NCBI GenBank assembly: GCA_002269645.1
Contig: NIVC01000184.1
Location: 434,001 to 498,000 of the forward strand
Length of the DNA stretch: 64,000 nt
Direction: 5' to 3'
Source of the DNA: Macrostomum lignano
Taxonomy: Eukaryota
The notes beneath the pieces are model-generated. The model ran no database searches and was not told the DNA's origin. It worked only from the letters and a program-made list of their open reading frames with translations. Position numbers and translations under genes: made by a program. This document shows, piece after piece, positions 1-64,000 of the stretch (position 1 is the stretch's first letter; each line of letters opens with the position of its first letter).

Positions 1-1505
1 AGTCAAACGCCTTGCGAAAGTCGACGAAGATGATTGACACGGAGCGCTGGCGGGTCTTGCAGGCCTCGATGACAGAGCGGATGGTGGCAACCTGCTCGGT
101 GGTGGACCTACCCGGGCGGAAGCCGCTTTGGAGGCTCAGCAGCAGCGGGTTGAGGCCGGGCAGCAGGCGGTTGCGCAGAATTGCGTTCAGCAGCTTCGGC
201 GTTGTGCATTCCAGTGCGATGCCCCGCTGGTTGTCCAGGCTGGTGGAGGCGCCTTTCTTCGGGATGGAGACGATCTTGGAGGTGCGCCATTGCTGAGGAG
301 CTGAGGCGGTCTCGTTGCCTCCAAGGCTGCAGTGTTTGTTCAGCAGGCTGGTGATGGTTGGGGTGAGTTCGGGCAGCTTCAGGACCCTGGGAGGGATGGC
401 GTCCACCCCAGCGGCGGCATCAGCTCGCATGGTCCTCAGTGCTCGGTCAACCTCGCCTGCAGTGATGGGGCCGGTGTTGAAGGCGCTCGGCTGGGCTGGA
501 GTGAAGTCCGGGATTGGCAGAAGAGGCGCAGTTGGAGCGGGCGCGTTGAGCACCTCGCGGTAGTGGGCGGCCAGTAGAGCCTTGCGGTGCTCGGTGGAAT
601 CGGCGCCGACGATGGTGCTGGGCCTGGGTTTCCTGCCTGTCAGCTGGTTGATGGCCCTCCAGGCAGCGCTATGGCGGCAGTTGTCAGTGGCGAGTTGGAT
701 TTCGCTCACAACCTCTTCGATGAAGGCTTCAGTCCGTTGGGCGTAGATGCGCTGCAGCTCGTCCCTGGCAGCACTGGACTGGTCGCTGTCATGGCCGTGG
801 AGTGCAGCAGTGCTCTGCACATGCCGCCTTGCCTGGGAGATGACGGGATCGCGGTCCCACAGTGTCTTTGGATGGTTTGCCTGTCTCCGTGGGAGAAGCG
901 CTGCAGCATCCTCAACAGCGTGATGGAAAGACTCGAAGGACTCGGCTGGAGCAGGAGTGGCGGCAAGCAGCTTGCGAAGGAAGGCCTGCCGCGTGTCCGG
1001 GTTTCTCAGGTCGGCCCAGAGCGGGTGAGGTGGCGCAGGCCGGAGCTTTTGCCAGTGCAGGTCGAAGTCGCATGCCACCAGGCGGTGATCAGATTGAACG
1101 CAGTCGGGGCGGATATTGAGGACTCTGCGCACCCTGGACCTCAGACCAATTGGGCAGAGAATCCAGTCCAGCCGAGTGGTTCGCCCGTTGGGACCAGAGA
1201 AAGTTGGGAGCTTGCTGAAGCGCTGTTGCAAGGTGCCGTTGACAGTTATCAGATCTCTGGCCTGGATAAAACTAGATAGAAAAGGAGAGTTGGCATTGGG
1301 GGTGCCACAGCTGTTCTTTACCAAGCGGCCGTCAGCTGGCAGTGGCGAGTTGAAGTCACCAGCGACAATGACAGAATCACGAGCAGGGAGGGAATCAAGC
1401 GTGCAGCCCAGGGTGTCGTAAAGGGCTTCTGTCTCAGATGGATCTTCGCTGGTCCGAGGGGCCGTTGGGGCATAGACGCAGATGACTTGCAGATGAATTG
1501 CAGAC
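1..1505 (-). mobile_element. 5'-truncated non-LTR retrotransposon (RTE-like), AP-endonuclease C-terminal half plus start of RT, running off the window
   Basis: Manual minus-strand translation gives VICVYAPT, VAGDFN, LDWIL and SDHRLV (APE motifs), then IPKKG, RGIAL and QSGFRPGRSTTEQVATIRSVIEACKTRQRSVSIIFVDFRKAFD (non-LTR RT). Missing from the ORF track because it has no stop before the edge. Antisense within an upstream NUDT18 intron. Confidence 0.93.
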
Positions 1506-1620
1506 GCAATTTACATAGCTACCTTGTATTTCAAGCATACTACATTTGTTAAACAATTACTGCTAAAAATTTTAAGAAAATTATACTGTAATTTAACGAG
1601 TGTCACATTTTCACGGTCAG

Positions 1621-4600
1621 GTCTAGACCACGACATTCCAAAGCTGGGTCGCAGCAAAGCTGTGATCGTTTCCGGCATAGTATTCTCTGCCAACCGCGAC
1701 GTTGCAATGATCCAGGAGGCCAAACCATCTGCCCGAGGCCTCTGGTACCTGCCGGCTGGCAGACTCGAACTTAATGAGTCATTGGAAGTAAGCAATAACT
1801 GCAATAGTTATTTACCATTATTTTAAATGATCTGCAAACATTGATCTTTAAAAAGTAAAGCATTAGTGTGCATTCAAGAGAATCATCTTGCCTATCTGAA
1901 ACACTGTTTGTGTCCCTGAAAATATTGTTTAATAAACTTTTTTTACCTAAAGGGCCAGATACAGAATCTAGCACAGGACTGCGGGCCAGAGGGGAGAGGA
2001 AAGGGAAGAGAAAAGAGACGAGAGACGAGAGAGAAGAGAAAAGATATGAGATTTGAAAAGAGAGCTGAGAAGAGACACAAACCTCGAGCGGACCGGATTG
2101 CTATTGTGAAATTTCAAAGGACCCGAGGGCCGGATAGAGAGGCTTGGCGGGCCGGAGTTTCTCGACCCTTGGTTTAAAGCATGTAAATCTTTAATCCTTT
2201 GAATAAATCCTTTCATAATTTATTCAAACCAAAACACTGGTACATCCCAGACCAATGAATCACATTTCCAAACGCTTTGGCATTTGGAACACCAAAAAAG
2301 TAGACAACTTGGAGTATTTCGACTAAAACAGCCAGATGGATGCAGGATGAAGATGTTACCGTGACAAGAGGGTTACAGAGTCGCAGTTTTAGAAACGCGT
2401 CTAAAAAGACTCTCAGACCAAAAACCGACGCTAAAACAGCGCTAATTTTTCTTACGGTATAAAAAATTCCTGCCATTTCGTCTGTTTTCTAGGACGCGGT
2501 CAAGCGCGAATTCCTCGAAGAGGTTGGACTGCAATTCGAGCCACGCCTATTAGTCAGCATCGAATGCCGCGACTGTCATTGGATTCGCGTCAACTTTCTT
2601 GGCGAAATTGTCGGCGGAAAGTTGAAGGCAAGTTTGCTGTTTTTTTTCTTCTAGTCAATTATTTGGCCACAAAACCATCTTCAGTGTATATATACTTAAG
2701 TTAAAAACTTGATTTGCATGTTGACTCTGATAGATTTCTTGTAGTTAATTTAACAAGGAATTATATTTTGCGTTCGCCAACCACACTGCACTGGTCAGAC
2801 GACCTATTAAATTTTGACGCTTGAGGTTGGAGACTAGCTTTGCTTTGGTAGAGGTTGTTGATTAGAGGTTAGTTTTGGCCTTGACCTTTAGAAGTTAGCG
2901 TTGCTTTATACGAGCTACGAGCGTAACACTGAGACTTGGACGCTGACAGACTCGCTCGAATAGCAACAGGTCTGATTCGTCTAAGCGACCCTTTGAAAAC
3001 GTTACCGTGACAAGAATCGCAAAAGAGTCATTGCAAACAACTCACTAGTGAGTGCCTCTGACGACTCTTGTGACTTTTTTACCGACTCAAATGACTGTAG
3101 AGGCGACTGTTGAGCCACGAGCGCATGGTTGTAGAATGGTAAAATGATTCGCGAAAAATTAAATAAGACTAGTAAGAAAAAGTAAGACTAAATTAGAGTT
3201 GCTATACATGTAAATGCGAAATGCGATTCTATAATTCATAAAGTGATGCAGACGCGCTTTTAGACTCCTTGCGTCACCCCAGTGTTGTTTCAGAGTCGCA
3301 AACAATAAAACGCCTCAAACTGACTCTTAGGCGCTGCTTTTGACTGCAGGCGCTCCAATGCAGAGGACGGGCACTCGCTCGGCGTTTTGTCGATTTTCAG
3401 TCTATCTTAATCTTATTTTATGCTATCTCTATCTTAACCAGTCTGTCAGCAAATATGAGCACTATCACGATGCTGTTTGAGATACTTATTTATAAATTAT
3501 TTATATCATACAACCGCAATTTCAACTGCAGAACAAACCGGACGAAGAGTCTCTATGCGCCAAGTGGATCCCGTTGAAAGACGTTATTGGGTAAGTTGAT
3601 TAAGAATGTATAATTACATGTCTACTAGAAGTAGTATGCATTATTTAAACTGTGCACGAAGCAAGTATGTTTAGAAGTTACACGTAACTAATTAAATTAT
3701 TTCAGAGCGCGCATTGAACTTCGGTGAGTTATCAAATTTTGTCTTTAAAAATGTCACACACTCACATATATCTTACATTACTTCTGCATAGCTAATAAAC
3801 TAACCAAATTCAGTTCAGCAGACATAATACCACTGTTAGTATTGGCTAATCATTTGGACACTCGCCGGAAGAAGCCATCGATTCCGCGTCTGCCGTTAGC
3901 AGTCAGCTGGTCGGCGTGTCACGTGCGGCTGTTCATACATTGTCCGGGTGACGCTGTCAGCAGCGATACGGACTCGTCTGTGTCGAAGGTGCTCTGTCGA
4001 GTGCTGCCAGATGGCGCCGGTGCCCGGCTGCCTGTGGTGCGAATGCAGCACCCGGGTAGCTTCGGGGTCCTTGCCGGCACTCTGACTGAAAAGGTGACGT
4101 ACTAACTATAGTTTCTTAATGATTTTTTAGCATTTTAGACCACCGCTTGTCAATATCGAATTTTTAGACAAGTCAATTAGCACTGACATTGTCATCCAAA
4201 GGCACTAAAAGACAAAAATATTCAATTAGTAGTAGTATGATATAAAGGTCTGAGCCACACTTATTGCTCGGGCGCAGTGCGCGCCAGCTCGCTGGATGAC
4301 TCAGCCCCTTATATCACACTACTACTACCAGGAGGTCAGAGTTGCAAGGTGTCTGAGATAAATATATTTTGTGTGAGGGTGTTGAGGGTGAGGGCATGTG
4401 TGGGCATTGGCATGTGGAATATTTCGCAGAACACAGATTTTTCAGAATTTTTATACTTTTAAAAAAGGAGGGCGCCCTCGCCCTCATGCCCTCACTCATT
4501 TTTAAAATCACAAAAATAAGTGAAAAATGACTAAAAACAGGTGAAAATGGTCTGAAAACAGCGATTTTTGTGTTTTTCAAATATTTTGAAAAGGTGCAAT

Positions 4601-7600
4601 TTTCACGATTCCAGCTCTAAAACCATGAGAAAAGTTGGATTCACGGGTCAATTCAATGCAATTTCAGGTATATACAATATGAAAGTGTCATCCAATTTAA
4701 CGATAGTAAATTTTAAATACATAAAATGGCCTTCAGTAAACCATTATTTCCAGGAAATGCTTTAGATATTCAGTCAGCTATAACAAAACTACCACCCATC
4801 TTCTGCACGATACTTTTACTGGGTCTTCTGTTTGCAATTCATTCAGATTGTATGCATGTGTAATGTTCGTCATTTTTGTCTATTTTTAGTAACAGAAAAA
4901 TAGACGAACTGGAGAGAAAGAATTGGTTGCCAAAATCCAAAACCAAAACCAAAGCTAAAACTTTTTTGGTCGGATGATTTGGTCGCGAGTATTGGTCAGA
5001 TTGAAATGTTTAGTGGGTGAGCGGGGGTAGAACCTCTACAGTATCTATTGAAGTGGCAAGTCTACGGGGGTCAGACAATAGCTGGCCATATTGTTGCGGT
5101 GTGAGCTTGTTTGTGTGTAGCGCGAATAGAAGCCCGAATTCCTGTGTTAGTAATCAGACGGTGTCTGCGACCCTTCGGGGCGATCGAGTGAAGTTTGCCT
5201 ACTTGCTTTGCTATAGCCGACCATATTGTTGCAATGCAAACTTGTTTGTGTGTAGCGCGAATAGAACCTCGAATTCCTGTGTCAATGCAATCAGACTGTC
5301 TGCGACCCTTCGGGGCAATTGAGTGAAGTTTGCCTACTCTGCCAAAAAACAACTCTGAGTCATAATGTAAGCAAAGAGGTCATGCAAGTTTCGAACTATT
5401 CAAAAAATACTTTGTGACTTGAAAAATGAAAACTACATGCCTAAATATTTCCTAGAAAAAGTGGAAGCTAATAACCCAAATGTACGAAATGCTCTACCAA
5501 AAAATACTATGATTCTATTATATTTTCTCAAATTAAAACCCACACTCGAAAGTCTCGACTAATTGCAGAAATTGATAAAGCTTACGATGAATATAAAGCA
5601 GAAATATTAAAACACACCGATTGTAAATGTCCCCCATATTTGTATTCATTCAGAGTATATCTTCACATGTTGATAAATGGGCATTGATTTCGAGACAGCA
5701 CATAAGGAATGATGAATTTTTCGTCATGCTGAAATTGAACATTTTCAAACTCCCCATAACCTTTGAGAAGTAAATTAAAACCGATAAAATATATCGTTGA
5801 ATTTATTTTTAATAAAATGGAAGGAAAAAATCAAAACGATTTAAGTGTCTCTCCTGTGATCGTACAGGATCCGCTTCAAAACCATGATGCACCACCACCA
5901 CCAAGATTGACAAATTTAAAACAAACAAAATCGTACGATAAACTAATTAATCTAAAACTAAAACGTAATTTTAGATTTGAAAGTTGCAGTATAACATGGA
6001 ATAGTAAAACAAAGAAAAAAATACCGTCAGGTATCCCAACCAAAGCAGATAGGAATTCAACCTCCCCACCATTTCGACCAGAGGTAGACAACATGATTTG
6101 GATAGATACTCGAAATTCAAATATAACCATAATCGATATTGATAATGCTGACCTATGCCCTAAGTTGAATGAACTGTGTATGACTCATTGTGATTGGATT
6201 GTTCAGACAAACAAGAGTCACCACTTTTACTTTAACAAGGTAGACAGATAAAAGTAACGATTCAACAAAGTGTGGGTTTTGATATTCCGGCTTTAGTATT
6301 TGCTATTATGCCGATGATGAAATTAAGGAATACAAACGTATAAAGCCCGAAGCTTTAATAGACATGCCAGATGTAATTATTAATGAGATAAATAGATTAA
6401 TTTAGCCACAGGATAAAAAACAAAACCAAGAATCCGATAAACAGGCACTAAAAAGCACCGTTCCATCACCCACTTGTGAAGGAGTTTCAAAGTTGTTAAA
6501 TATAATACAACACAAAAACCAAGACTATTATTTTTGGTACAAGGTAGCACTCATACTCCGCGACATAGACAGTGGTGATGAAATTTACAAAGTATTCACT
6601 GATTGGTCAAAAGTAAATTATGATAAGTTCGATTCCGAGTCATGTAAAAAAGTGTGGAATAGCACCAGTGCCAGCTCTGCTGATGCACAGGACAGACTTA
6701 CTATCGGTACGTTGAAGAAATGGGCTAGTGAAGAAAACTATGGTAAATATAAGGAATGGAAAAGCAAATATGATTATTATGGTAGGATTTAGTATCTTGA
6801 TGATAATTTCACTGACGTTAACATACCAACGTTGTTTATGAATATAAGAAGAATAATATAATTTACAATAGCGATGGTATTTACTATTTTGATGATGATA
6901 AGTGGAGAGAACTAAGTAGTATAAATGACATATTTCTTAAAATATCACACCTTGTTAGCAGTGAGCTAAACCACCGAAAGACTAGACTTGAAATTGCAAT
7001 TAAGAAGGCTGATGATAAAGAGAAGTTAAAAGCACTTGAAAAGAAACTAAAGAACACAATGAAGAATATAAATTCAATACAAGGAGCCAACAAACTCAAA
7101 CAGGTAATTACTTTGTTCAAAGAGAGGTTTACTAACAATGAAATTGAATTCGACATGAAATGGAATTTGCTGGGTTTGACGATGGAGTATATGACCTCAT
7201 TACAGGTGAGTTTCGCTAGTATAGATATGACGATTACGTTACTAAATCGGTGGGATATAATTACTCGGATGTACTTAGAGTGAGTGATGACGACTATGGC
7301 TTCATTGTTAATCTGCATAACCAAATCCATCCAGATCCAGAGAACAGAAAGAGTTGGGAATCCGTTATAGCCACAGCTCTAATGGGTAAGAATTTTGAAA
7401 ACTTTATAATGTTTGATGGCGCTGGTGGAAATGGCAAGGGGGTTGAGGACAACCTACTTCTTAGAACTCTAGAATCTGATTATGCAGCACCACTCAGTCC
7501 TGATGTTTTGAATTCACCAATAAGAATAGACAAGCCACAACCAGCCCTAGCACAAATTAATAAAAAGAGGTTGGTTATCAGTCAAGAAGTAGGCGGTGTC

Positions 7601-10600
7601 TTGAACAATGCATCAATAAAATTACTAACTGGTGGTGGGGTTATCCAAGCTACCATGGTAGAAATTTATATTCAAGCCAGTGTAATGTCGTTCTACACGC
7701 AACTCTGATAGTCGAATGCAACAACAAGCCTGACTTCAGACAAAATATTGGAGATGCGGAGAAGAGGAGAATTATCAATGTTAATTACCCGTGCAAATAT
7801 ACAACAGATAACGAAATGATTGATCCTGAGACACACACTTACAAGGCCGATCCATATTTGAAAAGTGAGGAGTTTAAGACTAAATATAAGTTTGCAGAGA
7901 TGAAACACCTACTAGAAATTTTCAAACAAACAAAAGGCGAAATATATCTATCGGAAAACGTAATTGAGAACACTAATGAATTCATACAGAATTGTAATTG
8001 GTTCGCGCACTTCTTTGAAGAGAATTATGAATTTTTAGAAACTGAGGAAAAAAATTTGTGCCTATTAGCGAAATTCACACTGCCGCAAGAGAGAGTGAAT
8101 ATTATAGAAACCTATCTAAATCAGAAAAACTAGAATTTCGACAGCAATGCGTAACTGATTTCTTCAAGAATCACAATGATTATTGTAAGTATTATAAGGA
8201 TAGATATAGGCGTAGGATAGATGGTAAACAACATGAAACTAGAAATGTGTTGCTACAGTGCAAGAAAAAAATAAACGAAGATGTTATCAATGAGATTACA
8301 TTGGTTGATAAAGAATAGATCTTATAGGATCCAAATAATATCTTTTATCATCTAAGTGACTCATTGTTTGTTTCATAATATCACGAATATATATTTTATT
8401 TCTATATTTTATATATTTTACAGTCATGCTTACATGGCTTCTTCTAATCTCTTTGTAATCTGTCAATAGTATGTTTTTAAATGTTTCAAACTTTATATTT
8501 GTACTGCTTTTATCAACTCCCTTGATCTTAACACACTCTCCTGAAACCGTATTGAAAGCATACTCCTTTGACCGCAGGAATACAGCTTCGAAAATTATCG
8601 AGCCATTCATTTGACCTTATTCAACCCGAGTCATTTGATATTCACTGGTAACTTTGATAACATTCTTTGTTTGTTCAAGAATTAGTGCAAAAATTAGTTC
8701 AAGAATTTGTAGCATTGTTAGCTGTATTAACACTTTTGCAATCATTGTACCAACTCCGGAGGCTGCTCCGATACCACCCAAAATTGCTGTTAGTAAGCCT
8801 AATAGAGGAATTATTCCACCTTCATGTTCTTTCTGTTTGTCTTGCAATTTTCGAATCTTCTCTTTAGAAAGATACCGCTTTTGCTTATTGACAGTAACAT
8901 ATCTTGGTTTCCCCTCTCGAACATATCGATTGAGTCTGGCTTCAGTGTTTTTCTCGCTCATTTTTAAGGTCAGAATTTCTTCAAACCATTGCCTTGTCTC
9001 AAAGACACTTGAGACTGTTCTGCTGATCCTAGAGCCTTTTTAACAATATCTTGAATGGCCTTGTTTGATTGTGAAGCTATCTGTTGCTCTTCTTCCATTC
9101 TTTTCTTTGCTTCTTTCTCTCTACGTTTTTTAAAAATATATTCCAGTTCCTCACCTGCTTTAGACATGTCACTGTATATTTTCTTTGCGTCGAATATGTT
9201 TTTAGATGCTGTTGCTGTTTTACCTATGGCATCAGCTCCACTCACAATTTTACTTCCATGATTTGATAAAAAGTTTGTGACACCACTGATCATATCACCG
9301 ATTCCTTCACCCTCTTTATTAACTAGTAGTTGTGAATCAGACGTTTCAATCTGACCTTTCGCCCGTTTGCAGTTTGTTCGGTAAGCGCTCGTTTTTAGTT
9401 GAAAAATTTGCTGGTAGAAGCTGGGATTTGTAAAATGATCCAATAATTTCTTCTCCATTCTCATCCTCAATAATGTAAGTTATGGGATTTGAGTACACAA
9501 ATTTCTTAATCGTAAAAACCTCCAATAATTTTCCAATAACCCTTTCGAACCTTTTCAAAGTGCTCTTTGAATCTATAGATATGAACTTTGTCACCTACTT
9601 TAAAGTTTGGTTTCTCATTTGAAACCTCGAAGGAAGGCTTTGGTACTCGCTCAGGATGTTTAGATGCTTCTGAAGGAGTTATCAGAATCTCTGAATGGAT
9701 TGTGTTGTTGTACTTATCAACAATAGCTGGCAATATGTGGAGCCACTTCTGGTTTCCTTGTAGATCAAATTCAAACCAGAGTTTATTTGTGAGAGTACGA
9801 TTGAACCTCTCAATCATTGCATTCTTAGACTCGCCATAAATTGAAAACATCTTGTTAATATACTCCCCGTTTTCATCTTTCTTTCTTATGTTGTCTTTTG
9901 AAAACGAGTATAGCTTGTACATATGCTAATTATAAAACTCCTTGCCTTCATCTACACAAAGTCTCTCTGATCGTCTTCCTGATTCCTTAAATACTTTTTG
10001 GAAAGCTTCTGCAACTTCCGCTCCCGTCTTTGTTTTCAAAGGAACTGCCCAAGCGTAACGTGTAAAATCATCTATGATAGTGAGTGCATATTTGTAACCT
10101 CTTTCAGGAGGAAGGATTATTATGTCTGCATGCCAAATTGTGTCTTTTGCATAGTGAATCATTTTTCTAAACAGTCTTGGTTTTCTGTTTTCCCTATGCA
10201 GCTTCACAGCATCTTCATAGCTAAGACCCTTTCCATAAATTGTTAGACAGTCTGTACAATTGTTGGGGTTGTGAGTATGAATGCCTAATCCAAACCGAAC
10301 TTTAGCTTTGATAATACGCTTTACTAGATTTCTAATGAGTCTCTCTTTCACAGACAAGTCACTGGTTGGAATAGCATCTAAATCAGTTATCATTGTTTCA
10401 TCAGCAATATGCTTCTTTGCTAGAGCTTCCTCTGGAGTTGAAGACGTTTTTTCAGCATCTCTATAGCTTTTGTCATGATAGTACGAGCGTAAGCAGTCCA
10501 ATCTATTGGGTTAATTGGTAGACTGTCATACCGAGGCCAGTCTGTAATTGGATTGAGTCTTTTGTCTAAATTTGTACCAGGCAGTTGTTCCTCAATCTTT

Positions 10601-12486
10601 CGAAAGAGGCTGTACTTTATCTTAAGGCTTCATCAGGATTGACCAGATCCTTCAGCCCCACCTCCATTAAGTCTCTGAACCTTCTCCATATCCTTGTCAA
10701 CTTCGTTCGGACTTAGGAGCTTGGCTGCGGATTTCCACCATGTCCTCAAGCTTGTTACCATTGGGAACAGGAATTACCTGTGTTCCTTCAGAAGATTTCT
10801 CAACTGAAGTGGTACTTGAGGCTGTTGTTGACGGAGTTCCCGCAATTCGAAGGTGTCGCCTATCATTAAGCACTTGTTTAATGTTGGTTATAATGTTTTT
10901 GTATTGATCTCCATAAAGAAATTTCAATGCAAATTCTCCTGGTATAAGGGTGATTCCATTGTCTAGTAAAATATTCTTAGGTTCCTTTGTAGTTTTATTG
11001 ATGCATACATAATACAACTGGTAGGTGGGATAAGAATTTGTATAGTCTAATAGTTTCTGATAATTCCTTTCACGACTTGATGAATTGTCCGTGTTATCAG
11101 AAGATTTAAGCTCTAATGCAATCTTTCGGTCAACGTGAACCAGGTCTATCTTTTTTACCTTCTCGAATCCAAAATAATTTTCTGCTAATATTTCATATAG
11201 TCTGCCTAGTCTCATTTGAATAACTTTAATCTTGTGTGAAATCTTTAACTCTTCTTGGAAAAGATCATGAAGAATTTGATCATGCCCAACCTTATCATCA
11301 ACTGGTTCAGTATAGAATTTTTCGAACTGTTTGCTCCATTTTTAGTTTAGAAAATTTAACAAGTGCTTATTCTATGACTAACAAGGACATTGACTTCCTC
11401 ACTCAGGCCACAACGTAACCTGCGAAAGAATACCCAGGAATATGAAATTCGCCAGGATGTTTTCCAGTGAAGAAGATGGGGGGGTAGTTTTGTTATAGCT
11501 GACTGAATATCTAATGCAGAACCTAGAAATAATGGTTTACTGAAGGCCATTTTATGTATTTAAAATTTACTATCGTTAAATTAGATGACACTTTCATATT
11601 GTATATACCTGAAATTGCATTGAACTGACCCGTGAATTTAACTTTTCTCATGGTTTTAGAGCTGGAATCGTGAAAATTGCACCTTTTCAAAATATTTGAA
11701 AAACACAAAAATCGCTGTTTTCAGACCATTTTCACCTGTTTTTAGTCATTTTTCACTTATTTTTGTGATTTTAAAAATGAGTGAGGGCATGAGGGCGAGG
11801 GCGCCCTCCTTTTTTAAAAGTATAAAAATTCTGAAAAATCTGTGTTCTGCGAAATATTCCACATGCCAATACCCACACATGCCCTCGCCCTTAAGCACCC
11901 TCACACAATATATAAATATATATATATATATTTTTACATATTTATATACTCATCACACCACCTTGCAACTCTGACCTCCTGGTAGTAGTAGTGTGATATA
12001 AGGGGCGAGTCATCCAGCGAGCTGGCGCGCACTGCGCCCGAGCAATAAGTGTGGCTCAGACCTTTATATCACACTACTACTTCAATTCTTTATAAATTGT
12101 TCTATAAACGTCTACTGCTTATGCTCAGGTATTTTAACGTCATTTTTTATATTTCATTCGATGTTCAGTTAACAGGCCGTAAGGTGCAATTTAGAGCGGT
12201 GCTTCACAGCGAATTCCTTTCGGCTAACAACGCCAACTGCGGAATATTTCTCACTCTGCTGTGCCGTCTGTTGCCATGGCAACAGCAGTCCGCCTCGGCA
12301 ACCGCAAAGCAACCTCCAGCGTTGCATCAGAACTTTGCTTGGCTTCCGTGTCCTCAGCTAGCTGACCCGCTGGTTTTGCCGGACGAGTTTGAGCAGACTC
12401 TGTCGAACTCTGCCAAACTGAACGAACATTGCAGCCACCTGTGCCTGCTAGGAGCCTGCAGTCATTCTGATTTTCGGCTCAATTGA
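1621..12486 (+). CDS. NUDT18: Nudix hydrolase 18-like (8-oxo-dGDP phosphatase); exons 1621-1787, 2493-2627, 3532-3590, 3706-3723, 3814-4093, 12169-12486; first exon(s) upstream of the window
   Basis: Spliced exons read IQEAKPSARGLWYLPAGRLELNESLE|DAVKREFLEEVGLQFEP (Nudix box) ...WIRVNFLG...GGKLK|NKPDEESLCAKW...GARIELRSADIIPLL...|LTGRKVQFRAVLHSEF...CGIFLTLLC. All junction phases are consistent; matches NUDT18 signatures from memory. Confidence 0.88.
4228..4804 (+). repeat. Left terminal inverted repeat of the Polinton-like element
   Basis: Reverse complement of 11471-12081 with a few substitutions and indels; the mirrored spurious ORFs 4314..4580 (-) and 11696..11974 (+) share the same N-terminal sequence. 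Confidence 0.95.
5085..5340 (+). repeat. Two-copy ~133 bp direct repeat inside the Polinton, next to the left TIR
   Basis: CCATATTGTTGC...GTGTGTAGCGCGAATAGAA...GTCTGCGACCCTTCGGGGC...GAGTGAAGTTTGCCTACT occurs twice. Confidence 0.85.
5817..8318 (+). pseudogene. Fragmented primase (prim-pol) - PriCT-2 - D5-like SF3 helicase
   Basis: Pieces read TIIDIDN...VQTNKSHHFYF (prim-pol); YYFWYKVALILRD...FTDWS...CKKVWNS...LTIGTLKKWA (PriCT-2); DDGVYDLITGEFR*YRYDDYVTKSVGYNY (D5_N); FDGAGGNGKG (Walker A), KRLVISQE, IKLLTGG. Broken by frameshifts and stops. Confidence 0.85.
8296..8610 (-). pseudogene. C-terminal remnant of a Polinton-type family B DNA polymerase
   Basis: FLRSKEYAF...KIKGV...FETFKNILL...MSHLDDKRYYL resembles the pPolB C-terminus (LRSKxY, KGV, DDKR). 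No exonuclease or palm motifs seen. Confidence 0.7.
8617..8961 (-). CDS. Polinton small basic/amphipathic putative virion-core protein
   Basis: A basic N-terminus is followed by EGGIIPLLGLLTAILGGIGAASGVG, resembling the GG-F/I-xP hydrophobic motif of Polinton/adintovirus core proteins. Assignment is inference. Confidence 0.5.
   Translation of the reverse strand: MSEKNTEARLNRYVREGKPRYVTVNKQKRYLSKEKIRKLQDKQKEHEGGIIPLLGLLTAILGGIGAASGVGTMIAKVLIQLTMLQILELIFALILEQTKNVIKVTSEYQMTRVE
8970..9470 (-). CDS. Polinton hypothetical protein (putative core protein)
   Basis: 166-aa open frame with GEGIGDMISG and a C-terminal GNGL, GxG-type motifs common in Polinton core proteins, plus a charged helical segment. 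Confidence 0.45.
   Translation of the reverse strand: MRMRMEKKLLDHFTNPSFYQQIFQLKTSAYRTNCKRAKGQIETSDSQLLVNKEGEGIGDMISGVTNFLSNHGSKIVSGADAIGKTATASKNIFDAKKIYSDMSKAGEELEYIFKKRREKEAKKRMEEEQQIASQSNKAIQDIVKKALGSAEQSQVSLRQGNGLKKF
9346..10690 (-). pseudogene. Parvovirus-type PLA2 domain in frame with a retroviral-like integrase (frameshifted)
   Basis: PGTNLDKRLNP...PINPID / YYHDKSY...KAKVRFGLG (PLA2X-like) is followed without a stop by LHRENRKPRLFRKM...TIWHADI...ALTIIDDFTRYAWAVPLKTK...LCVDEGKEFYN, then after a frameshift MIERFNRTL...YNNTIHS...FKVGDKV, then after another VFTIKK...PITYIIEDENGEEIIGSFY. Confidence 0.88.
10697..11339 (-). CDS. PD-(D/E)xK restriction-endonuclease-like protein (5' frameshift near 11315)
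   Basis: IQMRLGRLYEIL...KIDLVHVDRKIALELKSSDNTDNSSSRERNYQKL carries a D...ExK catalytic pattern and an NTxNSSS motif reminiscent of type II REase-like proteins. The frame extends upstream (YTEPVDDKVGHDQILHDLFQEELKISHKIKVIQ). Confidence 0.55.
11471..12081 (-). repeat. Right terminal inverted repeat of the Polinton-like element
   Basis: Inverted copy of 4228-4804 ending CACTACTACT, followed by TCAATT. Confidence 0.95.
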
Positions 12487-13116
12487 TGTTCTTTACTAAA
12501 GGGAAAATACTGTTCTCTCATTGGTCGAGGAAAGAAAGGGTTTGAAGCTCCCTGATTGGTCAGGTTGTAGAATTTTTTGGAGTTATTTGATTGGTTAGAG
12601 GAAGAAAAGAAAAGAAGGCTTCCGGGTAATCTGATTGGCCATTGATGGTACATGTAACTTTTATTAGAAAAAAACGGGCGTTTTTTTATTTAAAAATCGA
12701 CCAATTTTCTGACAGCTTTGAAACAATTCAGTTTAAAGTGCTACATGTATTTCGCTTGTTCGATTTTTTTCTGATGCTTATTGCAACAATCGGTTTATTT
12801 TCCTACCAAAATTAAATTCTTTCTAACTAAAAAATTTAATATTTATCAAATCATTTCTTCCCAGTTATTCTGCGTTACAGCAAATTTTTATCGCATGCAC
12901 CGTGTACACTTGTCTGAATATTAAATATGAATAATATATTTTCACAGTGACCGGTTCGTGTGTTTCAAATTCCGGAATTTTCATTTGGCTTTCAACTTGA
13001 AGAAAACAATTACTTTTACAAAATTCAGTAAAACAAAAAAGGTTAGAGTTTGGTTTAGGGACACAGCAGCGTCTGACTCTCGCGCCACTCATAAAATTGG
13101 CTCCCGCCGAGGTCTG

Positions 13117-13302
13117 CCCGCGGGGTTTTTCCTGTCGGAATTCCAAGTCAAATCCAATTGGATTTGAAATCTAATCTAGTCTAGTTTTTAATCTACTCCA
13201 GTTTATGTCTAGTCTAGCCTAGTCTATTCTAGTTCTAGTCTAGTCCAGCATTGTCTATAGACTGGATTTGACTTGAAATTCCTACCGGAAAACCCCTGCG
13301 GG
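13117..13302. mobile_element. Small MITE with CCC termini (possibly CMC/EnSpm-derived)
   Basis: CCCGCGGGGTTTTTCCTGTCGGAATTCCAAGTCAAATCCA is inverted as TGGATTTGACTTGAAATTCCTACCGGAAAACCCCTGCGGG; flanked by TG on both sides (possible 2-bp TSD). Confidence 0.6.
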
Positions 13303-13679
13303 TGCTCGCAAGTGAGAGCTTATTAATTTTTATTTAAGCCTCAAAGAGTAACTTCTTGCTTAGTTTAACGAAAGGTTGATATATAATCTTTCGCATTCGA
13401 GATGCTTCCCTTGTTAAATTTTCATTTGGATGGTAACACATTCAAAGTAGGATATGGGAACTTCAGTATCAGTTCAGGACTATAAGCTGATGAAATCTAT
13501 AATCTAGAAACGTTTTGACTACTTGACTTTGAATTTCACAGAAACTCTAAGTGGATTCGTGTGCTACTCGTGTAAAAAGAAGTGTGTGGCATACCGGTAT
13601 GAAGATTTTGTATCATTTTTTAATATTTGTTTTCTGGTTTTCACCGCTGAGCTACGAACTCTCTAGATCAGGAAAATAC

Positions 13680-15463
13680 TAGGCATTCCAATCCCGGGAT
13701 TTAGCCTCAAAACACGGGATTTCAATCCCGGGATTTTTTGGGACTTGAAATTTCGGGATTTATGATCCTCGGGATTACAACAGTGCGGGATTGGGATCCC
13801 GGGATTTAGCCTCAAAACACGGGATTTCAATCCCGGGATTTTTTGGGACTTGAAATTTCGGGATTTATGATCCTCTGGATTACAACAGTGCGGGATTGGG
13901 ATCCCGGGATTTAGCCTCAAAACACGGGATTTCAATCCCGGGATTTTTTGGGACTTGAAATTTCGGGATTTATGATCCTCGGGATTACAACAGTGCGGGA
14001 TTGGGATCCCGGGATTTAGCCTCAAAACATGGGATTTCAATCCTGGAATTTTTTGGGACTTGAAATTTCGGGATTTATGATCCTCTGGATTACAACAGTG
14101 CGGGATTGGGATCCCGGGATTTAGCCTCAAAACACGGGATTTCAATCCCGGGATTTTTTGGGACTTGAAATTTCGGGATTTATGATCCTCTGGATTACAA
14201 CAGTGCGGGATTGGGATCCCGGGATTTAGCCTCAAAACACGGGATTTCAATCCCGGGATTTTTTGGGACTTGAAATTTCGGGATTTATGATCCTCTGGAT
14301 TACAACAGTGCGGGATTGGGATCCCGGGATTGTAAGGCTTAAATCCCGGGATTGTTTTGGGATTCAAACTGATTTTAATTCTCTTTTTTCAACTAAAGTA
14401 TTCATGTAAAATATGAAAAAAAAGATTCTACTTTAAAAATTATGTCGTAGAGGATACTTCTGTCTATTCAAATCCCACTGCTGTTACCAAGTTGTCGTAG
14501 GTGTACTTAAATTATTCCTTGAATTATCCTACTGATGCCACCTAGTTGTGGTAAATTTATAATATCTATCACTCTAGTGTACGACTTCAGTCATTTATTA
14601 TTCCTAGGAAAACACTAAGTCCAGAATCTTAGTCTAAGGACTCCTTGAAATTATGCAAGTAGTCCTGGTAGCAGTGTCGAGCGGCAAACACTGATCTAAT
14701 GCATTAATTTCTACTCCTAATTTCCAGTCATAGAGCGGCTACCCTGGGAAGGAGTTGCCCAACTAAGCGACCGTTGGTTTGCTTCTTTCTTACTGGCTTC
14801 TCACAGCTTATTCTTCTGGCTTCTTATAGCCCTTCCTTCTGGCTTCTTACAGCTTCTCTCTCCTTTCTGCTTTCCAAGTGAACCGAGCCAACACGATTTG
14901 CTTTCTTAACCGAATCGGAGAATCGGCGGGCGGAGAAAAAGTTGCCCGAAAACGCTTGTATTTATAGGTTCTACTAGGGGAGGATGGGTGCGCGGGTTTG
15001 TGAATAACAAATTTCTTTTATCAATTTAAACAAATAATTTCCCTAAATATAAAATCATTCGTTAAAACAAACACATCATTTAAACAAAAATTCGTAGTTA
15101 AGCAAATTATTTGGCGTAGGTTTAAAATAGAATATACGTTTAAACTCAATTATGAAATAATACAACTACAGCCTGCATTTCTGTATCGAAATCACACATA
15201 AAAGCAGCAAAATTTGTTAGATCAGTTTGTTAAGCAGAAATTTAATTTTTTTTTCGTTTTCGTAAGGTGTAATTTAATTTCACATGTTCGTCAGTTGCGT
15301 GATGTCTAACACTGTAACGTGGCATTAAACATGACATTCACTTTGATAATTTACATTGATACTGCATAGCTAGCTATATTAGTGATCCCGGGATTTTAAA
15401 CCATCGGGATTTCAGGATTTCTCAATCCCGGGATTGTAAATTGTCGGGATTTTGGAATCCCTA
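13680..15463. mobile_element. Non-autonomous hAT-like element
   Basis: Ends TAGGCATTCCAA / TTGGAATCCCTA, 8-bp direct repeat GAAAATAC at 13672-13679 and 15464-15471, and many ATCCCGGGAT subterminal motifs. Confidence 0.85.
13692..14335. repeat. 105-bp tandem repeat, about 6 copies, inside the hAT element
   Basis: The 35-aa periodicity of ORF 13663..14367 and unit spacing 13801 to 14221 = 4 x 105. Confidence 0.95.
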
Positions 15464-15515
15464 GAAAATACTTTCAAAGTTAGATACTGCAAATTTCACG
15501 AACGTTGCTTGATTA

Positions 15516-18500
15516 TCATCTCAGAGCGGGCAGCAGGTAGTTGCAGGCGAGGCGCACCCAGCCGGGCATGCCGTCGCCGCTGCGGCAGCCGATGCGGTTC
15601 AAAGTAACGGCGAATGACGGCGCGCCCAGCCAGAGGGCGCGGATCGGCGCCAGCAGCGCGTGCGACACGGCGTGCGGCAGGCAGTCGATGTAGCAGGAGG
15701 CGAGAACGCCGTCAATAGCGATGCAGCCGGTCAGGGTGAACGGAGCCAGCAGGCCTTGGCGAGTGACGCCTCGCTGAACTTCGACCACCGTCTCGAGCCG
15801 CGGCTGTCGTCCAGCTTCGTCCAGCAGTTGCACGGCGAGTCCCGGCCGGATGTCGCGCGCAGGCACGGCGGACAGACGGGTCGCCCGACCGTCGGGCTGA
15901 GCCGAGGTGAACAGCAGATGGCCGGAGCTGAGCGTCAGCTGGGCGCTCGTGGTCGACACCGTCACAAAGTCGGACGACCAAGCAGTCTCGTCACGGTGGC
16001 CCCACATGAAGACGGGCGAAAAGGCGGGCCGGCCGTCCTGCAGGCTGAGTACTGGCTGCCCCGCAGAGAGCTCGGAGAGGCGGACCCGGCCGTGCGGAGT
16101 CATCACCGTCGCGTCCAAGGGGAAGCACTTTCCTCTGCTGAGAACGGTAAGTTCAAGTTTTTTTAATTTATCACATTTTCCTGCGACAGACTACTTTTCA
16201 GTAGCAATATTGATGTAAAGAGTGCGCCTGTCGTGTTAATTGTGGCCAGCAAAAACCCCTCCGCGGAGGAAACCTTCCTATGGGGAAACTTCCTGCGAGG
16301 TTACTTCCTGCGAGGTTACTTCCTGCGAGGTTACTTCCTGCGGGGTAATTTCCTGCGGGGAAACCATTTGCGATTTACTTCCTGGGAGGAAACTTCCTGC
16401 GAGGTTACTTCCTGCGAGGAAACTTCCTGCGAGGTTACTTCCTGGGAGGAAACTTCCTGCGAGGTTACTTCCTGGGAGGAAACTTCCTGCGAGGTTACTT
16501 CCTGCGAGGTTACTTCCTGCAGGGAAACTTTCTGCGGGGAAACTTCCTGCGGGGAAACTTCCTGCGGGGAAACTTCCTGCGGGGAAACTTGTTAGTGGCT
16601 CGCACTGACATATCGGTATAAGACATACATGTATTAAAGGAAACAATAAGAAATCTCCATCGATTTACTCTATCATTACCGACCCAATCTGAGCAGCCAT
16701 TTCGTTAGCAACTCTGTCCATCTCTGTACTCATTGCCGCATCGCGTCTCGTTCGAAACTCTTCTCGAACTCGATCGCGCTCTCGCTCCTGCAAGTTGCGC
16801 AACCGCTCGTCCTCTTGCCGATTCAACTCCTTCGTGGCTTTCTGCAGCTCCAATTGCGCAAATACGAAATATTCGTTGGTGTAAGTCGCTCGGAAACTGG
16901 AAGACTCAGCTTCGGAATTGATTCTAGCCAAGTGATCGACACTGCACACCAGGTTGTAGACTTGCTCGGCCTGCGTTGCTGCACTGCGATTGCGGCTGTT
17001 GTCCAGCATGGTGATTCTGTTACCGCATCTCGTTATTAAGGAATCCAGCGCGCTGAGCTGTCGACGAGCGTTCTGCACCTCCTGGTAGAAGCGCAAGTCG
17101 CTGTTATCGAACGCATCGCCGTGTGTGTATGCGATAATTGCGTACCTGTGAATAGAAATCGATTAAGACACTTTTCAAAGACCGATAGGGGGTGTAACAG
17201 GACGTAAAACTTGAAGTTGTTTCACGAGAACAATGCACAAGGCTGGCAGTGTTTCCCTGGACTCGAAGACATCTCACCAAGCTGGTAGTGTTCCCCTGGA
17301 CTCGGAGACATGTCACCAAGCTGGTAGTGTTCCCCTGGACTCGGAGACGTGTCACCAAGCTGGTAGTGTTCCATTGGACACGGAGACATCTCACCAAGCT
17401 GGTAGTGTTCCCCTGGACTCGGAAACATCTCACTAAGCTGGTAGTGTTCCCCTGGACTCGGAGACATCTCACCAAGCTGGTAGTGTTCCCCTGGACTCGG
17501 AGACATGTCACTAAGCTGGTAGTGTTCCCCTGAACTCGGAGACGTGTCACCAAGCTGGTAGTGTTCCATTGGACACGGAGACATCTCACCAAGCTGGTAG
17601 TGTTCCCCTGGACTCGGAGACGTGTCACCAAGCTGGTAGTGTTCCATTGGACACGGAGACATCTCACCAAGCTGGTAGTGTTCCCCTGGACTCGGAGACG
17701 TGTCACCAAGCTGGTAGTGTTCCATTGGACACGGAGACATCTCACCAAGCTGGTAGTGTTCCCCTGGACTCGGAAACATCTCACTAAGCTGGTAGTGTTT
17801 CCCTGGACTCGGAGACATCTCACCAAGCTGGTAGTGTTCCCCTGGACTCGGAGACATGTCACTAAGCTGGTAGTGTTCCTCTGGACTCGGAGACATGTCA
17901 CCAAGCTTTTAATGTTCCCCTGGACTCAGAAAAATCTCATCAAGCTGGTAGTGTTCCCCTGGACTCGGAAACATCTCACTAAGCTGGTAGTGTTCCCCTG
18001 GACTCGGAAACATCTCACTAAGCTGGTAGTGTTCCCCTGGACTCGGAAACATCTCACTAAGCTGGTAGTGTTCCCCTGGACTCGGAAACATCTCACTAAG
18101 CTGGTAGTGTTTCACTGGACTCAGAAACATCTCTCGCACTGCCTATCCTCGGCGTGAAAATTTGGATGTGTTACATTTCCGCTTTAGCCCAACTCTGTGA
18201 CATTCGTGTGTAAAATTTGACTAAGCCCACAACAGTTGGCACTGGCTCACAATGACTCACTTATAGAACATCTCTCCAAACAGCTCCTCAAGCTTCTCCA
18301 CAGCTTTCCGCTCTTCGTCAGTGAACTTCACGTCCAACCGCAGTGTGATCACAAATGCGTGAACTCCGCCTTCGGCAAACATAGCGATGGCGTGACAGAT
18401 TTGTCTGAGGGCAGCTTCCGGGTTGCTGGTGTCCATTGTGCCGGGAGTGTCGACCACGGTTAGGTACCGACCCCTCACTAGTCTGGTCTCCTTTTTGCAG

Positions 18501-18808
18501 ACGCTTGTTTGCGAGACCAGACTGCCCGGCTCGCTGGTTAGGAACGGTCCGGGCGTGCCTAGCAACGCGTTGCCAAGGGAACTTTTGCCGCTGCCGCTTT
18601 TACCTAGGAGCATCATCCTCAGCTCGCCGCCGGGTGGGAAGTTCTGCGTGTTTTTTAGGGAGAAAAGTAAGATCTGTATTGATTGTTTAACCTGTTAGAA
18701 TGTAAGACGTGTATTGATTGTTTCACCTGTTGTAATATAAGCACTGTTTTCACTGAAAATCAGTGCCTTTATAATAATTCCAAAAGTTACCTGAGATCCT
18801 GCGTCCAT
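15516..18808 (-). CDS. GIMAP/AIG1 GTPase - coiled coil - Hint/Hog (Hedgehog-type autoprocessing) fusion; exons 18808-18791, 18643-18261, 17145-16669, 16137-15516 (499 aa)
   Basis: G1 LLGKSGSGKSSLGNALLG, G3 VVDTPG, FTDEE, G4 YTHGD and LITRCGNR mark an AIG1 domain. The Hog domain reads GK|CFPLDATV...FSPVFMWGHRD...LTLSSGHLLF...GLLAPFTLTGCIAIDGVLASCY followed by SRR-like HAVSHALLAPIRALW. GT-AG junctions with matching phases 0/2/2. Confidence 0.8.
16270..16592. repeat. 15-bp tandem repeat (ACTTCCTGCGAGGTT and variants) in the GIMAP-Hog intron 3
   Basis: Direct reading of the sequence. Confidence 0.95.
17235..18135. repeat. 39-bp tandem repeat, about 23 copies, in the GIMAP-Hog intron 2
   Basis: Unit ACCAAGCTGGTAGTGTTCCCCTGGACTCGGAGACATCTC; 13-aa periodicity in the overlapping ORFs. 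Confidence 0.95.
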
Positions 18809-19224
18809 TGCTTGCGAGCCTTTTTTGAGCCAGAAACCAAAAAACGGCAGTTAAAGCTGGAGGACTTTAGTCCCTGTCTCACAGTTTATACCTGTAGAGC
18901 ACCTACTGCTAAACTGTAAATGAAAAGAGTACAACAATAAGGTACTTCTTGAGCACAGAAGAGCCATTCGTCTATTGATGCTACTTTCAATACAAGAGCT
19001 CAGAATTTTTTGAGCACAAAATCTAACCCTGTCCCATTGTCTCATTCTTTCTTTCTGCCCAGAGGTGTACGGGGGTCCTGGGTTGCCTTTTCTTCAGAGA
19101 TAACTACAATGTTGCTGGTGTCTTGGATGGCAATTAGGGCTAACTTGAAGAATTCAAGCATTGCATGCACATTGTTAGTTAGGTCTTGGAAAAAATAATG
19201 CGCAGCAGGGTCTCTGCGGGTATT

Positions 19225-20226
19225 CTGGGCCTCAGGTCATCTGGGCCTCAGGTCCTCTGGGCCTCAGGTCCTCTGGGCCTCAGGTCCTCTGGGCCTCAGG
19301 TCCTCTGGGCCTCAGGTCCTCTGGGCCTCAGGTCCTCTGGGCCTCAGGTCCTCTGGGCCTCAGGTCCTCTGGGCCTCAGGTCCTCTGGGCCTCAGGTCCT
19401 CTGGGCCTCAGGTCCTCTGGGCCTCAGGTCCTCTGGGCCTCAGGTCCTCTGGGCCTCAGGTCCTCTGGGCCTCAGGTCCTCTGGGCCTCAGGTCCTCTGG
19501 GCCTCAGGTCCTCTGGGCCTCAGGTCCTCTGGGCCTCAGGTCCTCTGGGCCTCAGGTCCTCTGGGCCTCAGGTCCTCTGGGCCTCAGGTCCTCTGGGCCT
19601 CAGGTCCTCTGGGCCTCAGGTCCTCTGGGCCTCAGGTCCTCTGGGCCTCAGGTCCTCTGGGCCTCAGGTCCTCTGGGCCTCAGGTCCTCTGGGCCTCAGG
19701 TCCTCTGGGCCTCAGGTCCTCTGGGCCTCAGGTCCTCTGGGCCTCAGGTCCTCTGGGCCTCAGGTCCTCTGGGCCTCAGGTCCTCTGGGCCTCAGGTCCT
19801 CTGGGCCTCAGGTCCTCTGGGCCTCAGGTCCTCTGGGCCTCAGGTCCTCTGGGCCTCAGGTCCTCTGGGCCTCAGGTCCTCTGGGCCTCAGGTCCTCTGG
19901 GCCTCAGGTCCTCTGGGCCTCAGGTCCTCTGGGCCTCAGGTCCTCTGGGCCTCAGGTCCTCTGGGCCTCAGGTCCTCTGGGCCTCAGGTCCTCTGGGCCT
20001 CAGGTCCTCTGGGCCTCAGGTCCTCTGGGCCTCAGGTCCTCTGGGCCTCAGGTCCTCTGGGCCTCAGGTCCTCTGGGCCTCAGGTCCTCTGGGCCTCAGG
20101 TCCTCTGGGCCTCAGGTCCTCTGGGCCTCAGGTCCTCTGGGCCTCAGGTCCTCTGGGCCTCAGGTCCTCTGGGCCTCAGGTCCTCTGGGCCTCAGGTCCT
20201 CTGGGCCTCAGGTCCTCTGGGCCTCA
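19225..20226. repeat. Near-perfect 16-bp tandem repeat (CTGGGCCTCAGGTCCT)n, about 62 copies
   Basis: Direct reading; the 16-aa periodic ORF is a by-product. Confidence 0.98.
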
Positions 20227-20959
20227 GTTCGCAGCTTTGAGCGGCATTATACTCAAGCAGAAAATGGTTAACACCAAGCCGTCATCAAATATTCGATACT
20301 CGTATATCAACGGAATCTTTGTGTCTGCATGCAGTTTTGCAGTTTCCAAAAAGTGTGACACTTCTCTCCGCGGTTTGCGAACCCCTGCAATAAAATTCAT
20401 TCCTCAATTCCATTGAGCACTTGCCGAACGGAGGCACTGCGAGTAGTTCGGGATGATGATAAAGGATGACTGCAGGCTGCAAGAGCATATCCCCAATAAC
20501 CCCCCCCCATACCTGTTTAATCCGAGGCGATAAAACTTTATTGCGGAATTGCTATTGACTGCGTCACGCACACTGGCCCCAGATTCCTGCCACCGACAGG
20601 CAGCGCAGGAGGCTGGCAAACAACAATTTTTCGGGATTAAGGATCTCCATCAGTAGCGGTCTAGGCGGTCCCCTACACAGTTAGTTGTCTGGTCCGTGCC
20701 GTGTTTTTTTATTTTTCATTTCGAAGTATCGGCAGAATAATTATCAAGTTTGCATGCCGGGGCCGATTGCGTGTCGCTATGGCGAATTCTGTTGAACTGT
20801 ACACGGCGACTGCAGACAGAGTGGCATCGAGACAGGAAGAGCAGATCACGGACGTTGACAAGGGGAGGGGTTGGATCTTTAATTCTTTAATTGATTGTTT
20901 TCTAGCTTTGCTGTTTATGACATTTTTTTCATCTGCTCTCATTCTGTTGGCCTGATCTT

Positions 20960-21850
20960 CTATCCCACTCTTCTTCTACCCACTCTCCCTCTACCCACTC
21001 TCCCTCTACCCACTCTCCCTCTACCCACTCTCCCTCTACCCACTCTCCCTCTACCCACTCTCTCTCTACCCACTCTCCCTCTACCCACTCTCCCTCTACC
21101 CACTCTCCCTCTACCCACTCTCCCTCTACCCACTCTCCCTCTACCAACTCTCCCTCTACCCACTCTCCCTCTACCCACTCTCCCTCTACCCACTCTCCCT
21201 CTACCCACTCTCCCTCTACCCACTCTCCCTCTACCCACTCTCCCTCTACCCACTCTCCCTCTACCCACTCTCGATCTACCCACTCTCCCTCTACCCACTC
21301 TCCCTCTACCCACTCTCCCTCTACCCACTCTCCCTCTACCCACTCTCTCTCTACCCACTCTCCCTCTACCCACTCTCCCTCTACCCACTCTCCCTCTACC
21401 CACTCTCTCTCTACCCACTCTCCCTCTACCCACTCTCCCTCTACCCACTCTCCCTCTACCCACTCTCCCTCTACCCACTCTCCCTCTACCCACTCTCCCT
21501 CTCCCCACTCTCCCTCCACCCACTCTTCCTCTACCCACTCTTCCTCTACCCACTCTCCCTCCACCTACTCTCCCTCTACCCACTCTCCCTCTACCCACTC
21601 TCCCTCTACCCACTCTTCCTCTACCCACTCTCCCTCTACCCACTCTCCCTCTACCCACTCTTCCTCTACCCACTCTTCCTCTACCCACTCTTTCTCTACC
21701 CACTCTCCCTCTACCCACTCTTCCTCTACCCACTCTCCCTCTACCCACTCTCCCTCTACCCACTCTTCCTCTACCCACTCTTCCTCTACCCACTCTCCCT
21801 CTACCCACTCTCCCTCTACCCACTCTCCCTCTACCCACTCTCTCTCTACC
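20960..21850. repeat. 15-bp pyrimidine-rich tandem repeat (CTACCCACTCTCCCT)n
   Basis: Direct reading. Confidence 0.97.
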
Positions 21851-22249
21851 CTACACTCCCTCTATATCCACTGTATCTCTCCTTCACTCCTCTCATTCGC
21901 GTCAAAATTATCTAATTAAAAGGAAGATTTGAGTTCATTTCCTAAAAAAATATTTAGCAGTTGGTGAAAGCATCAAAATGTCACGACTCGCTGCTGCACC
22001 AGCCGGCACACTCGCTGTCACATTCGCTTCTTTGCCTCCTCTACCCACCCGCCTATACTCAATGAGTAGTTATTTAACTTGGAAAAGATCCCTGTTGAAA
22101 TTTGTCATTAGTGCAAGCTTTTCAATAAAAAAATGATAAATTATTTTACTCAAACAAAATTGTCTCAACAAAATAATGCTCGTACGTACATAACAACTGT
22201 GGTTTATTAGAAATATCATTGACATTGCAGTAGTACGAGTCACAGTTGG

Positions 22250-22620
<371 letters not shown>

Positions 22621-23267
22621 TAGTTGGAGGCGTTACCGTTGAGATACTCGGGCCAGCTCGAAGTGTCATGCTCTGCCCCCGTGCCACAAACCCGGTAAAA
22701 GGAGATATATTGGTTATTCCAGCCCGCTAATACAGTGCGACCCGCAGACAAGCTGGTTAGCAAAGATCAACACCAGGGGCAGCATGACCCCCCTCACGGG
22801 CCAGCCGAGAGACAGATAGAAGTATGCCGGAGCAGTTTTAAGCGCTGCTGCAAGGAACGTGACAATTCCTTGATGCCTGAGCAAAAATGCCGGGACAGAG
22901 TTCCCCTCACTTGTTTGCTGAGCGAGTAATCAAAAAAACCACGCGACTGAGGCCTCATCCTCCAGCATTGCCGCTGCTGTAAAAAATGAGCTCAAGGCAC
23001 AGGCAAATATGCACGAGTGTCAGTTTGTGGGATTCCGCTGGTTTTCGCGATCTTGGTTTGGCCTGTCAGGTGAAGATTCTGATCTGGGACAGTTGCTGCT
23101 GGGAAAGATCGGTGCCTGCCACTGCCACCTCTGCTGACCTGTTGAGCTCATGAGCACGAATTGCTGAGCTGGGGGGCAAGTGCGATAAAATAAATAGATG
23201 GAAGTACGGGGATAGATTGACTGAAATAGAGGCACCAAGGCAACGGCATAGAAAGACACTCGGACAG

Positions 23268-23745
<478 letters not shown>

Positions 23746-24234
23746 AGTCGCTTAGACAGACCAGCCTGAACCGGCAACATCAGAGTTCTTCCCCGAGCAA
23801 CCTCTGTTTGCACAGGGAGCGCACAGGCGTCGCCACGAGCAGGCCGTGTGGCCGGTGCGGCCGCCAAAAGTGGATGATGGAGAACCAACCGCCCAACTGA
23901 TGCGATATCGAAATTTGAAACCTGAGAGTCAAGAGGAGCGCGGTGAGCTTGGGCTGGTGGCTGGCGCCCCCTCCCACGATCTCAGGATCAGGTTTCACTT
24001 TTAGTATAAGCGACTATCGAGCTGCAGTTCAATGTAAAGGCTTGCGAGGAATTCAGAAAGATTGAAACGGATCAACAGTAAGAGTTTGCATGAACGAGTT
24101 ATCTTCAAATTTTTGTTATAATAATCTTTGTTTAACTTATCTACTCAATTTTTATTGGCACACGTGTGAGGTGTTTGGTTGGCTATTCATATGCAGAAGT
24201 TGAGAGTATGTTTACATGAACCTGCGTCACTTCT

Positions 24235-26190
24235 CATTTGAGTAGAGTGCCATTTCTAATCTGAGTAGAGTGTTATTTATAATCTGAGTAGAGTGCCATT
24301 TCTAATTTGAGTAGAGTGCCATTTCCAATTTGAGTACAGTGCCATTTCCAATTTGAGTAGAGTGCCATTTATAATTTGAGTAGAGTGCCATTTCTAATCT
24401 GAGTAGAGTGCTACTTATAATCTGAGTAGAGTGCCATTTCCAATCTGAGTAGAGTGCCATTTCCAATCTGAGTAGAGTGCTATTTCTCATCTGAGTAGAG
24501 TGCCATTTCTCATTTTAGTAGAGAGCCATTTATAATTTGAGTAGAGTGCCATTTATAATTTGAGTAGAGTGCCATTTATAATTTGAGTAGAGTGCCATTT
24601 CCAATTTGAGTAGAGTGCCATTTCCAATTTGAGTAGAGTGCCATTTATAATTTGAGTAGAGTGCCATTTATAATTTGAGTAGAGTGCCATTTCCAATTTG
24701 AGTAGAGTGCCATTTATAATTTGAGTAGAGTGCCATTTCTAATCTGAGTAGAGTGTTATTTATAATCTGAGTAGAGTGCCATTTCTAATTTGAGTAGAGT
24801 GCCATTTCCAATTTGAGTACAGTGCCATTTCCAATTTGAGTAGAGTGCCATTTATAATTTGAGTAGAGTGCCATTTCTAATCTGAGTAGAGTGCTACTTA
24901 TAATCTGAGTAGAGTGCCATTTCCAATCTGAGTAGAGTGCCATTTCCAATCTGAGTAGAGTGCTATTTCTCATCTGAGTAGAGTGCCATTTCTCATTTTA
25001 GTAGAGAGCCATTTATAATTTGAGTAGAGTGCCATTTATAATTTGAGTAGAGTGCCATTTCTAATTTGAGTAGAGTGACATTTCTAATTTGAGTAGAGTG
25101 CCATTTCTAATTTGAGTAGAGTGCCATTTATAATTTGAGTAGAGTGCCATTTATAATTTGAGTAGAGTGCCATTTATAATTTGAGTAGAGTGCCATTTCC
25201 AATTTGAGTAGAGTGCCATTTATAATTTGAGTAGAGTGCCATTTCTAATCTGAGTAGAGTGTTATTTATAATCTGAGTAGAGTGCCATTTCTAATTTGAG
25301 TAGAGTGCCATTTTCAATTTGAGTAGAGTGCCATTTCCAATTTGAGTAGAGTGCCATTTATAATTTGAGTAGAGTGCCATTTCTAACCTGAGTAGAGTGC
25401 TACTTATAATCTGAGTAGAGTGCCATTTCCAATCTGAGTAGAGTGCCATTTCCAATCTGAGTAGAGTGCTATTTCTCATCTGAGTAGAGTGCCATTTCTC
25501 ATTTTAGTAGAGAGCCATTTATAATTTGAGTAGAGTGCCATTTATAATTTGAGTAGAGTGCCATTTCTAATTTGAGTAGAGTGACATTTCTAATTTGAGT
25601 AGAGTGCCATTTCTAATTTGAGTAGAGTGCCATTTATAATTTGAGTAGAGTGCCATTTATAATTTGAGTAGAGTGCCATTTCTAATTTGAGTAGAGTGAC
25701 ATTTCTAATTTGAGTAGAGTGCCATTTCTAATTTGAGTAGAGTGCCATTTCCAATTTGAGTAGAGTGCCATTTCCAATTTGAGTAGAGTGCCATTTATAA
25801 TTTGAGTAGAGTGCCATTTCTAATCTGAGTAGAGTGCTACTTATAATCTGAGTAGAGTGCCATTTCCAATCTGAGTAGAGTGCCATTTCCAATCTGAGTA
25901 GAGTGCTATTTCTCATCTGAGTAGAGTGCCATTTCTCATTTTAGTAGAGAGCCATTTATAATTTGAGTAGAGTGCCATTTATAATTTGAGTAGAGTGCCA
26001 TTTATAATTTGAGTAGAGTGCCATTTATAATTTGAGTAGAGTGCCATTTCTAATTTGAGTAGAGTGACATTTCTAATTTGAGTAGAGTGCCATTTCTAAT
26101 TTGAGTAGAGTGCCATTTCTAATTTGAGTAGAGTGCCATTTCCAATCTGAGTAGAGTGCCATTTTTAATCTGAGTAGAGTGCCATTCCTA
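24235..26190. repeat. 23-bp satellite (GAGTAGAGTGCCATTTATAATTT) with higher-order blocks
   Basis: A variant block recurs at 24302, 24785, 25291 and 25728 (spacings 483, 506 and 437 = 21, 22 and 19 units). Confidence 0.96.
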
Positions 26191-26420
26191 ATGACACTCT
26201 TATCCATGAGTGCATATATATTTGTGAGAAAGAGTTTAAAGACCGTCATATGGAATTTATTTGTCATTCCTTGAATTCGCTAATTCAGTATATAGTACAA
26301 AGCCACAGGTGAGAACACAGTGTGCAGTGTGTTTAACGATCCACAACAAGTATAACTAACTAAGCATCATCAATATATATTAGTTTGTTTAGATTTTTTA
26401 CCACCTAAGAATGTAAACAA

Positions 26421-27569
26421 TCAACTGTCATGACAGCTGGACATCAAATGGTTGAGCATGTGCTCCTCGAACGCGGCTTGACTGACTTGGTGACCGCCGC
26501 ACACTTCGCATTGCCACTGCTCACCAGCCCCGGCTGTTCCAGAGTTTCCGCAGGCGCCGCAGCCGCCCTGCTGGTGCTTGCGCAGATAGGCCGACCGCTT
26601 GAACCCGCGGCCGCAGCTCCTGCACGCAAACTGCTTGTTCGCGGCCTCCTTGGTTTTGACCGCCCGACAGTCGGGCCGCAGGATGGCGTCGATGCTGAAC
26701 TGCAGACCGCTGCTGCTGCACTTCCTGCCGCTTATGGCGACGTCAGGCTTCGGCTTGTGCCAGCGTCGGTGGCTGGCCAGGTTGGCGGAGCAGTTGAACA
26801 GCTTGCCGCAGTCGGAGCACCTGTACTCCTCGTACTCGATGCACGGGCACCGGTGCTGAGCCAGCTGGAACGCGTCGCCGAAGGTCACCCAGCACAGCTG
26901 GCAGACGAACTCGCCAATCCGATTGACAATTTTTGACAGCGCAGCCTCGGCCTCGGGCGTCACTTCGACGAAGTTAAATGTGGTCACAATGTCCAGCTGG
27001 GCGGCTTGGCTTGTCGGGCGAGCGCGACGGCTTCTTGTGGACTTCGACAGAGCGCGGATGATTGTGCCGCTGACTGGGCTGGCCTTCTGGCTGGGGCAGC
27101 ACCTCTGAGCTGGCGGACTCGGCTTGCTGATGACGCCGCTTGGCTTGGCCTTCGGCGTTGAGACTGTCGGACGAGGAGGCGTCGAAGGCGGCGGCGGCGG
27201 CGGCGGCGCTGGAGCTGTTGACTTGGCCAAATCGGCCTCTTTGCCGGTGCCGCCCACAGCAGCAGGCTGACCGGTGCAAACCAGTGGCGGCTGCACCGGC
27301 TGCAGGGCAGCAACAAACTGAAGGTATTGCTGCTGGATTTGCTGCTGGATTTGCTGCTGGATCTTCAGCGACTCAAGAAACGATACGGCGTTTACAGCGG
27401 CTGAGCAGTGAGGAAAAAATCCACCAAAGTCTGGTACTGATGCAGGAGACGGCAGCTGAGGCTGCTGGGGCAGCATCTGATGCAGCATCTGAGCTCGAAT
27501 GGCAGCTGGGAGAGCGAAGCCTCCATCATAAAACTTGTACGGGTTGAACTTCGGATCGTTCGCCTCCAT
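26421..27569 (-). CDS. INSM1: Insulinoma-associated 1 / nerfin / egl-46-like C2H2 zinc-finger transcription factor
   Basis: IGEFVCQLCWVTFGDAFQLAQHRCPCIEYEEYRCSDCGKLFNCSANLASHRRWHKP matches the INSM1 ZF1-ZF2 signature, followed by two more C2H2-type fingers. Start ATG (MEANDPKF) is uncertain. Confidence 0.9.
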   Translation of the reverse strand: MEANDPKFNPYKFYDGGFALPAAIRAQMLHQMLPQQPQLPSPASVPDFGGFFPHCSAAVNAVSFLESLKIQQQIQQQIQQQYLQFVAALQPVQPPLVCTGQPAAVGGTGKEADLAKSTAPAPPPPPPPSTPPRPTVSTPKAKPSGVISKPSPPAQRCCPSQKASPVSGTIIRALSKSTRSRRARPTSQAAQLDIVTTFNFVEVTPEAEAALSKIVNRIGEFVCQLCWVTFGDAFQLAQHRCPCIEYEEYRCSDCGKLFNCSANLASHRRWHKPKPDVAISGRKCSSSGLQFSIDAILRPDCRAVKTKEAANKQFACRSCGRGFKRSAYLRKHQQGGCGACGNSGTAGAGEQWQCEVCGGHQVSQAAFEEHMLNHLMSSCHDS

Positions 27570-28029
27570 GCGGTGTCTCCGGGGAATTCTTACTTTCGAC
27601 AGGTAAAGCTCGGGTTTGCTATTAAGAGCAGCGAATTGAGGACTCAACCTGATAAGCGAAGGGAGTTTTTTGTGCTCGCACAATCTGCAGAATCCATCCT
27701 CAGCTTCAGCCTCAGCCTCCTCCGGAATCCTTGCAAGCAGGCGCGCGAGCCAGCCAACCGCCGGCTCTCATTCCCTCACTCTGCCTCCAGGCCCGCCAGC
27801 ATTCCTTCGTTCTTCATCTCTCTCTCCTGACTGCAGGCAGAATCTCATTGGCTGGGAGGCGGACTCGGACCTGGTGGGGGTGGGGGGGCTACCGGAGCAA
27901 CTCTCCTATTTTCCCCATCATTGTCTTCTCCATTACGCTGTCTTTCGGCGCTATAGATTCTCATCAGACCTTCATTTGAGATCCCACAACTTGAGCTGTG
28001 AGATTTCAAAGCTTGAAGATTTCATTATT

Positions 28030-28370
28030 TCAAAGCTTGAAAATCCCAAAGCTTAAAAATCCCAAAGCTTGAAAATCCCAAAGCTTGAAAATCCCAAAGC
28101 TTGAAAATCCCAAAGCTTGAAAATCCCAAAGCTTAAAGATCCCAAAGCTTGAAAATCCCAAAGCTTGAAATCCCAAAGCTTGAAAAAGCTTAAAAATCTC
28201 AGAGCTTGAAAATCCCCAAGCTTGAAAATCCCAAAGCTTAAAATTCTCAGAGCTTGAAAATCCCAAAGCTTAAAGATCCCAAAGCTTAAAGATCCCAAAG
28301 CTTAAAGATCCCAAAGCTTAAAATTCCCAAAGCTTAAAGATCCCAAAGCTTAAAGATCCCAAGGCTTCAA
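28030..28370. repeat. 16-bp tandem repeat (TTGAAAATCCCAAAGC)n
   Basis: Direct reading. Confidence 0.95.
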
Positions 28371-29619
28371 TCGAGATCCCTATCTAAAGCTTTAATCCTA
28401 GCAAATTTTAAGCTTCAAGATTTCAAAACATCATTATCGTTTCTAAGATTTAAGACCATTTGATAGAACAGATATTTTTGCATGTACGCTCGTAAGAGCT
28501 GGGTAAATAGGATGCCTATACATTCGTGTCTCGCACACATCATCAGACATTCGAATTGAATTCAACTTAGCAGTATATACATGTACATGTATGCTCGATC
28601 AACATATGCACTAGCTTTGACTAGCCTATACTTGTTAAATGCTCGTTTATTGCCTGTACACAGGTGGCATATATATATGGTCAATCCATCATATTTTTTA
28701 CACACAGCTCAGCAATCGTATACAAGCACGGGGGCCACTATGTGCAGGCATTCGTTCACGGTCTCATTATACCTGTGCACACATTGCCAATTCTGATGGC
28801 AGTATAATATGGTAGTAGTATAGTTAGTAGCAGTGCCAACAGCCAAATATATTATAGCATCAAGCGAGCCTTTATAACATCGGATTCTGATTGATTCAAA
28901 TTTATATTGTGTAGCCACCCAAACGAGAGCTGAACAAACTGATACTGCAGGTATAAGGGCTGCTCTGTATACAGGGGCCCCCCAAGTAGAAGAATGCGAT
29001 ACCCCGGCCGTGCAGCGATGTGTACACAAGAATTCGAGAGCTTGATATACATGCATGCAGATAGATAGAGATTGAGAGATGCTGCTTGCTTGCATGGCTG
29101 CTGCGGCTGCTGCATTATAGGCGCAGATTAAATTCCTCAAACAGTGAGGGTCTCCATAGCCCCACATGCGGCCTGTGCTCAACCAGCATAGGTCAGTGAG
29201 CCTTGGAAGCTCATATCCGCTCTCCGTCATCTCCCTCTCTCTCGCTCCCAGCTTCCCCAACCCCCCACTTGTTAGAGGAAGGATCATAGAGCTCTGTAGT
29301 CGATTTCCTAATTTTTCATTAAGCAAAGGCCCCCCACAGTTGGGCCCGAAATCACGGCTGAGTAGAGTCGGAGAGGAAATTGAAATATTAACAGCGGTGC
29401 GCAGACACATGCTATGCCAAAGAGCCCCAATTTCCCGAGCAAGTTTAACATTTTTCCTCTGACTCCTCTTTAATTTGGTGCGAGTAATTTCTTTTGGGAA
29501 TCAATCCGAAGCGTGAGAAATCATAAACTGAAAGAATTGCAGGCCTGTAATGTATACTGATGCCTGAGAATGGCTATAATTTAAACAGGCGCTTGTGCAT
29601 TTGCCATGATATGAGTAAC

Positions 29620-30400
29620 CAGGGACTTTAGCATCAGGGGTTCTAGCACTAGGGGATTTAACACCAGGGGCGCCAGCGCCAGGCGCTTTAACACCAGGGA
29701 CTTTAGCACCAGGGGCTTTAGCACCAGGGGCTTTAGCACCAGGGGCTTTAGCACCAGGGGCTTTAGCACCAGGGGCTTTAACACCAGGGGCTTTAGCACC
29801 AGGGGCTTTAGCACCAGGGGCTTTAGCACCAGGGGCTTTAGCGCCAGGGGCTTTAACACCAGGGGCTTTAGCACCAGGGGCTTTAGCACCAGGGGCTTTA
29901 GCACCAGGGGCTTTAGCATCAGGGGCTTTAGCACCAGGGGCTTTAGCACCAGGGACTTTAGAACCAGGGGCTTTAGCATCATGGGCTTTAGCACCAGGGG
30001 CTTTAGCACCAGGGACTTTAGAACCAGGGGCTTTAGCATCATGGGCTTTAGCACCAGGGGCTTTAGCATTAGGGGCTTTAACACCAGGGGCTTTAGCACC
30101 AGGGGCTTTAGCACCAGGGGCTTTAACACCAGGGGCTTTAGCACCAGGGGCTTTAGAACCAGGGGCTTTAGCATCATGGGCTTTAGCACCAGGGGCTTTA
30201 GCATTAGGGGCTTTAACACCAGGGGCTTTAGCACCAGGGGCTTTAGCACCAGGGGCTTTAACACCAGGGGCTTTAGCACCAGGGGCTTTAGAACCAGGGG
30301 CTTTAGCATCATGGGCTTTAGCACCAGGGGCTTTAGAACCAGGGGCTTTAGCATCATGGGCTTTAGCACCAGAGGCTTTAGCACCAGGGGATTTAGCACC
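29620..30400. repeat. 15-bp tandem repeat (GGGGCTTTAGCACCA)n
   Basis: Direct reading; lies within open frame 29501..30475 (-). Confidence 0.95.
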
Positions 30401-31229
30401 ACAGGGCCGCTGAGATACTGCAGGGGTTCCGAAACGCAGCATCATAATCATTGAAAAAAGTAATAAAAATTTCACTTCAAAGTCGTATTGTCAACATGCA
30501 AGGTTTTGTTGATCCTAATACCATTTTAATCCTAAATAAATAGTCAAAGAAGCATTTTCCAATTTCCAAACTAAATCTTAAGCGTCTTTGCAGTGTGAGA
30601 AAAAAAAGAATTTCTTAGTGTTAATTCAGAGTCGCCCTGCCCATCCATTTCTTAGAAAGGATTACAGCAATGCGGCAGCAGTATTAAGACAGCTTTCTTC
30701 AGACACAGAATCTGCTTCCGACTCAATAACAATTGTCTTTGCCAGCCTGTGTTGCAGATTTTAATTATCTGCACACAGAACTGATTCTCTCGCATCAATC
30801 GGCCCAACTAATCTCCCGCATCCGCACAGGTAGGGGGATGCGGCATGAAGGATGGGATGGAATCCTGTGCAGTAAAGCTACAGCCGGTCAAGCTTCAGCA
30901 TGCGCCTCCGGGCGGAGCGAGCCATGGTAAACCGCGCTCGAGCATTCTATCAGATCTGCAGCCACTTGAGCATGTCCCGGATTTTTTTACCAACAGACCA
31001 TGCGCACAGAATATCTGGTAAAGGAATAAATTCTGACTCTCAATTGAATACCGAATTGCAATCCGATACCCCGGCAGAGGCTCTCCAAGGATTTTGCCAA
31101 CCGTGCGCGGCTTTCTCTCCGGCTGGGAGTGCAGGAATACGACAGGTGCGCACGGCTGATCCGAGGGCCAGAGGGGCGGCTGCGGGTCAGGGAGACCGAT
31201 GGGAGAAACGGGATGACAGCAGGGAGGAG

Positions 31230-32212
31230 GGTCAGTGAGAGGGAGATGGGGAATGAGAGTGAAAAGGGAAGTGAGATCGGAAGTGAGAGTGAGAGTGAGA
31301 TGGAGAGTGAGAGTGAGATGGGGAGCGAGAGGGAGATGGGGAGTGAGAGAGATGGAGAGTGAGATTGGGAGTGAGATGGAGACTGAGATAGGGGGTTAGG
31401 GTGAGATGGAGAATGAGATGGGGAGCGAGAGTGAGATGGGGAGTGAGAGTGAGATGGGGAGCGAGAGTGAGATGGGGAGCGAGAGTGAGATGGGGAGCGA
31501 GAGTGAGATGGGGAGTGAGATTGGGAGTGAGTTTGGGAGTGAAATGGGGAGCGAGAGTGAGATGGGGAGCGAGAGTGAGATGGGGAGTGAGAGTGAGATG
31601 GGGAGCGAGAGTGAGATGGGGAGCGAGAGTGAGATGGGGAGCGAGAGTGAGATGGGGAGTGAGATTGGGAGTGAGTTTGGGAGTGAAATGGGGAGCGAGA
31701 GTGAGATGGGGAGCGAGAGTGAGATGGGGAGTGAGATTGGGAGAGAGTTTCGGAGTGAGATTGAGATGGAGAGTGAGATTGGGAGTAAGATTGGGAGTGA
31801 GAGTAAGATTGGTAGTGAGATTGGGAGTGAGAGTGAGAGTGAGAGTGAGATGGAGAGTGAGGGTGAGATGGAGAGTTGGTGAGATGGAGAATGAGATGGA
31901 GAGCGAGAGTGGTATGGGAGTGAGATTGGGAGCGGGAGTGAGATGGGGAGTGAGAGTGAGATGGAGAGTGAGGGTGAGATGGAGAGTTGGTGAGATGGAG
32001 AATGAGATGGAGAGCGAGAGTGGTATGGGAGTGAGATTGGGAGCGGGAGTGAGATGGGGAGTGAGAGTGAGATGGAGACTGAGATGGGGAGTGAGATTGG
32101 GAGTGAGAGTGAGATGGAGACTGAGATGGGGAGTGAGATTGGGAGTGAGAGTGAGATGGAGACTGAGATGGGGAATGAGGGTGAGATGGAGGGTGAGATG
32201 GAGGGTGCTGGT
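31230..32212. repeat. GA-rich degenerate repeat (18-bp GAGAGTGAGATGGGGAGC core)
   Basis: Direct reading; nearly pyrimidine-free on the + strand apart from T. Confidence 0.93.
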
Positions 32213-32734
32213 CTTCCTAGCACAGCAAGTTCGCCCAACCTTCGACAAAGTCATAAATAAATAAACAAGGTCTTCGTGCCCGAGAAACACACCGATTTCT
32301 CGTACGCCAAGCGCTGGCAGACACGAAAGCTTCATTCAGACATCAACGAAACGCGGTATGCGGAAGCGACGCCTCGGTCATCCGGAAAGGATGCCAGTTA
32401 AGGGAGTGGTTGGAGATTCCCCAATTCCCGTTGATATTTACCCGACAAAAAAGTAACCCAAGTCAAATCTGCGTCAATAATTAATTTATTATTTGAAAAT
32501 ACAATTTTATTTGAGGCAAAAATTAAGCACATTAATTATTCATATTGCGGAGACAAAACTACAAACTCAAGAAAATTCCATATCAAGATATTTATCTGCA
32601 TAACACTGTGATGAGAGAATTTACAGCATTCCTGCGTTAGCTGAATAAGAATACTTTGCTTCTTTTTAATAGTAAACTGCGGTTCACCGCGTATTGATTC
32701 ACTCTTAGCGTTTCAGGTTATTTTAACCTTGCTA

Positions 32735-33632
<898 letters not shown>

Positions 33633-33703
33633 TATCGAACAAATTGTTGATAAACTTGACCTTCTTTCCCTAGAAGAATATTGATGTACCCCTCATAGCA
33701 GAG

Positions 33704-35046
33704 TCAAGCCAATCCAGAAGTCTGCCGCTTCTTCTGCAGCAGCTCCGGCTCGGTGGACATCCAAGCCTGCAGCATCTTGATGTCGAGCAGCATAAGCCGC
33801 AGCGCCATAGTCCAACGTTCGTCCTTATTTCCAGCCCGAACAATTGCGAATCTCTGGCCGGAGTCTTCAATCTCTTTAGGCGGGTGCAGCGGATATGGCG
33901 CCAGCCGGTCTTTGCCGTAGCGATCGCGAACGAAGGCCAGCAGCTCAGTGACGCAGCTGAGGTAGGCGGACATGCCCGAGTCGAATGCCGAGTCTGAGAA
34001 CAAGCGGCCGTGGCTCGAATAGAGCGGCAGCGATCTGAGGGGAGTGCGATTGAGGGCTAGGATTAGGGGCAGGTGATCCCCAAGGCTTCGAGTGAGCATG
34101 ATTGATGGGGGCAAGCTCGAATCTTCCCAAGCTCGAATCTTCTCAAGTTCGAACCTTCCCAAGCTCGAATCTTCCCAAGCTAGAATCTTCCCAAGCTAGA
34201 ATCTTCCCAAGCTCGAATCTTCTCAAGCTCATATCTTCCCAAGCTCGAATCTTCTCAAGCTCGAATCTTCTCAAGTTCGAACCTTCCCAAGCTCGAATCT
34301 TGAAATGGTTCAAACTAATTCTTCAGGATGATGTAAAATTTCCAGCTTGTCAAAGTAACCCTATGAACGATTAGAAAGTCAGAGCCGCTGTATACATGAA
34401 AAAAGTTTTAATTTGCATACAACACTACTGAACTGAATTTCCTGAGTAGAAAAATACGGACATGATGAAGTAAAACGCAAAAAATAAGTAAAACATTTTG
34501 AATTTCTGCACCTTCCCGTAGCTAAGAGTCGCATCTCGGACTGGCTGGCGCAGGGCACAACGGTGTACACAGTTGAGGCGAAGCCCAGCCTGTGGGACAC
34601 GGCCTGCAGCAGCAGGGCGCACTGGCCCCAGCCGGCATTCAGCTCGGCCCAGTCGATCTGTCCACCCGCCGGCCGGCCCATTCGGAAGCCGCCAATGCTG
34701 GCAATGTGAGCGTCGTACCAGATGTGAAACGCCGCCCCGAGTACGCTGGTGTTCTGCAGCCTGTTCAGCTCCGACTCTGCGTAGGCCTGAGCCATGCATA
34801 GAGAGAAGGGGTGGGGTTGCTCAACCGCGAATTCAACCCTTTGAACCCTAGCATTCAAAGTTTACTACGATACATATCGGTGATGGAACAAAGTCCCGCT
34901 ATAGACAGACAGACAGAAAGAAAGACAGACAGACAGACAGACAGACCGACAGACACACAGACAGACAGACAGAGAGACAGACAGAGAGACAGACAGACAG
35001 ACAGAGACAGACAGACAGACACACAGACAGACAGACAGACAGACAC

Positions 35047-35133
<87 letters not shown>

Positions 35134-35174
35134 CTAAGACAGACAGACACACAGACAGACACACAGACAGACAC

Positions 35175-35241
<67 letters not shown>

Positions 35242-35294
35242 CACAGGCAGACAGACACACAGACAGACAGACACACAGGCAGACAGACAGACAC

Positions 35295-35327
<33 letters not shown>

Positions 35328-37045
35328 TAGACAGACAGACAGACAGACGGACACACAGGCAGACAGACACACAGGCAGACAGACACACAGACAGACACAC
35401 AGACAGACCTGCTGGTTCCTGGTAGCGGACAGCTCCTCATCCAGCAGGAACAGCTGCCGCTTGAGCTCAGAGTAAGCGTGCTGCAGCTGCTGGTGCTCGG
35501 CCGTCAGAGCGGATTTCTTTGCCTCCTCGGCGTCGGCTTCGGCTCGAACTTCTGCCAGCTCGGCTCCGGTGGACTCGAGCTCGGCGCGTAGCTCAGCCTC
35601 CTCTGCCTCCAGCCGGGCCAGCGCCGCCTCTTCATCGTCGTGGTCGGTGTCGGCGTCGTCGGCGGGATCGGCCGACACCTCCGAGGCGTCGTTGTCGAAC
35701 CGACGGTTTCGTCCGTCGGTGCCGGCCAGTGTCAGGTGCTCCAGGTAGCGGCGCATGCAGGCCAGCTCCTCTTCTAGCTGGCGTACTCGGTCGGCCTGTG
35801 AGGTGAGCAGTGAGGGAGGACTGTTTCTTAGAAACGAGTTTAAATCTTAGGGTTTAGATTAGGGTTTAGACTAGGGTTTAGATTAGGGTTTAGATTAGGG
35901 TTTAGATTAGGGTTTAGATTAGGGTTTAGACTAGGGTTTAGATTAGGGTTTAGATTAGGGTTTAGACTAGGGTTTAGATTAGGGTTTAGATTAGGGTTTA
36001 GACTAGGGTTTAGATTAGGGTTTAGATTAGGGTTTAGACTAGGGTTTAGATTAGGGTTTAGATTAGGGTTTAGATTAGGGTTTAGACTAGGGTTTAGATT
36101 AGGGTTTAGACTAGGGTTTAGATTAGGGTTTAGACTAGGGTTTAGACTAGGGTTTAGATTAGGGTTTAGACTAGGGTTTAGATTAGGGTTTAGACTAGGG
36201 TTTAGACTAGGGTTTAGATTAGGGTTTAGACTAGGGTTTAGACTAGGGTTTAGATTAGGGTTTAGATTAGGGTTTAGACTAGGGTTTAGATTAGGGTTTA
36301 GACTAGGGTTTAGATTAGGGTTTAGACTAGGGTTTAGACTAGGGTTTAGACTAGGGTTTAGATTAGGGTTTAGACTAGGGTTTAGACTAGGGTTTAGATT
36401 AGGGTTTAGACTAGGGTTTAGATTAGGGTTTAGACTAGGGTTTAGACTAGGGTTTAGATTAGACCCGATTGATAATTAGATTAGAATAAACAATCGAAGT
36501 CCCCAACCTGCAGCTCAGCAAGAACATCGGCGCAGTCGGTGCACAGCGGGTGGTCAGCCGCGCAGTTGGCGTTCAAAAATTCAAATAGGCGTTCGAATAC
36601 CGCCAATCGAGTGCTCAAATTCTGGCTAATGCTGGGCGCGCTGTCTAGCAGCAGGAAGTCGTGACTTGCGGACTCTGAGTCGCAGCTGGCAGACATTGTT
36701 GTGCACTGTTGCTGCTGCTGCTGTTGCTGTTGCTGCTGCGAGTCGCCACTCTGTTCTGAGTCAGCCTGAGGCATTGTTGACGCAATAATGCAAAATCTGA
36801 ATTAAGATTTTGCACAAGTATTTCATGCAGAGGAAATTTTTGGCCAGACTCACCATAGCAACCGATCGACTTTGAAACGTATTGATTGTCGCCTGCACGG
36901 CCTCCCTGTCGAGGCCTCGCAGAGTGGCGTCTAGGTTCAGACGGACGCAGCAGCGCTGACAGCGGAATGACGACTGCAGCAGAGCCTTGGCGGCCGTGGC
37001 TGGCGAGTCCTTGCTGACTGGCGACTGGCGACCGCTGGAGTCCAT
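33704..37045 (-). CDS. BECN1: Beclin-1 / ATG6; exons about 37045-36854, 36765-36508, 35795-35409, 34786-34512, 34034-33704
   Basis: [15 protein letters not shown], a coiled coil, [17 protein letters not shown]...IGGFRMGR...[22 protein letters not shown]...[12 protein letters not shown] and [15 protein letters not shown] are Beclin signatures. Phases are consistent; the exon 2 acceptor is least certain. Confidence 0.93.
34105..34300. repeat. 16-bp tandem repeat (AAGCTCGAATCTTCCC)n in the last BECN1 intron
   Basis: Direct reading. Confidence 0.93.
34902..35408. repeat. (GACA)n microsatellite in BECN1 intron 3, abutting the donor site
   Basis: The minus strand reads CAG|GTCTGTCTGTGTG... Confidence 0.96.
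35845..36462. repeat. 12-bp telomere-like array (TTAGGGTTTAGA / CTAGGGTTTAGA)n, about 50 copies, in BECN1 intron 2
   Basis: Direct reading. Confidence 0.97.
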
Positions 37046-37061
37046 GGCATGAATTGCGTCA

Positions 37062-37685
37062 ACTGGTTCTGTAGCTGACTGGTTCTGTAACTGACTGATT
37101 CTGTAACTGACTGATTCGGTAACTGACTGATTCTGTAACTGACAGGTTCTGTAACTGACTGATTCTGTAACTGACTGATTCTGTAACTGACTGATTCGGT
37201 AACTGACTGATTCTGTAACTGACTGATTCTGTAACTGACTGATTCTGTAACTGACTGATTCGGTAACTGACAGGTTCTGTAACTGACAGGTTCTGTAACT
37301 GACTGATTCTGTAACTGACTGATTCTGTAACTGACTGATTCTGTAACTGACTGGTTCTGTAACTGACAGGTTCTGTAACTGACTGATTCTGTAACTGACT
37401 GATTCTGTAACTGACTGATTCTGTAACTGACTGATTCGGTAACTGACTGATTCTGTAACTGACTGATTCTGTAACTGACTGATTCTGTAACTGACTGATT
37501 CGGTAACTGACAGGTTCTGTAACTGACAGGTTCTGTAACTGACTGATTCTGTAACTGACTGATTCTGTAACTGACTGATTCTGTAACTGACTGGTTCTGT
37601 AACTGACAGGTTCTGTAACTGACTGATTCTGTAACTGACTGATTCTGTAACTGACTGATTCTGTAACTGACTGGTTCTGTAACAG
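37062..37685. repeat. 16-bp tandem repeat (CTGTAACTGACTGATT)n immediately upstream of the BECN1 ATG
   Basis: Direct reading. Confidence 0.96.
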
Positions 37686-38359
37686 GCTACTGTAATTTTT
37701 TAACAGTGTACATCTGATGTGTTCTGCAACAACCTAAAGATGCACAAAAGCAGCAAAAGCAGAACATCTTTCAGAAACTGTAGTTTGTATATGTGACGAC
37801 ATGATGTGACAAATAATATTAACATAACAATATAGCACAATAGCCACAGGTTTTTACATCATACAAAGAGCAAATTACTGTACAAAATACTTGCGGGTCA
37901 AAAAAAATTTGCAGACGATAAGCATAACAAAAACTTTATAAAGAACCTATCACGATATTTATAGAAAATGTTAATAAACATAGAGTTGATAACAGGGTAA
38001 ACACAAAGATAATATCAGCGATAATTTAAAACTGACATACAAATGTCATACGGTTTGCATTATTACGACACAAAATAAAGTGACTAGCAAGTTTTGATAC
38101 AGCAAAACTACACAAAAGGTAAACAATGAAGGAGCGTTAAAGTGCAATGACCAATTGGTGTATGCAAAATAAAAAATTTAATGATTTATTGATAGCAAAA
38201 ACAATCAAGATAAGCTCAGCCGTTTTGATTGACAGGAGTTGACAGTAATATAAACAAGAGTTAGCAACTCTGCCCACTTGTAAATTCAATTTTTATATCT
38301 ATTTTTAAAAGTTCTCGTTCGTCAAGGTTATATGCCTAAGAATTTTTAAAGCATCAATT

Positions 38360-39230
38360 CCACTTCCGGTTTCTTAATTGCGCTTCTACCTCACTTCCGG
38401 TTTCTTAATTTGGATTGTATCTCACTTAAGGATGCATAATTAGGCTTTTATCTCACTTCCGGTTGCATAACTAAGCTTCTATCTCACTTCCGGTTTATTA
38501 ATTTGGATTTTATCTCACTTAAGGATGCATAATTAGGCTTTTATCTCACTTCCGGTTGCATAACTAAGCTTCTATCTCACTTCCGGTTTATTAATTTGGA
38601 TTTTATCTCACTTAAGGATGCATAATTAGGCTTTTATCTCACTTCCGGTTGCATAACTAAGCTTCTATCTCACTTCCGGTTTCTTAATTTGGATTTTATC
38701 TCACTTAAGGATGCATAATTAGGCTTTTATCTCACTTCCGGTTGCATAATTAAGCTTTTATCTCACTTACAGTTGCATAATTAGGCTTTTATCTCACTTC
38801 CGGTTGCATAACTAAGCTTCTATCTCACTTCCGGTTGCACAATTAGGCTTCTATCTCACTTTCGGTTGCACAGTTAGGCTTCCATCTCACTTAAAGTTAC
38901 ATAATTAAGCCTTTATCCCACTTACAGTTGCATAATTATGCTTTTATCTTACTTCTGGTTGCATAATTAGGCTTCTACCTCACTTCCGGTTGCATAGTTA
39001 AGCTTCTACCTCACTTCCGGTTGTATAGTTTAGCTTCTGTCTCACTTCCGGTTGCAAAATTAAGCTTCCATCTTACTTCCGGTTACAAAAATTCAGCTTA
39101 TGTCTTACTTCCGATTGCATAATTGAGCCTCTATTTCACTTCTGGTTGCACAATTAGACTTTCATCTTACTTGCGGTTGCATAATTTAGCTTCAATCTTA
39201 CTTCCGGTTGTATAGTTAAGCTTCTATTCC
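38360..39230. repeat. About 30-bp degenerate tandem repeat containing CACTTCCGGTT
   Basis: Units such as ATCTCACTTCCGGTTGCATAATTAGGCTTT. Confidence 0.92.
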
Positions 39231-39385
39231 ACCTTTGCTCGTCTCAATTATAACTAAATAATCGTATTTAACCAACAGAATAAAAACACAGAAAATTCCT
39301 ACTTTTCATGCGCATTTAGGACTAGACTAGACTAAAAAGACGAACATAAAAGACAAACAAACAATCTTCTGTCCGACAATGAAAT

Positions 39386-42300
39386 TCAAGAGAACCCGGA
39401 CGGTCCAGCATCGGCTCCGGCGGTCGCGTCTGCCGACCCGTCGATTGCCCAGTCCGGACCGCCAGGCGGCGGCGCTCGCCGACTTGACAAGACCAGCTGT
39501 TGCCGACGTCTGGCCAGCAGCTGCGCGGCAAGCCGGCGTCGCTCATCCGGGTCGGCCAAATTGTCGGCATAGGTGGCGTCGAGTTTCTCTTTGAATCCGC
39601 GCAGCTCGGCCGACTCCCAGGCTAGCGGGCGCGGCAGGGCGACCTCGCAGTCGCCGTTATTGGTCAATTCTTCGTCGTCGCCGCCATCGTCAGAGCTGGT
39701 GAAGTCCGCAGTCAGGGCGGCGGCGTAACGGCTGGCGGATTGAGGGTCCAGGCTGGGGCGGAGGAACTCGAAACTGCGGAGACGGCGCTGCAGCTTCTGG
39801 TGATGGAGACGGACTTGATATGCATCAGCTGGTCTCTAGAGAGCATCTATCAACTCGTGTCTAGAGAGCATCTATCAACCCGTGTCTAGAGAGCATCTAT
39901 CAACCCGTGTCTAGAGAGCATCTATCAACTCGTGTCTAGAGAGCATCTATCAACCCGTGTCTAGAGAGCATCTATCAACCCGTGTCTAGAGAACATCTAT
40001 CAACCCATGTCTAGAGAGCATCTATCAACCCGTGTCTAGAGAACATCTATCAACCCGTGTCTAGAGAACATCTATCAACCCGTGTCTAGAGAGCATCTAT
40101 CAACCCGTGTCTAGAGAACATCTATCAACTCGTGTCAAGAGAGCATCTATCAACTCGTGTCAAGAGAGCATCTATCAACTCGTGTCTAGAGAGCATCTAT
40201 CAACCCGTGTCTAGAGAGCATCTATCAACTCGTGTCTAGAGAGCATCTATCAACTCGTGTCTAGAGAGCATCTATCAACTCGTGTCTAGAGAGCATCTAT
40301 CAACTCGTGTCTAGAGAGCATCTATCAACTCGTGTCAAGAGAGCATCTATCAACTCGTGTCTAGAGAGCATCTATCAACCCGTGTCTAGAGAGCATCTAT
40401 CAACTCGTGTCCAGAGAGCATCTATCAACTCGTGTCTAGAGAGCATCTATCAACTCGTGTCTAGAGAGCATCTATCAATGAGTCTAAGAGAGCATCTATC
40501 AATGAGTCTACAGAGCATCTATCAATGAGTCTACAGAGCATCTATCAATGAGTCTACAGAGCATCTATCAATAATCAGCCATCAAAGAGCCACTCACCTG
40601 CGGCACTGCAGTATCATTATTAGTCCTAGCCGTGGCCCGCTGTATCAGGCTGGCAAATTGCATTTCCCTATTGGTTCGTTTCATATTCGGCTTCAGGTAG
40701 CAGCTGTACCAGACTCGCATGTACTGGACTGCCGATTCTGAAAATAAATTTTGCTTATTCATTAGGTTGATCAGTGAGAATTTAAGAGAAAGAAGCCGCA
40801 ATTCCGAGTGTTAAATGCAAAGATGAACATTGGGTCTGCCTCCTATCGAAAAAAACAATAATAATTTTTGTGCTGAAAATCTTCCTAGCGCATTTTTCTG
40901 CTAAAATCAGCCGCCTTAACTTTTTTCTAAGGAGGAGTTGTCCTTGCTTAAACCCTTAAACTCCTTACAGAACCTCTACCCCTGTCCTGCAGATCAATTT
41001 TTATTAGCTTACTTCGTTGTTCCAGCCAAAAGCTGCCATGTACATTTCAGTGGACTGGCTAATGTACATTATTGCTGAACCAATTAGCAAGCTGCTTATG
41101 CCTGCAAGCTATGGGCTTCTAAACTTATCTATAGTTATTCTAGTATATGTAGTTTTAATTGAAAAGGTAGCGTTCTTTACAGTATAAAATTCAATTTTCA
41201 ACAAGGCCACTCACTATTCCAGTCGTCCGGATGGCAGGGCAGATGCCCGGCCAGCTGTTTGGCTCGATCGATCACTCGATCGGCCGCCGTCAGGTTAACT
41301 CGAGCGCTGAATGGCAGAGTGAAGTCGAATAGATCGCTTGACAGCTCGTCTTTGAGGGTCCGGTAGGCGCGGCGGAGAAGAGCCTGAAAAATGAAAATAT
41401 TTCGAAATTTTCATTTGTTTTAATGAGACTGCCGCTGGGGCACTAAACATGGCACTAAGGTATTCAAAATGGCACCCTGATATTCAAAATGGCACTCTGA
41501 TATTAAAAATGGCACTCTGATATTCAAAATGGCACTATGGTATTCAAAATGGCACCCTGATATTCAAAATGGCACTCTGGTACTCAAAATGGCACTCTGA
41601 TATTCAAAATGGCACTATGCTATTAAAATGGCACTATGGTATTCAAAATGGCACTCTGATATTCAAAATGGCACTCTGATATTCAAAATGGCACTCTGAT
41701 ATTCAAAATGGCACTATGGTATTAAAATGGCACTCTGATATTCAAAATGGCACTCTGATATTCAAAATGGCACTCTGATATTCAAAATGGCACTATGGTA
41801 TTAAAATGGCACTCTGATATTCAAAATGGCACTCTGATATTCAAAATGGCACTCTGACATTCAAAATGGCACTCTGATATTCAAAATGGCACTCTGATAT
41901 TCAAAATGGCACTATGCTATTAAAATGGCACTCTGGAATTCGAAATGGCACTCTGATATTCAAAATGGCACTCTGATATTCAAAATGGAACTGGTATTCA
42001 AAATGGCACTCTGATATTCAAAATGGCACTCTGGAATTCGAAATGGAACTGGTATTCAAAATGGCACTCTGATATTCAAAATGGCACTCTGATATTCAAA
42101 ATGGAACTGGTATTCAAAATGGCACTCTGATATTCAAAATGGAACTGGTATTCAAAATGGCACTCTGATATTTAAAATGGCACTCTGGAATTCGAAATGG
42201 AACTGGTATTCAAAATGGCACTCTGATATTCAAAATGGCACTCTGATATTCAAAATGGAACTGGTATTCAAAATAGCACTCTGATATTCAAAATGGCACT

Positions 42301-45300
42301 CTGATATTCAAAATGGAACTGGTATTCAAAATAGCACTCTGATATTCAAAATGGAACTGGTATTCAAAATAGCACTCTGATATTCAAAATGGAACTGGTA
42401 TTCAAAATAGCACTCTGATATTCAAAATGGAACTGGTATTCAAAATAGCACTCTGATATTCAAAATGGAACTGGTATTCAAAATGGCACTCTGATATTCA
42501 AAATGGCACTCTGATATTCAAAATGGCACTCTGATATTCAAAATGGAACTGGTATTCCAAATGGCACTCTGATATTCAAAATGGCACTCTGGAATTCGAA
42601 ATGGAACTGGTATTCAAAATGGCACTCTGATATTCAAAATGGCACTCTGATATTCAAAATGGAACTGGTATTCAAAATGGCACTCTGATATTCAAAATGG
42701 AACTGGTATTCAAAATGGCACTCTGATATTCAAAATGGCACTCTGGAATTCGAAATGGAACTGGTATTCAAAATGGCACTCTGATATTCAAAATGGCACT
42801 CTGATATTCAAAATGGCACTCTGATATTCAAAATGGCACTCTGATATTCAAAATGGAACTGGTATTCAAAATAGCACTCTGATATTCAAAATGGCACTCT
42901 GATATTCAAAATGGAACTGGTATTCAAAATGGCACTCTGATATTCAAAATGGAACTGGTATTCAAAATGGCACTCTGATATTCAAAATGGCACTCTGGAA
43001 TTCGAAATGGAACTGGTATTCAAAATGGCACTCTGATATTCAAAATGGAACTGGTATTCAAAATAGCACTCTGATATTCAAAATAGCACTCTGATATTCA
43101 AAATGGAACTGGTATTCAAAATGGCACTCTGATATTCAAAATGGCACTCTGGAATTCGAAATGGAACTGGTATTCAAAATGGCACTCTGATATTCAAAAT
43201 GGCACTCTGATATTCAAAATGGAACTGGTATTCAAAATGGCACTCTGATATTCAAAATGGAACTGGTATTCAAAATGGCACTCTGATATTCAAAATGGCA
43301 CTCTGGAATTCGAAATGGAACTGGTATTCAAAATGGCACTCTGATATTCAAAATGGCACTCTGATATTCAAAATGGAACTGGTATTCAAAATGGCACTCT
43401 GATATTCAAAATGGCACTCTGATATTCAAAATAGCACTCTGATATTCAAAATGGAACTGGTATTCAAAATGGCACTCTGATATTCAAAATGGCACTCTGG
43501 AATTCGAAATGAAACTGGTATTCAAAATGGCACTCTGGTATTCAAAATGGCACTCTGATATTCAAAATGGAACTGGTATTCAAAATGGCACTCTGATATT
43601 CAAAATGGAACTGGTATTCAAAATGGCACTCTGATATTCAAAATGGCACTCTGGAATTCGAAATGGAACTGGTATTCAAAATGGCACTCTGATATTCAAA
43701 ATGGCACTCTGATATTCAAAATGGCACTTTGATATTTAAAATGGCACTATGCTATTAAAATGGCACTCTGGAATTAGAAATGGCACTCTGATATTCAAAA
43801 TGGCACTCTGATATTCAAAATGGAACTGGTATTCAAAATGGCACTCTGATATTCAAAATGGCACTCTGGAATTCGAAATGGAACTGGTATTCAAAATGGC
43901 ACTCTGATATTCAAAATGGCACTCTGATATTCAAAATGGAACTGGTATTCAAAATGGCACTCTGATATTCAAAATGGAACTGGTATTCAAAATGGCACTC
44001 TGATATTCAAAATGGCACTCTGGAATTCGAAATGGAACTCTGATATTCAAAATGGAACTGGTATTCAAAATAGCACTCTGATATTCAAAATGGCACTCTG
44101 GAATTCGAAATGGAACTGGTATTCAAAATGGCACTCTGATATTCAAAATGGCACTCTGATATTCAAAATGGAACTGGTATTCAAAATAGCACTCTGATAT
44201 TCAAAATAGCACTCTGATATTCAAAATGGAACTGGTATTCAAAATGGCACTCTGATATTCAAAATGGCACTCTGATATTCAAAATGGCACTCTGATATTC
44301 AAAATGGAACTGGTATTCAAAATAGCACTCTGATATTCAAAATGGCACTCTGATATTCAAAATGGAACTGGTATTCAAAATAGCACTCTGATATTCAAAA
44401 TGGAACTGGTATTCAAAATAGCACTCTGATATTCAAAATGGAACTGGTATTCAAAATAGCACTCTGATATTCAAAATGGCACTCTGATATTCAAAATGGA
44501 ACTGGTATTCAAAATAGCACTCTGATATTCAAAATGGAACTGGTATTCAAAATAGCACTCTGATATTCAAAATGGAACTGGTATTCAAAATAGCACTCTG
44601 ATATTCAAAATGGAACTGGTATTCAAAATGGCACTCTGATATTCAAAATGGCACTCTGATATTCAAAATAGCACTCTGATATTCAAAATGGAACTGGTAT
44701 TCCAAATGGCACTCTGATATTCAAAATGGCACTCTGGAATTCGAAATGGAACTGGTATTCAAAATGGCACTCTGATATTCAAAATGGCACTCTGATATTC
44801 AAAATGGAACTGGTATTCAAAATGGCACTCTGATATTCAAAATGGAACTGGTATTCAAAATGGCACTCTGATATTCAAAATGGCACTCTGGAATTCGAAA
44901 TGGAACTGGTATTCAAAATGGCACTCTGATATTCAAAATGGCACTCTGATATTCAAAATGGAACTGGTATTCAAAAAAGCACTCTGATATTCAAAATGGC
45001 ACTCTGATATTCAAAATGGAACTGGTATTCAAAATGGCACTCTGATATTCAAAATGGAACTGGTATTCAAAATGGCACTCTGATATTCAAAATGGCACTC
45101 TGGAATTCGAAATGGAACTGGTATTCAAAATGGCACTCTGATATTCAAAATGGCACTCTGATATTCAAAATGGAACTGGTATTCAAAATAGCACTCTGAT
45201 ATTCAAAATAGCACTCTGATATTCAAAATGGAACTCGTATTCAAAATGGCACTCTGATATTCAAAATGGCACTCTGGAATTCGAAATGGAACTGGTATTC

Positions 45301-48017
45301 AAAATGGCACTCTGATATTCAAAATGGCACTCTGATATTCAAAATGGAACTGGTATTCAAAATGGCACTCTGATATTCAAAATGGAACTGGTATTCAAAA
45401 TGGCACTCTGATATTCAAAATGGCACTCTGGAATTCGAAATGGAAATGGTATTCAAAATGGCACTCTGATATTCAAAATGGCACTCTGATATTCAAAATG
45501 GCACTCTGATATTCAAAATGGCACTATGCTATTAAAATGGCACTCTGGAATTCGAAATGGCACTCTGATATTCAAAATGGCACTCTGATATTCAAAATGG
45601 AACTGGTATTCAAAATGGCACTCTGATATTCAAAATGGCACTCTGGAATTCGAAATGGAACTGGTATTCAAAATGGCACTCTGATATTCAAAATGGCACT
45701 CTGATATTCAAAATGGAACTGGTATTCAAAATGGCACTCTGATATTCAAAATGGAACTGGTATTCAAAATGGCACTCTGATATTCAAAATGGCACTCTGG
45801 AATTCGAAATGGAACTGGTATTCAAAATGGCACTCTGATATTCAAAATGGCACTCTGATATTCAAAATGGAACTGGTATTCAAAATAGCACTCTGATATT
45901 CAAAATGGCACTCTGATATTCAAAATGGAACTGGTATTCAAAATAGCACTCTGATATTCAAAATGGAACTGGTATTCAAAATAGCACTCTGATATTCAAA
46001 ATGGAACTGGTATTCAAAATAGCACTCTGATATTCAAAATGGAACTGGTATTCAAAATAGCACTCTGATATTCAAAATGGAACTGGTATTCAAAATGGCA
46101 CTCTGATATTCAAAATGGCACTCTGATATTCAAAATAGCACTCTGATATTCAAAATGGCACTCTGGAAGTCGAAATGGAACTGGTATTCAAAATGGCACT
46201 CTGATATTCAAAATGGCACTCTGATATTCAAAATGGAACTGGTATTCAAAATGGCACTCTGATATTAAAAATGGAACTGGTATTCAAAATGGCACTCTGA
46301 TATTCAAAATGGCACTCTGGAATTCGAAATGGAACTGGTATTCAAAATGGCACTCTGATATTCAAAATGGCACTCTGATATTCAAAATGGAACTGGTATT
46401 CAAAATAGCACTCTGATATTCAAAATGGCACTCTGGAATTCGAAATGGAACTGGTATTCAAAATGGCACTCTGATATTCAAAATGGCACTCTGATATTCA
46501 AAATGGAACTGGTATTCAAAATAGCACTCTGATATTCAAAATAGCACTCTGATATTCAAAATGGAACTGGTATTCAAAATGGCACTCTGATATTCAAAAT
46601 GGCACTCTGGAATTCGAAATGGAACTGGTATTCAAAATGGCACTCTGATATTCAAAATGGCACTCTGATATTCAAAATGGAACTGGTATTCAAAATGGCA
46701 CTCTGATATTCAAAATGGCACTCTGATATTCAAAATGGAACTGGTATTCAAAATGGCACTCTGATATTCAAAATGGAACTGGTATTCAAAATGGCACTCT
46801 GATATTCAAAATGGCACTCTGGAATTCGAAATGGAACTGGTATTCAAAATGGCACTCTGATATTCAAAATGGCACTCTGATATTCAAAATGGAACTGGTA
46901 TTCAAAATAGCACTCTGATATTCAAAATGGCACTCTGATATTCAAAATGGCACTCTGATATTCAAAATGGAACTGGTATTCAAAATGGCACACTGACATT
47001 CAAAATGGAACTGATATTGAAAATGGCACTCTGGAATTCGAAATGGCACTCTGATATTCAAAATGGAACTGGTATTCAAAATAGCACTCTGATATTCAAA
47101 ATGGAACTGGTATTCAAAATGGCACTCTGATATTCAAGATGGCACTCTGATATTCAAAATGGCACTCTGATATTCAAAATGGAACTGGTATTCAAAGTGG
47201 CACTCTGGAATTCAAAATGGCACTCTGATATTCAAAATGGAACTGGTATTCAAAATAGCACTCTGATTTTCAAAATGGAACTGGTATTCAAAATAGCACT
47301 CTGATATTCAAAGTGGCACTCTGGTATTCAAAATCGCACTTTGATATTCAAAATCGCACTTTGATATTCAAAATGGCACTCTGATATTCAAGATGACACT
47401 CTGATATTCAAAATGGCACTCTGATATTCAAAATGGCACTCTGATATTCAAAATGGCACTCTGATATTCAAAATGGCACTCTGATATTCAAAATGGCACT
47501 CTGATATTCAAAATGGCACTCTGATATTCAAAATGGCACTCTGATATTCAAAATAGCACTCTGATATTCAAAATGGCACTCTGATATTCAAAATGGCACT
47601 ATGGTATTCAAATGTCACTATGGTATTCAAAATCGCACTTTGATATTCAAAATCGCACTTTGATATTCAAAATGGCACTCTGATATTCAAAATGGCACTT
47701 TGATATTCAAAATGGCACTCTAATATTCAAAATGGCACTCTGATATTCAAAATGGCACTTTGATATTCAAGTGCGCACAGTTTTAGAATTCAAAAATTCA
47801 CTGAACAAGATATTAAAAAATGGTGCCCAGAAAGTATGAAAACAAAATGGCATTAAATATCAAATTTTCAATTCAATAATCTCGCACCTTGCATTCGGTT
47901 GAAAGTTCCGTAGAACTGCCAGCACTTGAACTGCTGTGCTGATGCTGCTGGTGCTGCATGACAACTCCACTTGACGATCGCTGATGCAAAGAATGCGCCG
48001 AAGATGGCGACTGATGA

Positions 48018-48062
<45 letters not shown>

Positions 48063-48217
48063 ACTCGCTCCTGTGGAAATGACGACTGTGAGTTAAACGA
48101 CACCGGACCGCCTTCCAATTTGATGCCAATGGCGGCTGCTAAAGAATTGGATTCGGATGAGGCATCGCAAGAGGACTTGCTGGTGGATAAGCGCTGCTGT
48201 TGCTGCTGCGGCTGTTG

Positions 48218-48253
<36 letters not shown>

Positions 48254-48463
48254 AGCAAAAGCATCCGACAGATGGACAACTCGAGGATCCAACACTTCAA
48301 TAAGTTGATTGCTTAATTGAGAAACAACGCGAAATGCTAGCAGAAGATCCCGGACACTCATAGACTCAATCAGCATTGATGCATTGCTGATTGTGGACTC
48401 AAATACGGTGAATGGGGAGAAGTGATTGGCTGGTTGCTGAGGGTTGTACACTTCGCAGCTCAT
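39386..48463 (-). CDS. C14orf93-like protein with a poly-Q N-terminus; exons 48463-47888, 41383-41215, 40737-40598, 39835-39386 (444 aa)
   Basis: Junction phases 0/1/0 are consistent, giving STECK|ALLRRAYRTL...FDFTLPF...VQYMRVWY...|RPADAYQVRLHHQKLQRRL...RYAAALTADFTSSDD...PRPLAWESAELRGFKEKLD. The last motif resembles the C14orf93-family C-terminus (from memory). Confidence 0.7.
39836..40570. repeat. 25-bp tandem repeat (TCTAGAGAGCATCTATCAACYCGTG)n filling the last intron of the C14orf93-like gene
   Basis: Direct reading; about 26 units plus a few shorter variants. Confidence 0.96.
41455..47770. repeat. 6.3 kb satellite of 20-bp (TATTCAAAATGGCACTCTGA) and 18-bp (TATTCAAAATGGAACTGG) units with a 154-bp higher-order repeat, in intron 1 of the C14orf93-like gene
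   Basis: Direct reading; a GAATTC-bearing variant recurs, for example at 43152 and 43306 (154 bp apart). Confidence 0.97.
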
Positions 48464-51001
48464 CTTGCTTCTTTAGTGATATTTTAGAAAGGTTTAAGTA
48501 AGCTCTGAAATTTAATGAAGTCAACAATATTTGTGTCAGGCTTTATATACATTTAGTTGTGAACTATTCAAGTAAAACCCACTACAGATTTGCTATTGCC
48601 TTTCATATTTATTTAGGCCTAAAAACATTGCCTTTAATGCAAGCTTAAAGCTAAATTATAACACATTGTAAACATGACTTTCTTGAGAATTAAATCAAAT
48701 TTCACTAAGCAAATTCCAAATAACTAATATTTTTAATTTACTAATGCCTGAGAAGTTTAGAAGATTTGAGACAATTTGCGATAGAGCATGGATGCTTATT
48801 TAGAAGGTCTAAACTGGTTTGTTTATTTCAAGCAACTTTTGCATTTCAGATATATTCATGTTGATACTGTGTGTTTTAATTCTTTATAGGATGTTTATAG
48901 ATTGACAAGAAATGACTTTGAAATTTAATAGAATTCATGTTTAATCATGGACTAGCTATCTGTGTTATCCAGTGAGAGGCAATACAGAAAGAAAAAAGGA
49001 ATAAATTACTTTTATATATACAATATATTAAATTCTATTCTATATTTTACATTAATTTATACATTAAATAGAACCCCTATGACCCAAAACATTTTAGCAA
49101 AAATTCATTATTAATAGCTTTCAAATCTCAAGGAATCTCTATATAAGCCATAGAATTTTAGGAATCCACTTGCAAGTTTTTTATATCTCAGCTATTCCCT
49201 AATAAGCTTTGATACCCTAGCAATTCCTAAAAGAACCATAGCACTTTATCAATTCTAATGAGGCATAAGCCTTGAAATATTTGCCTATTAGTTAAAATGA
49301 AAATGCAATAATTTTACTAGCACTAAATATCAATCGTATAAATATTTATTAGCTCTTTGATTCCTTTTTGTACTTATAATTCAGGTGCTTGTTTCAATTA
49401 TTTACAGATTTTTTCAGATTATTAATTTTTTACCAAAAAACTATTTAAAGCAACATGGTAAAATAAAGACAATATATAATACTTAAAATTATACAATATA
49501 CCTTTCATTACTTCAAATTGAAAAAAATTTATTTCAAAGTGGCTCAACTCGACTCATTGGTTTTAGAAATCTGTTTTATCATTCAGTTAACTATACATAT
49601 TATATATGAACACTAATCTTATTAATTATACCTAAGTTTTCAAAGTGACAAGTATATGCTACAATGAACTCTTATATAAGCATACAATGTTACTCATTTA
49701 TTTTACACTAAATATTTGCCACACATCATTTTTATTTCAATTTCATTTAAACTCCAATTCATTCTAGTTAGACAAGTTAGACAATTGAAGTTCAACTTTG
49801 AAACTTTTTGCTCTTTACATATAAATCTACAATCATTTTAGACAAACTCTTTTTTCAATACCAAAAGCAAGCACAAATTTGTAGAAGAAAGAAAGCCTAA
49901 ATGTTGTTGGCATTAGGCCTAACAAAACTCTATTTCATTTTGGTCAAACTCTAATTCATATTGACAATCTGTTAACACAACTTTTATAAACTCTTTACTT
50001 TTGTCCAAGTACATTTGAAATTGTCTATCTATATTCAATTTAGTCAAATTTCATTTTATATTTTTCAAAGCAATTTATTTTTTAGAGGCAATATCTTAGT
50101 TTCCTTGTTTAATTATTTTGACACTGGATTTTTAACAAATTAACTAAATCAAATTTATTAAAACATACTTAAGGTATTAAGGTCTTAAAAATAGCATCAC
50201 ATAGCATAGTAATGGGTCACCAGAGTTGGTACCAGAGGAACCTGCTAGAAAAGGTTGTTACGAGTGTCATGTTGGCAGCAAAACTTTGCTTTTATGTTTG
50301 CCTTTATTTTTATTTATTTTAATCAAACTCTAATTTATATTGATGATCTATTGATGTAACTTTTATAAACCTTGATTTACTTTCATCAAATTATATTGAA
50401 AATTTTGGCATAATTCTAGTTTAAGTACCTGAAGCACCTATAACAATCATATCAGAAGATAATCTAAGGCCTGCAGCCTTGCATAAAACTATTTAGCAAG
50501 TGGCAATATCCACATAGATACAGCAGGGCCACTAGCTTTTTTAATCTAAGTAAATCTTAATCTTTTTAAGCTTCAAGTTTTTGAGTTAATCTAAGCTTTA
50601 AGTTTTTAAATTAATCTAATTAAGCAGAGTTAATCACTTTTTTTCCATAGAATATCACAGGTAACATGAAAGTTGTCATTTGTATGAATGCAAGCTTAAA
50701 AAGGCCTACATAAAACAAACTGCAAGATTGCCAATTGACAATTTTGGATATTTTGACAAAAGTGAATTAGAGTATATTTGATATTTTATAAGTGAATTTA
50801 CTTGGCTATACACACTGTTACTATAGTACATGTAGGCCTATATTGGCTTCCAATTAATCTAGTGACAAGACAATCTAGCAACAGACAATCCAATGACAGT
50901 CAAAGCTACAATAGACATTGTCTTGCCATTGGTGGTGGTAGATATGGTGATAGTGAATCAACTGCTATTAATTTTGTTAATAACATGGGTAAATTAAATA
51001 A

Positions 51002-53241
51002 GTAGTATTCCGCCGTAAAGAGGGTCCATGTACCGTAGCTGTAGCCATAAGCTTATGGCTTATTCCAATTCTCTATATTCTGTAACCATAGGGACCCCAA
51101 TATTAGCATATTCCCGTAGTTCCCATAGCTATAGCTGTAGTTTTAACAAAAAGTCTAGAAAACAAAATATTTTGAATTAAGAAAATGAACTTAGTGCTTA
51201 AACAACTACAAATTAAGTTAGAAAATAAAAGAAACACTCAATTGCCTTTGTAAGATTATATTTTGTCTTTTTTCAGAGCAACAATACCTAATCATTACTG
51301 AAAGTACTAATGCTGACATACATGCGCAACTGCTGGCCGACCTGGCCGATCTGGCCACCGTAAATTGTGGTGGACCAGGGGTAAGTCGCAAAAATTCCCA
51401 GCCTGAAGAATACAGACATAGTACTAATTAGATGACGAGGCATTTATACCTTATAAGATGACAGTCATAGTTACTCCTGCCGTTTACCCAAAATTGCGTT
51501 AGGGTTTCTTTTACAGGTAAGTCGCATTTTTGGTCAAAAAGTAAGTCGCATGGCCAGTGTAAATCAGGGGGGTTGCGCATGTATGAATGCTGAACTTTTT
51601 CACATTAATAAAAATTATAGTTTGCTAATGTTTTATTGTACTTATTAAGGTATATTTTAAAAGTTTCTAAGTTGAAAATACAGTTTACTAAAAGTATCTT
51701 TGTTTTACTCTACCTGTTTCTAATATCTTTTTAATTTTTTAACATTAATAATGTGGTAGTTGCATCTACCACAGATGCTTGAGACTGTCGGTTTGAATCT
51801 ATTTTTGCCCCCCAGTGAACTCCCCATTAATTTGTTTATTTATTATTTGCTTAAGTTCCCAAATATTTGCGTGAATTTCATCATAATATTTTGCTTGAAT
51901 TTAAATTTAAATTTGTTATTGCATGAGTTGCCCTGTGAATTATTTTTCTGATGTCATGCCACTTGATGGCCCGTGCGCTGCCCCACCAATTGGTTTTGTC
52001 TCCATGCTATGCCCCAACGGCAGCCCAATGCGATGCTATTTCCCTGTTTTTATTTTTCTTTATTGCTTTAAGTTACTGCCAGTTGAGGAATCTAGTGGTG
52101 GCTACCCATTTACCACCCACTGAATCCCAGGTGCCTCGCCCTCTAGCAAGAAGAAACCAATATTTATACCGCATTGTGGATGCTTGATTTATGCACTTGC
52201 TCTCTCTCTCTCTATTGTGCTCTCCTTTATTGGTTTTATTCCCTCTTGATTGCTTGCTCGCGTTTGCGTTACATTAAACCTTAATATTTATTCAGCATCC
52301 GGCATGCCGGATCTCATATCGCCATTAGGCCGTCTCTCTCTCTTTAACCTCTTGATATTTATCTTGAATTGTTGACAACAAATAATAAACTGCAACTTAA
52401 TAGTTAACAGTTCATTCATAAGCCCTTAGCTTTCTATTGAATCATTTGCCCGTGGGGCATAAAAAAAACCAAAAGTTCTCATCTCAAAGAAAGCTCTAAG
52501 AATTCAATGTTCCGTAATATGTAAATTACAGTGGTGGCAGCAACTACCCTACTGAAAGTAGCAAGTTTGACAAAAGGACACATTAATTTTATGGTGTCAA
52601 ATCTTCAGTGTCTACCAACTGAACGACCTTGCTGCTCCACAACTGCTCTGCTACAAATATGACTACCTTCCCCCGGAATTGAGGACCTCAGCAGTTGGAA
52701 TAAATCAGGAGAAAGAGTCTCATTGTGATTTGTCTAGGCAATTTTCTGGATTCAATTTATGCAAACTCAATGTCAGCGGCAATTCAAATGTGAAATCCGC
52801 CTACCTCACTGGTGTCATCAACTAATTTCAAATAGACCCATTCCAAGAAAACAGCTTTCTATGCCCCCACCTCAATAACTACGGCTAAGGGAATATGACA
52901 AAAACTCATATTTCTGTAGTCGTAGCCATAAGAGCAGCTAGCTACCATAGGCATATCTGTAGCTGCCATAGGCACCGTGACCTGCGCGCCTTCGTCCGGG
53001 ACTCCGGCCGGATGAGGGTCGCCGATGCCTCCACTGCGAACCTGCCGACTACTGGCGGGGACTGGGCGCACCCCCAGGGTTAATCCTTGTGCTCTTTTAC
53101 CTTGGGGTTGCGATAGGGGCCTCGCGGCCTATTCGCGGCGCCTGCGCCCCCCGTCAGTAGTAAGTAAGTAAGTAGGCACCTATTTTACCATATTTGCCGT
53201 AGGATTCCATAGCTATAGCTATGGCTACGGTGGAATACTAG
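51002..53241. mobile_element. Possible non-autonomous TIR element
   Basis: TAGTATTCCGCCGTA at about 51003 versus TACGGTGGAATACTA at about 53240; CCATAGCTATAGCT-type subterminal repeats at both ends; AAATAA on both flanks (TSD ambiguous). Confidence 0.45.
52975..53175 (+). mobile_element. Possible 3' fragment of a LINE
   Basis: GC-rich island in AT-rich DNA ending in an (AAGT)n tail; reads RDLRAFVRDSG...* like an ORF end. Confidence 0.35.
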
Positions 53242-55905
53242 AAATAAGTAATAGATAGTAACTTAAAAGTTACTGGGTTTTTTGTATAAAGTTACTAGGC
53301 TAATGTAAGCTTTACTTTTTTAAAAGTGGTAAGTTAAGTTACAATACTTTAAGAGAAACTCTTGTATTACTATTAGACTTGTATTAATTAGAGAAACTCT
53401 TTATTTCTTTATGAGATAATTTAAAAATTATCTAAAAAATTAAAGTAAATTATGTATAGGCCTAGCCCATAGTAAAATTAGAGAATGCATCAATATTCTA
53501 ATCATTGAAACTATATTTTTGTAAATATCCCATTAAAAGTAAATAACAAAAAATATTAATATACTAATATTAATTAAAATTATAACAATTATAACAAAAA
53601 ACCTCTAATCCATTTAAATGTCAAATAGCCAATTTAGCATTTTATTACACCTTGTCACCACATTGACTGTTGCCATTTCCTGTTTTGACTGTCACTCGAT
53701 TATCTGTCGCCAGATCGTCCAGTTGCTGGATTGACTGGATACTTACCTGGTCTGTCTGCCTACATTGTACATATAACATAGTAAGCAGTAAGCGGTAAGC
53801 CTAGCTAAATAGGACTATTTAGGCCTATTAATAAAGGACGAAATGTCAAGGACAAAATTCGAATATATATGGTTGTATAGCTAATCATAAATTTAGATGT
53901 TACTAGTTATCAATACTTAAGTATCATTTAGCCTAGGCCTAAGTCTAGTTAAAAATATTGACAAGCTTATTTATGACTTTCGACCATTCGATTGTACATT
54001 ACAATATATAGATAATGAATAGATAAAGGCAAAGCCATAAAGTCTCTTTAATTTAGGCTCTTTGTTAGTTTCTATCAGTTTCAAAGCTAAGTTAGGCTGA
54101 GGTACGGTAGGCCAAACGGTCAACGGATTACGGATAAAGGCATATCATGAAGCTAAGTTAGGCGTCGGACGAAGTAAAACTGTTTTCTTGGAAAAACATC
54201 AAATCGAATTTTCCGACCGACGATTACGAAAAATATATCGTTGGTTTCGTTTATCTCGGCAATCGGAAATGCACATGAACATGTACTGTAGTTACTTACT
54301 CTTTTACCTTATCTGCACAAGAAATTACGTGAATTTATAAGTTTCTAGAGTACATATTATATATACAGCACTAGCTCAGCGACTACCAATAGTATATGCA
54401 GCTTCGTATACATGCACATACATGTACATGTAAGCTATTAAGTACTTCCTACTAACGTCGGCTGAACGTGGGCGGAAGCCGTAATGTAGAAGTATTCCTT
54501 TACTATTCACGTCGCAGCACATTGGAAATGTCAAATTGTTTGTACGGACAGCAGGTTCTTGGCTCTGAAACTTGATTAGGATCGATATCAAAGCTCTCTC
54601 ATCAGCGCTGATCGCATGCAAATACTCCACACCGCTGTCCCAATTGCATGTCTCGAGAGTCCTGATCTCGTTCTCTTACTCCTGTGTAGGCTACTCTAGT
54701 TCTGAGTTCTTTTTTATTCATTAATTTTGAGATTTATATCTGTATTGTGTGTACTTTTTTGAATATAACTATATTTTTTAGAGATTCATTTCGCCAAATT
54801 GTGTACATGTACATCGAGAGGTCCAAACTGTTTATGGTCCGATTTCGATTTCAATATATCAGGGTACACCTATATCTGCATTTAGGTAAATTTTTGCGTC
54901 AAACAGCTGTGTACATGCATGTATTTGAAAATTGGTTCTCCCCTGATTGGCTCATTACCGAGCTCATCTATCAATCAGTGCTGATTTTGAGCTCCAGCTA
55001 TAACCCACATAACCAAAAACCTCGCCTCCACATCGGGGCGATACCGCCCGGCGATTCGTCTAAACATCGCCGAGCGATCGCCCTTATCTCGCCGAAATAT
55101 CGCGGCTGTCCGCAGGGGCGATATCGTCCCGTATCGCCCGGCGATATCGTTTGGCGAGCAATTGGCGATGAATTGACGATACAGTTATAATTCTGGTTTA
55201 AATGATAGCATTAAAAATTATTGAAAGAATCAACAGACACAGCTCATTACTGCAAATTTATTATTCCATCAGATGGCTTATAGCTATCCTTCAAGTCGCT
55301 GGGGACGAAAATTCCACAAGTTCTTATTAATGCCACTTTCAATTTTTAATATATATTTCACTTCTAATGATGCTACTTCTAGCAGCATGTATGGTGAAAA
55401 TTCAGCTATAAATATGCAGCAGGCAGGGAGAGAAAAATATAATATAGGAGAAAAATTGCAATAGTTAAACTTGAGCACTAAAGACTTTCATTTGACAAAT
55501 ATTGAAGACAAATGCTGGGCTGGTTGGCAATAAGATAAAACATACGTTTGACAAGTTTGACAAGTATAATGCATTCTTGTCAGACTCCCAGAATCTTTAA
55601 ATGACTCGAAATTCGGAACTTTATCAATTGTTGCTCTTTAAACCCTAAGCCAAGTCAAAATGACACTCATAACAATAAAATTTCTTGATAATACCAGGCT
55701 GGCATGAACCCGTCTCAATTTGGTCATGCTAATAGAATGACGGTCATGTCATTACATGACTAAGTCTAAGGCAAAAAACCCAGATGACTAAATAACCAAA
55801 TATTAAATATTAATAAGTATTTCCGACTTCTTTAACAAGCAATTCGACAGTGAATATTGGTTACTTCACAATGGAAAAATTAAATGTAACAAGGTAAAAT
55901 TCCAG

Positions 55906-57826
55906 TTACTTCGACTTATCATGCTTGCGCAGAATATCACCCGCATGCATCAGACTGTGGGCGATTGAATCATCAATCTCCTTGTCCGTAAACATGGTGT
56001 TGCCCAGACGAGCAGCCCTGACAACTACCCTGTGGAGAGTTGTATTCTTGAATGCCTTCTTCGGACCAACACCAGTGAAGTTAAATTGTAGTAGCACCTC
56101 GGCTGCCACGACATTACGAAGCATTCTTCTAATGAGCTCCCTCGCATCCTTACCACCCACGTGGGCCAGTTTTTGTGCCTAGAATGGGCAAATTTGTGAA
56201 TGACAGAAAATTTTGAGCACTTGTTTGGGTTAACTCTTCAAAACAATTTATGTTGTGCACTGCACAGAAAAATTACTGTACTAAAATACGCCTACAGAAT
56301 TTGTAAACCTGAATAAATAAAACTTGGCACTCAAATTAAAAACAAGGCCTTTTCTGTGTACCCAAGAAGACTTAAACGATTTTTACTGACCATGCAGTAA
56401 CTGCCTAGAAAATAAAAGTTGAGTAACCTAAAGATTCGGTTCTATACTTCAGGACTAAAAGTTAGTATAACTTTTATATACAGCAGGTATATGAGCATTG
56501 AACAATTTTTCTTACCATTAGTTTCTCATGCTTCTTGTCCCCAAGCCACTCGAGCAGACTGTCCATTTGCTCCATCGACTTGACTGGCAGGCAGTGGGGA
56601 ATGTCCGGTAGGTCCTGTTGGTGTAGTCCATTCGAAATGACCGACAGCTTTCTTGTGATGACTTCGACAGTCTCACGGATGGACGCCAGCTCCCGTAGGA
56701 CTTTGACCTCAAAACCTACAACAAATTCAGGATGACCGATACAAATTGTGCATAATTTTTTTATACTATAGCTTTTCCCTGAGTCACTATACACTTGAAA
56801 GCTAAGCTTTTGACTTACGTGACAGGCCCATGTTCGCAGAACTCTGTGCAGAGTCTAGTGTGTGCCGAGGCGTCATGATCATGGAGGCGACAGCGGGCGT
56901 CGAAGCAGCCTTCGAAGGCCTGGAAGGTGTGGTAATACTAGCAGCCATTGCTCCTCCTGTAGAACTCTCGCGGGACTGCTCCGTTGTTAGAACATGGCAG
57001 TCGGCCGGAGTAGGAGTACCGCAGCCTGTAGAGCCGTTCGACTGGGGATGAGTCGCCGGTTGGCCTGGAAACGGAGGAGGCATGGCTGTCTCCGAACCCG
57101 ACTCAGAACCCGACTCCGAGTCCGATCTGACCGAAGGCGTCGGTTGGGAGCGCTTTGATGAGGAGCGCTTACGCTTGGTTGTCGCAGTCCCCGAATCGGC
57201 CGAGTCAGAGGATAACCGGCGCCGCCGGCTCTCTGGTGGCACCTCCTCGACGAAACGCGAAGTCTGTGATCGACGACGAGGTTGTTCGGCATCCGTAGTA
57301 AGTTCGTCCTGGCCAGCCTCGGCTTTCTTGCATCGTCTACGCGCCGTAACTTCATTGTCTGAAGGGAAAAATCAAATTGCACATCCACATGTAAAACAAA
57401 CCAATTAGAGGCAATGTTGCGCACATCTATCATATAATCCATCACAAAAGTATCCTGAAATTTTATGATCTACCTTCATGTATAGCCTGCATTCTAGCGA
57501 TGCCATGCTGCTATCTTTGAAAGTTTTACTATATTCTAGTAAACAATCTAACATATATATAGGCTACTATAATCAGAAGTATGCAGTTCAATTAGTCACC
57601 GAATAAGTAATTCAAAGGAAGTCTAGAACTTAAAGTATTTACCACACTTCGACAGGATAGTACAGGAGTGGGTCTCCCAGTCAGTCTCCGGAATGGAACC
57701 TTTGCTTCGGAGTACCTTCAGTCGTTCGTTGCTCACTCGAGGCCATTGGCATGTTCTTAGGCCGATCATCCATGCTTCGGGAGCATACTCGACAAACTGC
57801 CCCCCAAAGTCAAGAATGTAGAACAG
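55906..57826 (-). CDS. Transposon accessory gene, DUF4806-type; exons 57826-57643, 57358-56819, 56715-56516, 56178-55906; start exon unresolved
   Basis: Phase-consistent splicing gives YAPEAWMIG...CQWPR...P.TDWETHSCTIL, a low-complexity linker, LPVKSMEQMDSLLEWL, then VGGKDARELIRRMLRNVV...LLQFNFTGVGPKKAFKNTTLHRVV. Confidence 0.7.
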
Positions 57827-58643
57827 CTGAAGGAAAAGATATAATTGCTCGCATAAATAAAGATGTGAACAAATTTTATTAAACCAGTAAAACTAGCATT
57901 TTTGTTCCACACGACGCTAAAATCTTAAGCTTTGCCTCTTCTTATTCAACTCATACAATATGAGCAAACTTAATGTTGGAAAATCAAAGCAACAATCAAA
58001 AGCTCTTTAACAATATAGAAGCATTGTTAAAGCATATAGAATAGTTGAGGGAATTGGAGAAAAAAATAACTTACTTTACATTTGACATGTAAACATGTAT
58101 GAGACAATACATTATGAGTATGAAATACATTTCATGGCCATAAATTGTATCTACTGAGTAAAATTGAGTAAAACTGTGTAAAATTTCCGTAATGCAAAAG
58201 TTTACCAATTTATTTGGTTGCTACAATGCTTATGGTTGAAATTGGATCTGTTGACAATTTATCATTACACAAACTTATGAGGGGTGTCCAGTGAAATATA
58301 GGACAGGTGCCATATATTTTAATATATTCTATTTAAAATAAATTAAATTAAATATTTTAATACTTTATTTTAGGCTTTAGCCATAGACTAATTGATAGTT
58401 GCTCTTTATAGTATGAAATGAATTTTCATGATACACATGAATAGAAATGAGCAATGAGCACAGTCCTATATTTTGCTGGACAACCCTCGTATGTCATTGG
58501 ATTAAAGTGTCTAACACCAATTAAATACTGCACCAACAACCAAGCAAAAATTAAAAACTGTGTCAACACCAAGCACCAAAAACTGCTGTGACAAATTACC
58601 ATGGCACTGAAGGATAGAAACGTCACCTGTTAATAATCAGAGA

Positions 58644-60599
58644 TCACTTCCAGAGAGTGGCAAACAGTGGGTAAGCATACTGAGTCTGCTGGTAGGGCAA
58701 AATGCATGCCTTCCTAAACATTCTGGAGAGGGGAACAGTGAGCAACTTAGATGAGAGTCCAGAAACACAATAGACATGTATCTTACGGGAATCAAATGGG
58801 TAATCATATGCACTGGAGTACTTCTTATAGCGCTTGCAAACAACTTCATAGGAGCTTCCAGAAGTAAGAAAGTGGCAAATCTGGTAGCAGCAGTATTCAC
58901 GGTCAAAAAAGTGACAGTCATTGATGTTTGAGGAAAAGCGAATACCATTTATAATGCAGCAGGAGAACCTACTCACTCCTATGGGCAGGTGGGCATCTGC
59001 CAAAAGAAACTTAAAGACTACTGCCTCAGTGCAAAGAGCCTCAACCCTTGCTTCATATACGGCAAGTTCCCGAATTCTATTAACACATTGAATAAGCGGA
59101 AGGCGACTGCCTCGAACACACTTTTTTAGTGTCTGCATAAAATTCTCGAAAGTAAATGCACTAAAATTGTCAAGACAGCCATACCGTAAGCAATCATTTG
59201 CCAAGTGGGACAATGAATGTACATTATAGACCAACATATGAGATCCATAAGTGGTCTTACAATCACTGATGAAATGATTAAGGAGCTGACTGGCATACTG
59301 TATTAAAACTACATTGGAAAGGTGATCACATAAAATAAAAATAGCAGAATGCAACAGTAGAAAGTTCTTGAGGATCCTTCGGCTTATTCCCCTAGTATTG
59401 TTCATTACAGTAACACCACTGTACAGCAAAAATGAGCGAAATTCAGTTGCCTTCCAGAACTTCAAGCAGCTTAAAGACCGTGGCTTCCTTGCAAACTCTG
59501 TTGGAAAATAGTTTCGAAGGCTGCATAGATTCTCGGAAAGACAGTCTACTAGCCGATGGCCAAATCGAGTAGCCAGTGGTCCCTGAATCCAGTAGAGGAA
59601 GAGCCGGCGCATGACTCCAAGCAGAACTAAGTGCATATAGTCATAGGGGAATGCATGCACCATGTCTATTGGCAGTTCTTCAAAGGGGCTTGGGTGGTCC
59701 CCTATGTGGTGATTTGGGTCATGCTTCTCTCGAAAGGAGGCATCAGTCCTTGATGGGCAATTGAGCTCATCAAACACTACCTGCTGATGGTACTCCCCAT
59801 GAATGGTACATTTGTCACAGGATGAGTAACCACTATGGCCCTTGATGCACTTGATCAATGCCCTTGCTGGACGGTCTGCAATGACTTTCTCTAGAACTAC
59901 TTGGTCCTTGAGATCTTGAAGTTCAGCCACCAAATCCTTCAGAAATCCACAAACTTCTGGTTTGTTGACTCCAAAAAACAAAGCAATCACAAATGGACAT
60001 GATTGTGGAAATGAACCAAGAATAGGCCAGAAGCCTTCATTTTTGCTTTTGAAGATAGGCAGGCCATCAATGCCAATTGATAGCTTGAGGGGAGCTTCAA
60101 GCTGAGTGTCTTTAGGCAAGTTACTTCGAATTCCCAGGTATACAAACTCCCCAGACGAAAGTGGAGCTGTTGCAGTTTTCCTTGGTGTTTGCAACAAAGT
60201 ACGTGCAGATAGTGGTAGTTGTGGAAAGGCCCTATGTAGTAGGTGAAGCAGACTATCTAGTGCTGCAGCTGAGACCCTAAATTTGAGTGCCCATTCAGCT
60301 AAACTTTGTTCAATTGTTGGTCCATCCATCTCAGCTTCACTATCATCATCTGTCTCCTCTGGTGCAAATTCATCCTCAATGGCCCACTCCTCCTCAAGTT
60401 GCAAATTGTGCTCTTGCCCAGCCTCTCCCTCAGCAGATAAAGTATAAGCAGCTTCTTCATTGGCAGATCCTTGGCCATTATCTGCTTCTTCTTCACCATG
60501 CAGAGAATCACTTGGCAGGGCAGCTATTTCATCAAGCATACTAGCAAATCTCTTGTGTGCAGCTCGACGAACACTACGTGCACTTTGTTTATTGTCCAT
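58644..60599 (-). CDS. EnSpm/CACTA-type (CMC) transposase, uninterrupted ORF
   Basis: LSIGIDGLPIFKSKNEGFWPILG, VIADRPARALIK...GHSGYSSCDKC, PYDYMHLVLLGVMRRL, WKATEFRSFLLY, YNVHSLSHL and FSAFTFEN are typical of animal EnSpm transposases. Confidence 0.92.
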   Translation of the reverse strand: MDNKQSARSVRRAAHKRFASMLDEIAALPSDSLHGEEEADNGQGSANEEAAYTLSAEGEAGQEHNLQLEEEWAIEDEFAPEETDDDSEAEMDGPTIEQSLAEWALKFRVSAAALDSLLHLLHRAFPQLPLSARTLLQTPRKTATAPLSSGEFVYLGIRSNLPKDTQLEAPLKLSIGIDGLPIFKSKNEGFWPILGSFPQSCPFVIALFFGVNKPEVCGFLKDLVAELQDLKDQVVLEKVIADRPARALIKCIKGHSGYSSCDKCTIHGEYHQQVVFDELNCPSRTDASFREKHDPNHHIGDHPSPFEELPIDMVHAFPYDYMHLVLLGVMRRLFLYWIQGPLATRFGHRLVDCLSENLCSLRNYFPTEFARKPRSLSCLKFWKATEFRSFLLYSGVTVMNNTRGISRRILKNFLLLHSAIFILCDHLSNVVLIQYASQLLNHFISDCKTTYGSHMLVYNVHSLSHLANDCLRYGCLDNFSAFTFENFMQTLKKCVRGSRLPLIQCVNRIRELAVYEARVEALCTEAVVFKFLLADAHLPIGVSRFSCCIINGIRFSSNINDCHFFDREYCCYQICHFLTSGSSYEVVCKRYKKYSSAYDYPFDSRKIHVYCVSGLSSKLLTVPLSRMFRKACILPYQQTQYAYPLFATLWK

Positions 60600-62103
60600 T
60601 GTCTTGGAAATGTAGGAAAGGATCAATATTAGTAGGTTGGATAGCAGTTCTAAAATACATTTTTTTGTTAAACTGATCTATATAATATATTATAGTTCCA
60701 TATAAAATAAATAGTTCCATTTTATATTGGTTCATGAATTTGTAACTAGTCTAGATAGAGGTCTTTTGATATGGAGAGTTCAAATATAATGCATCTATTT
60801 TTACTACAAAAAATAACTAGGATAATCCTAATATCAATTCTAAGGACCATAGCTATAACCTATATAGGGAACAGGGTGTTTAGATAGGTAGAAGTGTAAT
60901 ATATAGTATTAATATAGTACTTGTCTTTAATAGAAGCCCACTTTTCTATTTAAGATCAATAGCTACTATAAAATTTATTGCAAATTGAGATCTAGTCAAA
61001 CTTAGTTTTGAAATGACTAAGCTTAGCCCTAGGAGGGTAGCTAACCTAAATATTAAAAACCATGGCATAGGAAATGGCTAAGTCAAAAATTATAGATAAG
61101 GAAAATGACAATAACTATATAGCTATATATAGTATAAACTATTAGCTACCTACATTGTAACTGATCTTTAATACAGACTTGCTTTTTTATTCAATTTCAA
61201 GATCAATTGCTAGGCTATTATATTCTATAAAATAAGTTTCTAATTAGCATTCAGGAAGTAAAACTCAAAGTCTAAAATAAGTTAACCTTAATACCTAGGA
61301 CCCCAGACTCCAGATAGTATACATGTATGCCGGAATTTTCTGGCATATAGAGGGACCTAGATTACACATTAGCATACAACTTGGCATACAAAGGGGCCTG
61401 GCATGCCCTCTTAGTGTACAGCTTAGCATATAGAGACTGCTGAGACCAGTAGCTGGGACCAAAAGTTCCGAGTCCCAACAATAAATCTAGATAATTAGCA
61501 TACAAAAATGATTAAGTTTGTATTTGGCATAGTCTCCATGTACATAGTTACAGTAGCTAAATTTTGATCAGAAATAGTGGGCCTTTTATGAAAAAAATGG
61601 AAAAATAAATAAATAAACTGGGTTTAACTTTTCCAAGAAAGTAAAAATAAAACAAAAATAGTTAAAATAAACTAGTTCTCTACAGTTTAGTAAAAAGATT
61701 TTCAGTTATAACATATAAGTTGTTTGAATATTTAAATTTTGCAAGCTTTTAGTATTAGTTATAATTTGTAATTTTTTTGGCATATTTTTGTATGCAATAA
61801 AAAGTTTGTTGGTGTACATTGGCATGCATGAGCTACAGAAACAATTCTTGTCTTGGCATATAGCAGTACATGATCTTGACCCTAGCTAGGACCATGGGGA
61901 ATGTGGGTTTTGGTTGGAAAGGCCCATCACTTTACTTTTTATTCAAGAAAATCAATATTACTATCAATAGCTAGGTATAAAAAATTTCCACTTGTCAAAA
62001 ATTCTCCAAAATCTACTAAATATCTTACATTAATAATATTGACATTTGACATAAACAGTTTATTAAGATTTGGACATTAGCAAGTAAAATATTTGATCTT
62101 TAT

Positions 62104-62660
62104 CCATAGTGTAAATCATATAGTGCATGCGAGAATTTTCCCGCGTGCATTTTCAAAAGTGGCGTGCACCGGCGTGCAATTAGGTAAGTGGCGTGCATTT
62201 GGCTTGCATAATGCACACTACATAAATACACTGGCGTGCCTGGCGTGCGCCGTGTGCCGCGTGCCTGGCACCTGATGTGGCAAAGCTACCAATGCAATGG
62301 TAAGCAGACATAAAATACGTATTATTGTATTTAACTTTTGAAAAAAACTATCAATTGTAAATAAACAATGTATAAGACTGTTAATAAATTAATGTATGAG
62401 AAATATACGTTTTTAAAGATATATCATTTCTTTTGTACATCGTTTGTTGCTTTGTTTTACACAATGAAATTCAACATACATTTTTTGTCTTAAATTTGAA
62501 TTTGAATTTATTGTTGTCCTAATGGGCGTGGAATTTGTCCTAGTAGCGCGTGCATTGGCGTGTATCGGCGTGCATTCGCTTGTCGTCGGCGTGCTTTTGG
62601 GAATCAGCTTTAGGAGTTTAGGTCATTTCTCGCGTGCACTTAGCATGATCCACACTATGG
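62104..62660. mobile_element. MITE with 8-bp TSD nested in the EnSpm element
   Basis: CCATAGTGTAAATCAT...GTGCATGCGAGA versus TCTCGCGTGCAC...ATGATCCACACTATGG; direct repeat ATCTTTAT at 62096-62103 and 62661-62668; internal GGCGTGC repeats. Confidence 0.85.
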
Positions 62661-63105
62661 ATCTTTATGAAGTCCACAAAAGCTATCTTTTACTTGTTGA
62701 ATATAGGCTGTAGCTAACTTAGCTAAATATTTAGAATTTTCCAAATGAAAACCTAATCAATTGCAAAGATCATGTTGAAATGAAATAAACAATGAAGGAA
62801 ATTTAAGTTAGGCCCTAATCAACTATATTGGCAGTTGGCACTGATGACATCAGTGCTGTTATAATATAATTAACTTAGGGTTGCAATAAACTCACTTTTT
62901 GCAAAATTCTGACAGCAAAATCATGTGCAGAGAGATTTACATTAACCTTAGGCCTAACCTAGGCTAACCTTAACCTAGGTATTAAGGTTAAAACTACTAG
63001 GCTTAGCAGTCACTGTGAATCATTATTTCAATAAATTTATAATTTTAATTCAGCAATGAATTTCAAATTCTATAATTATTAATTATAACAGCATAATTAT
63101 AATTA

Positions 63106-63197
63106 TGAATTATAACTATTACTGAATTTACTGGACTTAGGGCCTAAGTCTGGATTAAGGGCCTAAGTCCAGTAAATTCAGTAATAGTTATAATTCA
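63106..63197. repeat. Perfect 36-bp inverted repeat with a 20-nt spacer
   Basis: TGAATTATAACTATTACTGAATTTACTGGACTTAGG at 63106-63141 and its exact reverse complement at 63162-63197. Confidence 0.9.
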
Positions 63198-64000
63198 GTT
63201 CAGTACTAGTTATAATTTCTCTAAAAGAGCCAAAATGCATTTGAATTCTAAAAATGTAATTAAAAGTATGCGTCTACCAACACTTCGAAATGCAAAATTG
63301 GCATCTGGATGAGCAAGAGAAAAATCTCTAAAAATGAAGTGCCAAAAACACAGTTTGGCAAAATAAAACTCTGACCACTGGAGTACTCTTACTATCTACC
63401 ACTATTTACCACAGTTTTTTGTTTCACAAAAAATCTTGAGCGTAGGCCTAAGACATGTATAAAATATGTTAAAGGAACATGAGATGATAATCTGTCTTAC
63501 TTATTATATAACTGCGCTAGCTAAGTCGTGTGCAGCGTCATTTTTAAAAGAGCATACATTTATTGCGTATTTTATCAAAATGAATGAATTTTGCAGTCAG
63601 ATACACAAAGCAGGACAAGACAACTAACAAACATATATTTTACTTCCATATATTAAAACTACAAATTTACCTTGATATACATCTTATTTGAATCAAAGTT
63701 TCAAAATTAACTTGAAAACAGTGCCAGGCCAATCGCTAAAATATCGCGCTGCGATGCACGAACTTGTTTATAATGTACGGTACGATAGACTAAAAAATAA
63801 TGCTAAAACTGAAGAGTGTCACTCACTTTCAACCCACCATTCACAAAGGGATCTTAAATTGCAAATTTATGCGTCAAGTGGGCTAAAAACATGTGAATTA
63901 GGCATGGATCGAATTCCAAACGTTGTTCCATCGCTCGGCGATGGTGCAATTATCGCCAAGGCATCGAAACTCGAGGTTTCGGCGATTTCACGAGAATGCG

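Follow-up and report, generated by a model that had tools for sequence, protein, structure and literature searches.

A short Polinton copy as the probable deletion derivative of an 18-kb parent with a primase-helicase, an exonuclease-truncated polymerase and a predicted self-splicing group I intron

Can a Polinton give up its own polymerase and persist as a compact, satellite-like element built around a primase-helicase? The question is raised by an element at 4228..12081 of the window (the whole 64,000-nucleotide stretch of DNA analysed here), for which the original prediction favoured such a lineage and named a deletion derivative as the alternative. The element is 7,854 bp long, has AGTAGT ends and is flanked on both sides by the 6-bp target-site duplication (TSD) TCAATT (4222..4227 and 12082..12087). 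Its terminal inverted repeats (TIRs) of about 580 and 615 nt are 91% identical with gaps counted; the left one (4228..4808, plus strand) carries the AGTAGT end and an internal imperfect hairpin of about 100 nt, and the right one lies at 11467..12081 on the minus strand. Inward of the left TIR are two 135-bp tandem copies (5078..5338) in a non-coding segment that varies between subfamilies, a plus-strand remnant of a small ORF (5441..5698; 113 codons in the full-length copy C2232) to which no family is assigned, and a disrupted prim-pol(AEP)/PriCT-2/D5_N/SF3 primase-helicase gene on the plus strand (5817..8318). Convergent with the helicase is a minus-strand C-terminal stub of pPolB of about 105-106 codons (8299..8612). 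It adjoins an 81-bp minus-strand island (8612..8692) that is the 3' end, the last 24 codons, of a major capsid protein gene, followed by a 17-nt filler (8693..8709) that resembles a local tandem duplication. Further along the minus strand are the 5' part of a 168-codon ORF with a hydrophobic glycine-rich stretch (8710..9039) and an unbroken 169-codon ORF (8973..9477), neither with a significant Pfam match, and the phospholipase-A2-like/rve integrase gene in two exons, the 3' exon at 9349..10581 and the 5' exon at 11418..11550 with its start codon inside the right TIR.

Much of this had been predicted correctly, namely the Polinton ends with their 6-bp duplication, the integrase (Pfam rve, PF00665, E 4e-10, above the Pfam cut-off) and the pPolB stub at the point of convergence (~100 amino acids as predicted, 106 codons as measured). 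The identity of the helicase also stood (PriCT-2 E 1e-10, profile matches to C962R and D5), but not its intactness. Set beside natural copies with unbroken frames, the helicase proves to be interrupted by 6 frameshifting indels and 3 stops, the integrase by 3 frameshifts and 1 stop. Judged by its reading frame, the window helicase is no working gene, and the state of the copy is one of ordinary decay. The statement that no capsid was recognisable is contradicted by the island at 8612-8692. Pfam also reports an Eco47II-like nuclease in the element, whose ORF and the group I intron around it at 10582-11417 are absent from the earlier account. Elsewhere in the window, inspection by eye picks out an ORF at 15516-16190 that we take to be Hint (Hedgehog-type) domain-like, one at 26421-27767 that is presumably an INSM1-like zinc finger, ORFs at 34379-35846 that we assume to be Beclin exon-like and one at 58644-60677 that we take to be transposase-like. 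Simple-repeat arrays, long and numerous, occur at 17-38 kb.

Longer copies with capsid, ATPase and protease genes, which had been proposed as the thing to look for, exist in the same genome. In the 764-Mb assembly, a search with the TIR returned 197 candidates and a search with the helicase 61, of which 40 were scored in each case, and 53 genome stretches were tabulated for TIR, helicase, pPolB, structural block and integrase. Ten of the 53 hold all five at full cover, and in six of these ten the element measures 17.8-18.7 kb end to end; a 6-bp TSD is readable at 9 of 14 listed ends. This parent form, called variant A below, encodes a DJR capsid (PF21738, E 2e-13), an A32 ATPase (PF04665, E 7e-6), rve and EndoVII. 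A 143-aa ORF with no Pfam match has H, D and Q..C residues in adenain order, a catalytic motif that we take as the mark of a protease-like gene, and a 263-aa beta-rich ORF, likewise without a Pfam match, sits in the usual penton place. By the features tested (TIRs, 6-bp TSD, rve, pPolB, DJR capsid and A32 ATPase) the parent is a Maverick/Polinton. It probably belongs to the group 2 Maverick-Polintons of the 2026 Bellas-type scheme, to which the phospholipase domain is the one pointer. Named relatives of its pPolB come mostly from molluscs and insects, the nearest from Mytilus. Together with the ORFs picked out by eye elsewhere in the window, these relatives point to a likely animal host.

The helicase belongs to this full gene set. 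At least half of it is found in 31 stretches, 21 of which also hold at least half of the pPolB body; three of the remaining 10 are the window locus, and the others end early or are interrupted (not each inspected). Counted from the polymerase, 23 of the 24 stretches with A-type pPolB contain helicase sequence. In the remaining one, C1101, a deletion has removed part of pPolB as well, and the left flank is common to C620, which has the helicase. A nested helicase insertion with a TSD of its own, the other outcome that would have spoken against the prediction, was accordingly rejected, given this 23/24 linkage and the lack of any flanking direct repeat longer than 7 nt near the helicase ends. 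Several further features of the family were observed. One subfamily has an inverted helicase-pPolB block and a 1.8-kb extra segment at several insertion sites (C4094, C4788, C67, C2696, C5112, C4019, C1830, C4665 and others). A weakly VLTF3-like ORF (Pfam E 0.018) occurs in C1101/C620 and in the related family C described below. An (A/T)(A/T)AAAATG(A/G) motif surrounds the start of most genes of C2232 and C2071, that of the helicase among them; it could, we presume, be a poxvirus-style late-promoter-like signal or only the host start context.

How the window copy came to be short is read from its junctions. Compared with C2232 it shows a jump of about 7.7 kb at 8612, which left the pPolB stub, and a second of about 1.5 kb at 8692/8710, which carries the 17-nt filler, a total loss of about 9.2 kb in two internal deletions. 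A genome search for the junction pattern finds the first junction only in the window and in C3326, and a compact family was rejected on that ground. Both C3326 and C3327 have kilobases of both flanks in common with the window at 94-99.5%, so the three represent a single insertion, either as haplotypes or as duplicates. In C3327 the junction is another one, with the capsid 5' end kept and the pPolB stub missing. Since different junctions retain different pieces, the inserted element was longer than any surviving version; and with the window junction confined to two haplotypes of a single site, there was no spread of the compact form. In the helicase, the variants that all three haplotypes share number 15 N, 33 S and 2 stops, compared with 47 N and 22 S among the rest. 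Integrase variants outside the common set (10 N, 21 S) are mostly synonymous, which suggests some conversion by other copies and not pure neutral decay. Between the haplotypes the element is 96-97% identical, a greater divergence than in most of its flanks (98-99%).

These junctions weigh heavily against the lineage first proposed, in which the primase-helicase replaces pPolB and capsids are borrowed. The window copy does keep both TIRs, the integrase and the helicase, and AEP-SF3 fusions often replace pPolB in group 2 Maverick-Polintons according to the accessible part of bioRxiv 10.64898/2026.06.19.733378. Yet a junction limited to two haplotypes of one site, a different deletion in the third haplotype, remnants of the capsid and pPolB genes where the junctions fall, 2 helicase stops common to all three and parents with a full gene set make such a lineage most improbable. 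Full-length relatives that carry the helicase beside pPolB are also what the original prediction had named as speaking against it, and these relatives have capsid, ATPase and protease-like genes besides a full-length pPolB. There is a slim chance, somewhat greater than for a compact lineage, that the copy first formed as a short non-autonomous derivative, was moved once in trans by a full element and then decayed: its TIRs are both intact, and it is not the only short derivative (C219, 5.8 kb; C1095, about 7.9 kb). Against such a passage, the pPolB stub and both ends of the capsid gene survive among the haplotypes, at differing junctions, which implies a longer inserted form. Loss of about 9.2 kb from an 18-kb parent in two deletions is thus the explanation that we prefer; the window copy is almost certainly a deletion derivative and the claim of a compact lineage is, with the same near certainty, refuted. 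Short 'helicase-only' Polintons, then, can be deletion artefacts of longer parents.

The parental helicase itself is well characterised by comparison. A profile built with 115 relatives matches ASFV C962R (E 5e-59) and poxvirus D5 (E 5e-49), and a fold search returns the same two as top PDB matches. PriCT-2, D5_N and the SF3 Walker motifs are present; in the AEP region the DxD, H and D motifs align with relatives, the Pfam Prim-Pol match is weak (E 0.005) and the model is partly of low confidence. On these matches the protein is assigned to the AEP/PriCT-2/D5-type SF3 class. A word-index homologue search yielded 5 hits among 8,000 scored, and HMMER yielded 11,995 matches at E<=0.001, the closest being unnamed metagenomic proteins at 39-43% identity. 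Viral contigs contribute two helicase loci at 31-32% identity without Polinton genes, and no pPolB match appears in the viral contigs searched; metagenomes contribute 462 loci, of which the best 80 were examined. Among these 82 outside loci, on contigs that are mostly short, an integrase is hit in two, an ATPase in one and pPolB in none.

The parental polymerase is unusual in its exonuclease domain. PolA, PolB and PolC motifs are kept, ExoI is altered with half of it missing, and the alignment has a gap over ExoIII, which is absent. A PDB sequence search does not recognise the protein, and a fold search does: the model (pLDDT 89.8) has phi29 polymerase as its top match (E 7e-17), with the lowest confidence exactly at the exonuclease gap. 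The altered ExoI and the short ExoIII region are each read in 22 of the 24 stretches with A-type pPolB, the pattern being unread in the other two, and the long exonuclease form is seen in none of the 24. From ExoII to PolA the A-type polymerase spans 171 residues, compared with 225-317 in 120 homologues; the four exonuclease acids are complete in 118 of these. Because that set was restricted to proteins of at least 1,046 residues, the search was repeated without length bias. Of the 81 new sequences that span the region, 77 have the full set of four acids; among the other four, three also lack PolA residues and look truncated, and one has a single ExoI change. The A-type ExoII retains its N and D, and one ExoI acid remains under either of two ambiguous alignments, so that the loss of proofreading by this polymerase is a prediction from its motifs. 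Against it stands the conservation of the exonuclease remnant itself: for variants shared between insertions, the N/S ratio (uncorrected counts, partial haplotype grouping) is 0.17 for the remnant with EndoVII included, 0.17 for the polymerase, 0.21 for the helicase core, 0.45 for the AEP domain and 0.13 for the capsid. The A-type polymerase and helicase are under purifying selection and the AEP domain under weaker constraint. In a quick tree the A-type pPolB is sister to that of family C of the same genome (SH-aLRT 99) on a long branch. As the polymerase belongs to an EndoVII-bearing Polinton clade and groups with a family whose exonuclease is intact, the loss looks independent of that in mavirus and Polinton-like viruses (PLVs).

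A second state of the same element sharpens the picture. Variant B (G000:C2071:3251-20645, L113-L115; also C781, C1449, C4675, C176, C25, C4832 and C3459) has 8.4 kb from capsid to integrase in common with variant A at 98-99% identity. It is 17.4 kb long, has a different TIR of 902 nt and encodes a pPolB of 1,276 codons with intact exonuclease motifs in the opposite orientation to that of A, its left breakpoint adjoining the start of the A-type pPolB gene. It is very young: the 902-nt TIRs are identical and the copies are 99.1-99.7% alike over a long block. By tblastn, none of seven variant B stretches has a helicase hit, and helicase sequence is absent from 11 of 13 stretches with B polymerase, which has at least 16 genome matches; C12 holds a helicase 5' fragment together with B polymerase, and the helicase piece of C1874 lies beyond the B element. 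Family C (G000:C2379, C1867, C1549, C632, C2512 and C283; L092-L107, L229, L230, L232, L235) encodes a pPolB of 1,300 codons with intact Exo motifs and likewise gives no helicase hit. In C3908 and C2167 an A-type end is joined to B polymerase. A tree of the integrase region, with an arbitrary root, mixes the two variants, with young A copies nested among B and older A copies outside; the exchange has therefore been repeated, and no single direction is claimed. Three further elements of 12.6-13.6 kb are bounded by B-type TIRs with inverted ends of about 2 kb (G000:C1157:303462-317100, C1638:176141-188744 and C3314:12807-26445), and two of these three, when examined, gave no Polinton gene hits.

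A swap of the replication module, which the original prediction had invoked, thus exists in the family but is of another kind: a helicase with an exonuclease-truncated pPolB is exchanged for an exonuclease-intact pPolB without helicase. By analogy, this contrast fits the exonuclease loss and helicase gain reported for mavirus. In its accessible text, Krupovic 2024 (PMC11161782) describes helicase gain accompanied by exonuclease loss in mavirus and PLVs, two independent cases that the pairing here matches. With both variant B and family C exonuclease-intact and without a helicase hit, and with the helicase core under purifying selection as pPolB is, we lean towards a functional coupling of exonuclease loss and helicase. 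Set against such coupling is the somewhat unlikely case of a helicase that is a mobile AEP-SF3 gene carried along without being needed, with the exonuclease lost by unrelated drift and their pairing no more than historical linkage. The link does rest on one loss event, no second family with both truncated exonuclease and helicase having been found and none of the 82 outside loci (the best 80 of 462 metagenomic and the 2 viral) giving a pPolB hit; where the context of the closest helicase relatives can be read, these lie in larger virus-like contigs that have no pPolB. The available part of bioRxiv 10.64898/2026.10.13.758929 argues that AEP-SF3 genes are mobile, and Yutin 2013 (PMC3671162), as far as its accessible text goes, has S3H encoded by some Polintons and the combination of pPolB and primase-helicase as uncommon. 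Helicase-bearing Polintons and swaps of the polymerase are both known already. For the paired exonuclease truncation in an EndoVII-bearing Polinton clade, no published report was found in a search that left subscription journals and supplements outside.

The integrase gene holds a further surprise. Its 5' part is split, within the phospholipase-like domain, by an insert of 836 nt (11417-10582, minus strand) that is present in 19 stretches and absent from 10; without it the frame encodes a whole phospholipase-A2-like domain (Pfam E 1.4e-8). The insert scores 88.2 bits against Rfam RF00028 (core at 10591-10930; gathering cut-off 50; E 4e-22). Further loci exceed the cut-off in 5 of 14 and 3 of 7 cases (8 in all), and none of the intron-less stretches scanned does. 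In the P1 helix the terminal U of the 5' exon pairs with G at the 5' site, the intron ends in a terminal G, and intron-less alleles exist at the same codon. On this fold and these boundaries the insert is identified as a group I intron. Its minus-strand nuclease ORF (10700..11339, with 2 frameshifts) extends into the ribozyme core, matches RE_Eco47II (29.7 bits, cut-off 25.9) and is predicted to encode a homing endonuclease; shared variants in it (4 N, 4 S) are too few to judge. Of 177 candidates from a genome search with the intron, 40 were scored, and these comprise 29 near-full-length and 11 partial matches. The integrase gene of family C carries, at the equivalent position, a shorter intron-like insert that reaches 71 bits in one of four loci scanned; the Eco47II-like gene of C2379 and C283, with about 68% identity, is not part of this insert but a separate gene immediately upstream of the 5' exon. 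A family C ORF of 209 codons, considered as the intron ORF, was rejected, being located upstream of the 5' exon.

Self-splicing is predicted from the intron's motifs, all six of those checked being kept in 15 of 18 copies. Among eight sequencing runs, which are RNA only by guess, two from separate studies (X6 and X10) contain a joint at the predicted sites; its ends and spacing fit, and the joined form is absent from the assembly. Two exon letters of this joint occur in none of the intron-bearing copies found, which makes an intron-less allele missing from the assembly an equally good explanation. A skip in X1, X2, X6 and X16 was rejected as splicing, being the intron-less genomic form. The lack of an unambiguous spliced junction in the eight runs, the coexistence of intron-less copies (10 stretches) and core columns that are only modestly less variable than the rest (8/88 versus 114/749) would agree with a real fold that has lost splicing, intron-bearing copies then relying on intron-less ones for integrase. 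We consider such a loss unlikely, given the kept motifs, the joint in two runs (of uncertain source copy) and the presence of the intron in young copies, with TIR mismatches of 2-3 in 560 nt for C2232, C4094 and C4788. A splicing-competent intron somewhere in the family is the probable state of affairs.

Taken together, the window element is best read, with a probability of about 0.8, as a disabled Maverick/Polinton copy, reduced from 18 kb by two deletions that removed about 9.2 kb, likely after insertion; its parent has a helicase and an ExoIII-less pPolB and likely replicates with both, and the integrase gene is interrupted by a group I intron for which self-splicing is predicted. This reading draws on the parent gene set, the deletion points, the motif loss, purifying selection, the sister variant B, and the fold and presence or absence of the intron. 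The integrase would have inserted the 18-kb element with a 6-bp duplication, after which repair-type deletions and point mutations would have accumulated separately in the three haplotypes. In the parent, protein-primed synthesis would start at the TIR, the SF3 helicase would unwind for a polymerase without an editing domain, and the AEP domain may prime or restart synthesis. Nuclease-driven homing would spread the intron between copies, and the intron would be spliced out of the transcript. A broader proposal is of an animal nuclear Polinton family with a mobile self-splicing group I intron and its own PD-(D/E)XK homing nuclease, at the same site in a sister family, and with a two-state replication switch on one capsid module, either a proofreading pPolB alone or a non-proofreading pPolB with primase-helicase; it is tentative, its odds falling a little short of even. 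That functional coupling and a splicing-competent intron are both true and both unpublished is similarly a shade less probable than the opposite.

Compared with known systems, the parent shares TIRs, the 6-bp TSD, rve, pPolB, DJR capsid, A32 ATPase and a protease-like gene with Mavericks/Polintons (Polintoviricetes, adintoviruses). It has the phospholipase domain that the accessible part of bioRxiv 10.64898/2026.06.19.733378 gives as common in group 2, but it holds pPolB and AEP-PriCT-2-SF3 together, not one replacing the other. In the available text of Jeong et al. 2023, Exo motifs are conserved across taxon groups, unlike the ExoIII-less pPolB of the parent, and pPolB swaps occur in nematode Polintons, where a near-identical structural module likewise goes with two polymerases in one genome; in the present family the helicase and often the TIR are exchanged together with the polymerase, and with them the state of the exonuclease. 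ASFV C962R and poxvirus D5 have the same AEP-PriCT/D5_N-SF3 architecture as the parent helicase, which is only 15-22% identical to them.

Group I introns of protist PLVs and animal mitochondria (RF00028) have the same core motifs, P1 U.G, terminal G and presence or absence at one site, and the intron described here differs in that it interrupts a protein-coding gene of a Polinton in the nuclear genome of what is probably an animal, and in its Eco47II-like ORF. They are given for PLVs of a few protist groups only (PMC12220804) and, among animals, for placozoans, corals and sponges only, mostly in mitochondria (PMC11835236); animal group I introns are thus catalogued almost only in mitochondria of a few non-bilaterian groups. 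No published report of one in animal Polintons was found, much literature lying outside the search. A nuclear intron with a nuclease ORF and at least 29 near-full-length matches would show Polintons bringing ribozymes into animal chromosomes.

A parallel in replication is that of mavirus-type virophages and the PLV pPolB-S1H (Tlr1-like) replicases, in which, by the accessible text of PMC11161782, an exonuclease-reduced pPolB is likewise found with a helicase. The parent differs from them in that its polymerase belongs to an EndoVII-bearing Polinton clade, its helicase keeps the primase domain and its exonuclease domain partly remains. The trade-off proposed between proofreading and helicase in capsid-encoding mobile elements has hitherto been based on distant lineages. 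With both states on a 98-99% identical capsid-integrase module in one genome, the trade-off becomes testable with two polymerases and one helicase. The available part of PMC4405056 has D5-like primase-helicases encoded by some polintoviruses and invokes a pPolB-plus-D5 stage for giant-virus origins, and it is this stage that the parent resembles.

Follow-up and report, generated by a model that had tools for sequence, protein, structure and literature searches.

A Macrostomum lignano gene joining an AIG1 GTPase to a Hedgehog-type Hog domain, with predicted self-cleavage

Does the DNA at positions 15516-18808 of the 64,000-nt stretch of Macrostomum lignano sequence analysed here (the window) encode a single protein in which an AIG1 GTPase is followed by a Hedgehog-like Hog domain, and what would such a protein do? 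Splicing and translation of the minus strand yielded four exons separated by GT-AG introns and a 1500-nt open reading frame (ORF) of 499 codons plus a TGA stop codon. Exon 1 (18808-18791) holds the ATG and five further codons (MDAGSQ) in front of the donor GTAACT, and gives an N-terminus identical to that of GenBank entry PAA88525.1. It is followed by intron 1 (18644-18790; 147 nt, phase 0, GC 0.32; donor GTAACT, acceptor CACGCAG). Exon 2 (18261-18643) encodes residues 7-134, i.e., the first half of the AIG1 GTPase with the P-loop GKSGSGKS (18581-18604), the DTPG motif and the GIMAP 'conserved box', as judged by Pfam and by alignments to GIMAP7, GIMAP4 and GIMAP2. Intron 2 (17146-18260; 1115 nt, phase 2; donor GTGAGT, acceptor TTCACAG) consists mostly of a 39-nt minisatellite (22.9 copies, 17242-18133), and the long ORFs within this intron were dismissed as artefacts of the repeat. 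Exon 3 (16669-17145) contributes residues 134-293, which comprise the second half of the AIG1 domain including the G4 residue Asp144, and a long helical coiled-coil region. An alternative in-frame donor is present in this exon at 16684/16683, and its use reproduces the partial GenBank model PAA51970.1. Intron 3 (16138-16668; 531 nt, phase 2; donor GTAAAT, acceptor TTCTCAG) contains a 15/30-nt minisatellite (16266-16590) and, directly after the donor, an in-frame TAA (16665-16667), so that a transcript retaining it would translate into a 293-residue, GTPase-only product ending in SVMIE. Exon 4 (15516-16137) encodes the linker DRGK and the Hog domain, composed of a Hint fold (residues 297 to ~442) and an SRR-like tail, up to the stop codon TGA at 15516-15518; this assignment derives from the Pfam Hint match, sequence matches in the PDB and Foldseek.

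The 499-residue translation matches PAA88525.1 (BOX15_Mlig029920g1, Macrostomum lignano) with 100% identity and 100% coverage, and the annotated span of that gene, 3293 nt, equals 15516-18808; this agreement far exceeds chance. The gene is thus already annotated in GenBank. The M. lignano annotation was derived from a genome-guided RNA-seq transcriptome using StringTie, TACO and TransDecoder (PMC5730564). A different assembly provides an independent second model (UniRef A0A1I8G0N7) with these exons joined as well, and in total three annotated models link the exons of this gene in frame. An exact-match look-up of the sequence returned the genome contig alone and no RNA-derived contig. We conclude that the minus strand of 15516-18808 is almost certainly one gene of AIG1-Hog architecture, which is expressed according to the RNA-seq-built annotation. 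A preceding reading of the letters alone (hereafter the sequence-only reading) had arrived at the same four-exon GT-AG model with matching phases and a 1500-nt coding sequence, and this model equals PAA88525.1 residue for residue; the translation contains GKSGSGKS and DTPG as well as the motifs it had listed (DRGK/CFP, WGHRD, LTLSSGH and GVLASCY). A tblastn search detected no other AIG1 or Hint copy within the window, and the locus is therefore not a tandem GIMAP cluster.

M. lignano possesses two paralog groups of AIG1-Hog proteins, both of about 500 residues (499 and 509). The second paralog (P0002) is 38% identical to the protein described here, and its residues 14-509, covering the AIG1 domain, the coiled coil and the Hog domain, are encoded in one uninterrupted genomic ORF of 496 codons (L002:6590-8080), which was found on two contigs. 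Its sole intron lies near codon 13, close to the position of intron 1 in the gene at 15516-18808. Since P0002 holds GTPase, coiled coil and Hog domain in a single ORF, the fusion stands irrespective of how the gene at 15516-18808 is spliced.

The N-terminal half of the protein matches AIG1 (PF04548) in Pfam over residues 15-214 (E 1.3e-36; 126.4 bits against a cut-off of 27). The P-loop occupies residues 20-27, DTPG residues 71-74 and the G4 aspartate position 144, while the box 'GGVHAFVITLRLDVKFTDEE' aligns with the conserved box of GIMAP7, GIMAP4 and GIMAP2. D71-G74 and D144 are invariant in our alignment of the AIG1-Hog family. The AlphaFold model (pLDDT 79.6) superposes onto GIMAP7 (3zjc) with a TM score of 0.83-0.84 in Foldseek, and thus the modelled structure is that of a GIMAP-type G domain with a C-terminal helical extension. 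The model has helices at 189-213, 225-250 and 254-293, and the coiled-coil stalk spans about residues 225-293. G domain, conserved box and helical extension are shared with the vertebrate GIMAPs of known structure (GIMAP7, 4, 2, 1 and 5), which are the best matches in both sequence and structure. However, vertebrate GIMAPs are either soluble or anchored by a transmembrane tail and none contains a Hint domain, whereas the flatworm protein has a Hint domain and no transmembrane segment. Because the P-loop already begins at residue 20, a signal peptide is absent and no hydrophobic segment of transmembrane grade exists outside the Hint core, the 499-residue precursor should be cytosolic, as predicted from its sequence. 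The missing transmembrane tail had also been noted in the sequence-only reading.

The C-terminal half matches Hint (PF01079) over residues 289-461 (E 6.4e-31; 108.1 bits against a cut-off of 29.7). Sequence matches of the exon 4 domain in the PDB are to SHH and Drosophila Hh, and the Hog part of the AlphaFold model superposes onto 6tyy and 1at0 with TM scores of 0.90 and 0.91, respectively (r.m.s.d. 1.7-1.8 Å). Pfam, PDB alignments and AlphaFold/Foldseek thus agree with the domain order proposed earlier, i.e., an AIG1 GTPase, a coiled coil and a full Hog domain made of Hint and SRR-like tail. The Hedgehog C-terminal domain (1AT0, 6TYY) and the flatworm Hog domain have in common the Hint fold, the first cysteine (C1), a TxxH-type motif, the SCY cysteine and a two-helix SRR-like tail. 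Unlike Hedgehog, the flatworm protein shows no match to the Hedge (HH_signal) domain, carries an AIG1 GTPase without signal peptide at its N-terminus, reads K/CFP instead of G/CF at the cleavage site and ends in a shorter tail.

In the putative active site, the alignments to 1AT0 and 6TYY begin at Cys297, the counterpart of Hedgehog C1/C258, which places the predicted scissile bond at 16125-16130 between Lys296 (16130-16128) and Cys297 (16127-16125). A catalytic cysteine at the junction of GTPase and Hog domain, as had been proposed, is supported by this alignment. CFP is found in 15 of the 16 AIG1-Hog family members, P0127 being without this segment, and C297 is invariant in the family alignment A4, from which P0127 was left out. 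The residue preceding the cysteine (-1) varies across the family and is lysine here. His340 (15996-15998) stands where Hedgehog has its general base D46/D303 and, in the alignments, pairs with His46 of 6TYY (the D46H structure) and with Asp46 of 1AT0; with His in place of Asp, the flatworm protein naturally corresponds to the engineered D46H mutant. Histidine is found at this position in each of the 16 AIG1-Hog proteins examined and in most of the sampled non-Hedgehog Hog proteins. The D46H (D303H) mutant of Hedgehog still performs cholesterolysis (PMC9163320; PMC12054796), so histidine is competent at the general-base position, and the general-base residue of Hedgehog is required solely for the sterol transfer step (PMC12054796). 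Given the histidine rule outside Hedgehog and the activity of D303H, aspartate at D46 is specific to Hedgehog rather than defining for Hog domains. The departures from Hedgehog pointed out previously, from Asp to His and from Gly to Lys, are real in the alignments to 1AT0 and 6TYY, but the suggestion drawn from them that the nucleophile may differ finds no specific support: His is usual in non-Hedgehog Hogs, D46H is active and the -1 residue is variable.

The TxxH motif (T69/H72) has its counterpart in Ser363-Ser-Gly-His366 (15918-15929), a conservative Ser-for-Thr variant; across the family the first position is Ser or Thr and the histidine is invariant. Cys441 (15693-15695) of the SCY motif (ASCY) corresponds to Hedgehog C143/C400, a residue whose role is described in PMC12054796; two amphioxus members have STY instead of SCY. 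Overall, C297, H340, H366 and Y442 are invariant, while both paralogs as well as members from different phyla have kept Ser/Thr at 363 and Cys441. This pattern of conservation indicates that the catalytic residue set is kept under selection. Downstream of Cys441, residues 442-499 (~57 residues; 15519-15692) form the SRR-like tail, with predicted helices at 448-464, 466-474 and 485-498. Its motifs SHALLAPIRAL and DGMPGWVRLAC align with the Drosophila SRR segments AHWGLAPMRLL and NGIHWYANALY, thereby covering both SRR helices, and the tail is conserved in the AIG1-Hog family with the motif H.LL.P.R.LY...G[MI]P.W. It does not attain the length of the Hedgehog SRR, has MPGW instead of the strict HWY motif and reaches a pLDDT of only 62-84 in the AlphaFold model. 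The protein ends in ...NYLLPALR, and no extein follows.

How unusual is this architecture? We found at least 14 further proteins with AIG1 followed by Hint, in Potamilus, Haliotis, Physella, Bradybaena, Plakobranchus, Lingula and Branchiostoma; the taxa detected here are thus bivalves, gastropods, one brachiopod and two lancelets. In the exhaustive search, the best 150 matches were mostly proteins with multiple AIG1 domains. A word-indexed search with a 14-sequence Hog alignment returned only 11 matches and recovered none of the known AIG1-Hog members; these 11 served as the sample of non-AIG Hog proteins. The architecture has also been described in print. The fungus Glomus mosseae has GmGIN1, an AIG1-like GTPase N-terminal to a bona fide Hog domain and without signal peptide, as described in Burglin 2008 (PMC2362128, citing Requena 2002). 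An expanded AIG1+Hint family (MEROPS C46) occurs in the Glomeromycotina (PMC8778642), four AIG1+Hint transcripts in Acropora millepora (PMC3723955), an AIG gene of AIG1+Hint architecture in Biomphalaria glabrata (PMC7053062) and CARD+AIG1+HINT proteins in amphioxus (PMC12373286). The sequence-only reading had known of no described GIMAP-Hog family; with these reports its claim to novelty falls, and the flatworm gene is a new member of a known, biochemically uncharacterised architecture. Our literature search found papers that describe the architecture without biochemical tests, no biochemical study of any AIG1-Hog protein, and nothing on GIMAP in Macrostomum or on Mlig029920.

Compared by description, GmGIN1 and the Glomeromycotina family resemble the flatworm protein in the GTPase placed before the Hog domain and the lack of a signal peptide (PMC2362128; PMC8778642), but they are fungal and the flatworm protein is from an animal. 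The other animal proteins share with both flatworm paralogs the domain order, the CFP start, the histidine general base, S/TxxH, SCY and the tail motif. Identity to these members amounts to 28-36% only, counted over the Hog part. Both flatworm proteins are also short, and the additional modules at the N-terminus of some relatives (CARD, long coiled coils) are missing from them. Among non-Hedgehog Hogs (nematode Warthog, Groundhog and Quahog, and protist, algal and moss proteins), the Hog domain also follows unrelated N-terminal cargo and most sampled members have His at D46, as in the flatworm; however, most of these are secreted proteins that have a signal peptide and a Cys-rich N-terminus (PMC2362128), whereas the flatworm protein should be cytosolic and its cargo is an enzyme. 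AIG1-Hint proteins are taxonomically scattered. A neighbor-joining tree of Hog domains that did not include the fungal and coral sequences gave no AIG-linked clade (bootstrap 0-4/100); the shared tail motifs and the His at the D46 position would favor common descent of the AIG1-Hog fusions.

By analogy with Hedgehog, Cys297 would attack the carbonyl of Lys296 in an N-to-S acyl shift assisted by Ser363 and His366, and the acyl group may then move on to Cys441. The thioester would be resolved by a hydroxyl nucleophile that the SRR-like tail positions and His340 activates; candidates are a sterol or another membrane lipid, failing that water. The products would be a GTPase/coiled-coil fragment of 296 residues and a Hog fragment of 203 residues. 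If a lipid serves as nucleophile, the GTPase would receive a C-terminal, ester-linked membrane anchor that functionally replaces the transmembrane tail anchor of some vertebrate GIMAPs, a possibility already raised in the sequence-only reading. For GIN1, a sterol-type modification was reportedly also merely speculated upon by Requena et al. in 2002. From the Hedgehog analogy, we consider self-cleavage at K296/C297 probable, while the transfer of a lipid or sterol to the GTPase fragment is a tentative proposal. Taken as a whole, the locus is best explained, with reasonable though not high confidence, by a cytosolic AIG1-Hog precursor that probably undergoes Hedgehog-like self-cleavage and possibly sterol-like esterification. 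Counterpoints to this mechanism are that Lys instead of Gly at -1 could slow the acyl shift; that the tail is shorter and without strict HWY, at moderate model confidence; and that Hedgehog is processed in the secretory pathway, whereas AIG1-Hog should be cytosolic.

In a second outcome, the Hog domain may cleave itself while water or some small soluble nucleophile resolves the thioester, with no lipid involved. The domain would then be a self-removing C-terminal module, such as a cap for auto-inhibition or localisation, and its loss would set free a soluble fragment made of GTPase and coiled coil. The conserved Hint catalytic residues fit this outcome, and so do a cytosolic protein kept apart from the compartment where Hedgehog meets cholesterol, a shorter tail diverged from HWY and the variable -1 residue. 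Plain hydrolysis would not need the tail of ~57 residues after SCY, though, whose conservation extends from flatworm to lancelet and whose sequence aligns with both helices of the SRR, nor does it account for the invariant His at a position that Hedgehog uses for sterol transfer alone (PMC12054796). We regard hydrolysis without lipid as possible but not the favored outcome.

That the module is catalytically silent, and the 499-residue protein works uncleaved with Hint/Hog as a binding or oligomerisation domain, appears improbable. No family member comes with experimental evidence of cleavage, Lys rather than Gly precedes the cysteine and two amphioxus members carry STY; yet the retention of Cys1, His at D46, S/TxxH and SCY in two paralogs as divergent as those of M. 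lignano, and across four phyla, is hard to explain without catalysis.

A wrongly joined model, in which a GIMAP gene ends at the TAA at 16665-16667 and the Hint domain belongs to a separate downstream gene or a trans-spliced cistron, could draw on the position of that TAA immediately after the donor, on the polycistronic, trans-spliced transcription units of M. lignano (PMC5730564) and on the GC content of exon 4 (0.69 against 0.51-0.55 in the other exons). However, the same GC step lies within the single exon of the paralog (0.67 against 0.56), and the GC richness of exon 4 was for this reason rejected as a sign of a foreign or separate origin. Furthermore, the first in-frame Met of exon 4 follows Cys297 by 8 residues, so a stand-alone product would miss the nucleophile. 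The single-exon paralog and the absence of a usable start codon in exon 4 led us to reject the two-gene or mis-splicing reading; with the three annotated models and the same domain order in fourteen proteins of other species, any mis-joining is very unlikely. Least likely of all is protein splicing by an element akin to inteins, which PMC3723955 implies for the coral proteins. The Hint fold and weak Foldseek matches to inteins (ranks 37-49) could be cited for it, but the Hog domain is C-terminal and leaves no C-extein for ligation, which rules out intein-type splicing; the Hedgehog C-terminal domain is by far the best match, and the tail resembles an SRR, whereas an intein would end in a block G with terminal Asn, followed by a +1 nucleophile.

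Hedgehog ligands are regarded as the sole proteins covalently esterified to cholesterol (PMC7242414). A Hog domain on a cytosolic GTPase prompts one to ask whether proteins can be lipidated autocatalytically beyond the secretory pathway and developmental signalling. The AIG1-Hog combination has come up more than once in the genome literature, in work on fungi, corals, snails and lancelets. Speculatively, and with more doubt than conviction, AIG1-Hog proteins might constitute a second class of proteins esterified to sterols or lipids, independent of Hedgehog and active in the cytosol. Self-cleavage at a natural 'D46H-type' site with relaxed sterol specificity would in the same step fix a covalent lipid anchor to an immune-type GTPase, and such an anchor, added after translation and open to switching, could take the place of the GIMAP tail anchor. 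As transgenesis is established in M. lignano (PMC5730564) and its AIG1-Hog genes are compact and fall into just two paralog groups, they provide a convenient entry point. If such a cytosolic, lipid-esterified class exists, M. lignano would lend itself well to demonstrating the lipid anchoring of a GTPase.

We recovered the gene on the minus strand of the window as four exons (18808-18791, 18643-18261, 17145-16669 and 16137-15516), separated by three GT-AG introns with the donors GTAACT, GTGAGT and GTAAAT and the phases 0, 2 and 2. A pyrimidine-rich tract precedes each of the acceptors. The spliced exons give an ORF of 1500 nt (499 codons and the stop TGA), in which the 16669/16137 junction encodes ...GSVMI-D-RGK|CFP. 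This is exactly the model that the sequence-only reading had proposed, and its product matches, at 100% identity from end to end, GenBank PAA88525.1 ('hypothetical protein BOX15_Mlig029920g1'; UniRef name 'AIG1-type G domain-containing protein'), whose gene span of 3293 nt agrees with 15516-18808. The gene is already present in public databases, annotated as a hypothetical protein. As the M. lignano annotation rests on a genome-guided transcriptome of RNA-seq data (StringTie, TACO, TBONE and TransDecoder; PMC5730564), the splice pattern has indirect transcript support. An alternative in-frame donor (ATTGG|GTCGGT, window 16676-16690, exon end at 16684|16683) lies 15 nt upstream of the exon 3 donor and is used by a partial GenBank model of another gene copy (g2, PAA51970.1); its use removes SVMID directly before the predicted cleavage site. 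Were intron 3 retained, translation would stop at the TAA flagged previously and give a GTPase-only protein of 293 aa. Introns 2 and 3 consist mostly of minisatellite (39 nt x 22.9 copies at 17242-18133 and 15/30 nt x 20/10 copies at 16266-16590, respectively). A near-perfect 16-nt tandem repeat (19224-20227; 62.8 copies, 99% matches), ~400 nt upstream of the start codon, is the source of artefactual ORFs (>350 aa) in three frames.

The proposed order of AIG1 GTPase, coiled coil and Hog (Hedgehog-type autoprocessing) domain was upheld by several approaches. Pfam places AIG1 at residues 15-214 (E 1.3e-36, 126 bits, cut-off 27) and Hint PF01079 at residues 289-461 (E 6.4e-31, 108 bits, cut-off 29.7), and a PDB sequence search matched the N-terminal half to GIMAP7, 4, 2, 1 and 5 and the C-terminal half to the Sonic and Drosophila Hedgehog C-terminal domains. 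An AlphaFold2 model calculated from a 16-sequence family alignment (mean pLDDT 79.6) has the G domain at 14-213, long helices at 225-293, a Hint module rich in beta strands at 297-440 and three end helices at 448-498. As judged by Foldseek, the modelled G domain resembles GIMAP7 (3zjc, TM 0.83) and the Hint domain Drosophila HhC (1at0, TM 0.91, r.m.s.d. 1.7 Å; 6tyy, TM 0.90). The P-loop begins at residue 20, leaving no space for a signal peptide, and the sole hydrophobic maximum (KD19 1.65) lies within the Hint beta core, so that a TM helix is absent. The protein is thus predicted to be cytosolic.

Hedgehog autoprocessing employs C1, D46, T69/H72 (the TxxH motif) and C143 (PMC12054796), whose counterparts here are Cys297, His340, Ser363/His366 and Cys441. 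Both helices of the sterol-recognition region of Drosophila have a counterpart in the tail following the SCY motif, where SHALLAPIRAL aligns to AHWGLAPMRLL and DGMPGWVRLACNYLLP to NGIHWYANALYKVKDYVLP. Judging from this alignment, the C-terminal domain is a full Hog with an SRR-like tail, as claimed before, and not a bare Hint. Two deviations pointed out earlier, the Asp-to-His exchange at the D46 position and the Lys preceding the Cys, are real; both are family traits rather than oddities. His occupies the D46 position in 16/16 aligned AIG1-Hog proteins and in eight of the ten sampled non-AIG Hog proteins covering it, while Asp is found only in three Hedgehog-type sequences of the alignment: Drosophila Hh, P0173 ('indian hedgehog B protein-like') and the fragment P0175. 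His340 aligns to His46 of PDB 6TYY, an engineered D46H (D303H) Drosophila HhC; this mutant keeps wild-type structure and cholesterolysis efficiency with a wider sterol range (PMC9163320) and also processes in human cells (PMC12054796). The pre-Cys residue varies among AIG1-Hog members (K, T, Q, D, E, G, A, F, S or W).

From these features we infer how the protein might be processed. In a cytosolic precursor, the Lys296|Cys297 bond would undergo an N-to-S acyl shift helped by Ser363/His366, the acyl group might be transferred to Cys441, and a nucleophile activated by His340 would resolve the thioester, splitting the protein into a GTPase/coiled-coil fragment of 296 residues and a Hog fragment of 203 residues. 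With a sterol or lipid as nucleophile, the GTPase would be left lipid-anchored. Self-cleavage as such is probable; lipid transfer to the GTPase fragment is the least certain step and is proposed tentatively. Cleavage by hydrolysis only is a possible outcome to which we likewise give limited credence, yet plain hydrolysis requires neither the tail nor the general-base residue, and both are conserved, which argues for a bound hydroxyl (membrane sterol or lipid) as the natural nucleophile. That the Hog domain is catalytically silent appears unlikely.

The strongest evidence that the locus is one gene comes from the M. lignano paralog BOX15_Mlig016153 (P0002; 509 aa, 38% identity, 96% coverage), which also has AIG1 and Hint. 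Its residues 14-509 are encoded by a single unbroken genomic ORF (6590-8080 of paralog locus L002), found on two contigs, and GTPase, coiled coil and Hog are therefore contiguous without any splice prediction. The alignment of both proteins is colinear through the exon 3/4 junction, and the same exons are joined in the near-identical copy g3 (PAA51968.1) and in UniRef A0A1I8G0N7, a model from an independent assembly. Moreover, in-frame Met codons occur in exon 4 only after Cys297, and a stand-alone Hint gene would therefore lack its nucleophile. The GC content of exon 4 (0.69 vs 0.51-0.55 in the other exons) might be taken as the mark of a separate gene; however, we rejected this, since the step recurs within the single-exon paralog (0.67 vs 0.56) and high GC is thus a property of Hog-coding sequence. 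We regard a mis-joined gene model as highly improbable and a single gene with AIG1-coiled coil-Hog architecture as nearly certain. Intein-type splicing of the product is very unlikely.

The paralog has no counterparts of introns 2 and 3, which were either gained or expanded in the window gene or lost in the paralog, e.g. by retroposition. Of both AIG1-Hog genes, separate contigs carry two or three near-identical copies (Mlig029920g1-3, Mlig016153g1-3; loci L002/L003), consistent with the duplicated DV1 genome of M. lignano (PMC5730564).

Elsewhere in the window, region 5760-11341, with ORFs on both strands, resembles a virus-like or mobile element that has degenerated. The plus strand carries an ORF with a PriCT_2 primase C-terminal domain (6406-6789, Pfam E 1e-10) followed by AT-rich ORFs with no Pfam match (6822-8130), and the minus strand a weak rve_3 match (9509-9925), an rve integrase core (9929-10510, E 4e-10) and, adjoining it, an ORF matching the restriction endonuclease family Eco47II (10700-11341; E 5.9e-7, exceeding the Pfam cut-off), a family not usually seen in animal genomes. 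A GenBank NUDIX-domain gene on the plus strand, ending near 12486, overlaps this region. Further minus-strand ORFs are a LINE-type retrotransposon fragment cut at the window edge (2-1510; Exo_endo_phos_2 endonuclease and the start of RVT_1), a 448-aa C2H2 zinc-finger ORF (26424-27767) and a 677-aa ORF with no Pfam match (58647-60677). The M. lignano genome is reported to be repeat-rich (PMC5730564), and long low-complexity, apparently tandem-repeat tracts are exceptionally dense here (20900-21930, 23020-23750, 29580-30450, 31000-32300, 32650-33680, 35840-36480 and 36760-37700), and each produces long ORFs of repeat origin on either strand.

HMMER was run exhaustively with a profile built from the two paralogs and returned 13,153 matches, mostly multi-AIG1 GIMAPs. 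The best 150 of these contain 14 further cluster representatives in which a C-terminal Hint comes after AIG1; they belong to a bivalve (Potamilus), gastropods (two Haliotis species, Physella, Bradybaena, Plakobranchus), a brachiopod (Lingula) and lancelets (Branchiostoma lanceolatum, B. belcheri) as well as one ENA sequence. In a neighbor-joining tree of Hog domains, the two M. lignano paralogs pair at 74/100; the tree lacks the resolution to show if the AIG-linked Hogs are a single clade. The supposition that no GIMAP-Hog family had been described does not hold. GmGIN1 of Glomus mosseae, which lacks a signal peptide, combines an AIG1-like GTPase with a bona fide Hog (Burglin 2008, PMC2362128, citing Requena et al. 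2002), and AIG1+Hint proteins are reported as a large expansion in Glomeromycotina (PMC8778642), in four Acropora millepora transcripts (PMC3723955), in one Biomphalaria glabrata AIG gene (PMC7053062) and, as CARD+AIG1+HINT, in amphioxus (PMC12373286). Our literature search turned up neither a study of these genes in Macrostomum or another flatworm nor biochemical tests of AIG1-Hog proteins from any source. The sequence-only observation is thus confirmed, and its interpretation is upheld in part. The window gene adds a new member, from a flatworm, to an architecture that is known but biochemically unexplored, and does not found a new family; it offers a compact, genetically tractable case for testing if cytosolic proteins are lipidated by Hog domains.
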